A stretch of 64,000 nt of DNA. It comes from Candidatus Poribacteria bacterium (GTDB lineage: Bacteria > Poribacteria > WGA-4E > JAJDTR01). Below, one piece after another: positions 1 through 64,000 of the stretch. The position numbers and the translations under genes were made by a program. Every line of letters begins with the position of its first letter. Within the stretch, counting starts at the first letter, position 1. The stretch is taken from the NCBI GenBank assembly GCA_965220415.1, contig OZ244829.1, forward strand, positions 2,217,209 through 2,281,208, read 5' to 3'. Under the pieces are notes generated by a model. The model searched no databases. It was not told where the DNA came from and was given only the letters and a program-made list of their open reading frames with translations.

Positions 1-375
1 GAGATTGGGCGTAGAAGATGGATATGCCAGACTCCAAAAACCGTTCAAATCACCAGTGCCCCAATAAACGTCGCCTGCGTCAACCCTATCTGATAAGAAA
101 GCCTCACCGCCTTCTGAACAAAAGCGAAGCGGTGAGGGTTGTTTGTAAAGGAATCCGGGACCCTCTTGGGCAAGCTCGTAAAGATTAGTTCGCGACGTTA
201 GAGCATTCCAATAATCAGTGACAGAGGTGCGGTATCTCTGTATTCGTTCCGGATGTTCTCGGAGATGCACGACTGCATTGGTCAGCATCAATGCAAGCAG
301 CAGAAGGGTCGCAAGGGCAAAACGAAGGCTATTCAGGTTATCGTAGAGTTCGCGTTTTGCAATGTGCCAGATCAT
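1..375 (-). CDS. ABC-2 family transporter permease, N-terminal part (gene runs off window start); paralog of the 515..2038 gene
   Basis: Minus-strand translation from ATG (rc of 373-375) gives MIWHIAKRELYDNLNSLRFALATLLLLALMLTNAVVHLREH..., which parallels the N-terminus (MLITLIRRELLDNLMTFRFAAAMF...) of the neighbouring permease. The frame stays open to position 1. Confidence 0.5.
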   Translation of the reverse strand, partial: MIWHIAKRELYDNLNSLRFALATLLLLALMLTNAVVHLREHPERIQRYRTSVTDYWNALTSRTNLYELAQEGPGFLYKQPSPLRFCSEGGEAFLSDRVDAGDVYWGTGDLNGFWSLAYPSSTPNL

Positions 376-514
376 AGTGTCTTGGTTCCAAATCGCAAGT
401 CCATAGAATTAACGGGTTTCCGAGATAAAGAATGTGGAAGGAAGATTGGAAGACTAGATGTGTTTATTCCACCGTTCTTTCTCGGCAATCTTGTCTGTCT
501 GCACATTCTATTGA

Positions 515-2038
515 CTACACTTCACTCTTTTGGAAAATCAGAAATATCGCCATGAACAGCGCTAGATTGGTCATCAGTAATAGGTATACATCAGGAAGTG
601 CTCGTTTTGCATTTGCTACGACATCGACTCTTTGAAAGGAAAACTGTGGCAGTGTGCGCCAATCTACTGGTTTTTTGTCTGCAGTAAACCATTGTCGAAC
701 TTCGAACGCTTTGTTATCAATGAAATAGTCAATCACCGTCTGTCGGTACTGCCGCGCGGCGTCGAAAAAATCTTGAACCCCCGGGAGATCTGTGCCAGCC
801 CATGCCTGTGTTGCCGCATCGTATAGCCCCGTTGGAGAAAGTTTCAGCAAGAGTCTATCCACGGTTGCCGGCTGAATAAAGCGGTCTTCCAGTGCTGGCT
901 TGCGGACGATCCATGTGCGCCCTGCTGTGTTGATGGTTCGTGGGCAGAGGAAGCGGAAATAATCCTGAACGTACGACACGTTTGGTTCGGATTCTTTTTC
1001 GAATGATTCCATGTACACTTTAATTTCGTAATAATACAGGAATGTTGACGCGTTTTCTTTAGAAATGACCTCGTCTTCTCCTGTCGTCGTCCATTCTATA
1101 TTATTAAAGATTAAAGAATGGAGATCCTCCCCAGAAACTGGGTCATTGGCGAGAAAGTGTTTCCGTTCTCTATGAAATTCGTCCCACATCTGTTTCATTT
1201 GATTGAGTGCGGATTCCGCACGCGGTTTAAGGTGCTCTGAAGAATGAGTCATGGCAAGGATCATGTTGGGATACACCAATACCAAGAATCCCCAGACAAA
1301 CATGGAGATCATGAGCGCGGTACCGGTTCTTTGTGTTGCTGCCGAAATCAGTAGCCCGATGAGGTAGAACACGGAAAGATAAGCAAGTGATGAAATAACC
1401 AGTCCGCTAATGCGCAGAAAATCGGGGGTACCGAGCGAGAAGGAGGTAGTGGTTGTTAGCAGAATCAATGAGAGCAGTAAACTAAGCATTAGTGGTATGA
1501 GCAGGCAGAGCATTGCGCCGATGTACTTTGCAAGAAGGATATGTCCGCGATTGAGGGGATGTGTCAATACTAGACGCAACGTACCACGCTCGCGTTCCCC
1601 TGCCAGTGCGTCATAGGCAAATATGAGCGCCATCAAGCTGAGCACTACCTCGAAGATGAAGACGATGTCAATCGAGTTGAAGATGTTGAGAAACGGATTG
1701 TCCGAGCCACTCATCTCGGCATCCCAGAGTGTTGGCACAAAGGCGTAGGATACCTCAACTTGGTTTCCCAGCCGTTTGTCCAATCCAACGTTGAAAATGC
1801 TCAGTGGGTTGGGCGGTCTGTCAACAACGATCTCGCCGGCGGAATAGGTTTTGGTCTCTCGTAATTGATACCGGTGCATTTTGACCGCGGTGTTATAGCT
1901 TGCCAATCGCCGCTCGTAATCCTTGATGAGGACAGCGGTATTGGCGACCACGAGCAACAACATAATGAACATTGCCGCAGCGAAGCGGAATGTCATCAGA
2001 TTGTCAAGGAGTTCTCGACGTATGAGTGTAATTAGCAT
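515..2038 (-). CDS. ABC-2 type transporter permease with large extracytoplasmic loop (GldF/NosY-like family)
   Basis: 542-aa ORF. The likely true start is the internal Met (MLITLIRRELLDNL...) at 2038, preceded by a GGGGG RBS. It has an N-terminal TM helix, a long hydrophilic loop and a C-terminal cluster of about 5 TM helices, as in ABC-2 permeases. Confidence 0.6.
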   Translation of the reverse strand: MLITLIRRELLDNLMTFRFAAAMFIMLLLVVANTAVLIKDYERRLASYNTAVKMHRYQLRETKTYSAGEIVVDRPPNPLSIFNVGLDKRLGNQVEVSYAFVPTLWDAEMSGSDNPFLNIFNSIDIVFIFEVVLSLMALIFAYDALAGERERGTLRLVLTHPLNRGHILLAKYIGAMLCLLIPLMLSLLLSLILLTTTTSFSLGTPDFLRISGLVISSLAYLSVFYLIGLLISAATQRTGTALMISMFVWGFLVLVYPNMILAMTHSSEHLKPRAESALNQMKQMWDEFHRERKHFLANDPVSGEDLHSLIFNNIEWTTTGEDEVISKENASTFLYYYEIKVYMESFEKESEPNVSYVQDYFRFLCPRTINTAGRTWIVRKPALEDRFIQPATVDRLLLKLSPTGLYDAATQAWAGTDLPGVQDFFDAARQYRQTVIDYFIDNKAFEVRQWFTADKKPVDWRTLPQFSFQRVDVVANAKRALPDVYLLLMTNLALFMAIFLIFQKSEV

Positions 2039-2269
2039 TGAGTTACCCCCGCGCACCAACGCCCTAAAACCATACGAGCATTGCGGGCATTGGTTCGACA
2101 TATATGATAAATGTATGATAACATAATCACATGACTGAGTCACCTAAACCCGGAATAACTAACGCCTGTCAACCTTTGGTCTTGCACACCGCCTAGGGTT
2201 TCTGTTGACATCTCAGCGGAGTCAAGCTTCGGTGTCAGAGAGTCCTATGCGAATAAAATCTCTCACCAG

Positions 2270-2440
2270 ATACTTGGTGCGTTGGTTAAGGTGCTTTCGA
2301 TGAAAAATCGCGAGCATTCATTGGGGATAAATCTGCAAACCATCGTATTTGATGCGAACGAGCAACCCATTGAACGTTCAACAAAAGGACAGCGTGTCTA
2401 CTACAGCGGTAAAAAACGGCACACCAGAAGAGTGTAATTG
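2270..2440 (+). pseudogene. Relic of a DDE transposase (IS5/IS4-like); internal fragment only
   Basis: Plus-frame translation ...TIVFDANEQPIERSTKGQRVYYSGKKRHTRRV* resembles the first catalytic-D region (xxDxTExPIxRP) and the YSGKKKRHT motif of IS5-family DDE transposases. It is flanked by stops with no start and lies in a 1-kb non-coding gap. Confidence 0.4.
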
Positions 2441-3214
2441 ATTACATATTCTTATCTTCCGCATTATCGATCGCCTAAAAGTTAAATTTCTCAATTGGCC
2501 GTATCCCGCATCATAATTGAAAGCATGCCATTATCCCTGACGGAAGAATTCTTTCAGCAAGCAACACTTACTAGTCAGAGTCCCTTTCCTCGATCCAGAG
2601 GATCGAAATGTCAATAGAACGCGACATGTCCAGAGTCCCGCGCTCCAGAGGAGCGCCATGTGGTGTGTTACTTCGTAAAAATGAAGTTGATGATGAAAGG
2701 GCAAAACAGGTCAATCAATCGGACTCAGGGTAGTACCTTGGTGATTTTTTCTCGTTTGTAAATATATACCCCAAGGTCTGCTATGTGACAATTCGAGATT
2801 ACACAAGTCTATTATGCGGAAGATGAGATATTTGGCGCCTTTAGCAATATTGTCGTTTATCTGCCGTAAAGGTAGCGCTAATGATTACAGTAATTTAGAG
2901 GAAAACCATCTGGCAAGGGAACTCTTCGAGACTTCGAAATTGGCCGACAGGAGTCATCAAGGCATAGCCAAACTGTTTGCCAACAGTTCGCCGCCCATCA
3001 AGAGATGCCGGGGCCAGCCATTGACTCAGGACGCGGAGCAATTCAACCAACAGTTGACGCCACACAGGGCTGCCATTGAAGGTGCAAAGTTTTTTTGGAT
3101 CGCCAATGACGGCTATTAAAGCAAGCAACATGATTATTATAATTGCCAAGATTTCTGTACCTACACAGGTCTATATCGGAAAATTATCTAATTCCGTACC
3201 AAGGAGGATACCCA

Positions 3215-3946
3215 ATGTTAGAAACTAGAGACCTAACCAAAGTCTATGACAACACAATTCGAGCTGTCAACGAATTGAACTTGAAGATCGAACGGGGAGA
3301 AATCTACGTCATACTCGGTGCGAATGGTGCTGGGAAAAGCACCACCATCTCCATGCTCCTGAATTTCATTGACCCAACCAGTGGCACGGCGTTAGTCAAT
3401 GATATTGAGATTCCAAAGTTTCCACTCGAAGCGAAGAAGCATCTCGCTTACGTATCGGAAAACGTGGAGTTGTATCGAAACTTTACCGCACGACAGAACC
3501 TTGAGTTTTTCACCAAGCTGGGAGGCAAAAAGAAAGTGACTCGCGATGAACTGGATGCGACACTTGCTCGTGTCGGGTTGCCGGAAGAATCATTTAAACG
3601 TCGGGTGAAAACCTTTTCCAAAGGGATGCGACAGCGATTGGGAATCGCGGTAGCCATCATGAAGGGCGCCGATGCGATACTGCTTGATGAACCCACCTCT
3701 GGACTAGACCCAAAGGGTGGGGCGGACTTCCTGAACCTTTTGCGCGAACTGAGGAGTGAAGGCAAAGCCATCTTCATGTCTACCCACGACATATTTCGTG
3801 CCAAGGAAATCGCTGATCGGCTTGGGATTCTTGTGAGTGGAAATCTGGTTCGCGAGCTATCCCGTCAAGAGATTGAAACCGAAGATCTGGAAGCCCTATA
3901 CCTGCGTTATGTGGCGGGGTACGAATCGGAAGAGGAAGTAGCATAA
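3215..3946 (+). CDS. ABC transporter ATP-binding protein (ABC-2 type, no fused permease)
   Basis: Walker A GANGAGKST, signature/Q-loop region, Walker B ILLDEPTSGLD and an H-loop are present. AGGAGG RBS lies 8 nt before the ATG at 3215 (the ORF track start at 3143 is an upstream extension). Confidence 0.85.
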   Translation: MLETRDLTKVYDNTIRAVNELNLKIERGEIYVILGANGAGKSTTISMLLNFIDPTSGTALVNDIEIPKFPLEAKKHLAYVSENVELYRNFTARQNLEFFTKLGGKKKVTRDELDATLARVGLPEESFKRRVKTFSKGMRQRLGIAVAIMKGADAILLDEPTSGLDPKGGADFLNLLRELRSEGKAIFMSTHDIFRAKEIADRLGILVSGNLVRELSRQEIETEDLEALYLRYVAGYESEEEVA

Positions 3947-4052
3947 ACGGCAATATCGCCTCCTACTCTTTCTCCACTTCCCCCTTTGCGTTCTGTCGCA
4001 ATATAGCAAGACAGTTGGTAGGATAACCCTGTCATTTATCTGTTCTTGCCCG

Positions 4053-6392
4053 ATGTTGTTAAAGGAGAAACTCTACGTGCGAAGTATATACCTCTTATTG
4101 ATACTCAGTTTGATGTTTCTATCGGGTCATGAGCCGCTCCGGTCACAAGTGGTGGACTCGCGAGATGCGTCGCAATCTGAAAAGGCGCGCACCAAAGATG
4201 AACAGTTGCGCCAGATTCAAATCGACAAAGCCAAACTGGACATGGAACTGGCGAAAAAACTGATGGAGAAAAAAGAGGATGAGCTTAAGAACCTAAAGAA
4301 TATGCTCCAAGAAGCGAATAACATCGTGACAGTTCTAGAGGTGAACCGTGCGGAGGAGGAATACGAGCTCGCAAAGGCAAACTATGAGAACGCGAAACTC
4401 GACTTGCAAAACACCGAACTTGATTCGCTGAAGGCGGCTTGGCACATCACCATCTTGGGGACCCGGCGATATGAAGCACGAGATGGCAGGGAGATGTTCT
4501 CTATCACGTTAAAAAACAGCTCGCTGCCGGTCAAATTGGAGGAGAGCTCTCGGGTTCTTGAAAGGGATGTTATCATCAGCGCGCAGATTGACGACATCTA
4601 TGTCTCAATTAAAGACCAAGGAGACTTCGGACGGCAAGGTGCTATCGTAGCCACTCCTTACGAGGTACGTATTCCATCGCTGAAGGAGGGTGAGGAGAAA
4701 ACACTGGAGTTTGAACTGGTCAAGGATGAAGTGCAGGACGTGGTCGTTAGCCTAAAATATCTTGATCTTGAGGAGGACCGCAATATCCATCTCAAGCAGG
4801 AGGAACCCTACATCTCGGTGCTGTCTGCGCGGCGGTACAAGGAGGGAGATCGAAGGAGGCTTGAGATTGTCCTCAAATACGGAGCGATTCTGGATCGTTC
4901 CGTGCCCCCATCCAAGCGGGACATTGACGATCTGCCTGCCGCTCCGGATGAAAGGGCGACATACGGTGCCGCACAAGAGATCAACAATGTCTACGTCTCA
5001 ATTAAGGATGAAAAGGATGCGATTATCGGCGTACCGTATGAGATTCGAATTCCGAACCTCAAGGATCAACAGTCGAAAACCCTCGATTTTGAACTCCGCC
5101 GCAACGTGGACAGCATTATCGTGAGCTTGAGGTATCTGGAACAGTCCTATCCCTACAAGATTCATCTTGAGGAGGACACCCGCCACATCTCAATCACCAG
5201 CGCCAAGAAGTATCGTGAGAACAATCAGATAATGGTCACTATCCGCTTGAAGAACACCTCGACGACTGAGTCCATGCCCGTTGACGCAACCGTGGAAGAA
5301 ATCGCCGCCGCCAACGAGATTCGTTCTATTTTTGTTTCCCTCAAAGACATTGACCCAACTAGTGGGACTCAATCGACGAATATTGCCCAACCTTATGAGC
5401 AGAAGATACCGCTGCTTGGCTACAATGACGAAGTCGACCTGACGTTCCAACTCCAGAAGGATGTGGACTCAATCATGATCGCATTGAAATACCCCGATCT
5501 TGTTGAGACGGACAATCGTTTGGTTTATTTACAGAAGGAGTCGGAGGAGGATGTGGTCAATGTCAGTTCGCTGCAGTTCTCCCAAGAGGGCAATCTCGGA
5601 AGTTCCGTTACCTATGATATGACACTGGATCGGTTAGCGGAGACGGAGAATACTTTCCAGTTGCGGATTATCAATCTTCTCAATAGCTTGACTTTTGAAT
5701 TTCAGGATACCGAGAGCCAATCGCGCGTGTCACAGGTGAAATTCACACAGGCGCAATCCAAACGAGATCTATCACTTTTCGTCCACGTGACCGAAGAGCT
5801 CGATGCCTCCTATCTTGACAGGACGCTGGAATTTTACGTTGCCGTCATTGATGCAAATGAGGCGCAACAACTCGGCGGCGTGAACAATCGTCTAGAGCTA
5901 TCCCCGGAGCAGATTAGCCAGATTAAGGGCGGTGTCGAGCGGTTTGAGCTTATCCCCAAAGGCGTGCCGGAGATTGAGCTATTTATCCCTAGTTCTTACC
6001 ATACCATCAAAATCGGGGAGCAGATAGACATGACATTGAAGTTACGAAATAGCGGCACGCGAGATTTAGCCGATATTCGGATGGGGGTCGATGTCTACAC
6101 CGGCTGGGACTATGTTGTTGAACCGGAAGTCGTCGCAAAGCTGGTACGGAATGAAGAGACCGAAGTACATCTGACGCTCATCCCATCTCCGGACGTGGGC
6201 GTCGGAGAGTACGAAGCGAAGGTCAATGCGGAGCTCACAGTTGATAATCGGCCCGTCGAGGCACGAGAAAAGACGGTCAGAGTTCACATCCAATCACAGC
6301 CTAGGCTCTCGGTAACAACGATTTTGTTTGGGGTGCTCGTTCTATTGGTCATTGGCATAGCGGTTGTCACCGTGCGGCTCAGTCGCCGATAG
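4053..6392 (+). CDS. Membrane-anchored coiled-coil protein with four ~115-aa internal repeats and C-terminal TM anchor; possible atypical membrane-fusion/adaptor protein
   Basis: N-terminal TM helix (SIYLLLILSLMFLSG), a long heptad-like coiled coil (residues ~40-130) as in HlyD-type adaptors, four repeats each containing [IV][FY]VS[IL]KD...PYE.[RK]IP.L..........[FL][EQ]L..(D/N)V(D/Q)S[IV].[IV][AS]L[KR]Y, a NEW3/CARDB-like beta region, and a C-terminal TM helix (TILFGVLVLLVIGIAVVTV). A GTG at 4077 with AAGGAG 7 nt upstream is an alternative start. Confidence 0.6.
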   Translation: MLLKEKLYVRSIYLLLILSLMFLSGHEPLRSQVVDSRDASQSEKARTKDEQLRQIQIDKAKLDMELAKKLMEKKEDELKNLKNMLQEANNIVTVLEVNRAEEEYELAKANYENAKLDLQNTELDSLKAAWHITILGTRRYEARDGREMFSITLKNSSLPVKLEESSRVLERDVIISAQIDDIYVSIKDQGDFGRQGAIVATPYEVRIPSLKEGEEKTLEFELVKDEVQDVVVSLKYLDLEEDRNIHLKQEEPYISVLSARRYKEGDRRRLEIVLKYGAILDRSVPPSKRDIDDLPAAPDERATYGAAQEINNVYVSIKDEKDAIIGVPYEIRIPNLKDQQSKTLDFELRRNVDSIIVSLRYLEQSYPYKIHLEEDTRHISITSAKKYRENNQIMVTIRLKNTSTTESMPVDATVEEIAAANEIRSIFVSLKDIDPTSGTQSTNIAQPYEQKIPLLGYNDEVDLTFQLQKDVDSIMIALKYPDLVETDNRLVYLQKESEEDVVNVSSLQFSQEGNLGSSVTYDMTLDRLAETENTFQLRIINLLNSLTFEFQDTESQSRVSQVKFTQAQSKRDLSLFVHVTEELDASYLDRTLEFYVAVIDANEAQQLGGVNNRLELSPEQISQIKGGVERFELIPKGVPEIELFIPSSYHTIKIGEQIDMTLKLRNSGTRDLADIRMGVDVYTGWDYVVEPEVVAKLVRNEETEVHLTLIPSPDVGVGEYEAKVNAELTVDNRPVEAREKTVRVHIQSQPRLSVTTILFGVLVLLVIGIAVVTVRLSRR

Positions 6393-6427
6393 CTCATTGC
6401 GTAAGCGAACGGTGGAAGGAAAACGGG

Positions 6428-7837
6428 ATGGGGGAAAAGTATCGTACATCGTGTATCGCGCGATACGCGCTGTGCCTCATGTACGGCGCATTCTGCGCGT
6501 GGATTTTGAATAGCGCCGAGCCGACTTTGGCGCAAGGCGAGGTAACACTGACGTTGGAGAAAGCGTCTCGACTCACGTTGAAGAACAATGAGAAAGTGCT
6601 TAAAGCGGAGAAAGTCCTGGAACGCGCACAGGCGAACCTGCAAACCGTCCGTTCTGTTTACCTTCCTCAAATAGGACTCACCGGATTTTATGAACGGCGG
6701 AAAAGTGACGACCATGACTTGGACGACAGGGATTACCTTTCCAGTTTTTCCCTCAGCCAAGTAATTGCGCGGTTTGGCGAAGTTCCACAAGACCTGGATC
6801 AGGCGCAAGAAGATGTGCGCAAGTCGGGCATTGAACTGAAAAGCGCCAAACAGGAGGTCATCTTCACTCTGAGAAGACTTTGGCACAACATAACATTGAC
6901 GGAAGAGGAGATTCAACAACGAAGTGTTATTGAGACTACATTGCAGGAAAAGCTCATAGTTGCCAAAAGGAAGCACACCGAAAAAAGAATACCCATCCTG
7001 AGTGTGTTGAACACGGAGTTGGAGTTGGCAGAGCAGCAGTTGGCGCTCAACGAATTGAGACGACGGCTGGATATTGACAAAGCGGAACTGGTTCGATTGA
7101 CAGGGCTGAACGCATTGGCGACCGTTCGTCTGTCCGGTGCCATACCGGATGATGACCTGTCGCTTGAACGCGCGGTAGAATTGGCGTTAACGAACCGAAC
7201 GGAACTTGAAGATTTCACTGGCGCGATAACTCGTCAGGAGAGACTGGTCAAGGAAACGTTTTGGGATCGAATCCCGGAACTTGACGCCGCTCTCCGCTAC
7301 CGCGATGCCCATCTGTTTTTGAGCCAGCAGGAACGGACATGGGATACGACTGCGGCATACGATTACCCTTTTCTCGAACGGAAAACAGATAATACCATCC
7401 CGATTGAAGGAATTCGCGACAATCGCGATGGCTGGGAGGTTCGCCTAAACTTCAATCTTTCCCTTTTCGACGGCGGGGCGACAGACGGGCGTCAGAAGGC
7501 AGAGCGCGCCGAATTGTCACGTCTCCAACTGGAACTCATCGATTTACAGAAGGGGATTAGAGTCGAGGTGCGCCGCGCCTATCGGGAAGTGGCGAATGCC
7601 AGAGAACGTATGGAGATTGAAGAAAAGCGCGTGCAAATCTTCGAGCAGCGGCTGCGGACGATTGAACGAGTTCTTGATGAAGGGCTGGACCTACCGAGCT
7701 ATCGCGGTTTGACGTTTGATGACGCTTTCCAAGCCCAAGCCGAGTTTACCGAAGCGCAGCGGGTGTTCTATCGCACACGCCGGGATTATGCGGCGGCAAA
7801 GGAGCAACTGCGTGAAGTGTTGGGATGGACAAATTGA
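6428..7837 (+). CDS. TolC-family outer-membrane efflux protein
   Basis: 469 aa with a signal-like N-terminus and two long alpha-helical repeat halves (LxxAxxNLxxV..., ELxxAExxL...) typical of the OEP/TolC family. It starts 35 bp after the preceding gene. Confidence 0.75.
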   Translation: MGEKYRTSCIARYALCLMYGAFCAWILNSAEPTLAQGEVTLTLEKASRLTLKNNEKVLKAEKVLERAQANLQTVRSVYLPQIGLTGFYERRKSDDHDLDDRDYLSSFSLSQVIARFGEVPQDLDQAQEDVRKSGIELKSAKQEVIFTLRRLWHNITLTEEEIQQRSVIETTLQEKLIVAKRKHTEKRIPILSVLNTELELAEQQLALNELRRRLDIDKAELVRLTGLNALATVRLSGAIPDDDLSLERAVELALTNRTELEDFTGAITRQERLVKETFWDRIPELDAALRYRDAHLFLSQQERTWDTTAAYDYPFLERKTDNTIPIEGIRDNRDGWEVRLNFNLSLFDGGATDGRQKAERAELSRLQLELIDLQKGIRVEVRRAYREVANARERMEIEEKRVQIFEQRLRTIERVLDEGLDLPSYRGLTFDDAFQAQAEFTEAQRVFYRTRRDYAAAKEQLREVLGWTN

Positions 7838-8028
7838 ACGTTGTCCGTGAAGTTTGAAAACGAGAGTTTACGCACGTTGTACTCCGAGCCAAAGCGTTCC
7901 TCTTCTCGCTCGTTCTGGATTAACAAATCCAGTCTCTCCTGCACGAATTCACCTACTCACCGAGAGGAACAGCCAGCCTTTAGCACCCTGATGTAATTGC
8001 CGGATTTATAGAGATTTTCGATTTCAGC

Positions 8029-8200
8029 GATGTAGGTTGGGTTGAGCAGTCGACAGCCAAGTTTTATTCAGCTTGCAAGCACAGATAATCTTTTCGATGA
8101 CCCGTTGGGGTAAACAGATATAGCGAAACCCAACTATTGGAAGAAAAAATCGCTTCTGCATGTGATTTCTCTCGGTTTTCCGTTCAACCCAACCTACGCA
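8029..8200. repeat. MITE-like element, family 2 (19-bp TIR GATGTAGGTTGGGTTGAGC ... CGTTCAACCCAACCTACGCA)
   Basis: Terminal inverted repeats at 8029-8047 and 8181-8200. An internal GCGAAACCCAAC motif is shared with copies at 42889-43000 and 62188-62462. Confidence 0.55.
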
Positions 8201-8370
8201 CTGCTATCATAAATCGTAGATGGAGCTACAGGTATAACTCCTTGTAGGAGCAATCTCCCGACTGCGTTTCGTCTCGTCTTTCATTGTCACTCCCGGGCTA
8301 TATCGAAGCTGATGATGCTCCCACCGCCGTGAATTACATGCGATTGCCCTGTACCTCCCGATATTTTGAG

Positions 8371-8399
8371 TTGACTGAATTTTCGAGGAAATGTATCAT
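8371..8399 (+). promoter_or_regulatory. Putative sigma70-type promoter of gnd (-35 TTGACT, 17-nt spacer, -10 TATCAT)
   Basis: TTGACT 8371-8376 and TATCAT 8394-8399 with an exact 17-nt spacer; about 38 bp upstream of the gnd start, with AGGAGG RBS at 8423-8428. Confidence 0.35.
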
Positions 8400-8436
8400 G
8401 TGAAAAGGAACTACATCTTTTAGGAGGGTTAAGGAG

Positions 8437-9903
8437 TTGGAGAAAGCTGATATTGGACTCATCGGGTTGGCAGTGATGGGTGAAAATCTTGCCTTAAACA
8501 TCGAAAGCAAGGGCTATCGGGTCGCAGTCTTCAACCGCACGGTTTCAAAGGTGGAGAATTTCATTAACAGCCGAGCGCGGGGGAAGCATGTGGTTGGAAC
8601 GTACTCTATTGAGGAACTGATCAACGTGCTTTCCACACCGCGCAAGATTATCCTGATGGTCAAAGCCGGCGAACCGGTCGATCAATTCATTGAAATGTTG
8701 AGACCTCTGCTCTCCGATGGAGATCTCATCATTGATGGTGGCAACGCGAATTTCCCCGACACCATACGCCGACACGAGGCGCTTGCGGCGAGCGGTTTGC
8801 TCTTTATCGGGACAGGTATTTCCGGAGGCGAGGAAGGTGCACTGAAGGGACCTGCGATGATGCCGGGCGGGTCAAAGAAAGCATATACCTTGGTGGAACC
8901 AATTTTCACGAAAATCGCCGCCCAAATTGACGGAGTACCGTGTTGTTCATACATTGGTCCCAACGGCGCCGGGCACTACGTCAAAATGGTACATAACGGC
9001 ATCGAATACGGCGATATGCAACTCATCGGTGAAGCTTACGCGCTCATGAAACAGGCACTGGGGTTGAGCGCCGATGACATGCACCAGCTATTCAACGAAT
9101 GGAACCAAGGCGATCTGAACTCCTATCTCATCGAAATTACGGCAGACATCTTTACACAGTCAGATGCGTCCGGCGTACCGCTTGTGGACACTATCCTTGA
9201 TCAAGCGGGTCAGAAAGGCACGGGAAAATGGACAAGCACGTCGGCGCTAGACCTCGGCGTCTCGGCGGGAACAATCGCCGAAGCCGTTTTTGCACGATAC
9301 ATCTCCGCGATTAAGAACGAACGGGTTGAGGCGGCACAAGTTATCCAAGGTCCGAAAGGAAAATTCGAGGGGGACCCATTAACCTTCCTAGAAGCAATTC
9401 ATGATGCGCTTTACGCCGCCAAAATCTGCTCCTATGCACAAGGCTTTGCGTTAATGCACGAAGCAAGCCGCGAGTACGAATGGAATCTCAATCTCGGGAA
9501 GATAAGCTTAGGGTGGCGCGGGGGTTGTATTATCCGCGCTCGCTTTCTCCATCGAATCGCCGATGCCTACGAAAACAACCCGAATCTACCGAACCTGCTG
9601 CTGGATCCCTACTTCCGAGAAGTGATTGAATCAACGCAGGAGAACTGGCGCAACGTTGTATCGACCGCAACACAACTTGGAATTCCGATACCTGCTTTTA
9701 GCTCGGCGCTCGCCTACTTTGATAGCTATCGCAGTGCTCGGCTTCCGGCGAATCTTATCCAAGCGATGCGCGACTACTTCGGTGCGCACACCTATCACAA
9801 AATTGACCTGAACGGAAATCCGATTGTCGGGAACGATGGTGCGCCAACAGTTTTTCACACCGAATGGATGGTAGATGGAAGACCCGAGATCGTGGTTGAA
9901 TGA
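8437..9903 (+). CDS. gnd: 6-phosphogluconate dehydrogenase, decarboxylating
   Basis: N-terminal Rossmann motif [17 protein letters not shown], conserved GDLIIDGGN, and the C-terminal 6PGD domain. TTG start at 8437 with AGGAGG RBS upstream; 488 aa, typical length. Confidence 0.95.
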
Positions 9904-9910
9904 ACGCGGG

Positions 9911-10176
9911 TTATACTCGACGCTGCTGAGAATTGCTTATTTTGTAGGAGCGATCTCCGAATCGCGACCTATTTAAATCTTGGTAGCCCCAGAGGAGATC
10001 AAGCGAATGAATAATGAGCGAACAGCGAAGGCGATAGAGATCCCATAGGAATCCCACAGATGGAAACTGCGGACGTTACCCTATTCAATATTCGTTCGCT
10101 TGGTACTGTCTCTACAATCGGCGAAGCAAGCCTTAAATCTTGAAAAGCGCAATTTCTGACAGCGCACAGTATAAAA
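9911..10176. repeat. MITE/REP-like element, family 1 copy A (modules 1+2) with ~26-bp imperfect TIRs
   Basis: Left end TTATACTCGACGCTGCTGAGAATTGC; right end GCGCAATTTCTGACAGCGCACAGTATAAAA is its imperfect reverse complement. Contains GTAG-led TGTAGGAGCGATCTCC and a GATCAAGCGA...GCGATAGAGATCCC module. Confidence 0.6.
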
Positions 10177-10313
10177 CCTAGTGTGGCAGTAACATCTTCC
10201 ATTTCTTTGAGTTTATCAGGTGAAGGAATCTCATTCTATCATGCCGGCGGTTTCAGAAGTGAGTGTCCCAAGAATCGGTTACATTCGAGAGGATTTTGGC
10301 ATACGGAGGCGGC

Positions 10314-11507
10314 ATGGCTCCTAGTGCGCTAAACGGTGTGAAAGTTCTGGATCTATCACGGCATTTGGCGGGTCCCTACTGCGCCATGATGCTTGGAGAT
10401 TTGGGTGCCGAAGTCATCAAGGTCGAGCGCCCAGGCACAGGTGACGAAACACGTCAGTGGCAACCGCCGTTTGCCGGCAGCGAGTCAGCGTATTACCTTT
10501 GCTGTAATCGTAACAAGAAAAGCCTCACACTCAATCTCAAACACGAGCGCGGTGTCGAAATCGCGCGAACGCTTGCCGAGAAGAGCGATGTGTTAATTGA
10601 GAACTTTCGTATTGGCGGGGCTAAGGAACTTGGTCTCGGCTATGACGAACTCAAGCAGGTAAATCCACGCTTAATCTACTGCTCAATCAGCGGTTTTGGT
10701 CACACGGGGCCTGATCGGGAATTGCCGGGCTACGACCTCATGATTCAAGCCAGAGGCGGTATCATGTCCATCACCGGCGAGCGGAATGGCACGCCCACGA
10801 AAATTGGCGTTGCCATCGCCGATGTCGCCACGGCGTTGTTTGCCTGTAACGCTATTCTCGCGGCGTTGTTCGTACGCGAACGTACGGGGGAAGGACAGCA
10901 TCTTGATACCGCACTACTTGACTCCCAGATTGCGCTGCTGGCGAACGTTGGCAGCAACTACCTCTGCTCGGGTGAAGTGCCTCAACGTTGGGGAAACGCG
11001 CACTCCGGAATTGTACCCTACCAAGCCTTCAAGGCGGCTGATGATTACCTCGTGCTGGCTATCGGAAATGATCGTCAGTGGCAACGGTTTTGTAAAGCAG
11101 CCGGTGCTGAACGTTTAGGGAATGATGAACGATTTGCTACAAACTCAAAACGAGTCGCAAACCGTGACGCTTTAATCCCGTCACTAGAGAATCTATTTCA
11201 GGGCCGAACTGTCGCCGACTGGCTGCAAATCTGCGGAGATGCCGATGTGCCTGCGGGGCCCGTGAACACACTTGATGCGGTCTTTGCAGATCCACAGGCA
11301 CTGGCACGAGGTATGTTGGTAGAGATGCCCCATCCGACAGCCCACACAATGCGGTTGGCGGGATCGCCGCTCAACCTCTCGGCAACGCCGGTGCAAATGC
11401 GTCTCCCGCCACCACTGCTCGGAGAACACACAGACGAGATTCTCGCAAGTGCACTGGGATTCGATGAATCCACCATCGCCAATCTCCGACAGGTTGGCGC
11501 CGTCTGA
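10314..11507 (+). CDS. CoA-transferase family III (CaiB/BaiF-type) protein
   Basis: GVKVLDLSRHLAGPYCAMMLGDLGAEVIKVERPG N-terminal signature and the conserved Asp region (GYDLMIQARGGIMSITG). ATG at 10314 follows GGAGGCGG (the track start at 10263 is an upstream extension). Confidence 0.85.
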   Translation: MAPSALNGVKVLDLSRHLAGPYCAMMLGDLGAEVIKVERPGTGDETRQWQPPFAGSESAYYLCCNRNKKSLTLNLKHERGVEIARTLAEKSDVLIENFRIGGAKELGLGYDELKQVNPRLIYCSISGFGHTGPDRELPGYDLMIQARGGIMSITGERNGTPTKIGVAIADVATALFACNAILAALFVRERTGEGQHLDTALLDSQIALLANVGSNYLCSGEVPQRWGNAHSGIVPYQAFKAADDYLVLAIGNDRQWQRFCKAAGAERLGNDERFATNSKRVANRDALIPSLENLFQGRTVADWLQICGDADVPAGPVNTLDAVFADPQALARGMLVEMPHPTAHTMRLAGSPLNLSATPVQMRLPPPLLGEHTDEILASALGFDESTIANLRQVGAV

Positions 11508-13056
11508 GGAGGGAAGGATTAGAGCATTGTACGAGGCGAAATCTCACATCACATGTTGCACCTGCGGTGCTTTTCCTCCGGTATCACCCCTTCTACTTTT
11601 CTGCTTTCTCCTCTTAAGCAGTTGCGCAAAACCCGTCACGATTGATGTTTCTGAATCACGAGGACAGAGCGACCCATTCCAGCGGTTGCAACAAGAAATC
11701 GAAACGAATCTGTATGATCCGCTGCTTGCTCCTTCGAATGTCGGCATAAAGGTCGTTTCGGTAACAACGGGTGAAGTTCTCTATGAAGCCGGCGCCGACA
11801 AGTTATATCATCCCGCCTCCACTATGAAACTGCTTACCTCGGCGACGGCACTTGTGAAGCTAAAACCAAACTATCGCTTCCACACAACGCTCTATGCCGA
11901 AGACATTGAAGGGGTTCGCGTCCGAGGGAATCTCTACCTCAAGGGGAGAGGAGACCCTCTACTTGCCGTTGAAGATTTGGTAGAGATGGTTGAAACGCTT
12001 TTTCATTCCGGGGTCAAAGAGATTGACGGTGATATTGTCGTCGATGACACCCATTTTGATGACGTCCCCAAGGGTAAGGGCTGGATGTGGGACGACGGTC
12101 CGATTGGCGGGTATTATTCACATCAGAGCGCGTTGACAATTAATCACAACGGCGTCACGGTTACCTTAGCGCCCGGCACTGAGGTGGGAGAACCGGTCCG
12201 CGTAACGCTTAATCCGCCGACGGAATACCTGAAAGTTGTCAACAATGCGACAACCGTCGCTGCTTCAGAGAACACAACCTTACACATCGAACGCCAATCA
12301 AAACCCGTTCCAGCCAATGTGTTGACAATTCGTGGCTCTATGCCAGTCAGCCAAGAGAAGGTGCGCCGACAAGTGGACATCATCAATCCCGCTCTGTTTT
12401 GCGGAACACTGTTAAAGGAGGCGCTTGACCGGAGGGGCATCCCGGTGCAAGGGGTAATCCGGCAAGGGGTGGTTGCGGATGACGTGACCGAAATTGGAGT
12501 CCATACCTCGTTGCCGCTCTCTCTCATCGTCCGGAGGATGAATAAACGGAGCGATAATCTGATTGCCGAGTTGCTGTTGAAGACGATTGGTGCAGAAATG
12601 ATTGGACCACCCGGTACGTCACAGAAAGGATTGCGAGTAATTAGCGAGTTTCTGGGTGAAGGCGGGATGGCTAATGCTCAGTCTACGCTGGCGGATGGGT
12701 CGGGCGTCTCGCGCTACAATCTTTTATCTGCTTCAATGCTCACGAACTTACTGGTGTACGTGTTCCAAGATTTTTCGGTGATGCCGGAGTATCTCACGTC
12801 GCTTCCGGTTGCCGGTGTCGATGGAACGCTTTCATGGCGGATGAAGGAATCGGAAGCCGAAGGGGTTCTGCGTGCCAAAACCGGTACAATGCGGGGGATA
12901 ACAACGCTTGCCGGGTACGCAATGACGGCGGACGGTGAAATCCTCGCGTTTGCTATGTTGATGAGCAACTATGTAGGTTCGTCCAATCCTCGCCGCGCGT
13001 TACAGGACAAAATCGGGAACGCCCTTACACGATTCAGCCGTATGCGCAGGGAATAA
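11449..13056 (+). CDS. dacB: D-alanyl-D-alanine carboxypeptidase/endopeptidase, PBP4 family (peptidase S13), lipoprotein
   Basis: SxxK (ASTMK), SxN (KRSDN) and KTG (AKTGTMRG) motifs, and a lipobox LLLSSC. The start is uncertain: the ATG at 11449 overlaps the upstream gene by 59 bp, and an in-frame TTG at ~11527 just before the signal peptide is plausible. Confidence 0.85.
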   Translation: MHWDSMNPPSPISDRLAPSEEGRIRALYEAKSHITCCTCGAFPPVSPLLLFCFLLLSSCAKPVTIDVSESRGQSDPFQRLQQEIETNLYDPLLAPSNVGIKVVSVTTGEVLYEAGADKLYHPASTMKLLTSATALVKLKPNYRFHTTLYAEDIEGVRVRGNLYLKGRGDPLLAVEDLVEMVETLFHSGVKEIDGDIVVDDTHFDDVPKGKGWMWDDGPIGGYYSHQSALTINHNGVTVTLAPGTEVGEPVRVTLNPPTEYLKVVNNATTVAASENTTLHIERQSKPVPANVLTIRGSMPVSQEKVRRQVDIINPALFCGTLLKEALDRRGIPVQGVIRQGVVADDVTEIGVHTSLPLSLIVRRMNKRSDNLIAELLLKTIGAEMIGPPGTSQKGLRVISEFLGEGGMANAQSTLADGSGVSRYNLLSASMLTNLLVYVFQDFSVMPEYLTSLPVAGVDGTLSWRMKESEAEGVLRAKTGTMRGITTLAGYAMTADGEILAFAMLMSNYVGSSNPRRALQDKIGNALTRFSRMRRE

Positions 13057-13062
13057 CGATTT

Positions 13063-13644
13063 TTATTCTTTGCACCTCTCTATTTGCGTTGTTCGGTTAA
13101 CCGGGTTTTCCTCGTCCAACGCCCAGTTCCGCGGGTTGTTTTTGATATAGGTACGGATATCGTCCAATGATTCATCGTCACGGATGACATGGTCGTAAAA
13201 GGAGCGCTGCCACAATTTTGCATTAAATGGTTTCCAACCCTTTGTTTTGACGCCTTCGATATACAACCTGGTTGTCAACGATTTGAATCGGTGTACAACC
13301 TCAGACAAGGAAAATGTAGGGACAACCCCCCGTGGTTGTCCGTTTGGGTTGAAACGCGCTTCGTTTGGGACGGCACGGGGGCCGTCCCCTACAATGATAA
13401 TTATTCCGTGCAAATGATTAGGCATTATCTGGAATTGGTCTGTCCGTATACCGTGATAAAATATCGATAATTCATGCCAGGTTTTTGCCACCATTTTTCC
13501 TGCGGCATTTGGAATCATCTGACCATCAACGATTTTACCAAATAATTCCTTTCGATTTTGCGTGCAGATTGTCACAAAATAATATCCCGGCTGAGAATAA
13601 TCGTAATGCTGTAGCCGATTCGGTTTTCGGATTTGGTTATTCAT
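13063..13644 (-). CDS. IS200/IS605-like Y1 (HuH) transposase of the REP-associated (RAYT) type
   Basis: YYFVTICT N-terminal strand, HuH motif MPNHLHGII, and C-terminal WQRSFYDHVIRD...YIKNNP. Annotated from the internal ATG (MNNQIRKPNRLQHYDY...); a TTG at 13668 extends it by 8 aa. A REP-like hairpin module is translated in-frame between the HuH motif and the C-terminal half. Confidence 0.8.
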   Translation of the reverse strand: MNNQIRKPNRLQHYDYSQPGYYFVTICTQNRKELFGKIVDGQMIPNAAGKMVAKTWHELSIFYHGIRTDQFQIMPNHLHGIIIIVGDGPRAVPNEARFNPNGQPRGVVPTFSLSEVVHRFKSLTTRLYIEGVKTKGWKPFNAKLWQRSFYDHVIRDDESLDDIRTYIKNNPRNWALDEENPVNRTTQIERCKE

Positions 13645-14128
13645 AATCCGTGCGGATTGTAGGGACAACCCCCCTGTGGTTGTCCGTTGGGGTTAATACG
13701 TGCTTCATTCGGGACAGCACGGGGACCGTCCCCTACAATGACAATTATTCCGTGCAAATGGTCACAAAATAATATCCTGCATGGGGATAATCGTAATACT
13801 GTAACCGATTCGGTTTTCGGGTTGGTTATTCATAATCCGTGCGGATTGTAGGGACAACCCCCTGTGGTTGTCCGTTGGGGGTTGATACGTGCTTCATTCG
13901 GGACGGCACGGGGACCGTCCCCTACAATGACAACTATTCCGTGCAAATGATCACAAAATAGTATCCCGCATGGGGACAATCGTAACACTGTAGCCGATTC
14001 GGTTTTCCGGTTTGGTTATTCATAATTCGTGCGGATTGTAGGGACAACCCCCCGTGGTTGTCCGTTGGGGTTGATACGTACTTCATTCGGGACGGCACGG
14101 GGACCGTCCCCTACATTTCCTAAACCCC
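13315..14128. repeat. Tandem array (~3 units of ~190 bp plus a half unit) of RAYT 5'-end + GTAG-led paired GC-rich hairpins (REP-like)
   Basis: Units start at 13580, 13771 and 13961 and end at ~14125. Each carries TGTAGGGACAACCCCC(C)GTGGTTGTCCG (GTAG + GGACAACC/GGTTGTCC hairpin) and GGGACGGCACGGGGACCGTCCCC (second hairpin), followed by a copy of the first ~100 nt of the transposase ORF. Extra-genic copies carry a 1-bp deletion that frameshifts the N-terminal peptide. An additional hairpin module sits at 13315-13417 inside the gene. Confidence 0.8.
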
Positions 14129-15235
14129 TCATATCAATCGGTCATAAACTGCTTGTACCTGCTCCACGTGCTTGGTGATGCTGAAATGGCGCTCGGCGTG
14201 CGCTCGCGCCGCTCGTCCCATCTGCCTACAAAGCGATGGATTCCGTATCATTTGCACGATTTTAGCTGTGATGCCTTCAATAGGAAATTGTGGAATCACC
14301 CACCCTGTATTACCATCGTCAATCATGTCTATCGCGCTTCCAACCGGCGTGCCAATGACCGGTTTGCCAGCCGCCATGGCTTCCGGGATGACACTTCCCG
14401 CCGAGAGAGTTACGAGAAGATCCAGCCCGTGCATCACTGCTGGCATGTCCTCGCGATGACCTGTGCAGGTAACATATTCCGTAAGATTCAATTCAGAGAT
14501 TAACCGGCGCAGTTCCCGCTCGTACGCAAGGTGCTCGGAGTTAGATTGCGTTCCGCCAATAATCAGAAAACTGACATCTTTGCACGCTTTAAGGACATGC
14601 GATGCTATCTTGACAAATTCCTTCTGACGCTTAAATGGTTCAATCCGTCCCACTATGCCTATCACGAATCGCCGCAGTGTAAATTCTTGCCGGAGGGTAT
14701 TCGGTTTAACTCCTATTGATTCAAACGCGTCCAAATCCACACAGTTCACAATGACTTCAATCTTGTTGGGCGAAATACCAGCCTCAAGAAATGGAGGCGT
14801 GTATCGCTTCGAAATTGAGATAATAGCGGACATGTTGTGGAAGCCGTACTTTGTCACCTGATCGAGGCGAATAGGAGCCTTAACATGAGAGATGATCGGA
14901 ATCCTACACTGACGGGCTACGCGAAGTGCGTAGGGATTGTGCCACGAATCGGAAGCATGAATCAGTCGAATCTCCTGTTCTGTAGCAAGTTGAACGAACC
15001 GAGATGCCGCAGCATAGCGGTGAAGTATGTTTTTCCACTTTCGCCACCCGGGTAGTGTATGGATAACGGTATCGATTCCTGCCTCACGCAGTTGCTTCGG
15101 GAATACGCCATCATCGGGACAGACTACAATTGGCTGATAGCGGCTCCAATCCAGATTGGTAACGAGATAGAACAGTTGGCGTTCAGCGCCGCCGAAGATT
15201 GAACCGCTCAGGTATAAGATGCGTGTCATAATCAC
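14129..15235 (-). CDS. Glycosyltransferase family 4 (GT-B, group 1)
   Basis: 368 aa; N-terminal acceptor domain and a C-terminal EX7E-like region typical of GT4. No signal peptide. Confidence 0.8.
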   Translation of the reverse strand: MIMTRILYLSGSIFGGAERQLFYLVTNLDWSRYQPIVVCPDDGVFPKQLREAGIDTVIHTLPGWRKWKNILHRYAAASRFVQLATEQEIRLIHASDSWHNPYALRVARQCRIPIISHVKAPIRLDQVTKYGFHNMSAIISISKRYTPPFLEAGISPNKIEVIVNCVDLDAFESIGVKPNTLRQEFTLRRFVIGIVGRIEPFKRQKEFVKIASHVLKACKDVSFLIIGGTQSNSEHLAYERELRRLISELNLTEYVTCTGHREDMPAVMHGLDLLVTLSAGSVIPEAMAAGKPVIGTPVGSAIDMIDDGNTGWVIPQFPIEGITAKIVQMIRNPSLCRQMGRAARAHAERHFSITKHVEQVQAVYDRLI

Positions 15236-15475
15236 GTTTGGAGTTGGATTGATGAGGTAAATGGAATTTGCGTATCTTGGTACAAATCCGATTAGCTGTC
15301 AAGAGTAATCCCTCTACTTCCATGCGTCGCTTTAAGTATTTGAAACTAATTCGCAATCAGTAAGTGACAAGTGTGGAGATTGGAGGTAATATTCAGGTTC
15401 AGACTTGGAACCAATTGTGAGATTGGCGACCTGTTTATGCGCAATCTCGTACGACGTACGTCATTGCCTAAAATT

Positions 15476-16735
15476 ATGAAACTCAACCTAGTCGACCGTA
15501 AACCGCGTGTTCTTTTGTTGCTGCCGATGCGAACGTATCGCGCGCGCGATTTCTTGTCCGCCGCACGGCAACTCGACGTGGAAGTTGTCATCGCGTCAGA
15601 CCATCCGCAAACACTCTCCAAACTGTCGCCGCTGAAGTCGCTTTCGCTAGATTTTCATTGTCCGGAACCGGCCATGCAAAAAATCGCCGCATTTGCAAAA
15701 AACCACCCGATTGATGCTGTTATCGGCGTGGACGACGACACCACCATCCTTGGCACTATGGCAGCAAGAAAATTGTCGCTTCCACACAACACGATTGAAT
15801 CTGCCTATGCGACGCGGGACAAACATCAACTGCGAAAAATGCTTGTCAAGGCGGGCCTCCGTGCTCCGTGGTTCAAACTACGGTCTGTTAATGAAAACCC
15901 GGAGAAGATTGCGAATCAGATTGATTACCCTTGTGTCCTAAAGCCTCTTTCCCTTTCGGCGAGCCGAGGTGTTGTTCGCGCAAACGACCCAGCGAAATTC
16001 ACGGAGGCCTTTCATAGGGTGGTTGCCATCCTCCAATCATCAAACGAGGAAAACGAGCATCAGATTAATACGGAACATCTGCTAATAGAAGGCTTCATCC
16101 CTGGAACCGAGGTTGCGCTTGAAGGCATATTGGTTAGAGGAAAACTGAAGGTGCTTGCCATTTTCGACAAGCCGGATCCGTTAGATGGTCCTTTTTTCGA
16201 GGAAACACTCTACATAACACCGTCTCGACTTTCACCCGATGTTCAGCAGGAGATTTCTTCTTGCACAGCAGATGCGGCGAAGGCGCTGGGTTTGAGGGAG
16301 GGACCGGTACATGCCGAGCTTCGGATAAAGGACGGCTGTGCTTGGATGCTTGAAATCGCGCCTCGATCAATCGGGGGGTTATGCGCTCGCATCCTTCGCT
16401 TCGGCACCGGAATGTCATTAGAAGAATTGATTATCCGTCATGCCATTGGTCAGGACGTTGCTTCACTTGAACGCGAAGGAGCAGCCGCCGGCGTGATGAT
16501 GATTCCCATTCCGCACGCCGGAATCCTGCGAGAAGTGAGCGGTCAGGAACGAGCGGCGGCGGTAGAGAGGATTGAGGAGGTCGCAATTACGATTCCCATC
16601 GGTCAGGAAGTTGTGCCGCTGCCGGAGGGAAAACGCTACCTCGGATTCATCTTTGCGCGCGGCGACACTCCCGTTCATGTTGAAACTGCTCTGCGGGAAG
16701 CGCATCATCAACTAGAGTTTGCCATCAAACCATAG
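15476..16735 (+). CDS. ATP-grasp domain protein (carboxylate-amine/thiol ligase family)
   Basis: ATP-grasp core (KHQLRKMLVKAGLRAPWF...YPCVLKPLSLSASRGVVRAND, EGFIPGTEVALEGILVRGK). Probable start is the internal Met (MKLNLVDRKPRV...) at 15476. Transcribed divergently from the GT4 gene. Confidence 0.7.
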   Translation: MKLNLVDRKPRVLLLLPMRTYRARDFLSAARQLDVEVVIASDHPQTLSKLSPLKSLSLDFHCPEPAMQKIAAFAKNHPIDAVIGVDDDTTILGTMAARKLSLPHNTIESAYATRDKHQLRKMLVKAGLRAPWFKLRSVNENPEKIANQIDYPCVLKPLSLSASRGVVRANDPAKFTEAFHRVVAILQSSNEENEHQINTEHLLIEGFIPGTEVALEGILVRGKLKVLAIFDKPDPLDGPFFEETLYITPSRLSPDVQQEISSCTADAAKALGLREGPVHAELRIKDGCAWMLEIAPRSIGGLCARILRFGTGMSLEELIIRHAIGQDVASLEREGAAAGVMMIPIPHAGILREVSGQERAAAVERIEEVAITIPIGQEVVPLPEGKRYLGFIFARGDTPVHVETALREAHHQLEFAIKP

Positions 16736-16826
16736 ATGCAGTTACGCCCCACTGCCGCATACAAGACAGGAGCATCTGTTGCGCCGACGATAGCGCCCAC
16801 CCGGTAAATTCTGGATGACAAAACGA

Positions 16827-16855
16827 TTGCAAATCCCTAGGAAATCCATTATAAT
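16827..16855 (+). promoter_or_regulatory. Putative sigma70-type promoter for tatA-tatC (-35 TTGCAA, 17-nt spacer, -10 TATAAT)
   Basis: TTGCAA 16827-16832 and TATAAT 16850-16855 with an exact 17-nt spacer; about 80 bp upstream of tatA, whose RBS is AAGGAGG. Confidence 0.4.
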
Positions 16856-16936
16856 TACATAATCTCCTGTACACGATTGTCAACCTCTAGACGTGAAATT
16901 ACGCTGATAAATAAGGCTTAAGGAGGAGTTGGAACG

Positions 16937-17179
16937 ATGGGTGCACCGGGCGTATGGGAAGTGATTATTATCCTCGTGGTTGTCCTTGTGATATTTGGAC
17001 CTAAACGTCTACCGGAAATGGGACGATCACTTGGAAAGGCAATTCGAGAATTTAAAAGCGCCGGCAAGGAGGTTCAAAGAGAATTTACGGAATCGATAGA
17101 CCCCGACGCGGATTCGACAAAGCCTGCACCCCGAGACACTAAGGCAGGTTCAACCAAGCCGGAGAACAAAGGGACGTAG
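16937..17179 (+). CDS. tatA: Twin-arginine translocase subunit TatA/E
   Basis: N-terminal TM helix then amphipathic helix ([32 protein letters not shown]), 80 aa, strong RBS. Confidence 0.85.
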
Positions 17180-17194
17180 TCGACGAACGGCACC

Positions 17195-18025
17195 ATGTCA
17201 AATCCCGAAGATGCGTCAATGACTTTTTGGGAACATCTTGAAGAATTGAGACGGCGGCTTATTGTGATAGCAATCGCAATCTGCGCCTTCACTTTTCTAA
17301 GTCTAGGCTTTAGCCGGCCAATCGAGAATGTCCTGCGATTCCCGATGGAGACCTCCATCAACACCATACTGGCAGGCATCATTGACCGTACAGTTGGCGT
17401 AGAGGGGTCAATGATGGGTTTCCTCTCTGTTTCCCTGAAAGCAGGCGCATCAATTGTTGAAGCCGAACTGCTAAAAATTGGGCCGGTCGAAGGGATTATG
17501 GCATACCTAAAGATTAGCATAGCTTGCGGCTTGCTACTCGCTTCTCCGATTGTGCTCTATCAAATCTGGGCATTCATTTTTCCAGCTTTGACACAAAAAG
17601 AAAAAAAGTTTGCTCTACCGCTTTTCCTCGTTATTGTCGCCTTTTTTGTGGTCGGCGTCATATTTGCTTACCTAATTGTCACTCCGACCGTCCTTCACTT
17701 TTCCGCCAACCTTTTTCCCAACATGGCGAACCGTTGGGACATCGAAAAATACGTGAACTTCATCACCCGACTACTATTAGGGTTTGGTATCGCGTTTGAA
17801 CTTCCGATTGTCATGGCGTTTCTGTCTTGGATCGGAGTGGTCAACTCACGCGGATTTCGAGAGAAACAGAGTTTTGCCGTCGTGGGAATCTTTGTCATGT
17901 CGGCGCTGCTGACTCCGGCAGACCCGCTCTCCATGTTCCTGATGGCAGTTCCGCTAATCGTACTATACCAGTTGGGGATCTTTTTTGCCTTTCTCCTTGA
18001 ACGGGAATCCGAAAGCTATGCCTAA
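17195..18025 (+). CDS. tatC: Twin-arginine translocase subunit TatC
   Basis: Six predicted TM helices and the conserved TFWEHLEELRRRL N-terminal motif; lies 15 bp after tatA. Confidence 0.9.
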   Translation: MSNPEDASMTFWEHLEELRRRLIVIAIAICAFTFLSLGFSRPIENVLRFPMETSINTILAGIIDRTVGVEGSMMGFLSVSLKAGASIVEAELLKIGPVEGIMAYLKISIACGLLLASPIVLYQIWAFIFPALTQKEKKFALPLFLVIVAFFVVGVIFAYLIVTPTVLHFSANLFPNMANRWDIEKYVNFITRLLLGFGIAFELPIVMAFLSWIGVVNSRGFREKQSFAVVGIFVMSALLTPADPLSMFLMAVPLIVLYQLGIFFAFLLERESESYA

Positions 18026-18770
18026 TTCCAATCTACAAGAGCAACTTGGCTTGCTTCACCAACTTCAACAACTTGAACTGACCATCTTGTCATTGCATCA
18101 ACAACGCCAAGCCATACCGCTAAAGATTGCAAAGCTGGAAGAAGGTTTTCAGGTACATCAGGGGGCATTGGACGCAAAGAAAGAAGCGCTCGCGGAGGCG
18201 GAACGAGAATTGCGTTCAAAAAATGCGGAACTTACGGATCAACAGGAGCAACGTGGAAAATACGAAACTCAACTGCGTGAAGTGAAAACCAACAAGGAAT
18301 ACCAAGCACTGGATAACGAAATCAGATTTTCACAGGAAAAGGAAGCAGAAATTGAAGATGCTATCCTCGGATTCATGTTGGATATCGATCGATTTCAAGA
18401 GGAGCTTCGGCAGGCGCAGGCTTCCTTTAACGCAGAGAAAGAGAAAGTCAGTAGCCGGAAAGCCACATACGAACAGGAGGGGAGAGATTTAGAAGCGGCG
18501 GTCACGGCGCAGCAGCAGAAACGCACACGTTTTTCGCCTGACATAGATAAGGAGTTGATGACCGGTTATCAAGCGTGGGGTAGGCGCAACAAATCAGCGT
18601 TTGTGTCGATAGTAAAAAATAATGCATGCGGCGGTTGCCGAATCGCAATCCCACCCCAGACACTCAAGGAAGCCCGCAAATTCGAAAAGGTTGTCCAGTG
18701 CTCCAGCTGCAAACGTATCATTTACCCCCTGCCTCAAGAAGAAAAAGAAGCCGATCAAGCGAGTGGATAA
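18018..18770 (+). CDS. Zinc-ribbon domain protein (COG1579 family) with long coiled coil
   Basis: Coiled-coil body followed by a C-terminal CGGC...C(x2)C zinc ribbon (ACGGCRIAIPPQ...VQCSSCKRI). Its ATG at 18018 overlaps the tatC stop by 8 bp. Confidence 0.7.
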   Translation: MPNSNLQEQLGLLHQLQQLELTILSLHQQRQAIPLKIAKLEEGFQVHQGALDAKKEALAEAERELRSKNAELTDQQEQRGKYETQLREVKTNKEYQALDNEIRFSQEKEAEIEDAILGFMLDIDRFQEELRQAQASFNAEKEKVSSRKATYEQEGRDLEAAVTAQQQKRTRFSPDIDKELMTGYQAWGRRNKSAFVSIVKNNACGGCRIAIPPQTLKEARKFEKVVQCSSCKRIIYPLPQEEKEADQASG

Positions 18771-18960
18771 CGAGCGCGATAGAAATACTTTCAAGCGAAC
18801 GCATAGTGCGCAAGATTTCCATTCGCCTTGGGATCTCTATCGCGGTGGCTGTTTGCTCCGTTGATCCTATTCGGTCAGTTGATCGAAAGAGACCCTTTCA
18901 AGCGAGTGGATAACAAGCAGGATTTACTATTGCAGTCACTGTCCATGTCCATTGATCGAT
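18760..18960. repeat. Two copies of dispersed-repeat module 2 (CAAGCGAGTGGATAAC[GA]AG...GATAGAAAT)
   Basis: CAAGCGAGTGGATAACGAGCGCGATAGAAAT at 18762 and CAAGCGAGTGGATAACAAGCAGGAT at 18898. The module is shared with 9995-10040, 42735-42790, 52142-52240, 58060-58150 and 59498-59600. Confidence 0.4.
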
Positions 18961-19068
18961 AGAAATCCTACCAGCCTTGTTGGAATCGGAATTTGGCGCC
19001 AGTGCAAATTTTTTTTGAGGTTGATTATCCTACCGCTCCGAGTCATCAAGGTAAAACAAGGCATGAAA

Positions 19069-19090
19069 GCGCGGGACGTTGTGCCCGCGC
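19069..19090 (-). terminator. Possible intrinsic terminator of the 1310-aa surface-protein gene
   Basis: GCGCGGG-ACGTTGTG-CCCGCGC hairpin lies 30 nt downstream of the minus-strand stop (19119-19121) and is followed on that strand by TTTCAT. Confidence 0.35.
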
Positions 19091-19118
19091 TATTGAGAAA
19101 AGGAAGAATCCATCCCTC

Positions 19119-22100
19119 CTACTTACCGATCAACATCTTGCGAGTTGCAGCGAAATCATCGGCGGTTAGGGTGTAAAAGTATACGCCACTGACAACACGC
19201 TCACCGACACTGTTGCGGCCATCCCAATACGCCGCAAGACTTCGTTCGGTGTAATAACTAGCTACCTGATACCCTAGATTCAAATGACGCACTAACGTAC
19301 CGTTGATGTCGTAAATCGAGATTTGTACCTCGGCATCATTGGCTAACCCGTACGGAATCCACGTCTCCGGGTTAAACGGATTTGGGTAGTTGGGAAAAAG
19401 CACAGTCTCTGCCGGGGTTAGAGTTGCCAGAAGATGCTCTAGGAAAAGAACGCCAAGCTGCAATGTGGCGTCCTTCAGATCAAGTTCTCTCGCTTGTGCC
19501 AACCACTCTCCCACGTCCGCTCTTGTAGGAGGGATCTCCAGGTTGCGACTCCAGGCTGAAGGCGCGGCGGCTGCGTTCCCAAGCGCACTCACCACCAACA
19601 CCAAATCAAGGATGTTCACTATTCCATCCCCGTTGACATCCGCGGGCAAATCTGCATCTTCGGTCCCGAGACCTGACGCCACCGAGACCAAATCCAAAAA
19701 ATTCACAACATCGTCCCTGTTTACATCCTCCAGGATAGGCGGCAATTCGGCGGTTGTTGTGGCGGTCTGGCTCTGCTGAATCCCTGTAACAGCCACTTCG
19801 ACGGTGTTCGTTCCTGGATTTGGGCCCAATGTGAGGGTACTCTCCGCCCGACCATCACTATCCGTCGTGGCACTGGTTACACTGAGTGTCCCACCGCCAC
19901 CGGTAACCGTGAAGGTGACCTGCACACCCGGTAAGGGTTCGCCGGATCGATCTGCCACGTATACGACAATCGGTCTGGGAAGCGCTTCACCGATGAACCC
20001 CTTTTGGTCGAATCCGGAGATTATCCAGAACGCCAAAGGCGTTCGGATGCCTCGGGCAGTAAACGTCTCTGTTCGCGTAATCCCCGCTACAGTCACGTCA
20101 ACGCTGTTCGTTCCCGGATCTGGTCCCAACGTTAGGATACTCTCCGCCCGACCATCGCTCTCCGTCATGACGCTTGTGGCGCTCAGCGTCCCACCGCCAG
20201 CGGTAACCGAGAACGTTACTTCGGCGCCCGGCATAGGTTCGTCAAACTGGTCTCGCACTTCCACGATAAACGGGTTTTCAAGCGCCTCACCGTACGGCCC
20301 CTCTTGGTCGTCTCCCGAGATTATCCCCAATGTCGTGGGAATCCTGATGCCTTGGGCAGTAAACGTCTGGTTCTCCTGAATCCCCGAAATGGACACGGTC
20401 ACTGTATTCGCTCCCGGATTGGATCCCAACGTGAGGGTACTCTCGGCTCTTCCGTTCGCATCAGTCGTAACGCTTGTGGCGCTCAGCGTCCCGCCGCCAC
20501 TGCTGACCGAGAACGTGACTTGAACACCAGCGAGGGGTTTATCCGACTGATCTCGCACCTCCACCACAAACGGGTTCGCAAGCGCCGAACCGGGCAGTCC
20601 CTGTTGGCCGCCGCCCGAGATTATCTCCAATGTCTTGGGAATTCTGATGCCTTGGGCAGTAAGCGTCTGCTTCTCCTGAAGTCCAGTAACGGACACAGTA
20701 ACTGTATTTGCTCCCGGATTGACTCCCAACGTCAAGGTACTCTCGGCTCGTCCGTTGGCGTCGGTGATTGCGGTGGTGGCACTCAGCGATCCACTGCCCG
20801 CGAGGACAGTAAAGCCCACAGTAATCCCTTCCATCGGAGCATCGTACTGATCGCGGACTTCAACCACAAACGGGTTCGCCAAAGCTTCACCTGTCAAACC
20901 GTTCTGATTATCTCCCGAGAAGATTGACAGAGCCGTTGGAATCGGTGGTGGGAGAACCGCTTCAGCACTAAAGACCGCTGTTTGGGAAAGACCTTCGACA
21001 CTCGCCTCGACGGTGTTCGTGCCGGGACTGCCTCCAAGCGTCAGCGTACTCTCGGCTCGTCCGTTGGCGTCGGTAATTGCGGTGGTGGCACTCAGCGATC
21101 CACTGCCCGCGAGGACAGTGAACCTCACAGTAATCCCTTCCATCGGGGCATCGTACTGATCGCGGACTTCAACCACAAACGGGTTCGCCAACGCTTCACC
21201 TGTCAAACCGTTCTGATTATCGCCGGATATACTCTTTTGGCTTGTCGGTTCTAACACAGGTGGTGTCGTCACTGGCGGATCGATTGTCGTTGGAGGTTGT
21301 GTTGTAATTTGTGGTTGCTGCAGTGACTCTTGTTGCTGCTGTTGTGACGATGGCGATGATTCTTGCTGCTGTTGTGACGATGGCGATGATTCTTGTCGCT
21401 GTTGTGACGGTGGCGATGGTTCTTGCTGTTGCTGTGACGATGGCGGTGGGGTACCAACTGTCGCGGTTCCGCTGGTAGATTTGGAGCCGACCGTCGCTGT
21501 GACCGTGTATGAACCGGAGGCGCTGTTCCCAAGTGTTAGTGTTGTGGAGGCCTGGCCGTTGCTGCCGGTTGTCGCACTTGTGGAATTCAACGACGCATTC
21601 CCATCGCCTGATGTGATACTAAACGTCACGGTTTTCCCTGACGCGGCACTCCCATCCTCCTGAACTTCAACAGTAAACGTCAATGCATCACCAGGGGCAC
21701 CAGATCCGGGACCACTTACCACACTTATCGATGATTCTGGCGGCGACTGCGGGGATGGGGTGCCAACTGTCGCGGTTCCGCTGGTAGATTCGGAGCCGAC
21801 CGCCGCTGTGACCGTGTATGAACCAGAGGCACCGCCCCGAAGTATCAGTAGCGTCTTTGCTCGTCCATTGCTATTAGTTGCTACATTTGTAGGATTTAGC
21901 AACACAGTCCCATCGTCTGGACTCAGGCTGAACGTCACGGTTTTCCCTGACGCGGGACTCCCATCCTCCTGAACCTCAACAGTAAACATTAGGCCCTGAC
22001 CGGGATTGCCAGATCCGGGACCACTTACCACACTTATCGATAATTGTGGTGTGTCAACCGTCGCTGTCCCGCTCGTAGATGTGCTGCCAACTGTCGCTGT

Positions 22101-23051
22101 GAGCGTGTATGAGCCGGCGGCGCTGTTCCCAAGTGTTAGCGTTGTGGATGCCTGGCCGTTGGTACCGGTTGTCGCACTTGTGGGATTCAGCGACGCATTT
22201 CCATCGCCTGATGTGATACTAAACGTCACGGTCTTCCCTGACGCTGCACTGTCATCCTCCTGGACCTCAACAGTAAAGGTCAATGCAGCACCGGGGGCAC
22301 CAGACCCGGGACCACTTACCACACTTATCGATAATTCTGGCTGCGTCGGCGGCGATGGGGTCTCAACTGTCGCAGTCCCGCTGGTAAATTTAGTGCCGAC
22401 TGTCGCTTTGACCGTGTATGAGCCGGCGGCGCTGTTCCCAAGTGTTAGTGTTGTGGATGCTCGCCCGTTGGTACCGGTTGTCGCACTTGTGGGATTCAGC
22501 GACGCATTCCCATCGCCTGATGTGATACTAAACGTCACGGTCTTCCCTGACGCTGCACTGTCATCCTCCTGGACCTCAACAGTAAAGGTCAATGCAGCAC
22601 CGGGGGCACCAGACCCGGGACCACTTACCACACTTATCGATAATTCTGGAGGCGGTGGTGGGGCCTTAATTGTCGCAGATCCGCTCGCAGATGCGTCGCC
22701 GACCGTCGCTGTGACCGTGTATACGCCGGAGGATCCGCTCCCGGTAGACAGTGTGGTCGTCACCGACTGGTTGCTAACGGACGTCGCGCTTGTGGGACTC
22801 AGAGACACGGTCCCATCATCTGGGCTCACACTAAACGTCACCGTTTGACCTCCCGCGGGGTTTGAATCCTCTCCGACATAGACATATGCACTAAACCTAA
22901 ACGAACTTCCGGGGCTGCGGGCAAAAGGAGTATAAGTCATTATAATGGAGACTTCTTCCGTTTCCTCCTCTTCCGTTGCCTCCAATGGCATCAACACACA
23001 TACCATAAATAGTGCGATGAAACAAATCAGTGATTTTTTCATAAGTTTCAA
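19119..23051 (-). CDS. Giant secreted surface protein: tandem Ig-like (Big) domains, Q/S/P-rich linker, dockerin-like repeats, C-terminal T9SS (Por) sorting domain
   Basis: Signal peptide. Repeated ~95-aa units (SISVVSGPGSG...TFTVEVQEDDSAASGKTVTFS and GDNQNGLTGEALANPFVVEVRDQYD...) resemble Big_2/invasin-like folds. DVNRDDVVNFLDLV...DVNGDGIVNILDLVLVV are dockerin type I repeats. The C-terminus NYPNPFNPETWIPY...GVYFYTL matches the Por_Secre_tail signature. Confidence 0.85.
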   Translation of the reverse strand: MKLMKKSLICFIALFMVCVLMPLEATEEEETEEVSIIMTYTPFARSPGSSFRFSAYVYVGEDSNPAGGQTVTFSVSPDDGTVSLSPTSATSVSNQSVTTTLSTGSGSSGVYTVTATVGDASASGSATIKAPPPPPELSISVVSGPGSGAPGAALTFTVEVQEDDSAASGKTVTFSITSGDGNASLNPTSATTGTNGRASTTLTLGNSAAGSYTVKATVGTKFTSGTATVETPSPPTQPELSISVVSGPGSGAPGAALTFTVEVQEDDSAASGKTVTFSITSGDGNASLNPTSATTGTNGQASTTLTLGNSAAGSYTLTATVGSTSTSGTATVDTPQLSISVVSGPGSGNPGQGLMFTVEVQEDGSPASGKTVTFSLSPDDGTVLLNPTNVATNSNGRAKTLLILRGGASGSYTVTAAVGSESTSGTATVGTPSPQSPPESSISVVSGPGSGAPGDALTFTVEVQEDGSAASGKTVTFSITSGDGNASLNSTSATTGSNGQASTTLTLGNSASGSYTVTATVGSKSTSGTATVGTPPPSSQQQQEPSPPSQQRQESSPSSQQQQESSPSSQQQQQESLQQPQITTQPPTTIDPPVTTPPVLEPTSQKSISGDNQNGLTGEALANPFVVEVRDQYDAPMEGITVRFTVLAGSGSLSATTAITDANGRAESTLTLGGSPGTNTVEASVEGLSQTAVFSAEAVLPPPIPTALSIFSGDNQNGLTGEALANPFVVEVRDQYDAPMEGITVGFTVLAGSGSLSATTAITDANGRAESTLTLGVNPGANTVTVSVTGLQEKQTLTAQGIRIPKTLEIISGGGQQGLPGSALANPFVVEVRDQSDKPLAGVQVTFSVSSGGGTLSATSVTTDANGRAESTLTLGSNPGANTVTVSISGIQENQTFTAQGIRIPTTLGIISGDDQEGPYGEALENPFIVEVRDQFDEPMPGAEVTFSVTAGGGTLSATSVMTESDGRAESILTLGPDPGTNSVDVTVAGITRTETFTARGIRTPLAFWIISGFDQKGFIGEALPRPIVVYVADRSGEPLPGVQVTFTVTGGGGTLSVTSATTDSDGRAESTLTLGPNPGTNTVEVAVTGIQQSQTATTTAELPPILEDVNRDDVVNFLDLVSVASGLGTEDADLPADVNGDGIVNILDLVLVVSALGNAAAAPSAWSRNLEIPPTRADVGEWLAQARELDLKDATLQLGVLFLEHLLATLTPAETVLFPNYPNPFNPETWIPYGLANDAEVQISIYDINGTLVRHLNLGYQVASYYTERSLAAYWDGRNSVGERVVSGVYFYTLTADDFAATRKMLIGK
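21341..21460. repeat. 39-bp tandem repeat (~3 copies) inside the surface-protein CDS encoding the SSPSSQQQQE linker
   Basis: TCTTGCTGCTGTTGTGACGATGGCGATGAT-type units repeat at 21341, 21380 and 21419. In-frame, translated as SSQQQQESSPSSQQQQ... Confidence 0.6.
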
Positions 23052-23433
23052 GTCCTTTCATTTCGTATCATGGTAAATCAAAAATTAGTGGTTTATGGTT
23101 GACACGTGATGGCATAGTATTGCCGGGACAAGATATCCGATTCACACGTGCCTGAAACCTGCGATATAACAACATTTTTGCCCTGAAAATGATCCCATAT
23201 ATATTCGATGATGTCAAGGAAAAATGAACTTTTTTACCACTTCCGTAAAATTTTTTCTGCGGTCTGAAATATGTTTAGGCTAATTGCATACTACCCCAGA
23301 CACTGATGTCGCAGCGCTTGAAAATATGATGGTTTGGGTGATATATTCATTATGCAACTAAAACATCATCGAAATTGCCATTGTGGGGAAATCAGCAGAT
23401 CGAGTTGATTAATCTCATCAAAGCGACTGTGTT

Positions 23434-23462
23434 TTGACAATCCTCTAAGCGTATGATACAAT
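23434..23462 (+). promoter_or_regulatory. Near-consensus sigma70 promoter (-35 TTGACA, 17-nt spacer, -10 TACAAT)
   Basis: TTGACA 23434-23439 and TACAAT 23457-23462 with an exact 17-nt spacer. It drives a small ORF whose AGGAGG RBS is at 23475-23480. Confidence 0.45.
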
Positions 23463-23488
23463 GCATAGAGTAAGAGGAGGTGAGAACC

Positions 23489-23686
23489 ATGGCATCCCGC
23501 AATACCTACAAGTATCATTTGAAACGAGGCGATAAAATCATTATTGCATCGCCAGGAAATCACTATACATTTGAGATTCAGATGTCTCGGTTGTTGCTGA
23601 GTTTCTCAAGAGTATTGCGTTTGATATTGGCGGCGGGGTTGAATCAAATTCCTGCCGCCTTTTTGCATTGTTACCGAGTAGTTTAA
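23489..23686 (+). CDS. Small hypothetical protein (65 aa) in a compact promoter-RBS-ORF-terminator unit
   Basis: ATG lies 8 nt after AGGAGG (MASRNTYKYHLKRGDKIIIASPGNHYTFEIQ...). An intrinsic terminator hairpin lies inside the annotated 3' end, so the true product may be shorter or this may be a leader/sRNA. Confidence 0.35.
   Translation: MASRNTYKYHLKRGDKIIIASPGNHYTFEIQMSRLLLSFSRVLRLILAAGLNQIPAAFLHCYRVV
23629..23665 (+). terminator. Rho-independent terminator hairpin (GGCGGCGGGG...CCTGCCGCC + TTTTTG)
   Basis: GC stem of 6-9 bp with a 12-nt loop, followed by a T5 run on the plus strand. Confidence 0.5.
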
Positions 23687-23865
23687 TCCTGATTTGTTAC
23701 GCTTGCTTAGAGCAATCACGTCAATGCGCGCCGTGCTAGAAAGGATCATAACAGGGAGGCAGAAAAGAACCGGAACGTGTCGCGACCCATTGCAATTGTG
23801 GATTAGCAAGTTGGTACTTGTGAACACGGGGAAAAGCCAAATCAAACCTGCCGAGGGATTGCGCG

Positions 23866-24279
23866 ATGAATACTACAAAAGAGGCGGAATTTGATTATCA
23901 AACTTATTTTAAAGAAAACAGGCCAGATCCAGCACGGATTAATCGCGGACCAAAGGCACGTCAAAAACGACGTGAGGCCGTGGTATGTAACATTCGCGGA
24001 CTTTCTCACTATGAAGACGGTCTGTATGACTGTGCTATTGAAGATTATACGAAAGCGATAGATGCCAATGCCGATTTCGCCGAAGGTTATAACAATCGCG
24101 CTGTTGCTTGGATACATTTGAGCGAATGGGACAAAGCCCGAGAAGATTTGAAGACCGCTAAAGAAAAGGGTGTAGACATCATCGTCGCATTTCATAACGA
24201 CTACGAAAAAGTCTCGGATTTCCAGCAGAAAACAGGAATACAGTTGCCGGAAGACATCGCCGCAATGCTGACAAACTAA
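23866..24279 (+). CDS. TPR-repeat protein (137 aa)
   Basis: Two to three TPR-like motifs (DYTKAIDANADFAEGYNNRAVAWIHLSEWDKAREDL). Lies immediately upstream of the SIR2-like gene on the same strand. Confidence 0.65.
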   Translation: MNTTKEAEFDYQTYFKENRPDPARINRGPKARQKRREAVVCNIRGLSHYEDGLYDCAIEDYTKAIDANADFAEGYNNRAVAWIHLSEWDKAREDLKTAKEKGVDIIVAFHNDYEKVSDFQQKTGIQLPEDIAAMLTN

Positions 24280-24483
24280 TCAATCGGTAAGTAGATTTCC
24301 TATTGTGGAGACACTGTCTGAGTCACGAATTAAGGGATTTCTACCGCACTCACTATCCGTTCGGACGGTCGGATTACGCGGATGACAGGGACAAGAGGCG
24401 ATTCTCACTGTACGCGGATTTGATCTTTGGCAATCGAAGATTCAGACGGTCATCAAAAAATTCAACATCATTAAAGCAAAAAC

Positions 24484-27400
24484 ATGAAAATTAAGAATAT
24501 TGACTTCCCCAAACCCCTGTTAGATGCCTTGCATGCAAATAAACTGGTGGTGTTCGCCGGGGCAGGAGTTTCAATGGGTGACCCTGCCCATCTACCAAAT
24601 TTCAAATCGTTAACCGATATGATCGCCCAACGTACTGGCAAAAACTTGCGCAAGGATGAAAAGTTCGAAGAATTCCTCGGAAGATTGCACGATGACGAAG
24701 TAAAGGTTCACGAAATTGCAGCCGGTGTACTTTCCCAAGAAAGTTTGCAAGCAACCAAACTACATAAGAATCTTTTACAGCTTTATCCCAACATCGGGCC
24801 AGTTCGCCTAGTGACCACCAATTTCGATCTCCTGTTTGAGCAGGCCGCAGAGGGAATGTTCGACAGTCTACCAGAGGTGTTTCGGGCACCTGCGTTACCC
24901 TTGGGGCGCCAGTTCAACGGCATTATTCATGTTCACGGTTCCGTCTCAAAACCCGGCCAGATGGTGCTTACAGATAAGGATTTCGGTCTCGCCTATCTGA
25001 CCGATGGATGGGCTCGACACTTCCTTGTTGAACTGTTCAGTAATTTTACAATCCTCTTTGTTGGCTATAGTCATGACGACACGATTATGAATTATCTGGC
25101 GCGTGCGCTTCCGGCCGGTTCAGAGGATCGGCGCTTCGTTTTAACCGGTTCAGAAGACAGTAAAAAGCCAGGCGATTGGCGTTTGCTCGGAATTCATCCC
25201 ATTACCTACCCACAGACTCACAAGGAAGACCATAGCAAACTTGAGACGGGTGTCCGCGGCCTCGCCAATCATGTCCGACGCAGTGTCGTTGATTGGCATC
25301 GCGAGATCACTGCAATTGCTGAAAACCCGCCTCCTCTAGCTGATGACGAGAAAATAGTGGGAACTATTGAGGAGGCGCTTGGAGATAAGACAAAGACTCA
25401 ATTCTTCACAAAAGCAGCGTCAAACCCAGATTGGATTGATTGGCTCGACGAGCACGGGTGCTTAAAGGCGCTGTTTGGTAGCGATTCGTTAAGAGACCAG
25501 GATATGGCTCTGTCTTGGTGGGTGGCAGATCGGTTTTTATACGACCATGCAAACAGAATTTTCCTTCTAATTAGCAAATACGATACGCGATTACATCCAA
25601 AGTTTTGGCACGATTTAGCTCGGAAGATTGGTAGGGATATGGAGGCTTCCCGAGATAAGGTAGTTCTATCTCGCTGGATTTCATTGCTGCTATCAACGGC
25701 GCCAAGCGACGGGGACAGCACCAATGGGGTGTACGTAGATACCGGCAATCTTCTTGATCAGATAGGCAAACGCTGTATTGCACACGGGATGTTAGAAGAT
25801 TTGTTGAGAATCTTCGATACCATGATGCAGAGTCGTTTATTAATAAGGGGTGGTTATCCGCTGCTCAGTGACGATGGAGAAGAGGAGAATCTCTTATTTG
25901 ACGCGAAATTGTCGCTAATCGGTAAATATGGCGGACTGAATAAGTTATGGGAAGGGGGACTGAGACCGAATTTATTTCAAGTAGCCGAGCCATTACTAGA
26001 ATCGGCTGTCAGACGGTTGGAAGAATGGTATCTTACATTACACACTTGGGGAAAGGCAAATCGCGAGTTGGAACCTGCTAGCATCCGGCGTTCCGCCATT
26101 GAACCTCACGAACAGGACAGGCATCCTCAACCGGTTGACGCGATAATAGATGTTGTTCGAGACTGCCTTGAGTCACTGGCATTGAACCAGCAAGACTCGG
26201 CGGCGCGGTGGTGTGATAAGCTCGTGCAGTCGGATGCACCATTGCTGCGCCGGCTGGCGGTACATGGACTATCCATACGCACCGACCTGTCACCGGACGA
26301 CAAAATTCAGTGGTTGCAAGAACATATAGACCTGCACGAATACGCTATTCACCACGAAATATTCCAGGCGGTGTACCAAGCATACCCCAAGATGAGTTCG
26401 GAACACCGAAAAACTCTGATTGAAGCCGTGAGGGCGTACCGTTGGCAGCACGAAGATTGTGAGGATGATAGGAAATTCACGTCACGAGTACATTTCGACT
26501 GGCTTCATTGGCTCCACAAATCAGATCCGACCTGTCAGACGGCTAAACAGGCTTTGAACGAGTTACAAGCGGAATACCCAGATTTCGAGCCAAAGAAATA
26601 TCCTGATCTGACATCTTGGATTGAATCAGGTTGGGGCGACCTACCGAACTCATGGACGTCTGAAGAACTCCTGTCAAGACCGACATCTTATTGGCTAGAC
26701 AAACTACTGTCGACTGAGGACTCAGAAAGAAATCGACCGAGATTCGGAATGCTAATTAATAGCATCACAGAAGCGACGGAACAGGACTTCGCTTGGGGTT
26801 TAAGTTTGGCTGATGAATTGGATGCCTCTGAAAAATGGGATTCAGAACTCTGGTACGCCTTGATTCGCGCTTGGTCGAAAATGGCGTTGAACGAAGATAA
26901 GCGCGCACAAGTGGTTTACTGGCTTGGCAGAACCGAACTGTATGCGAAACATTGTCGTGAAATTGCTGATGCGCTTTGCACGCTAGTGAAGAATGGCGGG
27001 CTGCCCTACTCCTTAAACCTACTCCATCAAGCCAACGAGATTGCTGCCACGTTATGGCGTAATCTTGATCGGACCCAATCGATCGAGGAGAAGGAGAACT
27101 GGCTAGACACTGCCATGAACCACCCAGCAGGGTGCCTTGCATACTTCTGGATGTCCAGTTTCTTCCTTTGGCGAGAGCAACAAGACCCTAAGCCTACAAC
27201 TTTCAGTGATGAGTATCTTAGGGCACTGTCAGACATTATGGTAGACCAGTCACTACCGGGGAGGCTGGCACGAACTGTTCTTGCCAGCCAATTGCACTTC
27301 CTGCTGACAGTAGATGAGGGCTGGACACGAGATAATGTGCTACCGCTATTTGAGCCTGAATGTGAAGATTTTCAAGCAGCATGGGACGGCTTTGCAAGGT

Positions 27401-28044
27401 GGGGAAATCTCAATCCTGCTGTCGCTGAAGCGATGGCAGGCCTATTCCTCAAGGCTGTTACTCGGATTAGCAACGATCTTCCCAATCAATGTGAGCCCTT
27501 CATTCGACATTATACTGATATGCTCGCATATTTTGCTGAAGACCCCCTTTGTGAATGGATTCCTAAGTTGTTTCAACATAGTAACCAAGAAACTAAGGAT
27601 TCCTTTGCATCGGCGGTGGGCAACCGTTTGCAATACTTAGCTGAAGCAGAACAACAGGACGTACTACGAAAATGGTGGATCTCTTGGCTCAAGCCCTTTT
27701 GGATGAATCGCTTACAAGGGATGTTCGCTAAACTGGAGCCTGGCGAGATTTCGCACATACTGGACTGGTTGCCACATTTGACACCCGTATTTCCGGAAGC
27801 TGTTGATTTAGCAATTCAGATGCCAAGGGGCCGGTTGCAACCTTGCTGGGTTTTAGACTACCTAAGAGAAAGTAATTTGTGGCAGAAACACCCCGAGTCA
27901 ATAGCGAAGTTGATTCTGTATCTTTGGGAATGCGAGTTCAGGTTTACTCGGCTTCTAGACCAAGAATTCATTGACTCGCTTCTTCAGGCGGACGTTTCAT
28001 TGGAACTTAAGAAGGAATTAGAGGACATCAAAATCCAACTCTAG
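24484..28044 (+). CDS. SIR2-like (SIR2_2/DHS-like NAD-binding) domain protein with ~900-aa alpha-helical C-terminal domain; DSR1/DSR2-like defence-associated sirtuin candidate
   Basis: N-terminal ~270 aa carry LVVFAGAGVS (Gly-rich NAD loop), TTNFDLLFEQA (conserved Asn, N113) and IIHVHGS (conserved His, H151), arranged as in prokaryotic SIR2_2 domains. The remainder is W/L-rich helical repeats with no other recognisable enzymatic motif. Confidence 0.8.
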   Translation: MKIKNIDFPKPLLDALHANKLVVFAGAGVSMGDPAHLPNFKSLTDMIAQRTGKNLRKDEKFEEFLGRLHDDEVKVHEIAAGVLSQESLQATKLHKNLLQLYPNIGPVRLVTTNFDLLFEQAAEGMFDSLPEVFRAPALPLGRQFNGIIHVHGSVSKPGQMVLTDKDFGLAYLTDGWARHFLVELFSNFTILFVGYSHDDTIMNYLARALPAGSEDRRFVLTGSEDSKKPGDWRLLGIHPITYPQTHKEDHSKLETGVRGLANHVRRSVVDWHREITAIAENPPPLADDEKIVGTIEEALGDKTKTQFFTKAASNPDWIDWLDEHGCLKALFGSDSLRDQDMALSWWVADRFLYDHANRIFLLISKYDTRLHPKFWHDLARKIGRDMEASRDKVVLSRWISLLLSTAPSDGDSTNGVYVDTGNLLDQIGKRCIAHGMLEDLLRIFDTMMQSRLLIRGGYPLLSDDGEEENLLFDAKLSLIGKYGGLNKLWEGGLRPNLFQVAEPLLESAVRRLEEWYLTLHTWGKANRELEPASIRRSAIEPHEQDRHPQPVDAIIDVVRDCLESLALNQQDSAARWCDKLVQSDAPLLRRLAVHGLSIRTDLSPDDKIQWLQEHIDLHEYAIHHEIFQAVYQAYPKMSSEHRKTLIEAVRAYRWQHEDCEDDRKFTSRVHFDWLHWLHKSDPTCQTAKQALNELQAEYPDFEPKKYPDLTSWIESGWGDLPNSWTSEELLSRPTSYWLDKLLSTEDSERNRPRFGMLINSITEATEQDFAWGLSLADELDASEKWDSELWYALIRAWSKMALNEDKRAQVVYWLGRTELYAKHCREIADALCTLVKNGGLPYSLNLLHQANEIAATLWRNLDRTQSIEEKENWLDTAMNHPAGCLAYFWMSSFFLWREQQDPKPTTFSDEYLRALSDIMVDQSLPGRLARTVLASQLHFLLTVDEGWTRDNVLPLFEPECEDFQAAWDGFARWGNLNPAVAEAMAGLFLKAVTRISNDLPNQCEPFIRHYTDMLAYFAEDPLCEWIPKLFQHSNQETKDSFASAVGNRLQYLAEAEQQDVLRKWWISWLKPFWMNRLQGMFAKLEPGEISHILDWLPHLTPVFPEAVDLAIQMPRGRLQPCWVLDYLRESNLWQKHPESIAKLILYLWECEFRFTRLLDQEFIDSLLQADVSLELKKELEDIKIQL

Positions 28045-28331
28045 CCGGAAACCTAAACAATCCCAACTTAACTCGTTCGACTATGAACGGAAAAACGTAG
28101 AGTGGATACCGCACGGCAAGAGAAGAGAACGGGGATGTAAAATTCTAGACACTACCGGATTTCAGTTCTGACAGCAGGCGGGTGATGCCCTCTTGGATCT
28201 TTGCTTCGACGGACGGCTCCGGGATAACCGATGTTTTAGCGACGCCTCATAACCACCGGCAAGTCCAAGGTAATGACCCTTCTTCGTGACGATGCCGCAC
28301 GATTGCGGAAGTCAACTGGGTTAGCACTTGA

Positions 28332-29510
28332 TTAGTAAAACCGTGCCGCGGCTGTTCGTGCCGCGATGAATCCTTCAAGCGCTTCCTGCAACTCTTCACG
28401 TGTGTGGCTTGCTGTCGGTGTTATCCGCAGGCGGCTTGTGCCGCTCGGCACCGTTGGAGGACGAATGCCGGGAGCAAAAACACCTTCGTTTAGCAACGCC
28501 TCCGCAAATTGGGTCGTTATCTTCGCTTCTCCGAGGATTAGCGGAAGGATGTGAGTCTCGTTCGAAAGCAGTTGAAATCCCGCCTCCGATAACCCCGATC
28601 TGAGGGTGTGAACATTTGTAAACAGCTTGTGGCGCTGTTCGAAATTTGACCGGATTAAATCAATTGCAGCAGACGCAGCCGCCAAGGTACCGGGCGGAAG
28701 ACCTGTGGTGAAGATGAACCCACGCGCCCGGTTTATCAGAAAATCAATCAGTGATTGACTCCCCGCCACAAACGCCCCGATGCTCCCCACCGCTTTACTC
28801 AACGCCCCGATTTGGATAATCCCGCGATCTGCCACGCCCAAATAATCTACGATACCGCCGCCAGAATTGCCGAATATCCCGAACCCGTGCACGTCATCCA
28901 CCAGTAACATGGCGTCATAAGCCTCTGCTATGTCCCAGATTTCGGCAAGTGGCGGAAAATCGCCATCCATACTGAAAACGCCGTCGGTCACTATCAGCCG
29001 ACGCTTATAATTTGAGGTTTCGGAAAGCAACTCTTTCAGGTGCTGCGGATCGCAGTGACTATAGATTCGCTTGGTAGCTCTACTGAGACGGCATCCCTCA
29101 ATGAGGCTAATGTGGTTGCGTTCGTCGCTCAGGATGAGATCTCCTTCGCCAACGAGGACAGGAATTGTGCTAATGTTGGCGAGGTAGCCGGAACTAAAAA
29201 CCAACGCGGCTTCCGTGTTCAACATCCCTGCGATTTTCGATTCGAGTATTTCGTATAAGTGGCTATTGCCCGCGATAAGCCGTGACCCGCTTGCCCCCGT
29301 TCCATACTCCAGCGTCGCCTCGCTGCAAGCCTGAACTACCTCGGGATGGGTACTCAAGCCAAGATAATTTGTTGAGGCAAGCGAGATTACCCCACGGCCG
29401 TCAAGGAGAACACGTCCCGTCGGGGCACTCATCGTGGAGCGCAGCGCACGCCAGTGCCCAGCCTGCTCCAGTTCGCGTTTTTCGTCTTCTAGCCAGCAAT
29501 CTATGTCCAT
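28332..29510 (-). CDS. Alpha-oxoamine synthase family PLP enzyme (8-amino-7-oxononanoate synthase/KBL/serine palmitoyltransferase-like)
   Basis: 392 aa; class-II aminotransferase fold with the PLP-lysine motif GALSKAVGSIGA and HGFG; the family includes BioF, Kbl and SPT. Confidence 0.8.
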   Translation of the reverse strand: MDIDCWLEDEKRELEQAGHWRALRSTMSAPTGRVLLDGRGVISLASTNYLGLSTHPEVVQACSEATLEYGTGASGSRLIAGNSHLYEILESKIAGMLNTEAALVFSSGYLANISTIPVLVGEGDLILSDERNHISLIEGCRLSRATKRIYSHCDPQHLKELLSETSNYKRRLIVTDGVFSMDGDFPPLAEIWDIAEAYDAMLLVDDVHGFGIFGNSGGGIVDYLGVADRGIIQIGALSKAVGSIGAFVAGSQSLIDFLINRARGFIFTTGLPPGTLAAASAAIDLIRSNFEQRHKLFTNVHTLRSGLSEAGFQLLSNETHILPLILGEAKITTQFAEALLNEGVFAPGIRPPTVPSGTSRLRITPTASHTREELQEALEGFIAARTAAARFY

Positions 29511-29518
29511 TCCCGCTT

Positions 29519-31918
29519 TTAACCCGACGTTTTCTCGAATCGTACACTGGCATGTACCAACTCGTCTGTCGGACTGAAGGTCAATTCATAAATCGGGTCG
29601 TTCAAGCTGTACTGATAGTTTGCGCCGTAACAGGATGTCCCGGCGGGAACATACCCCTCCGGAACATGGATAAATAGTGTCCCCTTACCATGTCGGGGTG
29701 ATTTGCAAACGGCGAGGAAACTCTGACTTTTTCGATCCCATCCGGCAGAAAGAATTTCCACACCACCCTGAGTAAAGTGAATGTCCGTGGAAACCAGTTG
29801 GGGTGTATCTCGTTCAGCACGTAAACAGAGGAGTCTTGCCGAACGTGACGGCATATCTGACACGGCTACTCGTCCCCGGATGACACCTAAGTACTGTCGA
29901 TTCCAAAAATCGTGTACGAGATAGAATTTAGATGAATCCAAACCGAGTGAGCCCAAGTCTAGATTGACATCATCGACCTGGTCCTTCCAATTGAACACAC
30001 CCAAAATGTTCCAAGAATCAAACGACGCCTGCACCTGCATGTTCCAAATTTGGGGATATCTATTTTGATAAAGATCTACCGGCGTTGCCGATTTTCCCGT
30101 TAGAGGGAACAATTTCGCCAATATTTCCGCACGTGCCGGGGTCAACGATGAAAACTCATCGGCACATGTTATAATCCCACCGCTCAAGGCTGCCGCCGTC
30201 ATTGCCACAATAACTTCGTTGATAGGGCGTGGTTCATTGATTGCTATTGCACCGAACTCATTCGTCCACGCGGTCTTGTGCATTGACATGTACGCGGCGT
30301 GCGCACTAATCATGTGCTTCAACCCGCGCGAATCGTCCCACTGACCGCTGCCAAGATAGCCCCCGTTGCTCGAAAGCGGGGAATTCAGTGAGAAGCCTCC
30401 TATACTTGGCGTCGAGCACGCATTGCGTCCTTCGAGAAGCGCTTCCCTTGGGCTCTCGTTGATAACTTGGTTCAGTAGTTGGATTCCCAGACGGTAGAGT
30501 TCAACAGAGGTGAGCGATTTATCGTACCAAACAAAATCGCCGAATTCTGCCAGTGGTCCAACGGTATAAGACAGCAGATCTGCCTTGACAAGATCGCACC
30601 CCCACTCATCAATAATCTGACGGAGGCGCCCCCGTATATTCGCTCGTGCTTTAGGCTGAGAAGCGTCAAGTAATGCTACCGTCATACCATCTTCCAGTGC
30701 CAATGTGGCAGGTTTGTCATTACGATCTTTCAGGAAATATTCCGGGTGGTCTTTGACTAAATTGGAGCCAACTGCAACACTGTACGGATCGAATCGGATT
30801 CCGGCTCTCAATCCTTTTGCATGGATTTTGTCGACAACAGATTTCATCCCCTCCGGAAAGCGTTGCGGGTGCACCGCGTTGCTCCCGATCGACTGCTGCC
30901 ACTCATCTTCGATCTGGATGTATTCCAAGCTGCCCGGTTGGGAGGGGTAGAACAATCGATTTTGTGAAATCTGGTTGACTTGACCAAGAATATAGGACGC
31001 ATCTCCCCTCTTCTTCTTGCCGATACGTTGGGCGTTCCATCCGGAAAACACACCATCCGATTCTTGCGCATTCATGTGCTTCGCGGCCATTTCAGTGTAG
31101 AGTTGATAGGAGTCTATGGGAAGATCGCAAAAATTGAGATAGGCGAGTTCCGACTTTATTTCCTTCCCCGGCGCACACGGTTGATATTCACACCGATGGC
31201 GCAATGCCCAGCCGTCAAGCCCTTTCTCTTTCTGATCTTTTTGCGTTTGAGAATCGTATCCGACATCAACGGTTGACCACCACTTATGGGCGCTAAGAAA
31301 GCCAAAAACTAGAGAACGCTGGCTGCTCGTATCATAAAGGACGCCGTCGTAACAAGCCTGCGTCGAGATTTTCTTGTTGACGCTGAACCCGTCATAAATC
31401 TTCCTTACCCCTTGGTTAAGAGACGGGTTCACATTTAGAAAAAGATGGTAATCCGAAGGAGTTCCTCCCAAGTATACACCACCACGCGCATCCGGATTGA
31501 GCGTGGATACACCTATTACGGTAATTCGATCTAACCTAATGGCAGCATCACCCAAGTTCTCAACACCGACTGTCAGAATAACGTAAGGCGCCTTGCTATA
31601 GCACTTCATGTACAGGTTAATTCGTATGCCCTTCGCGTCCGATTGGCATGAAAACTTCATCGGCTGATAAACGCCTAATTCATCCTCTTGGGTGGCCTCC
31701 GCGATGAACTCACGGGTTGCATCAGATTCTGACGTGGCAAGTGCTGTCCCATCCTGAAGTAGAATCCTCGTGTAAGCATTTTTGATAATCGTATGTCCTG
31801 TCTGATCTACATAATCCCATGTTCCTTTTGAAAGATCGAACTTTACTCCAAACTGTTTGTTTTGGGCCACGACGGAACGACCTTGCCTCGTGACAGCCAA
31901 ATCACTAACTCTTTGCAT
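29519..31918 (-). CDS. Large glycoside hydrolase-like protein (family unresolved; GH36/alpha-galactosidase-like TIM-barrel suspected)
   Basis: 799 aa, soluble, rich in W/D/G motifs typical of carbohydrate-active enzymes; the catalytic residues are not pinned down. Confidence 0.45.
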   Translation of the reverse strand: MQRVSDLAVTRQGRSVVAQNKQFGVKFDLSKGTWDYVDQTGHTIIKNAYTRILLQDGTALATSESDATREFIAEATQEDELGVYQPMKFSCQSDAKGIRINLYMKCYSKAPYVILTVGVENLGDAAIRLDRITVIGVSTLNPDARGGVYLGGTPSDYHLFLNVNPSLNQGVRKIYDGFSVNKKISTQACYDGVLYDTSSQRSLVFGFLSAHKWWSTVDVGYDSQTQKDQKEKGLDGWALRHRCEYQPCAPGKEIKSELAYLNFCDLPIDSYQLYTEMAAKHMNAQESDGVFSGWNAQRIGKKKRGDASYILGQVNQISQNRLFYPSQPGSLEYIQIEDEWQQSIGSNAVHPQRFPEGMKSVVDKIHAKGLRAGIRFDPYSVAVGSNLVKDHPEYFLKDRNDKPATLALEDGMTVALLDASQPKARANIRGRLRQIIDEWGCDLVKADLLSYTVGPLAEFGDFVWYDKSLTSVELYRLGIQLLNQVINESPREALLEGRNACSTPSIGGFSLNSPLSSNGGYLGSGQWDDSRGLKHMISAHAAYMSMHKTAWTNEFGAIAINEPRPINEVIVAMTAAALSGGIITCADEFSSLTPARAEILAKLFPLTGKSATPVDLYQNRYPQIWNMQVQASFDSWNILGVFNWKDQVDDVNLDLGSLGLDSSKFYLVHDFWNRQYLGVIRGRVAVSDMPSRSARLLCLRAERDTPQLVSTDIHFTQGGVEILSAGWDRKSQSFLAVCKSPRHGKGTLFIHVPEGYVPAGTSCYGANYQYSLNDPIYELTFSPTDELVHASVRFEKTSG

Positions 31919-32074
31919 TATGCGGGTTAAACCTCCATCTGAACAAAAAACTGAAACCAGAGGTACTTAGCGAATCAAGTTCTTTGAGGAAATCGTGCAT
32001 TTGTGGATTTATGTCATAAGTAGGTATGAATCGTTTTTCAGGCATTCGACGGCGTGATTGACCGAGGTCAGTCG

Positions 32075-32100
32075 AAAGAGGAGAAAACTCCTCTTTTTTT
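32075..32100 (+). terminator. Orphan intrinsic terminator (AAAGAGGAG-AAAA-CTCCTCTTT + T-run) between divergent genes
   Basis: Perfect 9-bp stem, 4-nt loop and a T-run of at least 7 on the plus strand. No annotated plus-strand gene lies upstream of it. Confidence 0.45.
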
Positions 32101-32574
32101 CACGTATATTTATTTGACTGCGAGGGTTTCGAAGGGAGTAGCGGAGTGAAGTTCCGTCTATTCTACGCGTTATCTCTTGAACTTCAGACCGTTTGCGTAA
32201 CACCAACGTGAATCTCAAGAACTGATTGTCATGACGAATTTCATAAGTGCCACACACCTCGAACGGTGGATCACCCTCGGCTAATCAAGTAATACAGTAT
32301 AGCTTAGAGCCCCCAACAAAGTCAAAAGCAAAAACCGAATTTGGCGAGGCAGAAATCTTGATTACAAAATCCAGATTGAGTCCATCTGCGATTATCAGGG
32401 CGCCGACATCTCTTCTTCTATCGTTGCGCGCCACTATTGACTAGCGACTGTCCACCACCCACTGCATTTTGTTTTGTGTTCGAATCTCAATTGATGTATA
32501 ATTGCTTTTCACTGGCAGCCACTCAGACCATGGGATTGGGATATTTCTACCATACGCCGGCGTAAGGAGATTTC

Positions 32575-32820
32575 ATGAAAGTTACAGTAAAATACTTTGC
32601 GGTGTGTCACGAAGAGTTGGGGAGAGAGGAAGAGGAGATGGAATTGCCGGAGGGGGCGACATTAAGAGATATTCTCGATCGTCTTGAGGAGGAATGGCCC
32701 GAGATCGCCGAGTTTTATCAGGTTATGCAAATGTCTGTCAACTGGGACTATGCAACAGAAGACACCGAACTCTCAGAAGGGGATGAGGTCGCGCTGATTC
32801 CGCCCGTGACGGGAGGTTAA
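32575..32820 (+). CDS. moaD: Molybdopterin synthase sulfur-carrier subunit MoaD
   Basis: 81 aa with a ubiquitin-like fold signature and C-terminal Gly-Gly (PPVTGG*). Confidence 0.8.
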   Translation: MKVTVKYFAVCHEELGREEEEMELPEGATLRDILDRLEEEWPEIAEFYQVMQMSVNWDYATEDTELSEGDEVALIPPVTGG

Positions 32821-32821
32821 A

Positions 32822-33277
32822 ATGTTCAAGATTACACGTGAGGTTATTGACACCCGGAGTGTTATTCGCGCTGTTGAAGCTGATATTGCGGGGGCAATCG
32901 TGCATTTCTTAGGCACCGTGCGGAACAACACAGGCGGACGCAGAACGTTGTACCTTGAATATGAAGCCTACGCGCCGATGGCGGAAAGGAAGATGGAGGA
33001 GATTGGCCAAGAGATTCAGGAGAAGTGGGGGCTGGAGCGTGTCGCCATGATTCATCGCGTCGGACGGTTGGAAATTGGAGAGGTGAGCGTTGCGGTCGCC
33101 GTGGCGTCGCCACACCGCAGCGACGGATTCGAGGCGTGCAAATACGCCATGGATCGACTCAAGCAAGTTGTACCAATCTGGAAACGCGAAATCTGGGAGG
33201 ATGGCGCAGAGGAGTGGGTAAAGCCGGATCCCGTTTATTTTGATGCCGATCGGGGAGTGCGTAGGTCGGATGGATGA
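32822..33277 (+). CDS. moaE: Molybdopterin synthase catalytic subunit MoaE
   Basis: 151 aa with conserved GAIVHFLGTVRN and HR.G.L.IGE.SV motifs; starts 2 bp after moaD. Confidence 0.85.
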   Translation: MFKITREVIDTRSVIRAVEADIAGAIVHFLGTVRNNTGGRRTLYLEYEAYAPMAERKMEEIGQEIQEKWGLERVAMIHRVGRLEIGEVSVAVAVASPHRSDGFEACKYAMDRLKQVVPIWKREIWEDGAEEWVKPDPVYFDADRGVRRSDG

Positions 33278-33322
33278 CGCTCATTAAATCGCAATTAGTG
33301 GTTACAAGTTTGTACCCCGTAC

Positions 33323-33487
33323 TATACTCCGCGCTGTCAGAAATTGCGTCTTCTGTAGGAGCGATCTCCAGGTCGCGACCCTTGTACGAAGGACTCCGAT
33401 TCCCGACCTGCTGGTGCTACGTAAGTCCTATTAGAAATAATTATCACCGGAAAAGAAAGCGCAATAATACCCAACGCAGAGTGTAGA
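33323..33487. repeat. MITE/REP-like element, family 1 copy D (modules 1+3)
   Basis: TATACTCCGCGCTGTCAGAAATTGCGTCTTCTGTAGGAGCGATCTCCAGGTCGCGACC...CCCAACGCAGAGTGTAG, near-identical to copies at 51787 and 58013. Confidence 0.6.
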
Positions 33488-33540
33488 TTAGCCAGATTCT
33501 GAGATTCCCAATATCTCTCACTACATTGACAATGGTATGA

Positions 33541-34062
33541 TCAGACATTATTCAGCTCCGATAGAATCTCTTGGATTCTTGCCGAGAGCCTCCTAACGGG
33601 GACCATTTCATCAAGCTTTTTTGTTAATTTAAACGTTACCCCTTGTCCTTCCGCCATCCGTACCAATCTGCCTGCTTTGTGTTCAGCAACCATTCCTTTA
33701 CGCCACACGTTGAAAACTATATTATGCGGGCAAATCCCTAAGCAAAGAAGGTAATCATACTCACGATCCAATCGAACATGGTTGAACTGGAATGTTCCAT
33801 TAGCACCCAGCGAAGCTGTCTTGACCTCGAATTGAAGTGTTCCAATTCGTATGTCCGTCTCTGACGTACGGTCTCCGTTTTCGGTCTCGATCCCATTCTG
33901 TAGAAGGTACCTGCGTATGAACTCCTCTCCGATTTCTCCGCGATTCGTGTTGCCAAGCATTCGATACCGGATCAACGGAGAATCTCTCCAAATATCCTCG
34001 GGCGAATGCTCCCGAATGATTGAGACAAGAAGGTCAACTGGATTCACTTGGGAGGCTCCCAT
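33541..34062 (-). CDS. Putative type II restriction endonuclease (PD-(D/E)xK fold)
   Basis: 173 aa; D-x(n)-E-x-K arrangement in ETDIRIGTLQFEVKT. Its start overlaps the 3' end of the upstream methyltransferase gene by 19 bp. Confidence 0.5.
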   Translation of the reverse strand: MGASQVNPVDLLVSIIREHSPEDIWRDSPLIRYRMLGNTNRGEIGEEFIRRYLLQNGIETENGDRTSETDIRIGTLQFEVKTASLGANGTFQFNHVRLDREYDYLLCLGICPHNIVFNVWRKGMVAEHKAGRLVRMAEGQGVTFKLTKKLDEMVPVRRLSARIQEILSELNNV

Positions 34063-34769
34063 GCGCGTTTGTCCGAGCCGCGTTTCCAGAATACTAGAAA
34101 GTACGAGTGATTTTTTCGCGCATGAACCTGTCGCACTGCTCGACTGACACCGGGCTTATTCTGACGCATTACTACGAACAGGTCCTCCGCTACGAACCCT
34201 ATCCGCTCATAGGCTTGCATGATTTCAACATGAGTAAATCTCTGGCGATTGGCGCAGACCTCGTCTTGGCATTTCACGATTAGCACGCCGCGCTCGCGTA
34301 GTACCCTATGTGCTTCCACAGCAGCATCCTCGTAGAGTGATAGGACTGCCTCATGGTATTTCTTTGTAGTTCTGTTCCCGGTGCGGTTGTTCCTGTAGTG
34401 GTGCTCGAACGCTTGGTGAACGGTATGAGCCGTTCCTCCGGGAGAATGCATGTATGGCGGATCGAGCACAACACAGTCGATTTCACCGTCCATGTAAGGA
34501 AGATCCCTGCAATCAATCCCCATCAAGATGTCGGAAGGCCTCAAGCGATAAAGATCTTCAGGTATTCGTCTCCAAAATACGCCCTTTCCGTAAGTGACAT
34601 CGGCGACAATGCTACCCGGAGCAACATACAAGCCAATTACATGACGGAAGACATCGTCATTCCCCTCGGCGTAGGCACTAAATACAAGATCGTTGGTTGG
34701 CTTTCCGTTGCGAACTCGACGACGCTCTCGCGTTGCTTGCGGAACTCCAGTAATAGTCAGTTGGTTCAT
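34044..34769 (-). CDS. DNA methyltransferase, N4-C/N6-A (beta-class, DPPY motif)
   Basis: VLDPPY motif IV and a C-terminal SAM-binding region. Start assigned to the ATG at 34769 (MNQLTITG...), which has AGGAG 9 nt upstream; the track start at 34838 is an extension. Confidence 0.8.
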   Translation of the reverse strand: MNQLTITGVPQATRERRRVRNGKPTNDLVFSAYAEGNDDVFRHVIGLYVAPGSIVADVTYGKGVFWRRIPEDLYRLRPSDILMGIDCRDLPYMDGEIDCVVLDPPYMHSPGGTAHTVHQAFEHHYRNNRTGNRTTKKYHEAVLSLYEDAAVEAHRVLRERGVLIVKCQDEVCANRQRFTHVEIMQAYERIGFVAEDLFVVMRQNKPGVSRAVRQVHARKNHSYFLVFWKRGSDKRAWEPPK

Positions 34770-35040
34770 GTCCGTGCTCCTAAATCCAGTCCCGCATCTT
34801 GCGCTACCTTTTAATGATACTTTCATCCGCAACGGCAACTAATATTTCTTCAACAATTTCTCTTTTGCGATGCCCCTGGATTTCTTCAAACTTGTCGAAA
34901 GTTACACCCGATTTCTCTATTCTCTTTACAACCTCACTATACCAGATTCTTGGAGCAAGTGCAATATGATCTGTTGCAAGATACAACCAGAACCGGAGTT
35001 GTTCGACATACTTGATTGGTCGAATAATTGATAGCCTTCT

Positions 35041-36069
35041 TTATCGTTGCCACCACCTCTTGCTCTGAGATTCATTCCCTGACGCCTCTTGGCCGACAGT
35101 TGATTCCAACGACTTTAGTAAACGCAAAATCTCCTTATCCTTTCTAGATATCGCCAGCGCGTCTTGACACGCCTTAATTGCGCGTTTACCCATCGTTTCA
35201 TCTCCCGCCGATTGATATGCAACCCCGTAGATTTGCGCGACTGCACGACAATAGTCGGCTGAATCCACATCTCCTGTCGGGGCGTCCCCTATTTGCTCAA
35301 GCGCCACTAACCCATCCTCCCATGATTCAGCCTTGGCATCACAGATTACCTTGTGACACAGCAATTCCGAGTTGGAATCGTCCAACCAATGCGCTTGTTC
35401 GTAGCATGCGGCAGCTTCGTCATAGGCTTCATTCAGGACGTGCAATTTCGCCAACTCGGTATAAAATACGTATAGACCGCTTTCGTGGATTGTGTAACGA
35501 TTGGATTGCGTATTTACAAGCCAATCCCGATCCTCCAGAAATTCAATCGCGCTATTTTTCTCCTCGTCGGTTATAATCACGTCGGTAAGTAAGTGTTTCG
35601 CAATGGCGGCGTTCGGGTAGATTTTTGTACGGCTTTTCATTAGGGGGTAGGCTTGCACGCCTTTATCCATCTGAAGCAGTTTCAAGCCGGTCGCAATTCG
35701 GAACAGCGAAACAATCTGATCGCTATTTTTCCGCGCTCTTTCTTCAAATATTAGTTGCTGATTTTGCGCTATGTGCTGATTTAATGCGCTCAACTCATCT
35801 TTGTATTCCGTAACCTCGGGCTTGACTTGGTGTGCCCTTCCGAGAAATCTTTGTGCCGCGAATATTTCATTCCATTCTCGGTAGATCAAACCGAGTTGAA
35901 AATTAGCATTGGCGAGCACCTCGGCTGCCGACGCGGCAAGTAAAACAGAATCGTAGGCTTGGATCGCACACCCCAGTTCTCCCTCAACGGTCAGAGTTTG
36001 CGCGTGACCGATAAGTTCATCCAGTGAAGATTGCCCGCAGTCCTTGTCGAGGAGAAAATTCTTCCGCAT
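35041..36069 (-). CDS. TPR-repeat protein (342 aa)
   Basis: Multiple TPR-like helix pairs (AIQAYDSVLLAA..., AACYEQAHWLDDSNSE...). Confidence 0.65.
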   Translation of the reverse strand: MRKNFLLDKDCGQSSLDELIGHAQTLTVEGELGCAIQAYDSVLLAASAAEVLANANFQLGLIYREWNEIFAAQRFLGRAHQVKPEVTEYKDELSALNQHIAQNQQLIFEERARKNSDQIVSLFRIATGLKLLQMDKGVQAYPLMKSRTKIYPNAAIAKHLLTDVIITDEEKNSAIEFLEDRDWLVNTQSNRYTIHESGLYVFYTELAKLHVLNEAYDEAAACYEQAHWLDDSNSELLCHKVICDAKAESWEDGLVALEQIGDAPTGDVDSADYCRAVAQIYGVAYQSAGDETMGKRAIKACQDALAISRKDKEILRLLKSLESTVGQEASGNESQSKRWWQR

Positions 36070-36598
36070 TTGTCAGTAGTATCTTATGTCTAGGCAGGAT
36101 TGTCAGCCACCCAGTCTTGGGTGTTCTCACTAAATCGTTCCGCCAACTCGTCCGAAATCGTCTGCTTAATCAGTTCAATGAGATCCTGGCGAAATTTTGC
36201 CCAGTCTTTTCCTCTCCGTGTAAATCGATACTCGCTATCAATCTCAACATACATGGTGTCCTTTGGTTCAGAAAGAGATTCAAAGTAGCGCACAACTTTC
36301 ATACCGCCTCCGAATGATTGTAGATTGAAAATTTAATTTCGTCAATTTATGCTATCTTGGAGATTCAATACCTTGTTTGAAAACTCCAAGTCCTACTTTG
36401 TAGGGCACTCATCTGCTAGAGAACCATGCCATCCCAGCGACTAGAATTCCCACATGTCGCAAAACCCATTCAAATCAGTGGGAAAGGTTTCAACCCGTTG
36501 GAAATGGCAGATGATTTTTGCCTATGATCTTCCAAGAAAACTGGCAGCGCGCATCAACAATAGAAAATGGACAATGATATAGCGCACATCTTTTAGTC

Positions 36599-36997
36599 CT
36601 ACAGATTTTTCTTGTACTTGATAAAAGTCGCTTCAATCTGCCTTTCCTCTCGGACAGTCGTGGTAGTAATAGTAGTATTACCGCTTGTGTTTTCGTTAGT
36701 TATTTCTCCCACCGGCACGCGATCGAATTCATGGATAATGACCCCGTCAGCACCTTTTTCGCGCGCCTCTTGCAGAAGCTTCTCTTGCAATCTCTTGGTA
36801 CTGACGCGTGTACCCGCGCGTGCAACGGCGCGTCCCATCACTACATAATCTTCCTCTACATCGAATTCTGAAAAGTAAAGGTCAACATCAGTCGTAGGTG
36901 AATAAGATGTGCCAACATAGTCAACACCACGTTCGGAACAAGCGCCAACGAACAGGACCAATACCATGAGTGGAACAGTGTATCTGAACATGTTCAC
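36599..36997 (-). CDS. Small lipoprotein of unknown function
   Basis: Signal peptide with lipobox LFVGAC; 132 aa. Confidence 0.55.
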   Translation of the reverse strand: MNMFRYTVPLMVLVLFVGACSERGVDYVGTSYSPTTDVDLYFSEFDVEEDYVVMGRAVARAGTRVSTKRLQEKLLQEAREKGADGVIIHEFDRVPVGEITNENTSGNTTITTTTVREERQIEATFIKYKKNL

Positions 36998-37170
36998 CTC
37001 CTATGGAAGTAAACGTGTGGTGCATAACGGCGCCCTATAATCGAGCTATGAGTTACGTGGTTGCTACTCACCGTACTCGAAAATCGATCGTTTAATCTGT
37101 TCGCTCAGTTGAGTCCGTTTGATTGCTATCCCCCACTTTAAACTGCGTAGTATTGACGGTGCCAATCAAC

Positions 37171-37884
37171 TCAAGAACCCCACTCGCAAATCTTCCAACC
37201 CGACTCAGTTGCTATCTGACGGAGCGCTTTGCCCGGATTTACCACAACAGGTGTACCAACACAGCGTAACATAGGCAGATCGGCGCGGCTATCACCGTAA
37301 GCGAAACTCGCGGCGAGATCAATCCCGTGCTCTTGAGCGAAAGCTCTCACCACCCGTGCCTTTTCCTCCTCGCCCAGCGGCGGGGACATCAACTCGCCCG
37401 TGAACCTCCCATCTTGTTCACGGAGAGACATAGACAAAACGTGGTCTGCCCCCAGATGGTCCGCAAGAGGGGCTATGATGAAATCAAGAGATCCGGTGAC
37501 GAACACAATAAGATCTCCTTTAACTATGTGTTCACGAATCCGATCTGCAGCAGCAGGGTAAACCTTCGATCCGAGAAGGACATCGAATGTCTCTACAGCC
37601 ATGCCTTTCAGCCGTTCTACCTCCATGCCTCGGTAGTTTCGGTAGAATACACGGTTAAATTTTGTACGACTCACACGGTCCAGGAGAAGGTAGTAGGGGA
37701 TTTTCAGGAGGAAGCAAACCAGCCAAAACGGACGAATTAAAGGATGAAGCGACAGCAACCTAAACCGCACATAGTAGTGGACAATGGTCGAATTCACAAG
37801 CGTGCCGTCAACATCAAAGAAGGCAGCTACTTGCGGGGTGACATCATTTCCATTTGTGTATTCCGTTGCACCGAGGGGCTCCAT
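37171..37884 (-). CDS. HAD-superfamily (subfamily IB, phosphoserine-phosphatase-like) hydrolase
   Basis: Motif I FFDVDGTL, motif II/III region and motif IV GDSRADLPML. Start assigned to the Met (MEPLGATEY...) 14 nt after the stop of the upstream megaenzyme gene; the longer track ORF would overlap that gene by ~200 bp. Confidence 0.7.
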   Translation of the reverse strand: MEPLGATEYTNGNDVTPQVAAFFDVDGTLVNSTIVHYYVRFRLLSLHPLIRPFWLVCFLLKIPYYLLLDRVSRTKFNRVFYRNYRGMEVERLKGMAVETFDVLLGSKVYPAAADRIREHIVKGDLIVFVTGSLDFIIAPLADHLGADHVLSMSLREQDGRFTGELMSPPLGEEEKARVVRAFAQEHGIDLAASFAYGDSRADLPMLRCVGTPVVVNPGKALRQIATESGWKICEWGS

Positions 37885-37897
37885 AGTCACTTTGGGG

Positions 37898-40800
37898 CTA
37901 TCCACTGCCTGCGTCACGCAATCGTTCGATCCGCCTGCGTACCTCGTCCGCAATATTTCGGTAGTTTTCCCGCTTATTCGCTTTCGTCGCAGATTCTTCG
38001 GGGAAGCCGGGAGCGACCGGCTCCCCGAAAACGACACGAATTCTGCTTTTGCGCGGCAACGACTTGCCTTTGGGCAATGCTTCATAGGTGCCACTTACAT
38101 ACGCGGGCACGATAGGCACATTAGCTTCGTATGCAAGCAAACCGAGACCAGGCTTGAAAGGCTGGAGTTCCCCGTTCAGTGAGCGGGTACCTTCCGGATA
38201 GATGAGCAAGTTTTCGTCTCGAAGAAGCGCTTCCTGTGCAACGCGTAGGCTTTGGAGGGAATTATCCGTTCGATCGAACGGCAAGGCGTTGAGACACTGG
38301 CTAACAAACCACGCTTTCATTCGACTGTTGTAGAAGTAGTCTCTTGCACTAAGCGGACGTAATTTTCTTGATTCTACGCCTAGAGCGGTCATAATCGCCG
38401 GTGTATCGAGGTGGCTGCTGTGATTCGCCGCGATGATGTACGGTACTTCGGATGGGATGTGCTCTAATCCCCCGCACCGAAGCGAGAAGCGGCGCCGGAA
38501 AATCGTCCGAATGCCGAAGCGAATAAGTTTAGCCAAATGGCTCGGAGGCGAGTCGAGTTTCCCATGCTCCGCGGCGATCGAGGAACCAAGGGACGTATCC
38601 TCGGCATCCGGCGTGGCTTGCTGTGAGTCTAACGTGTTGACAACATCAATTACATCTCCGACAGTACGAATCCTTGCAGCGACCTCGTCCGGCACCTGTT
38701 TACCCAGTTTCGATTCAAGCAGCAACAGCAGTTCAACACGGGTCATCGAATCCAATCCGAGATCCGTGTCCAACGCGCTGTCCGCACGGATGCGATCCGG
38801 CGGAACGCGTGACAATCGCGTGAGTTCGCCGACAACCTCAGCTGCCCGGCTGCCCGGTTCCCACTCTCCAACAGCCACATCTGCCGAGGTTTCTTCGGCG
38901 GAAACAACGGGATGAGCCGCGTCTACCACTATCTGCTTGAACAGCAACGTCTTGACACGCGGACGGTCAATCTCGCCGTCAGGCGTTTTGGGCAAGTCCT
39001 CCTCCCAGAAATGTACCTTTTGGAGATTCTGATGCGTGGGGAGACTGCGTGCGCATGTTTGGAGATGTTTCTGAATCGATTCTTGGACTTCCTCCCGAGC
39101 GTCGCGCTCCGAGCAATTCGGCACAATTACTGTGTGTACTTCCTCTCCGAACGAGTCCGGCGTATCTAGTCCGACGACGCAAATCTCGGAAATATGGGGA
39201 CTATGTCGATACAGTTCCTCAAGTTCGACCGGATAGATATTTTTGCCGGTGCTGGCAATAATGACATCTTTTTTGCGCCCCGTAATAAAGAGGTAACCGT
39301 CATCATCAATATAACCGAGATCGCCGGTATAGAGCAAACCATCTCGAAGGACTTGTTGGGTCGCCGCCGGATTCCGATAGTATCCGGCCATGGTGCTCGG
39401 ACTCTTCGTGACAATTTCGCCAATTCCGCTGGCGTCCGGATTTTCAATCTGGAACTCCACCTCATTTACCGGCAGTCCGACGGAACCGGCTTTGCTCTTC
39501 TCCGCAGGATTCACGCTTAACACGGGCGCCGTTTCCGTCATGCCGTAACCTTCAAGGATTGTGAAACCAAAACGCTTGAATCCGTCGTAAACCTGACGAG
39601 GCAAGGCGGCACCGCCGCTTATAAGGACGCGGATCTGTCCTCCTAATGCCTTCTTAACGTGTTCAATCACGGCTGAATCATCCGACTCGTCCGTTTCAAT
39701 CGGGGTTTTCAGCACATACCTCTCAATGGCGTCATAGAGCAATTTGTACAAGCGCGGAACCCCGATAATGGCGGTCGTTTCCGTTTCTCGCATGGATTCC
39801 AAGATCGCGGTTGGTTTGAATGTATTGATATAGGTGACAGTGGCGCCACCGTAGATAGCCATCAGAAAACTGCAGGAGAACCCTAGGGCATGATACAGCG
39901 GAAGAATTGCTAGGACACGATCTGTTTCGGCTGGGGGAAGTACCTGCGCGACAGCGTGGAGATTTGCCAGAAACCCCTTGTGAGACAACATCGCGCCCCT
40001 CGGATCTACGGTGGTACCCATTGTGAAAATGATCGAGGCGGTTGCCTCTGGCTGGATTTCTACGATTGGAAAATCGGCAGGAATTTCATCAGTGGAAGAC
40101 ACAACTCCCTCGGCGCCCGAAGGTGCGCAGAGCTGATTCAGATTCAATACGTCCAGCTTTTCCCTTTCGTCGGAGATAGAGTGCAGTTGTTTAAAAAGGG
40201 ACTCAGACGCGATAACCACTTTTGCCTCCGTAAAGTCGGCAAGCGCCATCACTTCGAATCTAGCGGTCTGCGGATCGATAGGCACTACAATGGCACCGAT
40301 CTGGATGGCGGCTAGGTAGGTGATTCCCCACTCGGGTTGATTCTCGGAAATGAGAATCACCTTATCGTCTTTGCGATAGCCACGTTTCCAAAACGCAAAC
40401 GCGATCTGTCGCGATACATCATAAACTTGACGGTAGGAATACCGTACCCACTCCCCGCCTCGTTCAATCTGCAAGGCTGTATTATCCGAGTGCGCCTCGG
40501 CTTGTCGCTCAACGAGATCCAAAATCGTCTGACAGTCCTGTATTGAGCCCTTTTCCTGCGGGCAAGCATCGTGGCGTACCGCATTTGAACGCTCAACTTC
40601 TATGAGCGTTTTCACCGACGGATCGGCATCCATTTTAAGAATGAACCGCTTGATTCCCGGAATATGGATATTCTGGAGATAGTGTTGCCAGTCGAATTGG
40701 GAGATATTGAGGTCGAAGCGGCGCTGATCGACTGAGGTCAGCGATGCGAACAGTTGTCCAATCTTGGAGGTTTCAAACTCGAAGTTGAGGCGCGTATACG

Positions 40801-42226
40801 GACCATAGATGCGAATGTAGTATTGAAGCCCCTCTAGTGCATTTTGTATCACGGCGATACGACGGTTCCGCTGTCTCGACCATCTCAGTGGAACAAGATT
40901 CAGCAGCCGACTTGCTGCTTTGAGCACACTCAACTTTCGCGATAACTTGTGCTGAAATTCCTCAAGACCGGGGTACCGCCATACGGGTGGAGGAATGGGC
41001 TTTCCACCATCTAGCATTGGATATTTGATAAAGTGGTCGTGAGAGGCGTCCACTATGTTTCGGAAATACAGTGGGTTTTGGGAGCCAGTCGCCACATGGT
41101 AGACCTCAATTCCGCGCCTCTGATAGGTCTGCTTCGCCGCGATTAAAATGGCGTTCACTACAAAGTCCACGGGGACAATATCAAGGATAATATCCGGATC
41201 CGCAGGAAAATCGGGCAGGCGCCCTTTTCCAAAACCAACGATAAGCGGATCCGCCATTCGTAACCCATCGAGCCAACCCGGTCGTGGGTCTTCTAGGCTA
41301 CTTTCAATAATCGAAGGGCGAATGATTGCTACCGGCAAATCACCCCGCGTCTTGGCGACCATCTGTTCGCCCAGCGCTTTCATGTAGGTGTACGTGTCAT
41401 TCCAGCCTCGTGACTGTGCTCGTTTCAGCCCTTCATCGACCAAGCGCTGCTCAATCCATTTCTTGCGAATGGTATCATACTGACCACGATAACCGTCGCT
41501 GTCTTCCCGTTCTTCTCCGACCTGTTCCAAAGCCTCTCGTCGGAATTGGTCGCTTCGAGGGGATTCATCCGCCTCGGCTCTTATCTTTTCCGCAATTTGT
41601 TGGACATCTTCAATTTCTTCCTCAAGCGAGTGAGGGATTCTCTCTCCGGTCTCTTCGGCAATCTTTTGGGCACAAACTTCGTACGGTGGGTGTAATTCCT
41701 CGCTGATTCTCCCCGGCTTCGTTCCGCACACGTAGGCGGTCGAAACGTGAAGAAGTACGGCGTCATTGCATCCTCGAACGAATTCGACGGCCTGTTTTGC
41801 ACCAAGTACATTGCTATGCAATGACATATCCATCGGCGGATCGAAGTTAACCAACCCTCCGCTATTTATGAAGATTTGGACTTCGTCCTGTAGTTCTTTG
41901 TAACGGGCATCAGGCATCCCGAGTCGTTCGTAGGTCAAGTCGCCATCTACGCCATGCACCTTCTCGCGAATCCAGCTATCGAACCGGTCTCCATGAAAAT
42001 GTTTAAGTTTTGCAAAAACGCTTGACGTGAAGAACTCGTCCTCTAGCCGATCAGCGGCAGAATTCACTTTGCCGTTGGGATTGGTTCGACTGCGAACGAG
42101 TAGGTAGATCCGCTTTACACCCGGCAGATCCGTGAGAATTTTGGCGACCACCGGCTTGCCCAAGAAGCCCGTAGCACCCGTAATCAGCACAGTTTTGTTT
42201 TGAAAAAACTCGGATATGGTGTTCAA
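37898..42226 (-). CDS. Four-domain lipid-biosynthesis megaenzyme: fatty acyl reductase (FAR) - fatty acyl-AMP ligase - acyl carrier domain - 1-acyl-glycerol-3-phosphate acyltransferase (PlsC); ElbD-like
   Basis: N-terminal Rossmann TGATGFLG + YxxxK (FAR/male-sterility type) with a FAR_C region; AMP-binding motifs TMGTTVDPRG, GYGMTETA, YTGDLGY.DDDGYLFITGRKKD; phosphopantetheine attachment LGLDSMTRVEL; acyltransferase motifs NHSSHLD (HX4D) and YPEGTRS. Confidence 0.85.
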   Translation of the reverse strand: MNTISEFFQNKTVLITGATGFLGKPVVAKILTDLPGVKRIYLLVRSRTNPNGKVNSAADRLEDEFFTSSVFAKLKHFHGDRFDSWIREKVHGVDGDLTYERLGMPDARYKELQDEVQIFINSGGLVNFDPPMDMSLHSNVLGAKQAVEFVRGCNDAVLLHVSTAYVCGTKPGRISEELHPPYEVCAQKIAEETGERIPHSLEEEIEDVQQIAEKIRAEADESPRSDQFRREALEQVGEEREDSDGYRGQYDTIRKKWIEQRLVDEGLKRAQSRGWNDTYTYMKALGEQMVAKTRGDLPVAIIRPSIIESSLEDPRPGWLDGLRMADPLIVGFGKGRLPDFPADPDIILDIVPVDFVVNAILIAAKQTYQRRGIEVYHVATGSQNPLYFRNIVDASHDHFIKYPMLDGGKPIPPPVWRYPGLEEFQHKLSRKLSVLKAASRLLNLVPLRWSRQRNRRIAVIQNALEGLQYYIRIYGPYTRLNFEFETSKIGQLFASLTSVDQRRFDLNISQFDWQHYLQNIHIPGIKRFILKMDADPSVKTLIEVERSNAVRHDACPQEKGSIQDCQTILDLVERQAEAHSDNTALQIERGGEWVRYSYRQVYDVSRQIAFAFWKRGYRKDDKVILISENQPEWGITYLAAIQIGAIVVPIDPQTARFEVMALADFTEAKVVIASESLFKQLHSISDEREKLDVLNLNQLCAPSGAEGVVSSTDEIPADFPIVEIQPEATASIIFTMGTTVDPRGAMLSHKGFLANLHAVAQVLPPAETDRVLAILPLYHALGFSCSFLMAIYGGATVTYINTFKPTAILESMRETETTAIIGVPRLYKLLYDAIERYVLKTPIETDESDDSAVIEHVKKALGGQIRVLISGGAALPRQVYDGFKRFGFTILEGYGMTETAPVLSVNPAEKSKAGSVGLPVNEVEFQIENPDASGIGEIVTKSPSTMAGYYRNPAATQQVLRDGLLYTGDLGYIDDDGYLFITGRKKDVIIASTGKNIYPVELEELYRHSPHISEICVVGLDTPDSFGEEVHTVIVPNCSERDAREEVQESIQKHLQTCARSLPTHQNLQKVHFWEEDLPKTPDGEIDRPRVKTLLFKQIVVDAAHPVVSAEETSADVAVGEWEPGSRAAEVVGELTRLSRVPPDRIRADSALDTDLGLDSMTRVELLLLLESKLGKQVPDEVAARIRTVGDVIDVVNTLDSQQATPDAEDTSLGSSIAAEHGKLDSPPSHLAKLIRFGIRTIFRRRFSLRCGGLEHIPSEVPYIIAANHSSHLDTPAIMTALGVESRKLRPLSARDYFYNSRMKAWFVSQCLNALPFDRTDNSLQSLRVAQEALLRDENLLIYPEGTRSLNGELQPFKPGLGLLAYEANVPIVPAYVSGTYEALPKGKSLPRKSRIRVVFGEPVAPGFPEESATKANKRENYRNIADEVRRRIERLRDAGSG

Positions 42227-42637
42227 CTTAATTTCCGCCTTTATAACACATCATAGGGCCAAGTAATGCGGTAATCGCCCAGAACGGATTCCATAGTCAA
42301 CTCAACTTTGTCCGATGCCCCATATCTTCCCGAAATCTTGGGCCGTCGCCGAGGATTGCTCTTCGATCGGCATTGATTGCGAACAAGCTCGGAACAGTGA
42401 AAATTTGACAGCGTGTTAGTATAAGGGAATCGCGCGTTTGGTGTCAATGCAAAACCAAATCGTTTTCAGGGCGAGTGCGTCTGATTGTAGGATTAAGTGA
42501 GTGACTAGCGGTCAAGCGAGCGAATAGCGATCGTGATAAGGGGCCCAGGACCAAAATGCTCTCCATTCAGACGTACGTTCCCTACAACGTTTGAGGTCTA
42601 CGGAGCAAAGACCGTCTCATTCAGGTAGGTGGGATAG

Positions 42638-43048
42638 CAGGGGAAACGCATCTATACTCCACGCTGCTGAGAATTGCTTATTTTGTAGGAGCGATCTCCG
42701 AATCGCGACCTCTTTAAATCTTTGGTAGCCCCAGAGGGATCAAACGAGTGGATAACGAGGGCGATAGTAAATCCCGTGCGATAGAGATTTTACAGGTGTA
42801 CAACAATTCACGGCAGAAACATGAAAAACTACTCCTCATATGACAAAAAATGGGATTGGCACCTATTATTCAATCAGGCTCTAAGGATCGTAGGTTGGGT
42901 TGAACGAAATTCGTTAATGATCGTTAATCTTAGAGACGTTTCCGAGTCCCCACTTTGCATGAACATACCGAAAATATGAGTGAAACCCAACATTAATCGT
43001 AAATTCTACCGCCATGAGACATCCTCTAAATTAGATGCGTTTCCCCTG
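42638..43048. mobile_element. Composite non-autonomous element with perfect 16-bp TIRs (CAGGGGAAACGCATCT / AGATGCGTTTCCCCTG) and 10-bp target-site duplication GGTGGGATAG
   Basis: Direct repeat GGTGGGATAG at 42628-42637 and 43049-43058 immediately flanks the inverted repeats at 42638-42653 and 43033-43048. The interior carries a family-1 MITE copy (42654-42790) and a truncated family-2 copy (42889-43000). Confidence 0.6.
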
Positions 43049-43185
43049 GGTGGGATAGTCCTTGAGATTACCTCGGCAGTACGATATAATTGAATCGCTT
43101 GGGCATTAGGCTCAGAGTATTCCACCGTGTGAATGACACTCAAAGATAGGGATTGAATTTCGAAATCGGGAAAACGAATCCGAAA

Positions 43186-43713
43186 ATGTCAGAGTTTCCA
43201 CTCCGAAATCTAGAATTCAAGGCGGCAGCCGAGTCGCTCGAGTCCCTACGCGCGAACCTTAATGCACTTGAAGCGGAATGTTCGGGTAGGCTGTATCAGG
43301 TCGATACCTATTTTCATGTCCCAAAAGGGAGATTGAAACTGCGTGAAGTCGAAGATTACGCGGCGACACTAGTCTACTATGAGCGTCCGGACGCAGCAGA
43401 ATCGCGGTACAGCCACTACCAACTATGTGATATTGCGGACTGCGCGAAGTTTAAACAGATGATGTCTGACGCTCTTGGCGTGAAGGTAATCGTCAAGAAG
43501 AACCGTGAGTTATGGATTTACGGAAACACACGGATTCATCTAGATGAGGTTCTCGACCTCGGCGAGTTCGTTGAACTGGAAACCGTGATGCGAAATCAGA
43601 GCGAAACAGAGGCGCAAGCGGAACACAATCGTCTCAAGGCAACACTTCACATTGCGGCTGCCGACTTGATTCCGGTTTCCTATAGCGATCTGCTGTTAAA
43701 AAGCAACTCGTAA
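43186..43713 (+). CDS. CYTH-domain protein (class IV adenylyl cyclase/CyaB-like triphosphate tunnel metalloenzyme)
   Basis: N-terminal E-x-E-x-K (NLEFKAA), then YQVDTYF, GRLKLRE, YYER and the C-terminal NTRIHLDEV.DLGEFVELE motifs characteristic of CyaB/CYTH. ATG at 43186. Confidence 0.7.
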   Translation: MSEFPLRNLEFKAAAESLESLRANLNALEAECSGRLYQVDTYFHVPKGRLKLREVEDYAATLVYYERPDAAESRYSHYQLCDIADCAKFKQMMSDALGVKVIVKKNRELWIYGNTRIHLDEVLDLGEFVELETVMRNQSETEAQAEHNRLKATLHIAAADLIPVSYSDLLLKSNS

Positions 43714-43853
43714 AACCGGGATTGCGGCTTGACACCTACACTACTCGCACTCCGATTTGGGTCTTGTTGTAGGGACTAACGAGAGGACTCCATAGTAGCT
43801 TTACCGCACGGGGATTTACTATCGCACGCCTTATCCAGTCACTTGATCGCTGT

Positions 43854-44708
43854 TCACTCGTTTAATCGGTAAAAGCGAATCGCGTTTTCACAGAACAGTT
43901 TCTTCATTTCGTCCTCGGAGCACCCATCCACCGCCCACGCCAAGGTCTCAACCCACTGTGGATAGTCGATTGCTTGCGTTGAAACAGGCCAATCACCGCC
44001 ATAGATGACCCGATCAAATCCGAAACACTTGATAACATGATCGATATACGGTTTCAGATCTGTCGGTCTCCATGTTTCAAAATCCGCCGAGGTTGCAACG
44101 CCTGACACTTTGCAGTACACGTTAGGGAATTTTGATAACGATTCGATTTCGCGCGCCCATGGCTGAAAAACCTCATTCTTGATGTCGGGTTTTCCGAGGT
44201 GGTCTAGCATGAATTGGTTGTTCGGACACTGCCTGACGAACTCAATCACGTTGGCAAGCTGCGGCTGGACAATGCAAATATCAAAACTCAGTCCATATTC
44301 CTCCAGCAGTTGAACGCCTTTGATGAAAGCGGGCTGCAAGCAGAAATCCAGGGATTCCGACTGAATGAGGCGGCGAATGCCTTTGACCAATGGGTTCACC
44401 GCCAGCTTCTCAAGTACGGGCCTCACGCCTTCCCCATTTTCCAGAGGCGCCGACGCCACAATCCCCTTAATCCGCGGTTCGTCCTTAACAAGGGATGTCA
44501 CCCACTCAACCTCAGCCAGGCGTTCGTCCGGGTGGACATCACACTCGACAAAAACAAACGACCCGACACTGACAGATCCACTAGCAGCCCTCAAGTCATT
44601 CAACAGATGCGGTTTACTTATAGCAGGAACTTCCCCAAGCCAAGGGTATCGCAGGCGTTCCGGATCCCACAGATGCACATGCGTGTCTACAATTGGAAAG
44701 CTAATCAT
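43854..44708 (-). CDS. Amidohydrolase-2 family metal-dependent hydrolase
   Basis: N-terminal DTHVHLWD metal-binding motif and C-terminal ...GGDWP.. region typical of PF04909 TIM-barrel hydrolases. Confidence 0.75.
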   Translation of the reverse strand: MISFPIVDTHVHLWDPERLRYPWLGEVPAISKPHLLNDLRAASGSVSVGSFVFVECDVHPDERLAEVEWVTSLVKDEPRIKGIVASAPLENGEGVRPVLEKLAVNPLVKGIRRLIQSESLDFCLQPAFIKGVQLLEEYGLSFDICIVQPQLANVIEFVRQCPNNQFMLDHLGKPDIKNEVFQPWAREIESLSKFPNVYCKVSGVATSADFETWRPTDLKPYIDHVIKCFGFDRVIYGGDWPVSTQAIDYPQWVETLAWAVDGCSEDEMKKLFCENAIRFYRLNE

Positions 44709-44994
44709 AAATCCTAATGCCTCCTTCCTGATGCGAGAGCGATTCTATAGTAGGTGCAGGTTGCTGTCAATAGTAAATGCCGATTGTTCAAGGGTAATTG
44801 CATTCGATTGCACATGGTGTAAAAGAAGGGAGGGATGATGGACAGTAAGATTGGGAATCGGTAATTTGATGATTGCTAATCTCATCCTACAACTGACCGC
44901 ACTCAGCGCAACTTGCCAAGTCCCATCCCTACGTGCTATAATACCTCTTGCGTTTAGTTCACGTGTTACTCGCCAAGCGGGGAGCCTTCGGATA

Positions 44995-46524
44995 TTGTCA
45001 ACCACATCTTCCACAAAACTATGGGGCGGACGATTTAGCTCAGAGACAAAGACTGAAACCCAAGATTTCACCCAGTCCGTGGATGTTGATTCGCGTCTGG
45101 TCGCACATGACATTTGGGGGAGCCAAGCACATGCCATTATGCTGGCGCGGGGCAAAATAATCTCCGATGAAGACCTCCGACAAATCTTAATTTGGCTCCG
45201 GAGGACGGAAGAAGATTACGGCAATGGCACCTTTGTACTAAAACCCGAAAAGGAAGATGTCCACATGAATGTGGAATCTTACCTCATTGACGGCGCCGGC
45301 ATTGAGTACGGTGGAAAACTTCACACGGCGCGTTCCCGCAACGATCAGGTCTTGGTTGACGCACATCTCTATATCCGTGAACAGATTCTCAGAACACAAA
45401 TAGGACTGTCTCAACTTTGCCGTGTGTTTCTGAAAATTGCGTCGAACCATGCCGAAACGGTGATGCCGGGCTACACGCACATGCAGCATGCCCAGCCAAT
45501 CAGCCTCGGGTTTTGGGCAACCGCTTATGTCAGTATGTTACTCCGCGACCTGAAGCGGTTGGATTCTGCCTACGCCCTCGCCAATATGAATCCGTTGGGC
45601 GCTTGTGCAATTGCCGGCACGTCTTTCGCTATTGACCGCCATCTAACCACGAAACTTCTTGGATTCGACACCGTTCATGAACATGCCTTGGATGTTATCA
45701 GCAGTCGGGACTTCATCGCGGAAACGCTATTTTGTCTGTCTCTGCTCATGACGAACCTCTCAAGATTGGGAGAGGAGATTGTTTACTGGACAACCCATGA
45801 GTTTGGAACTGCTGTTCTTGACGACGCCTACTCAACCGGCAGTTCGATTATGCCTCAGAAGAAAAATCCGGATATCGCCGAAATGGTACGCGGACGTTGC
45901 GGACGCGTTTATGGTGAACTGCTAGATGTTCTGACAAACCTCAAAGGGCTTCCGCTTGGCTATAATCGAGACCTTCAGGAGGACAAACCTCCACTTTGGA
46001 ACGCTTTTGACATCGCGCAATCCTGTTTGGGCATCCTCCCCGGCTTACTAGAAACGACTCGCTTCAACACAGACCGAATGGCAGAACTCTGCAACGCGAA
46101 CTTTGCGGCAGCAACAGAATTGGCGAACTATCTGGTACGGGAACAGGGTATCGCGTTTCGTGAAAGCCATGAAATTGTTGGAGGCATCATTGGCAATCTG
46201 GTGGAAAAGGGGGCGACCTTCGACGATTTGGAACAGACCCGGAAACTACTACAGTTCAGAGGTGTCAATCTCTCTACGCGGCAGCTTCAAGGCATTCTCG
46301 ATTCCCATCTACTACTCCGCGGCAACCTGAGCTTGGGAGGAACATCCCCTACCGAAGTACGGCGAATGACATCTGAATTTGATGCCGAACTAAGAGATAT
46401 GGATGCGGAAATTTTGTTGCGCCAAGAACAAATTGACGTTGCATATAAACAGACGCACCAGATTATTGAAGAAGTCATTGCAGGAAAGGCTATCTCTGAG
46501 GTCGATTCTCCGTATTGGGCATGA
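44995..46524 (+). CDS. argH: Argininosuccinate lyase
   Basis: KLWGGRF N-terminus, fumarate-lyase signature GSSIMPQKKNPD, and conserved H/S loops. Probable TTG start at 44995 just before KLWGGRF (the track ATG at 44851 adds a non-homologous 48-aa extension). There is a ~50-aa C-terminal extension. Confidence 0.9.
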   Translation: MSTTSSTKLWGGRFSSETKTETQDFTQSVDVDSRLVAHDIWGSQAHAIMLARGKIISDEDLRQILIWLRRTEEDYGNGTFVLKPEKEDVHMNVESYLIDGAGIEYGGKLHTARSRNDQVLVDAHLYIREQILRTQIGLSQLCRVFLKIASNHAETVMPGYTHMQHAQPISLGFWATAYVSMLLRDLKRLDSAYALANMNPLGACAIAGTSFAIDRHLTTKLLGFDTVHEHALDVISSRDFIAETLFCLSLLMTNLSRLGEEIVYWTTHEFGTAVLDDAYSTGSSIMPQKKNPDIAEMVRGRCGRVYGELLDVLTNLKGLPLGYNRDLQEDKPPLWNAFDIAQSCLGILPGLLETTRFNTDRMAELCNANFAAATELANYLVREQGIAFRESHEIVGGIIGNLVEKGATFDDLEQTRKLLQFRGVNLSTRQLQGILDSHLLLRGNLSLGGTSPTEVRRMTSEFDAELRDMDAEILLRQEQIDVAYKQTHQIIEEVIAGKAISEVDSPYWA

Positions 46525-46650
46525 GAATTAAAATCATGCCTCGGCGAGTAGCTTGCACTATTGATTGCTAGTTCGAGGCTAGTGATGTATTTGGCATGGC
46601 TTCCGTTATCGGTTGCAAATTTTGTTAAAAACTGAATATAGGTACTCAAG

Positions 46651-47370
46651 ATGACTGAAAAATTATTAAAACTACACTTTTGGATTGCCATTTGTATACT
46701 GATTTGCGGAAGTGGTATTGCCGCATACGGTTCATCAAGTGAGAAACCTGAAAGAGGACGAGTGAAGTGGCAGAGCAAATCATACCATGGCAAGCGGACA
46801 GCCAGCGGTGAGAGGCACAATCGCAGAGACCTTGTGGCAGCTCATCCCACGTTGCCTTTCGACACTTATCTTCGCGTCGTGAATTCAAAGAACGGGAGAA
46901 TGGCTATTGTTCGGGTCAATGACCGGTGCCCGCCAAGGAGTGACAGAACACTTGTTGTGTCGTGGGGCGCGGCGAGGTTACTCGGCATCCTTGAGCGCGG
47001 CGCCGCGGAGGTACAAATCAGCAAAGCAAAGACGCAGACAGGTTACGCCTCATGGTACGGCAAACAATTTCACGGGAGGAAAACCGCAAATGGCGAGGTG
47101 TATGACATGGACGCTATGACGGCAGCCCACAAAGAGCTCCCCTTCAACACGCGGGTGCGAGTGGTAAACCTGAGAACCGGTAAATCTGTCGTCGTTAGAA
47201 TCAACGACCGGGGACCGTTTATCGAGGGACGGATTATCGATCTCTCCCGTCGCGCGGCGGGCAAACTCGGCATGTTCTTCACCGGCACAATGAAGGTTCG
47301 GGTTGAAATTCTGCCGCCGTACAAGAAGTCCGGCAAGTTAGCTAGGGCGACGAAGGATGTCAAACGATAA
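46651..47370 (+). CDS. rlpA: RlpA-family lipoprotein with two double-psi beta-barrel (DPBB) domains
   Basis: Two copies of W.GKASYHG/ASWYG...TA.GE...M.AAH..LPF.T.[LV]RV.N..NG[RK].[AV]VVR[VI]NDRGP; signal peptide. Confidence 0.8.
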
Positions 47371-48070
47371 GCTGATTGTCGCGCTTGATTTTGACGACCT
47401 CCATTCGGCGAATCAAACCGTCAGCCAACTCGGCAATCTCGTTACATGGTTTAAAATTGGGGGACAGCTCTTCACTACAACCGGGCCCACCTCGGTTGAA
47501 ACCTTCCTTAATTTGGGAAACAAGGTTTTCCTAGACCTCAAATTTCACGACATCCCGAACACGGTTGCCGGGGCCGTCACCGCGGCGGCGCAGACAGGGG
47601 CAAGCATGATAAACATGCACGCCTCCGGCGGATTTGAGATGATGCGCGCCGCTAGCGAAGCCGCTGCCGCACAAGCCTGCGCGCTGGAAATCCCAAGACC
47701 AATGCTGCTCGGCGTGACGGTACTCACGAGCATTGATGAACCGAGTTTTCAACGCGACTTCAACACAGAGCGAAAACTGGGGGATCAGGTCGCCTATCTC
47801 GCGGAATTAACCCAAAAAGCGGGATTGGACGGCGTGGTTGCGTCACCGCTGGAGATTGAGCTTGTCCGCCGCGTCTGCGGCGAGCGGTTCTTGATTGTTA
47901 CCCCCGGCGTTCGACCTCGGTGGGCGGCGGCTGGCGATCAACGTCGAATTAGGACGCCGGCGGAAGCCATAGAAGCGGGAGCGGATTACATCGTTGTCGG
48001 GCGCCCCATCACCGGGGCTGATAATCCGCGCGAAGCGGCGGAAAATGTCCTTCAGGAAATCCAAAACTGA
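47357..48070 (+). CDS. pyrF: Orotidine 5'-phosphate decarboxylase
   Basis: LIVALDFD...FKIG N-terminus, [10 protein letters not shown] (catalytic K), and a C-terminal [11 protein letters not shown] phosphate-binding motif. Overlaps rlpA by 14 bp. Confidence 0.9.
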
Positions 48071-48099
48071 CCTGATTCAGGATTCAAGACGGATAGCCT

Positions 48100-48762
48100 A
48101 TGACGCGAGTAGAAGCCTTGCGAATCTTGGGATTGGCGTCCAACGCAACACGCGCCGATGCGAGGAAGGCGCACCGCCAACTCGTCAAGACAGTACACCC
48201 CGACAAGAACCCGGATCCACATGCCAGACACCTTTTTCATCTCGTTCAGGAAGCGTATGAATTGATAAGCACGACCCAAGAACAGGTGTGGGCAGGTGAA
48301 AGAGAAGCAAGAGCGAGGGCAGAGAGAGAATACAAGGAGAGGGAGGCGAGGGCGCGTGCCGAATGGGAAGCTAAGGAAAGAGCCTATCGAGAAAGACGAG
48401 CAAGAGAGGCTAGGAAGAGACAAGCGCGAGAAGCACAGCGGAAATGGGAACGACGACGCGCCGCGGCCGCAACCGGAATTACGGGTGTCATCGGTTGTTC
48501 CTATAAAGTCCCAATGATTGTGATGGCAGTCATTTGTCCCGGCGTATCTATAGTGTTATGTTACATAATAGCCACGGCGTTTCAGTTTAAGTGGATAATT
48601 TCTTTCGCTCCATTAGTAGGCGTTGGATCGCTCATTTTAGCTTATCATTTATGGGAACTTGCCGATAAGCGAGTCAAAGAACATCAGTTGAGAAAATTTG
48701 ACAAGAACCATCCACCGCCATCTAAAGATGCAAAAGAGGAGATGGGAGACAATGCCCTTTAA
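48100..48762 (+). CDS. J-domain (DnaJ-like) protein with charged ER/K-rich linker and two C-terminal TM helices
   Basis: J-domain with HPD (ALRILGL...KAHRQLVKTVHPDKNPDP), a long REAR/KE repeat linker, then two hydrophobic helices. Confidence 0.7.
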   Translation: MTRVEALRILGLASNATRADARKAHRQLVKTVHPDKNPDPHARHLFHLVQEAYELISTTQEQVWAGEREARARAEREYKEREARARAEWEAKERAYRERRAREARKRQAREAQRKWERRRAAAATGITGVIGCSYKVPMIVMAVICPGVSIVLCYIIATAFQFKWIISFAPLVGVGSLILAYHLWELADKRVKEHQLRKFDKNHPPPSKDAKEEMGDNAL

Positions 48763-49006
48763 GAACTTGTTTGAAAATTCATTTTCGGTAAAGTCATTAC
48801 CCTGAAACCGAGGTTTTTTTCTTGAAAACTCGGTTTCTTCCCGAAATCAAAGTTGATTCAAAGTAACGGTTTAATCGACTCATCGCGGGCAACTAAACTC
48901 TGACAATCAAGGTAATCCAATAATCCTATAAATCACAGTTCAGACCATGTGAACTACCTACACCCAACACTTACCGAGTGTACCACTTAGAGAGAAAGAG
49001 ACACCA

Positions 49007-49606
49007 GTGACACGAGTAGAAGCCCTGCGTATCCTGGGATTGGAGTCCAACGCAACACCGGACGACGTGAAAAAGGCTTACCGTCAGCTCGTGAAGGCCG
49101 TACACCCCGACAAGAACTCAGCCCCGAATGCGCGGCATCTCTTTCAACTAGTTCAAGAGGCGTATGAATTTATCTCTGCGGTTGAGCCACTAGAACAAAC
49201 GTGGGAAAATGAAAATACAGCAAGTGACACAAGGGACAGAGCGGGAGAGACTAGGGCACGAACCGCTAGAGAAAGAGCCAATAGAGAAGCCAAGGAAAAA
49301 GCCGCGAAAGAAGCAAAAACACAGTGGGAACGGAAACGACAACGCGCCTCTGCTCCGACCGGACTTTGGGCATTCGGGGGCAGTTGTGTGCTGGTGTTTG
49401 TAGGTTTGTGTTGTGTATCTGGCATATTGGCAATTGTAATAATCGCCGGTGTAGGTGCCTTTTTCGGCCTTAGGGTCGATGAGATACCTTTCATGGGTTT
49501 AACTTTCCTCCTAGTGCCTATCCTGGCCTCCATTTTGACTAGGCTTGTCCATGTGCGGCTGAAGAAGCATCAAATGAGAAAATCTCACAATAGCCATCCT
49601 CGCTAA
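49007..49606 (+). CDS. J-domain membrane protein, tandem paralog of 48100..48762
   Basis: N-terminal 60 aa are ~80% identical to the upstream gene (MTRVEALRILGLESNATPDDVKKAYRQLVKAVHPDKN). Same architecture: HPD, charged linker, two TM helices. Confidence 0.7.
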   Translation: MTRVEALRILGLESNATPDDVKKAYRQLVKAVHPDKNSAPNARHLFQLVQEAYEFISAVEPLEQTWENENTASDTRDRAGETRARTARERANREAKEKAAKEAKTQWERKRQRASAPTGLWAFGGSCVLVFVGLCCVSGILAIVIIAGVGAFFGLRVDEIPFMGLTFLLVPILASILTRLVHVRLKKHQMRKSHNSHPR

Positions 49607-49823
49607 CAAAAGACACTACAATAATATTAGCAGCAACGCTGCTTCATCCGTTGCATCAAGAATAACAATTTGTGTTGTGATTTACACAATAGCTTGATAC
49701 ATGACGTACTCTCCATACGACTTCTGTAAACTTTATTTACCATATACTCGTGCTTGAAAACGATGATTTGCGAAGAACGGAATTTTCTTCTTACCATTCT
49801 TCATTAGCCACCGACCACTGTCA

Positions 49824-51626
49824 ATGACCGACCAAGAGAGAATTAGAAACTACTGTATTCTGGGCCATATCGATCACGGCAAGAGTACACTGAGTGATCG
49901 TCTGCTCGAATACACCGGCACCCTAACGCAACGCGAGATGCGAGATCAGGTGCTAGATCAGATGGATCTGGAGCGAGAACGCGGTATCACCATCAAAGCT
50001 ACGGTGGTCAAACTCGAATACCGCGCCAAGGACGGGCACATCTACGAACTCAATCTGATCGACACACCGGGGCACGTCGATTTTACCTATGAGGTCTCAC
50101 GAAGCCTCGCGGCGTGCGAAGGAGCCGTTCTCATCGTTGACGCGGCACAGGGGGTGGAGGCGCAAACGCTTGCAAACGCTTATCTGGCGGTGAATCACGA
50201 CCTCGAAATCGTCCCCGTCATCAACAAAATCGACTTGCCGACTGCTCGTCCGGATGAGGTGAAGGAACAAATAGAAGATATTGTCGGTCTTCCTGCGGCG
50301 GATGCACTTCTGGTAAGCGCGAAAGAGGGACTGGGAATTACCGAGATATTGGAAGCCATTGTGACCCGCATCCCGCATCCCGGTGGAAAAAGGGATGAGC
50401 CGCTCAAGGCGCTGGTTATCGACTCGATGTACGATAACTATCGAGGCGTCATTATGTACGTCCGCGTTTTCGACAACACCATAAAACCGGGCGACAAGAT
50501 ACAACTGATGGCAACTGGCAAGATATTTGACGTGGAGGAGGTAGGGGTCTTTTTGCCAACCATGACGCCGGTCGACCAACTCGATACCGGCAGCGTTGGA
50601 TACCTAATCGCCGGCGTCAGAGAGATTGCGACCGCCAAGATTGGCGACACCGTAACGCACGCCAGTCGCCCAACATCCAGCCCGTTGCCGGGATATCGGG
50701 AGATGAAGCCGCTTGTCTTCTGCGGACTCTATCCGGCGGACACAAGCGATTTCATTACGTTACGCGAGGCTTTAGAGAAACTCAAACTCAACGACACCTC
50801 CTTTAACTTTGAGCCGGAGACCTCCGTTGCACTTGGATTTGGGTTCCGCTGCGGTTTCTTGGGACTGTTGCACATGGAGGTAATTCAGGAACGGCTTGAG
50901 CGTGAGTTCGGTTTGTCTCTTATCCGAACCGTTCCAAGTGTCAAATACCACATATACACTACGGACGGGAACCGCCACGAAGTTGACAATCCCGCCCACG
51001 TGCCGCCGCGTGACAAAATCGATTACATTCAGGAACCTCATATCACTGCCGATATTATTGTTCCGAGGGACTACATCGGGAATGTGATGGATATCTGTCA
51101 AAAGCGCCGCGGTGCGTTTATTCGGATGAATCAGCTCGATGAAACACGGGTGCAGGTTATTTACGATCTCCCGCTAAGCGAAATACTGGTAGACTTCTAT
51201 GATAAATTGAAATCGGTGACGCGCGGATACGGTTCGCTCGAATACGAGATTGGCGAGTATAAAACGGCGAATCTCGTCAAATTAGACATTTTGCTCAACG
51301 GCAAGTCGGTGGACGCGCTCTCAAGCATTCTTCACCGAGATATGGCATATTCGCGCGGGAAGACATGTATCGACAAACTACTCGAGTTGATCCCGCGCCA
51401 GATGTTCGAGATTCCGATTCAAGCCGCAATCGGAAACAAAATTATCTCACGCGAGACCGTGCGTCCCTTGCGAAAGAACGTCACCGGCAAGTGTTACGGG
51501 GGTGACATCACAAGAAAGCGAAAACTGCTGGAACAACAAAAGGAAGGCAAGAAACGCATGAAACAGATTGGCAATGTTGAGGTGCCTCAAGAGGCTTTCA
51601 TGGCGGTTTTATCAGTAGACGATTGA
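49824..51626 (+). CDS. lepA: Elongation factor 4 (LepA)
   Basis: GTPase G1 [10 protein letters not shown]3 DTPGHVDF, G4 NKID, and the LepA-specific C-terminal domain; 600 aa. Confidence 0.95.
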
Positions 51627-51786
51627 GCTCTAGATTGGGATACCGATTGCCGACAAGTCTCAAGAATGAACTATACAGATTACGGATGGTGTGGAACGGA
51701 ATCTTTCAACCGTTCACTCTCCCAGCCTTTCAACCCTATTCTCCGGCGTCGCGCCAGAAAACAGATAGTGGAAAGTATTCCTACAT

Positions 51787-51960
51787 AAGTTATATACTCC
51801 GCGCTGCTGAGAATTGCTTATTTTGTAGGAGCGATCTCCAGGTCGCGACTCTTGTACGAGGGAACTCCGATTCCCGACCTGATGGTACTACGTAAGTCCT
51901 ATTAGAAACAACTATCACTGGAAAAGAAAGCGCAATAATACCCAACGCAAGGTATATATC
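51787..51960. repeat. MITE/REP-like element, family 1 copy C (modules 1+3)
   Basis: TATACTCCGCGCTGCTGAGAATTGCTTATTTTGTAGGAGCGATCTCCAGGTCGCGAC...CCCAACGCAAGGTATAT; the ends are imperfect inverted repeats (TATACTCCGCG / CGCAAGGTATA). Confidence 0.6.
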
Positions 51961-52141
51961 TCTGAGATCTCTAGCGGAATCGAGATCTGGAGATCACTCT
52001 CACTCAACCTCGCATTCTGATATGCTTTTTTCGAAACTGTTTAGCCCTTGATTTCTGGAGTCGAGCACTATGGATCTACACGGTCTTTTTTGCCATTTTC
52101 TAGGCGCACCTTGTGTGAATACCCATTTTTCCGGTTTGTAG

Positions 52142-52240
52142 TAGGGATCAAGCGAGTGGACAGCGAGCGATCAACTGACTGATTAAGGAAGGCGATAGAG
52201 ATCCCGTAGAGATCCACTAATCACTAGCCACTAAACACTT
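52142..52240. repeat. Solo copy of dispersed-repeat module 2 (GGGATCAAGCGAGTGGA...GCGATAGAGATCCC)
   Basis: Shares the GATCAAGCGAGTG and GCGATAGAGATCCC blocks with the copies listed for 18760-18960. Confidence 0.4.
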
Positions 52241-52273
52241 CCCTTTTTTCTTAGTATTGGAGGCCATGCATTC

Positions 52274-53074
52274 ATGAACACACCCCAAATTGACGCAGCC
52301 GAGCAGCTAAGCCGCTGGCAAAGATTCCAAAACACTGTTGTATGGGAATACATACAAGTTGCCGTTGTTGCTTTTGTGCTTGTCTTTGGGTTTATCCGCC
52401 CCTTTATAATCGAACCGTTCAAAATCCCATCCGGCTCCATGGAGAATACGCTACTCATCGGGGATCGCATCCTCGTCTGTAAGTTCATCTACGGTATTAA
52501 GATTCCAGGTACCGATATCAAACTCTTCGACTTTCATAAGCCCGCCCGCGGAGATGTGTTCGTATTTATTCCGCCGCATGAAAAGGCGAAGAACTTCATC
52601 AAACGCGCCGTTGCCATTGAAGGAGATACCGTGGAAACGAAGGAGGATACTCTTCGTGTGAATGGTAAAACGATTGATGACAGAAACTATACCAAACATC
52701 TGGCCTTCCCATATCATAGGCGTGATTTCCCGCCCTTCCTCAGACCACAGTATGTTCCTGACGGAGACGCGTTTGCCGATTTCAAGATTTCGCGGGATCG
52801 ATTCTACCGCAAGTTTCCGGACGGCAAGCCGTTCTCGGTTCCCGAAGGTTTCGTTTTTGCGATGGGCGACAATCGAGATCAGAGCAGCGATAGCAGAACA
52901 TGGGGACCCGCCATGCTCGACGACGTCAAGGGACAAGCGTTTATGGTCTATTGGTCGTACGACAGCATCAGCCGGCGTAGTAAACCGTGGGCAATCTGGG
53001 AGATTCCAAAGAGAATCCGATTCAATCGTATCGGCAAGTTAATCCGCTCAGAATTCGATGGAAGTCAAGAGTGA
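52274..53074 (+). CDS. lepB: Signal peptidase I
   Basis: Catalytic Ser motif IPSGSMENTL, Lys region, and GDNRDQSSDSR box E; N-terminal TM anchor; GGAGG RBS. Confidence 0.9.
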   Translation: MNTPQIDAAEQLSRWQRFQNTVVWEYIQVAVVAFVLVFGFIRPFIIEPFKIPSGSMENTLLIGDRILVCKFIYGIKIPGTDIKLFDFHKPARGDVFVFIPPHEKAKNFIKRAVAIEGDTVETKEDTLRVNGKTIDDRNYTKHLAFPYHRRDFPPFLRPQYVPDGDAFADFKISRDRFYRKFPDGKPFSVPEGFVFAMGDNRDQSSDSRTWGPAMLDDVKGQAFMVYWSYDSISRRSKPWAIWEIPKRIRFNRIGKLIRSEFDGSQE

Positions 53075-53095
53075 CGTGCGAAAGGCAGCTCTGAG

Positions 53096-54196
53096 TTGTC
53101 CTTGCAAATTCGTTTAGATCATATTGTCAAAACATTCGATACTACGAAGGCGGTCAATGATGTCTGTCTTGAGATTGCGGAAGGCGAGCTATTTTTCCTT
53201 CTAGGTCCCTCGGGATGCGGCAAGACGACATGTCTGCGGATAATCGCCGGTTTCTATCAGCCCGATGCCGGCCGATTAATGTTCGGCGATCGCGTCATGA
53301 ATGATGTGCCGCCGCATAAACGGAACACGGGAATGGTCTTCCAGAATTATGCGCTGTGGCCGCACATGACCGTGTACGAGAACATTGCATACGGTCTGGT
53401 GCTCCGCAAGGTTGACAAGGAGACGCGAGAAAAGCGCGTAGCGCAGGCGCTTGAGATGGCACAGATGCCGGAGTACGCTGATCGCCCCGTGAACAAGCTA
53501 TCCGGCGGACAGCAACAACGAATCGCGCTGGCACGCGCGTTGGTCATTGAGCCAAGCGTGCTGCTGCTTGACGAACCCTTGAGCAACCTTGACGCTCAGT
53601 TACGCCTCGAAATGCGCCACGAGATTAAACAGATTCACTCGCGCTCCCGAACTACAGCCGTCTATGTCACCCACGATCAAGCCGAGGCACTCTCTCTTGC
53701 GGACCGTATGGCAATCATGAAAGACGGCGAAATCGTGCAGGTGGGTACACCACGCGAAATCTACCGTTTCCCCGCCAACGCATTTGTCGCCAGTTTCGTC
53801 GGCGAGACCAACTTCATCAGTGGCAAGATTCGCTCCCTGTCCAACGGGTCGGCTGAGATTGATACACCGATTGGTACTCTTCACTCCGCGTCCGTCTACC
53901 ATAACTTTGCCGTAGGTGAAGAAGCAAACTGCTCAGTTCGTCCCGAGGCGATAAACTCAGCCGAGAACATCCCGCCGACCACGCCCAATCAGTATCATGC
54001 CAAGGTGCTTGATGCAACCTATCTTGGGCGCGTCGAGGAATACCAACTCTCAATCACCGACCATGTCAGAATCAAAGCCGTGCTTCACAACCCCGGCACC
54101 TCTGGTAAACAGACGGGCGATGCGCTTCAGTTTTGGATTCATCCTGAAGATGTTGTTCCGCTGCCCGCTCGCGACTCGCATCAACAGACAGGGTAA
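53096..54196 (+). CDS. ABC importer ATP-binding subunit with C-terminal TOBE domain (PotA/ModC/FbpC-like)
   Basis: Walker A GPSGCGKTT, signature LSGGQQQRIALARAL, Walker B LLLDEPLSNLD, then a ~120-aa TOBE/MOP-like C-terminus. TTG start. Confidence 0.85.
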   Translation: MSLQIRLDHIVKTFDTTKAVNDVCLEIAEGELFFLLGPSGCGKTTCLRIIAGFYQPDAGRLMFGDRVMNDVPPHKRNTGMVFQNYALWPHMTVYENIAYGLVLRKVDKETREKRVAQALEMAQMPEYADRPVNKLSGGQQQRIALARALVIEPSVLLLDEPLSNLDAQLRLEMRHEIKQIHSRSRTTAVYVTHDQAEALSLADRMAIMKDGEIVQVGTPREIYRFPANAFVASFVGETNFISGKIRSLSNGSAEIDTPIGTLHSASVYHNFAVGEEANCSVRPEAINSAENIPPTTPNQYHAKVLDATYLGRVEEYQLSITDHVRIKAVLHNPGTSGKQTGDALQFWIHPEDVVPLPARDSHQQTG

Positions 54197-54379
54197 AAGT
54201 ATCTGCTTTCAATTCAAATATAACCTTCTCGGAACGTTCCATCCTACGTTCGCGTTAAACCTGTCGTACCCCGCAACAGCATGAGGTGTATACGCCAATC
54301 TATCCATTCAAGCACAAATGACCACGGAGGCAAGCTCATCAGTCCGCGTCATTAAGCCGCACATTGAGGAGAACCGGTC

Positions 54380-57300
54380 GTGCAATACACGCCAAATCAG
54401 AAGAAAGCCCACGACTTGAATCGGCATATCGGTGTAACAGCCGGAGCGGGATCTGGGAAAACCGAGGTGTTGGCAAACCGTTACCTCAAAATTCTGCTGG
54501 AATCCGATGTCTCCGTGCGAGGTGTCGTTGCCATTACCTTCACGGAGAAAGCCGCCGCCGAACTCAAAGTGCGCGTGCTAAAAAAGATCGACGAGAAGAC
54601 TGCCTCAAGCGCCGGGAACGATCGGTTGCTGGCGAAATTGGAAGCCATCCGTGAAGAATTCACCGCAGCACCCATCTCGACTATTCACGAGTTCTGTGCG
54701 CGAATCTTGCGGCAATATCCGGTTAAAGGCATCGGCTCAGGATTCGACATTTTGCAGGGAGTCGACCAATGGCTGGTTCTTCGGGACACGGTCGATTCAA
54801 CGCTGAGATCAATTGCCAATCGTCCACGGGGAGATGAAACGCGGGAAAAGCTTGCCAATCTGCTGCGAATGTTCGGTCGGAGGAAACTTGAGGGGATCCT
54901 CAATAAACTTTTGAACAATCGTGATGCGACCAATAACTTGCTTAAATCCTTGTACCGTGAATCGGACGATCAAATCATGGCAGCGTGGAAGGAATTTCTA
55001 GGTGCGGAATTAGGACGAAGCTTGAGAGAGCAATTTCCGGTTGACCGATGGGTGAAATCTCTAAACGCCGCTCTAGGTATTGCGACAGGGAAAAATGCGT
55101 CCAAAGTCAGAGATTTGACGAAGCAGCTTCAGAACACGGGAAACACGATAGCCTCACTGCCGATTCTTTCCGAGATTTCCCTCTTAATCTTGACCCGGGC
55201 CGGGGATATTGCCAAACAGAATTTCATTGGCAGAAGGATTGATACCACCGCGGTTGAAGCCGACATCAAGTTCCTCACCGAAGCGGCGCAACATTTCCAG
55301 TCTTTTCCCTCCCTCACCGAGGACGATGCTTTTCTCATCCGCGTCACATATCCGCTGTTAGCTATCTATGATCTGATACACGAGCAATACACGAATTACA
55401 AACTGATACAGGGCGCATTAGATTTCGAGGACCTTCAAATCGAGGTCAAGAATCTGTTGGGTGATGACAAAATCCGCAGCCGCCTTGCTCGTCAATATTC
55501 CCATATCATGATAGATGAATATCAGGACACCAACGGTTTGCAGTACGATATAATCAAGCCGTTAGTCTCCGGCTTTGCATCGGGCAATCTGTTCATCGTT
55601 GGCGATCGAAAACAAAGCATTTATGGCTTTCGCGGCGCGGATGTACGAACATTCCGCCAAACCTTGACGGGCATGAGCGCGTACCAGTCCGGAAACACCG
55701 ATGATTTTGTGTGGGAGACGGAAACCCTTCAAGCGGAGAAATCGGAGAAGCAAGGCGATATTCATCTCCCGGAGGCTTTTCGTTTCCTACGGAACCTTGT
55801 CGGTTTTGTCAATTTGGTCTTTGGGAGGATTATGGGGGATGGCAATCTCAATGAGTTTGAAGTGGCGTATGAACCGCTGATTATGGGCAGGAAAAACGAG
55901 GCGCCCGGCGACGTAGAATTAATCATCGGACGAGAGCTAGGGGCACAAGAAAACGAGCTAATTGCCTCACGTATCCGCCACTTGATTCAGTCCAACGAAC
56001 TCGTCCGGGATCGCGATACCGAAGAACCGCGTCCAATGCGATACAGCGACATCGCTATCCTCATCAGGAGCCGCACCCGACTCCCGGATATCGAGTCTGC
56101 ACTAATCAAAGCGAGGATTCCATATTGCGTCACGAGCGGAATTGGGTTTTATCAGCGGCAGGAAATCTATGATATATGGAATTACCTGCAATTTCTCGAA
56201 GATCCAACCAATGATGTAGCGTTGATTGGAATCCTGCGAGGACCGTTTTTCAGTATCTCCGATGTGGAATTATTTGAAATCTCACAACATTCCAATCAGG
56301 ATTCATTTTGGGAAGGGGTCAAGAACTACGCAGCAGAAAGCGGCACATCCGCGACGGATGGCGATAACCACAGCCAAGTACAGGATTCTAGAGGGCAGTT
56401 CGAGGCGAAGGCTTCAGACTTTCTCCTATGCGCCTGTGAGACTTTGGAAAAACATCTGAAAATTTGCGGCCGTTTGCCCATCGCGACATTCATCCGTCGG
56501 ATAATCAATGATACGGGTATGGTTGGAACGCTGTCCGTGGGGCTTTCCGGCGGACAGCGATGGGCAAATTTTGAAAAACTGTTGGCTATGGCGCGCGACT
56601 TTGACAAATCGGAATTTTCCGAACTTTCCGATTTCATAGAACGGTTGAATCTGTTGATTGAAGAGGAGGACCGCGAAGGTCAGGCAAGGATTGAGTCTTC
56701 AGAGGATGTCGTTCAAGTGATGACCAGCCACGCCGCGAAAGGGCTGGAGTTTCCGGTTGTTATCCTCCCTTACCTAAGTAGAAAATTCAAATTTGACCAA
56801 GATCCGTTCATCGACGAGGATATAGGCATCGGTTTCAGTCCGGCAAAGCCCGACAAGAACTACGAGGGCAGTAACCCATCAATTGCCAAAGTCATGAAAA
56901 AGCGCCAGGAACAAAAAACTGTCGCCGAGGAAAAGAGACTCTTTTATGTGGCGGCAACGCGAGCTCGCGACAGACTCATCCTCTCGGGATCCGTCGGTTT
57001 AAGCGGTGAACCACCTAGAAATTGTTGGTTCAATTGGATGCTAAACGCTCTCGAACTGACAGAGGCGCCTAACGAATCTCGGATTGAATTCCCCGTGACG
57101 ATTGAAACCTTTACTGAAAACTCGCGAACGCCAATTTCGTTCAATCTTCCCATCCGACTATTCCATTCCACCGAGGAGATGAATCTCCCAAGCGAAACAC
57201 CGACACTTTCGAAACCTCCAGCCGACTTTCCCGAGATTTACATAGAGCCGCTGGAAAGTACGTCGGCAGGCGAAAATCTGGCTGTCCCGCAACTATTGAG

Positions 57301-58003
57301 CTATATCCACTGTCCCACGAAGTTCTACCTTAAACATCGCCTCGGTCTACCGGACACAAATGTCCTCGTCCCGGAGGAAAACCATTCGAATCTGCAAGAT
57401 TTCGCAATTCGCAGCGTACTTGGTCAAATTAGAACACATGCGGATCGCAATCGCGATCTGGGCAAGTTAATCAACACTGCCGTGAAATCCGTGTCAGACG
57501 AGTTCGCTGAAAATGGTGTGGCTCTCCACGTGAAACACTTCTTGGATTCCGAGTTAGGGAAGTTGGCGTTAGCCGCCAACGAAAGCTGCTGCGAACAAGA
57601 GATTCACGCGCTGTTCGATAATCACGTTATCTATGGTGTAGTAGACCGTCTCTTCAAAGGCTCGGATGGGCTATGGCAAATTATCGACTATGAAACCAAT
57701 CAATTCGACTCGTCAGAGATTGAAACGTGGATAGACTTCTACCGTCCGAAGGTCGAATTGTGCACGCTGCTGGTTCATCGGCTTTACCCGGAACAGCAGG
57801 TGATACCGGCAACAATTTTCTTTACCTCGATCGCCGAAGCTCATTCGATGAACCTGACCCTGGACAACTTAGAACATCTGGAACAGCAGTGGATTGAGAG
57901 AATCGAAGTCATTCAGACGGGGAAATTCGAGAAAAACACGGGGCACTGTCCGCATTGCCCCTACTTCGTAGAAGAGCAGTGCCTGTTCCCGGATCCGGAA
58001 TAG
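54380..58003 (+). CDS. UvrD/Rep-family helicase fused to C-terminal RecB/AddB/Cas4-type PD-(D/E)xK nuclease with 4-Cys Fe-S cluster
   Basis: Walker A GAGSGKTE, helicase motifs (DEYQDTN, VGDRKQSIYGFRGAD, TSHAAKGLEFPVV, YVAATRARDRL). The C-terminal domain has YIHCP...C and terminal GHCPHCPYFVEEQC cysteines plus a D-x(n)-E-x-K core. Confidence 0.85.
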   Translation: MQYTPNQKKAHDLNRHIGVTAGAGSGKTEVLANRYLKILLESDVSVRGVVAITFTEKAAAELKVRVLKKIDEKTASSAGNDRLLAKLEAIREEFTAAPISTIHEFCARILRQYPVKGIGSGFDILQGVDQWLVLRDTVDSTLRSIANRPRGDETREKLANLLRMFGRRKLEGILNKLLNNRDATNNLLKSLYRESDDQIMAAWKEFLGAELGRSLREQFPVDRWVKSLNAALGIATGKNASKVRDLTKQLQNTGNTIASLPILSEISLLILTRAGDIAKQNFIGRRIDTTAVEADIKFLTEAAQHFQSFPSLTEDDAFLIRVTYPLLAIYDLIHEQYTNYKLIQGALDFEDLQIEVKNLLGDDKIRSRLARQYSHIMIDEYQDTNGLQYDIIKPLVSGFASGNLFIVGDRKQSIYGFRGADVRTFRQTLTGMSAYQSGNTDDFVWETETLQAEKSEKQGDIHLPEAFRFLRNLVGFVNLVFGRIMGDGNLNEFEVAYEPLIMGRKNEAPGDVELIIGRELGAQENELIASRIRHLIQSNELVRDRDTEEPRPMRYSDIAILIRSRTRLPDIESALIKARIPYCVTSGIGFYQRQEIYDIWNYLQFLEDPTNDVALIGILRGPFFSISDVELFEISQHSNQDSFWEGVKNYAAESGTSATDGDNHSQVQDSRGQFEAKASDFLLCACETLEKHLKICGRLPIATFIRRIINDTGMVGTLSVGLSGGQRWANFEKLLAMARDFDKSEFSELSDFIERLNLLIEEEDREGQARIESSEDVVQVMTSHAAKGLEFPVVILPYLSRKFKFDQDPFIDEDIGIGFSPAKPDKNYEGSNPSIAKVMKKRQEQKTVAEEKRLFYVAATRARDRLILSGSVGLSGEPPRNCWFNWMLNALELTEAPNESRIEFPVTIETFTENSRTPISFNLPIRLFHSTEEMNLPSETPTLSKPPADFPEIYIEPLESTSAGENLAVPQLLSYIHCPTKFYLKHRLGLPDTNVLVPEENHSNLQDFAIRSVLGQIRTHADRNRDLGKLINTAVKSVSDEFAENGVALHVKHFLDSELGKLALAANESCCEQEIHALFDNHVIYGVVDRLFKGSDGLWQIIDYETNQFDSSEIETWIDFYRPKVELCTLLVHRLYPEQQVIPATIFFTSIAEAHSMNLTLDNLEHLEQQWIERIEVIQTGKFEKNTGHCPHCPYFVEEQCLFPDPE

Positions 58004-58012
58004 TTGGCCGGA

Positions 58013-58283
58013 TTTATACTCCGCACTGTCAGAAATTGCGTCTTCTGTAGGATCGAGCGAGTGAATAGCGATCAAGTGACTGAATATGGAACGATCAACC
58101 GAATGAATAATGAGGGCGATAGAACTCCCATAGTAGATCCCGTGCGATAGAAATCCCGCGATCTCAAGGTCGCGACCCTTGTACGAGGGAACTCCGATTC
58201 CCGACCTAATGGTGCTACGTAAGTCCTATTAGAAACAATTATCACTGGAAAAGAAAGCGCAATAATACCCAACGCAAAGTATA
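58013..58283. repeat. MITE/REP-like element, family 1 copy E (modules 1+2+3; module 2 nested between TGTAGGA and GCGATCTC)
   Basis: Same ends as copies C/D (TATACTCCGCACTGTCAG ... CGCAAAGTATAGG), with a ~115-bp module-2 block inserted exactly where the short form reads TGTAGGAGCGATCTCCAGGTCGCGAC. Confidence 0.6.
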
Positions 58284-58487
58284 GGAATCGGATGTCTCGG
58301 TTCGTAGTCGCCTTGGGAAGAGACGGCTTCCGATTGACTCCTCCCAGTCCAGACTGTATACTTCGGAAGTTGGTAGGGAGCTAACAGTTGGCGAGTATCT
58401 TTGATGCAATGATTGAAGACCCGCTGCGAGCCGCAGCGCGTACATCCCATTAACCATCAAATCAGTACAACTTTACGAGGAGTATAC

Positions 58488-59495
58488 ATGAATCGACCTC
58501 CGGAATCATTTGTGCGAGTGCAGGAAGACCGTTTGCTCGATTTTTCAACGGCTTGTTATGAGAAAGCCGGTTTGACCCACGACCACGCGATGCTGATTAG
58601 CCGGTTGCTTGTGAACTCCGATCTGCGCGGTGTGCGCACTCACGGAACACGGAACACGAATGGCTACTGCAGCGGTTTTGAGAATGGGAGTCACAATCCG
58701 CAGCCTGACATCCAGGTTATCCATGAATCGCCAACCGCCGTGGTTCTTGATGGAAACGGAACACTGGGTTATCTCCCGATGGTTCGTGCGACCGAACACG
58801 CCATTGAGAAGGCGAAAGCGTTGGGCATCGGAATGGGACTTGTGCGCTATATCGGGCATTACGGATCGGCAGGTCACTATGCACGCATGTGTAACGAGTC
58901 AGGTTGTATCGGATTTTCGGTGCAGGGGTATTCCGATCAGGGCAGAGCCGGAGAGCGTGGGGCGCAACTGGGTTACTTCGGCAACCCGCCCATCTGTTTT
59001 GCCATTCCGTCCGATGAGGAGCCGCCGGTTGTGCTTGATGCCGCGACCTGTATCTTGGCGGATTATCAACGCGGTCCCGAATTTGACGAACTCTTGTCAT
59101 TGATTCCGGCGGCGTTTTTCAAGAGCATCGGATACACAGCGATTGCCAGCTTGCTCGGCGGTGGGTTGACCGGATTCACCGAACCTCCGCCCGAAGGCAC
59201 CGCCAAATGGAGTGGCGCTAGATTGGGGGGAATGGTTCTCGCCATCCACGTCGATTCCGTGGTGCCCGAAGCGGTATTCACAGCGGAGGTTGATCGGATG
59301 GTAAAGGATGTGCGTGATACACACGAACCGATGCCGGGATATGATCGCGCGCTGCTGCCGGGCGCACTTGAAGCGGAGTTGACGGAGAAGCACCGCCGGG
59401 AAGGCATTCGTTACGGTGCGGAGGAGCAGCAGTCGGCGCGTGCCGTCAGTCAAAGGCTCGGCGTGCCACTGCCGTGGGATGAGCCGAACGAATAG
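58488..59495 (+). CDS. Ldh_2 family (malate/L-lactate/sulfolactate-type) NAD(P)H-dependent dehydrogenase
   Basis: PF02615-like motifs (GVRTHG, catalytic His region HYGSAGHY). ATG at 58488 with GAGGAG RBS. Confidence 0.7.
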   Translation: MNRPPESFVRVQEDRLLDFSTACYEKAGLTHDHAMLISRLLVNSDLRGVRTHGTRNTNGYCSGFENGSHNPQPDIQVIHESPTAVVLDGNGTLGYLPMVRATEHAIEKAKALGIGMGLVRYIGHYGSAGHYARMCNESGCIGFSVQGYSDQGRAGERGAQLGYFGNPPICFAIPSDEEPPVVLDAATCILADYQRGPEFDELLSLIPAAFFKSIGYTAIASLLGGGLTGFTEPPPEGTAKWSGARLGGMVLAIHVDSVVPEAVFTAEVDRMVKDVRDTHEPMPGYDRALLPGALEAELTEKHRREGIRYGAEEQQSARAVSQRLGVPLPWDEPNE

Positions 59496-59640
59496 GGCGG
59501 GATCAAGCGAGTGATTTACGAGTCTAATTTCCTATCGCCCTTCCTATTTGGTCGGGTGATCGAAAGGAATACCGTAGTGAATCCCGCGCGACATTGACTT
59601 GAGACTTACAACTTGAACGTCCTCCGAGTAACTCAAACTA

Positions 59641-60240
59641 TCATTCTTCCACCTCTTCAGATAACTGCCCATGCTTCTCGCGGCAGCTATCAAACAGTAG
59701 GTAGGCGTCGGCCGTTTGCTGCTGTTTTTCACGTAGCTCTCTTTTGGCGGTCACGAGTTCGGGTATGGGCGATCGGAGCACCGATGAATAGTGCAAGGCA
59801 AACATCATCACGAACAGCGCTCCCACTCGAAGTAGCTTGTGTCTGGCACTGGTTGGCGCCGCGTCAAGAAGAACCATGGCCCAAAGACCACCAACGAAGC
59901 CGGCGACAACACAGGCTAATACACCGGTAATCGCAGGAACCACTTCGCGTTTGGAACCTAAGTTAGTACCGAAGATAGCGCCCCCCGCGATAGCGAGAAT
60001 CAGCATGTTGAAGGCAAGTTCCATTTCCGTTTTCGCAAAATCCTCATCCTGTGTCGCTCGGTTGTAAACGCGTTGTTCCGCCTTGCACACCTCCTCATCT
60101 AAACTTACAGGATTTTGATCGAACAGTTGTATCCTCAACCAACTAAAGAAAAAAAACAATACGAAAATGCCTGCCAAACGAAAAATGAATCTTACCCAAT
60201 AAGGAGATTGATATACTATCACAGACTCGTACCCCCGCAA
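59641..60240 (-). CDS. Hypothetical integral membrane protein (4 predicted TM helices)
   Basis: 199-aa ORF with hydrophobic segments (FIFRLAGIFVLFFFFSWL, ILAIAGGAIFGT, VLACVVAGFVGGLWAMVLL, LFVMMFALHY); no recognisable family. Confidence 0.45.
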   Translation of the reverse strand: MRGYESVIVYQSPYWVRFIFRLAGIFVLFFFFSWLRIQLFDQNPVSLDEEVCKAEQRVYNRATQDEDFAKTEMELAFNMLILAIAGGAIFGTNLGSKREVVPAITGVLACVVAGFVGGLWAMVLLDAAPTSARHKLLRVGALFVMMFALHYSSVLRSPIPELVTAKRELREKQQQTADAYLLFDSCREKHGQLSEEVEE

Positions 60241-60366
60241 AACAGGTGAGTTTCAGAGGTCTGGAGTGGCTAGACGTCTACAATCTGCCGTATGTTGGAA
60301 GAGGCAACTAATACAGTATAACATAGTCGGCGGAGATGTATAGCGATAAATTGACAAAGCGGATAG

Positions 60367-61491
60367 ATGACCGAATATCGTTGTAATGCCTGCCAGAGCA
60401 CATACGCCATCGACACCATTCGCTACAAATGCGACTGCGGCGGCGCCCTGAATCTCAGGACGTCGGAAAATCTCTTACCGCGTGACGAGATTTCGAGGCG
60501 GAGCGGTACGCTTTGGCGTTATCGCGAAGCCATTCCGGTTGATGATGATTCATCGATCGTTTCACTTGGCGAAGGCATGACGCCGCTCCGTCCGTTCCAT
60601 GATACTGCGTCCAAACACTACCTGAAATTGGATTTTATTTCGCCGACCGGATCGTACAAGGATCGTGGCGCCTCCGTGCTAATCTCCAAACTGAAAGAAC
60701 TAGGAATGCGAGAAGTCGTCGAGGACTCGTCGGGGAATGCCGGCGCCGCGATAGCCGCTTATTGCGCGAGAGCCGGAATCGGTTGCACTATCTACTGCCC
60801 CGCGTCCACGTCGAAAGGAAAACTCGCGCAGATCGGCGCCTACGGAGCGAGTCTCAAGCTAATCGAAGGTAACCGCGCGGCGACCACCGAGGCAGTGCTA
60901 GAGGCGGCGGAGACCACCTATTACGCGTCTCACAACTGGAATCCGTTCTTTCTGGAGGGAACAAAAACGGTGGCGTACGAGATTGCCGAGCAACTTGGAT
61001 GGAGAGCGCCCGACCACGTGATTTGCCCTATCGGGTTCGGGAGTGTCTACCTCGGCTTGTACATCGGGTTCAGCGAGCTATATGCGCAGGGAATTGTTAA
61101 CAATTTGCCTCGCCTACTGGGCGTGCAGTCTGCGGCGTGCTCCCCAATCTACAAGGCATATAGCAGAAGCGGGAAGATTAAGCGCACTTCGCAGACGTAT
61201 GAGACACTTGCCGAGGGAATCGCGGCGGAATACCCGATTCGGGGGGAAATGATAATGGATGCCCAACGAGGGACAGATGGGACATTCACCATTGTGAGCG
61301 AGGAGGAAATTACATCCGGAATCAAGATTCTTGCTCGAAGGGGCGTTTATGTTGAACCGACTTCAGCGGTTGTCGTGAAGGCGTTTGACAAGTTTGTGGA
61401 GGAGGGGGTTATCGGCCGGGATGAGGTGGTTGTCTCAATACTCACGGGTTCCGGGTTGAAGGCGACGGACAAGTTGATGAAGGTTTTCTGA
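60367..61491 (+). CDS. thrC: Threonine synthase (short/archaeal-type with N-terminal zinc ribbon)
   Basis: N-terminal CNAC...CDCG zinc ribbon, PLP-lysine motif SPTGSYKDRGA, and a Gly-rich PLP phosphate loop. Confidence 0.85.
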   Translation: MTEYRCNACQSTYAIDTIRYKCDCGGALNLRTSENLLPRDEISRRSGTLWRYREAIPVDDDSSIVSLGEGMTPLRPFHDTASKHYLKLDFISPTGSYKDRGASVLISKLKELGMREVVEDSSGNAGAAIAAYCARAGIGCTIYCPASTSKGKLAQIGAYGASLKLIEGNRAATTEAVLEAAETTYYASHNWNPFFLEGTKTVAYEIAEQLGWRAPDHVICPIGFGSVYLGLYIGFSELYAQGIVNNLPRLLGVQSAACSPIYKAYSRSGKIKRTSQTYETLAEGIAAEYPIRGEMIMDAQRGTDGTFTIVSEEEITSGIKILARRGVYVEPTSAVVVKAFDKFVEEGVIGRDEVVVSILTGSGLKATDKLMKVF

Positions 61492-61905
61492 GATATATCA
61501 AGGACGTGTTCTTATCCCGAGCCTATAGAAACAAACGCTACTGGAAACGGCGTGAATTCCCTCCAGTAAAGCCTATAGGGAGAAACTACACTTGACAGCG
61601 GTGGCAGTCTATGAGAGCATAGCGCTACTATTTTAGCAAACTTCCTTTCTCAATTCAGCCGCGCAAGAAGATGGGAAAATGACACTCCCCGCATAATTTA
61701 GTGTTACTAGAGAGGCGCGGCTATGGGAAGCCAATATGCCAGCCAATCAGCTTTTGCGGGAATGATATTTCGGTTCTTCGGACTCCCATGTGCCCTCTAA
61801 AAGATATACAAGGACGATTGTTATGGCGCAAACAGCAGAAGAGTTCGCCACCGGTTGATTCGAAACCAACTAAATCCAGCACGATTATTAAGGAGGCCCA
61901 AACTG

Positions 61906-62217
61906 ATGCAATCTTCTACGAAGGAATGGATAATTCAAACTATAGCACAACTACCTGAACCGGAGGCAAAACAGTTAAAAGACTACATCGAATTTCTTAC
62001 ATGGAAATCAATGCAAAAACGCAAGCCGGAAAACGGACAGAACCTAATAGCACAGAGCCTTATCAAAGCAATGGAAAATCCGCCACATCTCACCTATGAA
62101 GACGTTGAAGCGCTGCGTCGGTCCATTGAGGAAGGGAAGATGCCCGTAGATTTCGCTTCGCCCTTTGAGCCGGATGAACGTGAGAAGTGCGTAGGTTGGG
62201 TTGAACGGAAACCTTAA
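61906..62217 (+). CDS. Small hypothetical protein, DUF2281-like (LPEPEAKQLKDYIEFLTWK); 3' end reads into a MITE terminal repeat
   Basis: ATG lies 8 nt after AAGGAGG. The last 9 codons (EKCVGWVERKP*) are encoded by the left TIR GCGTAGGTTGGGTTGAACGG of the family-2 MITE. Confidence 0.4.
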   Translation: MQSSTKEWIIQTIAQLPEPEAKQLKDYIEFLTWKSMQKRKPENGQNLIAQSLIKAMENPPHLTYEDVEALRRSIEEGKMPVDFASPFEPDEREKCVGWVERKP

Positions 62218-62462
62218 TCAAATGCGGCGGGAAACTAGAAACCCTAGACTCACATGTTGTTTAATTCGCTAATACGCGAGTGAAACCCAACTTATTGTAA
62301 CATGCGCGTCGGATTGGTTGAAGCGTTGGGTTTCACTTTCTCCACCATAAGACAATGTTAATGTAAGGTGGATTCTATCCTAGTGTTCATGTGGATTCGT
62401 GTATGAGGGGACCTCTATCGCGGCCACTGTCCGTTCTCTTGATCGTTCAACCCAACTTACGC
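62188..62462. repeat. MITE-like element, family 2 (19-bp TIR GCGTAGGTTGGGTTGAACG / CGTTCAACCCAACTTACGC)
   Basis: TIRs at 62188-62206 and 62444-62462 with one mismatch; an internal 12-bp hairpin GTGAAACCCAAC...GTTGGGTTTCAC. Confidence 0.55.
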
Positions 62463-62473
62463 GCTACGAGGGG

Positions 62474-63949
62474 CTACGGATTTAACTCCACAACGAGTTT
62501 GCTCTTCGGGTCGTGGTAGCGGATGAGGCGCCCAACGGAGGAGACCCAGAATATCTGATCATCCACATTCAGGCGGAAACAACTCAACTTCTTACCGTTG
62601 ACGACGATGTCCTCGGCATCTTCGACAATGATTTGCGACGAACGAAGCGTCGCATCCCGCGGATTGAGTAGATTGACTTCCCACTGCAATTCGGTCGAAA
62701 GTTCCTGTTGACGGAAGATTAGGTCCCATCCCCAAAACGAGAGGTCTCCAATGAAATGAGGTGTTTTCTCGACCCACATTTTGAATCTTTTACCATCCAT
62801 CCCGAATCGAAGACGAGCCCCTTCCCGGGTATATTCATAGGACATCTTCTCGCCGTTTACCTCCATCTCCAATTGATAAAACAGCGCTTTACCATTCAGC
62901 GTAAGATAGAGACTTGATTGGGCATCGATTCGACCGAGCACGTCATCATCAAGGGTTAAGGCAGCCTCGATTTCATAACATTGGATGCCGTCATAGGTTA
63001 TAATTCGCTCGACACGATTCGCGCTCACCCCAATAGCTTGTCCGTCACGCGCAAAGGAATATTGGTTTCGCTCGCCGACTTGCAACGGAATCAGATCCTG
63101 CCAAGTAATCATGGCGCTCTGAAAATCGAGTACCTCCATCTTGCCGGGTTTCGTTGCCAAGCGACCATCTCCTCTCCACAAGGCAACGTGCGCCGCGCCA
63201 ACACCTTCGGTCTCCCCAGTGAGTGAATCCATCGCCATCCAATCTTCATTCCCCCCAAGGTTTACCTCTATCCAGTGATGTTGGACAAATACACCGTTAT
63301 TCGTGTACAGCAGTCCCCCGAGAACGTTCGCGGGAACGCCAAGCGAACGAATTAGTTCGACCGCAAGCCGCGATCTTGACAACGCGTTGCCGGATTTGTT
63401 TGAAAGACATTCATCGACAGAAACCATCCTCGGAATGTGAGAGATTTCCCCTGTCACCCAATGGACAACCGCTTTCACCGCATCGTAGCGTGTATCAGTT
63501 CCGGCAGCAATCTCCTTTGCTTTCACTTCAATCTCCCCGGAGGATTCGTCTGCAGGGCTATCTTGAATCGGTCTCGGGTTTGACGCCCGTTCAGGGAGTT
63601 TATACGACTTGACGTTAAGGACGCCGGCAATATGCGCGGTCTCGGTGCTTGGGTGCACCTTACCCTCAAACCACTGATTTGAAACATCGAGGCCCAATTC
63701 ACCTGATACAGAAACCTGGAGGTCAAGGCGCATTTGCAACGCGATAAGGTCCGCTGCAGCACCAAGTTCTCGATTAACGCTGAGGCGAGGCAGATTCGCA
63801 TCTTGACGCAGCGCCGCCAAACGGTTCTCAATTGCATCTTGCCTCGGCAGCACGGAATCGTCCGCAAGTACAATCTCGGTACTTTGTGAAGGGATGTCCC
63901 ATTTCACAATCCGCCGAGTTTGTCGATCATACCAAAAATCCATCGCCAA
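62474..63949 (-). CDS. Transglutaminase-like superfamily protein (possibly catalytically degenerate); the 5' end may extend past the window
   Basis: Core ...LIRSLGVPANVLGGLLY...QHHWIEV...WMAMDS parallels the GIPAR...HAW.EV...D transglutaminase-like core, but the Cys position could not be aligned. The reading frame is still open at 64000. Confidence 0.45.
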   Translation of the reverse strand: MAMDFWYDRQTRRIVKWDIPSQSTEIVLADDSVLPRQDAIENRLAALRQDANLPRLSVNRELGAAADLIALQMRLDLQVSVSGELGLDVSNQWFEGKVHPSTETAHIAGVLNVKSYKLPERASNPRPIQDSPADESSGEIEVKAKEIAAGTDTRYDAVKAVVHWVTGEISHIPRMVSVDECLSNKSGNALSRSRLAVELIRSLGVPANVLGGLLYTNNGVFVQHHWIEVNLGGNEDWMAMDSLTGETEGVGAAHVALWRGDGRLATKPGKMEVLDFQSAMITWQDLIPLQVGERNQYSFARDGQAIGVSANRVERIITYDGIQCYEIEAALTLDDDVLGRIDAQSSLYLTLNGKALFYQLEMEVNGEKMSYEYTREGARLRFGMDGKRFKMWVEKTPHFIGDLSFWGWDLIFRQQELSTELQWEVNLLNPRDATLRSSQIIVEDAEDIVVNGKKLSCFRLNVDDQIFWVSSVGRLIRYHDPKSKLVVELNP

Positions 63950-64000
63950 GCCGCTGTTATACCCCTGAAGCCAGTCGGTTTGGTAGGTTTCTTCCCCAAC

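What the first reader, a model, noticed from the sequence alone, without database searches (positions are those of the whole stretch)
42628..43058. Transposon-like insertion footprint: 411-bp element with perfect 16-bp terminal inverted repeats and a 10-bp target-site duplication, carrying nested MITEs
Directly visible: GGTGGGATAG|CAGGGGAAACGCATCT......AGATGCGTTTCCCCTG|GGTGGGATAG. The perfect TIRs and exact 10-bp direct duplication are a classical signature of a recent DDE-transposase-mediated insertion. The interior has no ORF; it holds a family-1 GTAG-led MITE copy and a truncated family-2 (GTAGGTTGGGTTGA) copy, so it is a composite of at least three non-autonomous elements. It lies between the lipid megaenzyme gene and the CYTH gene. 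The master element that supplies the transposase is not in this window.
Basis: seen in the sequence. Interest (0 to 1): 0.6.

Follow-up and report, generated by a model that had tools for sequence, protein, structure and literature searches.

The report
ISAs1-type MITE with a secondary insert
This is a real but ordinary miniature transposon, a transposase-less derivative of an ISAs1-family insertion sequence common in sponge-symbiont Poribacteria, sitting just upstream of an adenylate cyclase gene; this copy later gained 225 bp of other repeat DNA.

Summary
There are perfect terminal inverted repeats (17 nt, not 16) at 42638-42654 and 43032-43048, flanked by an exact 10-bp duplication, GGTGGGATAG.

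The terminus CAGGGGAAACGCATCTA defines a ~236-bp MITE family in Candidatus Poribacteria genomes. I recovered 26 canonical copies, 14 with perfect 10-bp duplications of unrelated sequence. Full-length elements with the same ends (for example L043 and L100) encode an intact 381-aa ISAs1-family DDE transposase. ISAs1 hallmarks are CAGGG-initiated repeats and a 10-bp duplication. No transposase lies in the window.

Orthologous loci settle the history:
- Four assemblies at about 87% identity (three aligned base-by-base, L105 more loosely), and one contig 97% identical on the right flank, have an empty site with a single target copy.
- Four same-species assemblies (~97.5% identity) carry the canonical 236-bp element at exactly this site.
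- Only the window has 411 bp.

So a 236-bp element inserted, and later 50 bp next to its left repeat were replaced by 225 bp. That block includes a ~135-bp "GTAG" repeat unit also present at window 9912-10045.

The "family-2" motif is not a nested insertion. It is the constant core of every copy of this MITE family.

Verdict: a new member of a known kind, of low to moderate interest.

The parts
42628..42637 (.). Left copy of the 10-bp target-site duplication, GGTGGGATAG
   Evidence: A single copy of this decamer sits at the empty site of L112.
42638..42654 (+). Left terminal inverted repeat, CAGGGGAAACGCATCTA (ISAs1-type, starts CAGGG)
   Evidence: The same 17-mer ends 26 canonical MITEs and the full-length ISs L043, L100, L005, L021 and L082.
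42655..42879 (+). Non-canonical 225-bp block that replaces positions 18-67 (50 bp) of the canonical MITE. It is absent from all four same-species orthologous copies.
   Evidence: blastn homology to L103, L110, L111 and L114 stops at 42654 and resumes at 42880. The profile of canonical copies matches only 42881-43048 and the repeats.
42653..42788 (+). Nested ~135-bp 'family-1' repeat unit. Module A runs TATACTCC...GTAGGAGCGATCTCCGAATCGCGACC (GTAG hairpin at 42685-42710). Module B runs GATCAAACGAGTGGATAACGAG...GCGATAGAGAT (42738-42788).
   Evidence: It is 92-96% identical to window 9912-10018, with homology extending to about 10045. Module A is also at 51793 and 33325. Module B has many copies in the window and in Poribacteria loci.
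42789..42879 (+). About 90 bp of unassigned sequence inside the block. It may be a scrambled remnant of the canonical left interior.
   Evidence: There was no significant match to canonical left parts, to the 9912 copy, or to the loci. A 22-mer probe (ACAACAATTCACGGCAGAAACA, 42803-42824) from this segment had no exact match in JGI metagenomes.
42880..43031 (+). Canonical MITE interior (profile positions 68-219), including the constant GTAG-tagged core: GTAGGTTGGGTTGAAC at 42890-42905 and GAGTGAAACCCAAC at 42978-42991
   Evidence: nhmmer gives E 2e-51 against the profile of 26 canonical copies. The segment is about 97-98% identical to the orthologous copies.
43032..43048 (-). Right terminal inverted repeat, TAGATGCGTTTCCCCTG
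43049..43058 (.). Right copy of the 10-bp target-site duplication, GGTGGGATAG
43062..43090 (+). Promoter-like site TTGAGA-17-TATAAT, probably the promoter of the CYTH/class IV adenylate cyclase gene. Its -35 hexamer starts 4 bp (three intervening bases) after the duplication.
   Evidence: 11 of 12 consensus matches. The sequence is conserved in all orthologous loci, with or without the element. Function is inferred.
43186..43713 (+). Right-hand neighbour: CYTH-domain class IV adenylate cyclase (CyaB-like), 175 aa
   Evidence: Pfam PF01928; sources name homologues 'class IV adenylate cyclase', Candidatus Poribacteria
37898..42226 (-). Left-hand neighbour: 1442-aa multidomain enzyme (NAD_binding_4/Sterile, AMP-binding, PP-binding, acyltransferase), transcribed divergently
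   Evidence: Pfam families come from the orthologues. A promoter-like site lies on the minus strand at 42447-42418.

Best explanation
The feature is a non-autonomous miniature inverted-repeat transposable element (MITE). It is mobilised in trans by an ISAs1-family DDE transposase that recognises the 17-nt ends CAGGGGAAACGCATCTA.

Shown:
- A canonical ~236-bp copy integrated into the divergent promoter region between the 1442-aa lipid-enzyme gene and the class IV adenylate cyclase gene.
- The integration duplicated the 10-bp target GGTGGGATAG.
- It happened in an ancestor of a Candidatus Poribacteria population that is now about 97.5% identical.
- Later, and only in the lineage of this window, the 50 bp next to the left repeat were replaced by 225 bp. 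This block holds a ~135-bp GTAG-led dispersed repeat unit plus ~90 bp of unassigned sequence. Both repeats and both target copies were left intact.

Inferred:
- The duplication arose from staggered cuts 10 bp apart that were then filled in.
- The replacement arose through repeat insertion plus deletion, or through recombination.
- The copy could still be recognised by the transposase.
- Sitting 4 bp upstream of the -35 hexamer, the insertion changes the upstream context of the cyclase promoter.
For: - TIR and TSD are present.
- The 17-mer was found in more than 102 genome stretches, mostly Candidatus Poribacteria and Nostocales.
- 26 canonical 234-237-bp copies were recovered. 14 have perfect 10-bp TSDs of unrelated sequence and 4 more have 1-2 mismatches.
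- Full-length elements share the same ends. L100 is 1252 bp. L043 has a 10-bp TSD. Both encode an intact 381-aa protein.
- That protein matches Pfam DDE_Tnp_1_assoc + DDE_Tnp_1 and NCBIfam NF033564 'ISAs1 family transposase' at E 1.9e-123 over the whole model.
- At least 7985 homologues score E <= 1e-60, and nearly all of the 120 listed are full-length (376-399 aa).
- The literature gives the ISAs1 hallmarks as a 14-22-bp IR starting CAGGG and a 10-bp DR (PMC11946415).
- Empty sites with one target copy and contiguous flanks: L104, L108 and L109 and L112, which has the exact decamer.
- The canonical element is at the same site in L103, L110, L111 and L114, with flanks and right half 97-98% identical.
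- No transposase lies in the window.
Against: - Only one copy lies in the 64-kb window. The rest of this genome could not be searched, so neither the copy number nor the presence of an intact transposase in this particular genome is known. No homologue was tied to the 6.15-Mb contig that carries the identical cyclase protein.
- The composite form is seen only in this one assembly and could not be checked against reads.
- L112 is a 2x-coverage contig whose left flank is only 88% identical, so it may be a recombinant or a chimera.
- How ISAs1-family enzymes transpose has not been worked out, so cut-and-paste versus copy-out cannot be stated.
Confidence: 0.88

Rival explanations
1. The 411-bp composite is itself the mobile unit. 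It transposed into this site as one piece.
For: Both repeats and both target copies are perfect, which is what a fresh insertion would look like.
Against: - Four same-species assemblies carry the 236-bp canonical element at the identical site, with the same target and a 97-98% identical right half. The site was therefore already occupied by the canonical form.
- The junction of TIR and module A was not found in 109 loci or in JGI metagenome contigs.
Confidence: 0.05
2. The extra 225 bp is an assembly artefact: repeat-induced mis-joining or consensus error. The true sequence would then be the canonical 236-bp element.
For: Only this assembly shows the block. Its first 135 bp are 92-96% identical to another repeat copy 33 kb away in the same window.
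Against: - The block has ~90 bp of sequence unmatched in the window or fetched loci, and a 22-mer probe from it had no exact hit in JGI metagenomes.
- Its borders are clean and leave the 17-nt repeat intact.
- A mis-join would not also remove exactly 50 bp of canonical interior.
- The window probably comes from a 6.15-Mb chromosome-scale contig.
Confidence: 0.07
3. The inverted and direct repeats are ancestral or chance sequence rather than the product of transposition.
For: None beyond the small size of the feature.
Against: The chance expectation is about 4e-9. Precise empty sites exist in relatives. There are dozens of copies with different 10-bp duplications. The ends match an IS that encodes a transposase.
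Confidence: 0.01
4. The element is a full-length ISAs1-family IS that decayed in place by internal deletion.
For: The ends are identical to those of full-length ISs. The left end of canonical MITE copies (not this copy, where the block begins after position 17) matches the IS right end for 23 nt.
Against: Beyond about 23 nt the interior is unrelated to the IS. The same 236-bp interior recurs at 26 unrelated sites. The short form is therefore what moves.
Confidence: 0.01

Closest known systems
ISAs1-family insertion sequences (for example ISAs1 of Aeromonas salmonicida, or ISAsp2 of Anabaena sp. 90, PMC3542288)
   Same: The terminal inverted repeats start CAGGG and fall within the 14-22-nt range. 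The target duplication is 10 bp. The partner elements L043 and L100 encode a single NF033564 ISAs1-family DDE transposase and are about 1.25 kb long.
   Different: The window element has no transposase. Apart from about 17-23 terminal nucleotides it shares no sequence with the IS. It is a derivative or parasite of the family, not a member IS.
Bacterial MITEs whose ends match a resident IS ('type I' MITEs, as defined in PMC3542288)
   Same: It is small and non-coding, with TIRs and a fixed-length TSD. It occurs in many copies, shows insertion polymorphism, and its ends are identical to those of an autonomous IS.
   Different: The interior is not an internally deleted IS. It is built around a GTAG-tagged repeat unit. 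This copy has also been remodelled internally.
197-bp MITE of Nostocales (Anabaena, Dolichospermum, Trichormus, Sphaerospermopsis) found here
   Same: It has the same 17-nt terminus (0-2 mismatches) and 10-bp TSDs. Its partner transposases are also ISAs1-family (L082, L048).
   Different: The interior is unrelated. The transposases are only 47-50% identical to the Poribacteria one. It lies in a different phylum.
GTAG-tagged REPs / REPINs (Di Nocera et al. 2013, PMC3733652; Bertels & Rainey 2011, PMC3116915)
   Same: The nested family-1 unit and the MITE core both carry a GTAG followed by short stem-forming sequence. Standalone family-2 elements form inverted pairs (8032-8197, 62191-62460). Nostocales loci hold compact hairpins with the same GTAG-GTTGGGTT/AACCCAAC stem.
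   Different: The stems are short and not thermodynamically distinctive. In Poribacteria the family-2 'loop' is about 75 nt. No RAYT gene was found in the window or the fetched loci. Membership is a lead, not a result.
Mosaic non-autonomous elements such as Tn3-derived TIMEs (PMC4133298)
   Same: A miniature element bounded by IS or transposon ends carries unrelated passenger DNA.
   Different: The transposase family differs. Here the mosaic copy shows no sign of having moved as a unit.

Membership tests
MITE (IS-derived, non-autonomous) | Small size and no coding capacity | tested here: met
   The element is 411 bp (canonical form 236 bp). The longest internal ORF is 52 aa. tblastn found no transposase similarity.
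MITE (IS-derived, non-autonomous) | Terminal inverted repeats | tested here: met
   The repeats are 17 nt and 100% complementary.
MITE (IS-derived, non-autonomous) | Target-site duplication of fixed length, differing in sequence between copies | tested here: met
   The duplication here is an exact 10 bp. Of 26 canonical copies, 14 have perfect 10-bp TSDs, all of different sequence.
MITE (IS-derived, non-autonomous) | Multiple dispersed copies | tested here: met
Only one copy is in this 64-kb window. This genome as a whole was not searchable.
MITE (IS-derived, non-autonomous) | Ends shared with an autonomous element that encodes the transposase | tested here: met
   L043, L100, L005 and L021 (Poribacteria) and L082 (Calothrix) carry the same ends at 0-2 mismatches.
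MITE (IS-derived, non-autonomous) | Presence/absence polymorphism with a precise empty site | tested here: met
   L112 reads ...CATTCAGGTAGGTGGGATAGTCCTTGAG... with one target copy. L104, L108 and L109 are also empty.
MITE (IS-derived, non-autonomous) | Mobilisation in trans by the partner transposase | not testable with these tools
   This needs a transposition assay.
ISAs1 family (partner IS, and origin of the ends) | ISAs1-type DDE transposase | tested here: met
   For L043 688-1833(-): NF033564 at E 1.9e-123, matching 1-314 of 314 model positions, and Pfam PF13808 + PF01609. The protein is not encoded in the window.
ISAs1 family (partner IS, and origin of the ends) | 14-22-bp terminal IR beginning CAGGG | tested here: met
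   The end is CAGGGGAAACGCATCTA, 17 nt. The criterion is taken from PMC11946415.
ISAs1 family (partner IS, and origin of the ends) | 10-bp (8-10 bp) direct repeat at the target | tested here: met
   The duplication is 10 bp here, in the MITE copies, and in the full-length L043. The 10-bp figure is from PMC11946415; the 8-10-bp range is recalled from the ISfinder family table.
ISAs1 family (partner IS, and origin of the ends) | About 1.2-1.5 kb with a single ORF | tested here: met
   L100 is 1252 bp with one 381-aa ORF. The size range is recalled from the ISfinder family table, not from a tool.
GTAG-tagged REP / REPIN (for the nested family-1 unit and the family-2 core) | Unpaired GTAG tag next to a short palindromic stem-loop | tested here: inconclusive
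   GTAG is present in both. Family 1A has a 5-bp stem, with a compensatory variant (GCGAT/ATCGC versus GGGAA/TTCCC). The folds are no better than shuffles, z -0.3 to -1.7.
GTAG-tagged REP / REPIN (for the nested family-1 unit and the family-2 core) | High-copy extragenic distribution, often as inverted pairs | tested here: met
   The window holds 9-10 copies each of modules 1A and 1B. Family-2 inverted pairs lie at 8032-8197 and 62191-62460.
GTAG-tagged REP / REPIN (for the nested family-1 unit and the family-2 core) | Cognate RAYT (Y1/HUH) transposase gene in the genome | tested here: inconclusive
   tblastn with E. coli RayT found no hit in the window or in about 0.9 Mb of loci. RAYTs are usually single-copy and whole genomes were not searched.

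The most novel reading that the evidence does not exclude
The Poribacteria MITE family may be a chimera of two mobility systems: ISAs1 ends wrapped around a GTAG-tagged REP unit. The REP stem (GTAG-GTTGGGTT/AACCCAAC) and the 17-nt ISAs1 terminus are both shared with Nostocales cyanobacteria. On this reading, the two phyla exchanged or co-inherited a linked IS plus REP/RAYT repertoire. The element could then be acted on by both a DDE and a HUH transposase. The 225-bp block in this copy would be a RAYT-type insertion of GTAG repeats next to the terminal repeat.
Probability: 0.1. Interest if true: 0.5.

Novelty: new member of a known kind. Interest (0 to 1): 0.22.

Why it matters
The element itself is routine. 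It has three modest points of value.
- It names the transposase family (ISAs1) behind a repeat that is abundant in genomes of an uncultivated sponge-symbiont phylum. I found no description of MITEs there.
- One locus shows three alleles within one species-level population: empty, canonical and internally remodelled. These are ready-made strain markers, and a clear example of how a MITE gains passenger DNA after insertion.
- The insertion lies 4 bp upstream of the -35 hexamer of a class IV adenylate cyclase gene. The alleles may therefore differ in expression of a cAMP-forming enzyme, which can be tested with metatranscriptomes.

For genome scans the lesson is that perfect ends and a perfect duplication do not show that the whole intervening sequence is what inserted.

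Tried and rejected
- Exact look-up of the window's 175-aa cyclase found nothing on record. Homologues had to be used instead.
- A JGI metagenome scan for the TIR/module-A junction gave 0 hits. A scan for a 22-mer of the unassigned 90 bp also gave 0 hits. No second composite copy and no donor locus were therefore found.
- MAFFT suggested that 42832-42879 aligns to the canonical left interior. A local alignment against all 26 copies scored no better than shuffles (26 versus 22.6 +/- 3.5), and the profile search did not cover it. I therefore treat it as unassigned. By eye, GACAAAAAA and AATCAGGCT may be remnants.
- Homology of the nested unit to the 9912 copy beyond about 135 bp was not significant.
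- Rfam gave no match in 42000-43400 at E <= 1.
- RNAalifold on the 26 canonical copies gave a covariation term of only -0.31, with one compensatory pair. There is no evidence for a selected RNA structure.
- Single-strand DNA folds of the GTAG units were unremarkable.
- tblastn with E. coli RayT gave no hit.
- A search for the transposase in the window's own genome, using contig lengths, was not conclusive.
- The weak TIR-like hit at 8335-8351 (3 mismatches) has no partner and was not supported by the profile search.

Full report
**Observation.**
The sequence reads ...CATTCAGGTA GGTGGGATAG | CAGGGGAAACGCATCTA ... TAGATGCGTTTCCCCTG | GGTGGGATAG TCCTTGAG....
- The repeat finder reports 17-nt arms at 42638-42654 and 43032-43048 that are 100% complementary. 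It also reports the exact 10-nt direct repeat at 42628-42637 and 43049-43058.
- The 17-mer has no other match with 2 or fewer mismatches in the window.
- A perfect 17-nt inverted pair within 1 kb is expected about 0.004 times in 64 kb. With an adjoining exact 10-nt duplication the expectation is about 4e-9.
- No ORF above 52 aa lies inside.

**What the ends belong to.**
Most are from Candidatus Poribacteria MAGs, often as two inverted hits about 220 bp apart. Many others are from Nostocales, often at contig ends.
- Pairing the hits gave a 234-237-bp element in Poribacteria and a 197-bp element in Nostocales, both with 10-bp duplications.
- After orientation I had 26 canonical Poribacteria copies. 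14 have perfect 10-bp duplications and 4 more have 1-2 mismatches. All the duplications differ in sequence, so there is no obvious target preference.
- Longer pairs turned out to be the autonomous partner. L100 4782-6033 is 1252 bp. L043 666-3644 carries a 10-bp duplication and has another IS nested inside it. Each encodes an intact 381-aa protein, and the two proteins are 99% identical. L005 and L021 are decayed copies. L082 (Calothrix) encodes a 376-aa relative.
- The protein matches Pfam DDE_Tnp_1_assoc + DDE_Tnp_1. It also matches the NCBIfam equivalog NF033564 'ISAs1 family transposase' at E 1.9e-123 across the whole model.
- The family is very large, and nearly all of the 120 best hits listed are full-length: at least 7985 proteins score E <= 1e-60.
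- A paper states that ISAs1 elements have 14-22-bp terminal repeats starting CAGGG and make a 10-bp direct repeat (PMC11946415). All of this matches.
- Beyond about 23 terminal nucleotides the MITE interior is unrelated to the IS.
- The window contains no ISAs1 transposase.

**Source and orthologous sites.**
The right-hand neighbour is a CYTH-domain class IV adenylate cyclase. Its close homologues are all from Candidatus Poribacteria. Synteny with the 1442-aa multidomain gene is conserved.
- Distant relatives are empty. L104, L105, L106/L107, L108 and L109 are about 85-87% identical in nucleotides and lack the element. L104, L108 and L109 show contiguous flanks around one diverged copy of the target, for example CTCATTCATGTGCGCTGGATAGTCCTTGAG.
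- One close relative is empty. L112 is 97% identical to the right of the site and reads GTCTCATTCAGGTAGGTGGGATAGTCCTTGAGATTACC. This is the exact decamer, once. L112 is a 2x contig whose left flank is only 88% identical, so it may be a recombinant.
- Four same-species assemblies carry the element. L103, L110, L111 and L114 come from different samples and are about 97.5% identical to the window. All carry the element at exactly this site, in the canonical 236-bp form.
- Their ends vary slightly. L111 has perfect repeats and a perfect left target copy. L103 and L110 share the variant left end GGTGGAATAC|CAGAGGAAACACATCTA, and L114 has GGTGGAATAC|CAGAGGAAACGCATCTA. Because several independent assemblies carry these variants, they are real polymorphism rather than sequencing error.
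This is the classical proof of insertion. It also dates the event: after the split from the ~87% lineages and before the divergence of the ~97.5% population.

**Anatomy of the window copy.**
- Against all four same-species copies, blastn homology ends at 42654, the last base of the left repeat. It resumes at 42880.
- A profile of the 26 canonical copies matches 42881-43048 to profile positions 68-236 (E 2e-51). Otherwise it matches only the two repeats.
- So 50 bp of canonical interior (positions 18-67) have been replaced by 225 bp (42655-42879).
- Deletion cannot create canonical sequence, so the 236-bp state is ancestral and the 411-bp state is derived.
- The first ~135 bp of the block (42653-42788, sharing the terminal TA of the repeat) are a dispersed repeat unit. 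It is 92-96% identical to window 9912-10018, with homology continuing to about 10045.
  - Module A (TATACTCC...GTAGGAGCGATCTCCGAATCGCGACC) also occurs at 51793 and 33325.
  - Module B (GATCAAGCGAGTGGATAACGAG...GCGATAGAGATCCC) has about 10 copies in the window and many in Poribacteria loci.
- The remaining ~90 bp match nothing I could find.
- The junction of repeat and module A occurs in none of 109 loci and in no JGI metagenome contig. Nothing therefore suggests that the composite moved as a unit.
- I could not determine how the block arrived. No duplication flanks it. There may be TA microhomology at the left junction.

**The 'family-2' motif.**
GTAGGTTGGGTTGAAC (42890-42905) and GAGTGAAACCCAAC (42978-42991) are nearly invariant in all 26 canonical copies, although the copies average only 88% identity.
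- The profile's core (positions 73-184) aligns at E 1.5e-7 to the standalone element at 62187-62295. That element has the same ~90-nt spacing between the two motifs.
- The MITE family was therefore built around one family-2 unit. At this locus the unit is not a separate nested insertion.

**Context.**
A promoter-like site, TTGAGA-17-TATAAT, lies at 43062-43090. It matches 11 of 12 consensus positions and is conserved in every orthologue with or without the element. Its -35 hexamer starts 4 bp (three intervening bases) after the right target copy. A second site on the other strand (42447-42418) faces the 1442-aa gene.
The element therefore sits between two divergent promoters and replaces everything upstream of about -48 of the cyclase promoter. 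Any effect on expression is inferred, not shown.

**Mechanism.**
Shown:
- ends identical to those of an IS encoding an ISAs1 DDE transposase;
- fixed 10-bp duplications;
- precise empty sites;
- many copies.
Inferred:
- the transposase binds the 17-nt ends in trans, makes cuts staggered by 10 bp in the target, and repair duplicates the target;
- both ends of this copy are intact, so it could still be mobilised if a transposase is present in this genome, which I could not establish.
From my own knowledge, the chemistry of ISAs1 transposition (cut-and-paste or copy-out) has not been characterised, so I do not commit on that step.

**Comparison and novelty.**
The element meets every sequence-testable criterion of an IS-derived MITE. 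Its partner meets those of the ISAs1 family (see the membership table). Literature searches returned no paper whose title or abstract concerns MITEs in Poribacteria or sponge symbionts.
It is a new member of a known kind. The extra value lies in the three-allele polymorphism and in the demonstration that the composite arose in place.

**Dead ends.**
These are listed under 'tried and rejected'. In brief, there was no Rfam match, no covariation in the MITE alignment, weak hairpins and no RAYT homologue.

Noticed in passing
window 8244, 9944, 19525, 33355, 42685, 51825, 51854, 58181 (module 1A); 9997, 18753, 18896, 42510, 42738, 52146, 58051, 58093, 59501 (module 1B): Two GTAG-led dispersed repeat modules show a strong strand bias. 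8 of 9 copies of 1A and 9 of 10 copies of 1B lie on the + strand. Module 1A has a 5-bp stem with a conserved CTCCGA loop. A variant (51854, 58181) changes both sides of the stem: GCGAT/ATCGC becomes GGGAA/TTCCC. This looks like GTAG-tagged REPs (PMC3733652), and the bias might reflect single-strand, replication-linked spread. Neither idea was tested.
   Followed up: partly
window 8032-8197 and 62191-62460: Standalone 'family-2' elements are bounded by inverted GTAGGTTGGGTTGAAC ends, with internal GAAACCCAAC motifs, which is a REPIN-like architecture. They lack the ISAs1 repeats and have no evident target duplication.
   Followed up: partly
L034 5023(-), L007 2785, L078 7167 and 7239, L054 6216, L075 4216 (Nostocales loci): Nostocales genomes carry compact hairpins such as CGTAGGTTGGGTTGAGCAAAGGGAAACCCAACA. 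Their GTAG tag and stem are the same as in the Poribacteria family-2 unit and MITE core. The two phyla therefore share both this repeat stem and the 17-nt ISAs1 terminus. In L075, a hit to the 17-nt terminus directly abuts and interrupts such a hairpin.
   Followed up: partly
L007 5963-6158, L022 292-488, L067 2729-2925, L080 6537-6733, L095 3041-3237: Nostocales hold a 197-bp MITE family with the same terminus and 10-bp duplications but an unrelated interior. The ISAs1 transposases of the two phyla are only 47-50% identical. The exact 17-mer also occurs beside a 40%-identical transposase in a Patescibacteria contig (L015). It also occurs in single contigs of several other phyla.
   Followed up: partly
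window 42467-42483; L106 ~5215, L107 ~5797: About 160 bp upstream of the MITE lies CAGGGCGAGTGCGTCTG, which resembles the IS left end CAGGGGAAACGCATCTG at 12 of 17 positions. At the orthologous position L106 and L107 have CAGAGGAAACACATCTG, with only 2 mismatches. This may be the relic of an older ISAs1-type end. L112's homology to the window also starts near here.
   Followed up: partly
L043 666-3644: A full-length ISAs1-family IS with a 10-bp duplication has a second, unrelated IS-like element nested in it. The nested element has two overlapping ORFs of 262 and 333 aa at 1860-3546. Its family was not determined.
   Followed up: no
L100 6017-6045: The right end of this IS is followed directly by a second copy of its last 10 nt (...GCGTTTCCCCTG GTTTCCCCTG GGAG). 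No matching duplication is present on the left. This is unexplained.
   Followed up: no
window 37898-42226 (-): A 1442-aa single-polypeptide enzyme combines a fatty-acyl reductase-like NAD_binding_4/Sterile region with AMP-binding, PP-binding and acyltransferase domains. It is conserved and syntenic across Poribacteria.
   Followed up: no
window 42821-42979 (+): A 52-aa ORF (MKNYSSYDKKWDWHLLFNQALRIVGWVERNS...) starts in the unassigned part of the block and reads through the GTAG core. A weak promoter-like site lies at 42840-42869. It is probably spurious.
   Followed up: no

What the first reader, a model, noticed from the sequence alone, without database searches (positions are those of the whole stretch)
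54380..58003. Stand-alone UvrD-like helicase fused to a Cas4/AddB-type Fe-S PD-(D/E)xK nuclease
The 1207-aa protein has a complete SF1 helicase core and a C-terminal nuclease domain bounded by four cysteines (YIHCP...; GHCPHCPYFVEEQC), the arrangement that coordinates a 4Fe-4S cluster in AddB/Cas4 nucleases. No addB/recC/recD-like partner is adjacent: neighbours are an ABC ATPase and an Ldh_2 dehydrogenase. This points to a single-chain helicase-nuclease rather than a canonical AddAB or RecBCD. Such proteins are rarely characterised and sometimes turn up in defence contexts.
Basis: partly seen in the sequence, partly recalled or inferred. Interest (0 to 1): 0.5.

Follow-up and report, generated by a model that had tools for sequence, protein, structure and literature searches.

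The report
AddA-type helicase with iron-stapled pseudo-nuclease
This gene encodes a DNA-end-processing helicase of the AddA family whose nuclease domain keeps four invariant iron-sulfur-binding cysteines but has lost the standard catalytic lysine, so it is an unusual variant of a known repair enzyme and not a new kind of stand-alone helicase-nuclease.

Summary
A 1207-aa ORF (54380-58003, +) has an intact SF1A UvrD-like motor and a C-terminal RecB-fold domain bracketed by four cysteines. Those cysteines are the only invariant columns of that domain across 79 relatives. No addB, recC or recD lies in the 64-kb window.

- By sequence the protein is AddA-like, in both the whole protein and the nuclease domain. 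It belongs to a "4-Cys AddA" family found in Ignavibacteriota, Chlorobi, Bacteroidota and Poribacteria.
- In the Ignavibacteriota/Bacteroidota members a genuine Fe-S AddB sits on the same contig in at least five cases, displaced by inserted genes. "No adjacent partner" is therefore typical of the family and does not show independence.
- Whether this Poribacteria-like genome has an AddB could not be tested.

The nuclease active site is not canonical. Motif III is DYE instead of DYK, and QxxxY is KxxxC. All 80 canonical relatives read D-D-K-Q-Y. Poribacteria-like lineages vary at these positions, yet the domain is as conserved as in canonical relatives. The domain is probably a catalytically retired, Fe-S-stapled structural module.

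The context is housekeeping, not defence. This is a new variant of a known kind, of moderate interest.

The parts
54380..58003 (+). Gene for the 1207-aa AddA-like helicase with an Fe-S-stapled nuclease-fold domain (GTG start, TAG stop)
54366..54371 (+). Shine-Dalgarno-like GAGGAG, 8 nt upstream of the GTG start
   Evidence: read directly from the sequence
54395..55660 (+). UvrD-helicase N-terminal domain (aa 6-427). It includes Walker A GAGSGKT (54443-54463), motif II DEYQDT (55514-55531), motif III (55601-55639) and a long helical 1B insertion.
   Evidence: motifs invariant in 121 homologs
55760..56986 (+). UvrD_C helicase domain (aa 461-869) with motif V SHAAKGLEF (56726-56752) and motif VI VAATRARD (56948-56971)
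57281..57964 (+). PD-(D/E)XK (RecB-family) nuclease-fold domain (aa 968-1195)
57311..57313 (+). Cys978, the first putative [4Fe-4S] ligand, N-terminal to the nuclease core (YIHCPTK)
57947..57982 (+). Cys1190-x2-Cys1193-x7-Cys1201, the three C-terminal putative [4Fe-4S] ligands (HCPHCPYFVEEQC)
   Evidence: invariant in 79 diverse relatives
57644..57646 (+). Nuclease motif II Asp1089 (GVVDRLF), retained here
57680..57700 (+). Nuclease motif III, IIDYETN. Asp1103 is kept, but the catalytic Lys is replaced by Glu1105 (GAA).
57740..57763 (+). Degenerate motif IV, YRPKVELC. The canonical QxxxY is replaced by Lys1124 and Cys1128.

Best explanation
The gene encodes the AddA-type subunit of an AddAB-like DNA-end-processing enzyme. 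It belongs to a distinct "4-Cys AddA" lineage shared by Ignavibacteriota, Chlorobi, Bacteroidota and Poribacteria.

Shown:
- The protein has an intact SF1A (UvrD/PcrA/AddA-like) ATPase motor.
- It has a C-terminal RecB-fold domain closest in sequence to the AddA nuclease.
- That domain is bracketed by four invariant cysteines, in the arrangement that binds a [4Fe-4S] "iron staple" in AddB, AdnA, Dna2 and Cas4.
- In this protein the catalytic Lys of motif III is Glu, and the QxxxY motif is KxxxC.
- In Poribacteria-like relatives the five catalytic positions vary freely, while the rest of the domain is as conserved relative to the helicase as in canonical relatives.

Inferred:
- The motor translocates 3'->5' on one strand and unwinds from DNA ends.
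- The C-terminal domain still folds around an Fe-S cluster but no longer cuts DNA by the standard mechanism. It serves instead as a structural, strand-guiding or end-binding module.
- The enzyme probably works with an AddB encoded elsewhere in the genome, which would cut the 5' strand. Such a complex would produce 3' single-stranded tails without Chi-regulated cutting of the 3' strand.
For: AddA affinity:
- The best NCBIfam hits are addA_Gpos (378 bits) and addA_alphas (aligned over aa 6-1152), ahead of pcrA and recB.
- The best solved relative is B. subtilis AddA (1.8e-53).
- The nuclease-domain profile hits AddA (2.8e-6) and AdnB, but not AddB.

Active motor: motifs I, II, III, V and VI are invariant.

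Fe-S staple:
- The four Cys are invariant in 121 close and 79 diverse sequences.
- The domain model is confident.
- The model is most similar to the Fe-S nucleases AdnA, Dna2 and Cas4-family ACE1.

Partnership in relatives:
- An Fe-S AddB is encoded at L018:85-2847. Its motifs read YAGCPFRF, GRIDRV, VIDYKTG, QLPAY and CGHCGFRTVC.
- A conserved cluster addB...aat...purC-addA appears in L018 and L166. In L165/L019 addB lies about 10 kb upstream on the same contig.
- 4-Cys AddA is found directly downstream of addB in L027, L028, L106, L108, L122 and L135.

Catalytic erosion with retained constraint:
- D-D-K-Q-Y is found in 80 of 80 canonical members. Derived members read DNEQY, DDEKC, DNDQY, GNEQY, NSEQY and so on.
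- The nuclease/helicase identity ratio is 0.81-0.94 in derived members and 0.74-0.96 in canonical ones.
- The changes fall in several separate Poribacteria-like sub-lineages.

Housekeeping character:
- The gene is single-copy. No contig length is duplicated among about 20 Mb-scale contigs.
- Gene order matches a 95%-identical relative.
- The gene lies downstream of ligA in three more distant relatives.
Against: - No AddB was found in the 64-kb window or in six other Poribacteria-clade loci (L001-L004, L026, L085). The rest of the genome could not be searched, so the partner is only assumed.
- All curated AddA equivalog cutoffs are missed by a wide margin (378 vs 707.65; 304.6 vs 860.75).
- Inactivity of the nuclease is inferred from sequence alone. 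Some PD-(D/E)xK enzymes use Glu in place of Lys (BamHI, from my own knowledge), and this protein keeps E1072, D1089, D1103 and E1105.
- Fe-S binding is inferred from the cysteine pattern, not measured.
- The full-length model was too poor (pLDDT 63, pTM 0.35) to show how the domains dock.
Confidence: 0.55

Rival explanations
1. Truly partner-less enzyme. In the Poribacteria-like lineage AddB has been lost, and this protein acts alone or as a homo-oligomer. It would be a UvrD-like repair helicase whose Fe-S domain senses or holds DNA ends or branches.
For: - No AddB lies in 64 kb of window or in six other clade loci.
- Catalytic erosion is confined to this clade, which suggests its functional constraints changed.
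- In relatives the gene is linked to ligA rather than to any addB.
Against: - The unlinked arrangement is also seen in Ignavibacteriota/Bacteroidota relatives that demonstrably have AddB on the same contig, so absence nearby says little.
- Only about 170 kb of 5-6 Mb genomes was seen.
- The long 1B insertion and AddA-like full-length architecture are retained.
Confidence: 0.3
2. The nuclease is still active through a variant site. Glu1105 would replace Lys as in BamHI-type PD-(D/E)xK enzymes. The protein would then be a functional helicase-nuclease.
For: - The acidic residues E1072, D1089, D1103 and E1105 are present in this protein.
- Glu at the Lys position is itself conserved, in 104 of 121 sequences.
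- The domain is under purifying selection.
Against: - Within the clade the metal-binding Asp of motif III is mostly Asn or Ser, and motif II Asp is sometimes Asn, Gly or His.
- In the query's own sub-lineage QxxxY becomes KxxxC, KxxxH or KxxxN.
- Such free variation at catalytic positions contrasts with 80 of 80 D-D-K-Q-Y in canonical relatives.
Confidence: 0.2
3. It is a component of an anti-phage defence system: a Gabija-GajB-like, DRT-associated or other defence helicase-nuclease.
For: PADLOC models for GajB and a DRT-associated helicase match at 1e-48 to 1e-15. A SIR2_2 gene lies 26 kb away.
Against: - The PADLOC matches cover only generic UvrD helicase stretches.
- No GajA, RT or other partner is adjacent. 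The neighbours are lepA, lepB, an ABC ATPase, Ldh_2 and a PALP enzyme.
- The gene is single-copy with conserved gene order across relatives.
- GC content is uniform across the region.
Confidence: 0.03
4. It is an AdnAB-type enzyme, one of two paralogous motor-nuclease subunits as in mycobacteria. This protein would play the AdnA role, since AdnA is the subunit with the Fe-S cluster.
Against: - No second UvrD-nuclease paralog is adjacent or on the same Mb-scale contigs.
- The helicase matches AdnB and AddA, not AdnA, by sequence.
- The nuclease-domain profile matches AdnB better than AdnA.
- The partner seen in relatives is an AddB with no helicase motifs.
Confidence: 0.03

Closest known systems
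AddA subunit of AddAB helicase-nuclease (B. subtilis AddAB, PDB 3U44/4CEH; B. fragilis AddAB, PMC2887965)
   Same: SF1A motor with all motifs, a long 1B insertion and a C-terminal RecB-family nuclease-fold domain. It is the best sequence match for both the whole protein and the nuclease domain. Relatives are encoded with an AddB.
   Different: - The described AddA has no Fe-S cluster; the cluster is assigned to AddB (PMC3378879, PMC2887965). This protein has four invariant Cys around its own nuclease domain.
- The catalytic DYK is DYE, and QxxxY is lost.
- addB is not adjacent.
- Scores are far below the curated AddA cutoffs.
AdnA subunit of mycobacterial AdnAB (PDB 6PPU, 9NP6, 7SJR)
   Same: UvrD-like N-terminal part plus a C-terminal RecB-fold nuclease with an Fe-S subdomain. 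It is the best structural match to the C-terminal domain.
   Different: The sequence relationship is weak (E 0.035-0.06). No AdnB-like paralog is adjacent or on the same large contigs. The motor motifs here are intact and AddA/AdnB-like.
AddB subunit of AddAB (iron-staple nuclease; Yeeles et al. 2009 as cited in PMC3378879)
   Same: One Cys lies before and three Cys after a RecB-type nuclease domain.
Cas4 / Dna2 / Exo5 family of Fe-S RecB-like nucleases
   Same: Shared fold and four-cysteine staple. Weak TIGR00372 cas4 hits appear in relatives.
   Different: Those are active nucleases with D...ExK and QxxxY motifs. Dna2 has the nuclease N-terminal to an SF1B helicase. There is no CRISPR context here.
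RecB of RecBCD
   Same: SF1A motor plus a tethered C-terminal nuclease domain.
   Different: Scores are lower (235 bits vs cutoff 696). No recC or recD is present in the window. RecB has no Fe-S cysteines.

Membership tests
AddA (AddAB subunit A) | SF1A UvrD-like motor with intact ATPase/helicase motifs | tested here: met
   GAGSGKT, DEYQDT, GDxxQSIYxFRGA, HAAKGLEF and TRARD are invariant in 121 sequences. Pfam UvrD-helicase and UvrD_C both match.
AddA (AddAB subunit A) | C-terminal RecB-family nuclease with catalytic D...D/E-x-K and QxxxY | tested here: not met
   The fold is present, but motif III is D-Y-E and motif IV is K-x-x-x-C. Canonical relatives are all D-D-K-Q-Y.
AddA (AddAB subunit A) | Score above the curated equivalog cutoffs (TIGR02785, TIGR02784) | tested here: not met
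   378.3 vs 707.65 and 304.6 vs 860.75. Canonical 4-Cys relatives also fall below (414-416 bits).
AddA (AddAB subunit A) | Cognate AddB encoded in the genome, usually immediately upstream | tested here: inconclusive
In Ignavibacteriota/Bacteroidota relatives AddB is on the same contig. As a positive control, addB is adjacent in 52 of 76 Cys-free AddA loci.
Iron-staple (Fe-S) RecB-family nucleases (AddB, AdnA, Dna2, Cas4, Exo5) | Four Cys, one N-terminal and three C-terminal (CxxCxnC) to the nuclease core | tested here: met
   C978, C1190, C1193 and C1201 are invariant. They are the only invariant columns of the domain in 79 diverse sequences.
Iron-staple (Fe-S) RecB-family nucleases (AddB, AdnA, Dna2, Cas4, Exo5) | Structural similarity to solved Fe-S nucleases | tested here: met
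Iron-staple (Fe-S) RecB-family nucleases (AddB, AdnA, Dna2, Cas4, Exo5) | Actual binding of a [4Fe-4S] cluster | not testable with these tools
   Needs UV-visible or EPR spectroscopy, or iron analysis, of purified protein.
AddB (AddAB subunit B) | Inactivated helicase-like N-terminal region (ADDB_N, no functional Walker A/motif II) | tested here: not met
   All motor motifs are intact. The genuine AddB of relatives carries PF21445 ADDB_N + PF13361 + PF12705 and is a different protein.
AdnAB | Two adjacent paralogous UvrD-nuclease subunits | tested here: not met
   There is only one helicase or nuclease-domain hit per locus. No contig length is duplicated among the top 120 homologs.
RecB (RecBCD) | recC and recD partners, and a score above the TIGR00609 cutoff | tested here: not met
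   235.4 vs 696.05. No RecC or RecD Pfam families appear in any window ORF.
Defence helicases (Gabija GajB, DRT-associated helicase) | Co-encoded defence partner (GajA OLD-type nuclease, or a reverse transcriptase) in a defence locus | tested here: not met
   The neighbours are an ABC ATPase, lepB, lepA, Ldh_2 and a PALP enzyme. PADLOC hits cover only generic helicase stretches.

The most novel reading that the evidence does not exclude
In Poribacteria-like bacteria the AddA nuclease has been repeatedly and independently retired, while its Fe-S cluster domain is kept under selection. Two readings follow. (a) AddB has been lost, and the protein is a partner-less Fe-S helicase that uses a pseudo-nuclease domain as a DNA-end or branch sensor. 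(b) AddB is kept, and the complex is a natural "AddA-nuclease-dead" AddAB that cuts only the 5' strand, making 3' tails without any Chi control. Either reading would give a natural separation-of-function case showing that the iron staple has a role independent of catalysis.
Probability: 0.35. Interest if true: 0.6.

Novelty: new variant of a known kind. Interest (0 to 1): 0.4.

Why it matters
Textbook AddAB places the Fe-S cluster in AddB only. This work shows a large lineage of AddA-type subunits that carry their own four-cysteine staple. It spans several phyla, with 463 clusters at 50% identity matching the domain. These genes are usually unlinked from addB, so automated annotation calls them only "UvrD-helicase domain-containing protein".

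Within Poribacteria-like bacteria the catalytic residues of this domain have been replaced several times, while the cysteines and the rest of the domain stay conserved. This is a natural experiment on what the iron staple does apart from supporting catalysis. It also bears on whether end resection can run without 3'-strand cutting and Chi regulation.

For genome annotation, the practical point is that "no adjacent addB" should not be read as "stand-alone helicase-nuclease".

Tried and rejected
1. Full-length AlphaFold model (1200 aa, 60-sequence alignment): pLDDT 62.9, pTM 0.35. It is unusable for domain docking.

2. Finding AddB in the query's own lineage:
- The exhaustive domain search returned only AddA-like proteins and their fragments.
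- The AddB search returned only Bacteroidota/Ignavibacteria proteins in its top 120.
- The metagenome scan gave only one further Poribacteria-clade locus, L085.
- Exact look-up of the window's protein found no record, with either V or M as the first residue, so the source contig could not be extended.

3. Literature: nothing was found on Poribacteria recombination genes. Yeeles 2009 is not held. Cromie 2009 did not appear in the search.

4. Promoter and terminator scans around the gene were no better than shuffled sequence.

5. The 45-aa Lys-rich ORF between ligA and the gene in relatives is absent from the window.

6. Defence-system and AdnAB readings were considered and rejected on context and copy number.
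Full report
**Observation.**
The ORF at 54380-58003 (+) is real. It starts at GTG, is 1207 aa long and ends at TAG, with GAGGAG 8 nt upstream of the start. Close homologs have the same length. Pfam finds UvrD-helicase (aa 6-427), UvrD_C (aa 461-869) and PDDEXK_1 (aa 968-1195).

In an alignment of the query with 120 homologs, helicase motifs I, II, III, V and VI are invariant or nearly so. In a much more diverse set of 79 sequences, down to about 20% identity, these four cysteines are the only invariant columns of the C-terminal region.

The neighbours are as described: an ABC ATPase upstream and an Ldh_2 enzyme downstream, in a run of housekeeping genes (argininosuccinate-lyase-like, pyrF, two DnaJ-domain proteins, lepA, lepB, a PALP enzyme). 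Pfam scans of every sizeable ORF in the window show no AddB, RecC or RecD. An AddB HMM run on six-frame translations of the whole window finds nothing except the gene's own nuclease domain.

**What family it belongs to.**
The best curated-model hits are the two AddA equivalogs: addA_Gpos at 378 bits, and addA_alphas at 305 bits aligned over aa 6-1152. PcrA (244 bits) and RecB (235 bits) follow. All are far below their trusted cutoffs. The best solved relative by sequence is B. subtilis AddA (1.8e-53).

So the domain is an AddA-type nuclease domain that carries the four-cysteine staple. It is not an AddB or Cas4 module fused to a helicase.

**How widespread it is.**
An exhaustive search with the C-terminal 268 aa against 1.84 billion cluster representatives found 463 clusters at E<=1e-3. 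Nearly all matches sit at the C-terminus of proteins of about 1150-1270 aa. These proteins have DE(Y/F)QD helicase motifs, four cysteines and canonical nuclease motifs (E; GxhDRh; hhDYKTD; QxxxYA).

A scan of species-representative genomes places the family in Ignavibacteriota, Chlorobiaceae, Kapaibacterium, Bacteroidota MAGs and Poribacteria. The window's closest named relatives are Candidatus Poribacteria, at 74% identity.

**The partner question.**
The window, a 95%-identical relative with the same gene order (L001), three relatives at 42-55% identity (L002-L004), a Poribacteria chromosome (L026) and a metagenome contig (L085) all lack addB within 10 kb.

This is not informative on its own, because it holds for the whole 4-Cys family. 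I built an AddB HMM and used canonical loci as a positive control, then counted loci by where addB lies relative to the AddA gene.

| AddA type | addB adjacent | addB nearby | none within reach |
|---|---|---|---|
| Cys-free AddA | 52 | 3 | 21 |
| 4-Cys AddA (alignment shows all four) | 1 | 1 | 29 |
| 4-Cys AddA (alignment missed the variably spaced last Cys; confirmed by eye) | 11 | 4 | 4 |

The third class includes the cultured Firmicute Lihuaxuella thermophila (L027), which has a plain addB-addA operon.

In the Ignavibacteriota/Bacteroidota relatives a genuine Fe-S AddB is present but displaced:
- L018:85-2847 encodes an AddB with all nuclease motifs and its own CxxCx5C.
- L015 and L016 carry the same gene.
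- A search with that AddB returned proteins of about 1100 aa named "helicase/nuclease subunit B".
- Look-ups confirmed two cases. In L165 (the L019 contig) addB lies about 10 kb upstream on the same strand. In L166 the order is addB - small ORF - adh - aat - x - purC - addA, the same order as in L018.

The family is therefore the AddA partner of an AddB, and the two genes have been pulled apart by insertions. For the query's own genome the presence of AddB could not be tested with the tools available.

**The nuclease active site.**
In the query, motif III reads IIDYETN, with Glu1105 where the catalytic Lys should be. Motif IV reads KVELC where QxxxY should be.

Among the 120 closest homologs, the Lys position is Glu in 104 and Lys in only 9. 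The motif III Asp is Asn in 77 and Ser in 14. In a 198-sequence alignment the five catalytic positions are D-D-K-Q-Y in all 80 canonical members. In the derived group they read DNEQY (58), DDEKC (6, the query type), DNDQY, DDEKH, GNEQY, DSEQY, NNEQY, NSEQY and others.

The domain is not decaying. At matched helicase divergence, the nuclease/helicase identity ratio is 0.81-0.94 in the derived group and 0.74-0.96 in the canonical group. A neighbour-joining tree of the helicase region is only approximate. It places the altered sequences in several separate sub-lineages of the Poribacteria-like clade, interleaved with canonical ones (P0022-P0028, P0128, L026). Nearly all sequences outside the Poribacteria-like clade stay D-D-K-Q-Y; the exceptions are P0185 and P0266 (DQKQY, DQRQY).

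Free variation at catalytic positions, inside a domain that is otherwise conserved and keeps its four cysteines, is the usual signature of a retired enzyme kept for a structural or binding role. I cannot exclude a variant catalytic mechanism. From my own knowledge, BamHI uses Glu in place of the Lys, and the query keeps E1072, D1089, D1103 and E1105.

**Most likely mechanism.**
Shown: an intact SF1A motor, an AddA-type RecB-fold domain with a conserved four-cysteine staple, a non-canonical catalytic site, a housekeeping single-copy context, and AddB partnership in relatives.

Inferred:
- The motor translocates 3'->5' and unwinds DNA from ends, as in AddA (PMC3064778, PMC3321194).
- The C-terminal domain binds a [4Fe-4S] cluster. 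In AddB the cluster is needed for stability and DNA-end binding (PMC3378879).
- The C-terminal domain acts as a non-cutting module.
- With an unlinked AddB cutting the 5' strand, the enzyme would produce 3' tails without Chi-regulated 3'-strand cleavage.

I put this reading at about 0.55. The main rival, at about 0.3, is that AddB has been lost in this lineage and the protein works alone.

**Other readings.**
- A defence role is unlikely. PADLOC hits cover only generic helicase stretches, no defence partner is adjacent, gene order is conserved among relatives, and composition is uniform.
- An AdnAB-type pair is unlikely. There is one copy per locus and no duplicated contig lengths among about 20 Mb-scale contigs.

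**Comparison with what is known.**
The literature held here assigns the Fe-S cluster to AddB and describes AddA as having a second, cluster-free nuclease domain (PMC3378879, PMC2887965). I found no description of AddA-type subunits with their own staple, nor of natural AddA pseudo-nucleases. My literature access was limited, however: Yeeles 2009 is not held, and Cromie 2009 did not appear in the search.

I therefore rate this as a new variant of a known kind, of moderate interest (0.4).

**Limits.**
- Fe-S binding and loss of nuclease activity are inferred from sequence and a predicted fold.
- The partner question for this genome is open.
- The full-length model was unusable.
- The tree is a distance tree only.

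Noticed in passing
L005-L009 and L016 (e.g. L007:5752-7176 followed by L007:7187-10801): In six Ignavibacteria/Chlorobi/Bacteroidota loci the RNA/DNA ligase gene rtcB lies immediately upstream of the 4-Cys addA-like gene, overlapping it or up to roughly 90 nt away. This looks like an operon linking a ligase to the helicase-nuclease.
   Followed up: partly
L002:7079-9091, L003:7393-9399, L004:7389-9410: In three Poribacteria-like relatives the gene lies directly downstream of NAD-dependent DNA ligase ligA. A conserved 45-aa Lys-rich ORF (MRGN(K/R)GKG(G/S)KSLD...) sits between them. That ORF is absent from the window.
   Followed up: partly
window 24484-28044 (+): A 1186-aa protein has an N-terminal SIR2_2 domain (aa 109-240, 2.5e-22) and a weak DUF4020 match at its C-terminus. 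It resembles defence-type SIR2 NADase fusions and has no obvious partner.
   Followed up: no
window 33541-36069 (-): An N6_N4 DNA methylase (34044-34838) is flanked by two ORFs with no Pfam match (33541-34062, 35041-36069). This may be a small restriction-modification unit.
   Followed up: no
window 37898-42226 (-): A 1442-aa multidomain enzyme combines a fatty-acyl reductase (NAD_binding_4 + Sterile), AMP-binding, PP-binding and acyltransferase domains. This is an unusual lipid-type megasynthase architecture.
   Followed up: no
window 19119-23051 (-): A 1310-aa surface protein has nine Big_1/invasin repeats, MG-type domains, a dockerin and a Por_Secre_tail (T9SS sorting signal). This implies a type IX secretion system in this Poribacteria-like genome.
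   Followed up: no
window 13063-13668 (-): An IS200-like Y1 transposase ORF.
   Followed up: no
window 54197-54379 versus L001:9455-10000: The 95%-identical relative has about 360 extra bases in the intergenic region just upstream of the helicase gene. The flanks on both sides align, so this is an indel or small insertion of unknown nature.
   Followed up: no
L015:4983-6236: A group II intron reverse transcriptase/maturase is inserted between addB and the 4-Cys addA in one Ignavibacteriota genome. It is one of the ways the two genes have been separated.
   Followed up: no
L027 (Lihuaxuella thermophila DSM 46701), L028, L106, L108, L122, L135: AddA subunits with a full four-cysteine staple also occur in ordinary addB-addA operons of unrelated phyla, including a cultured Firmicute. 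An Fe-S AddA is therefore scattered well beyond the FCB group and Poribacteria.
   Followed up: partly
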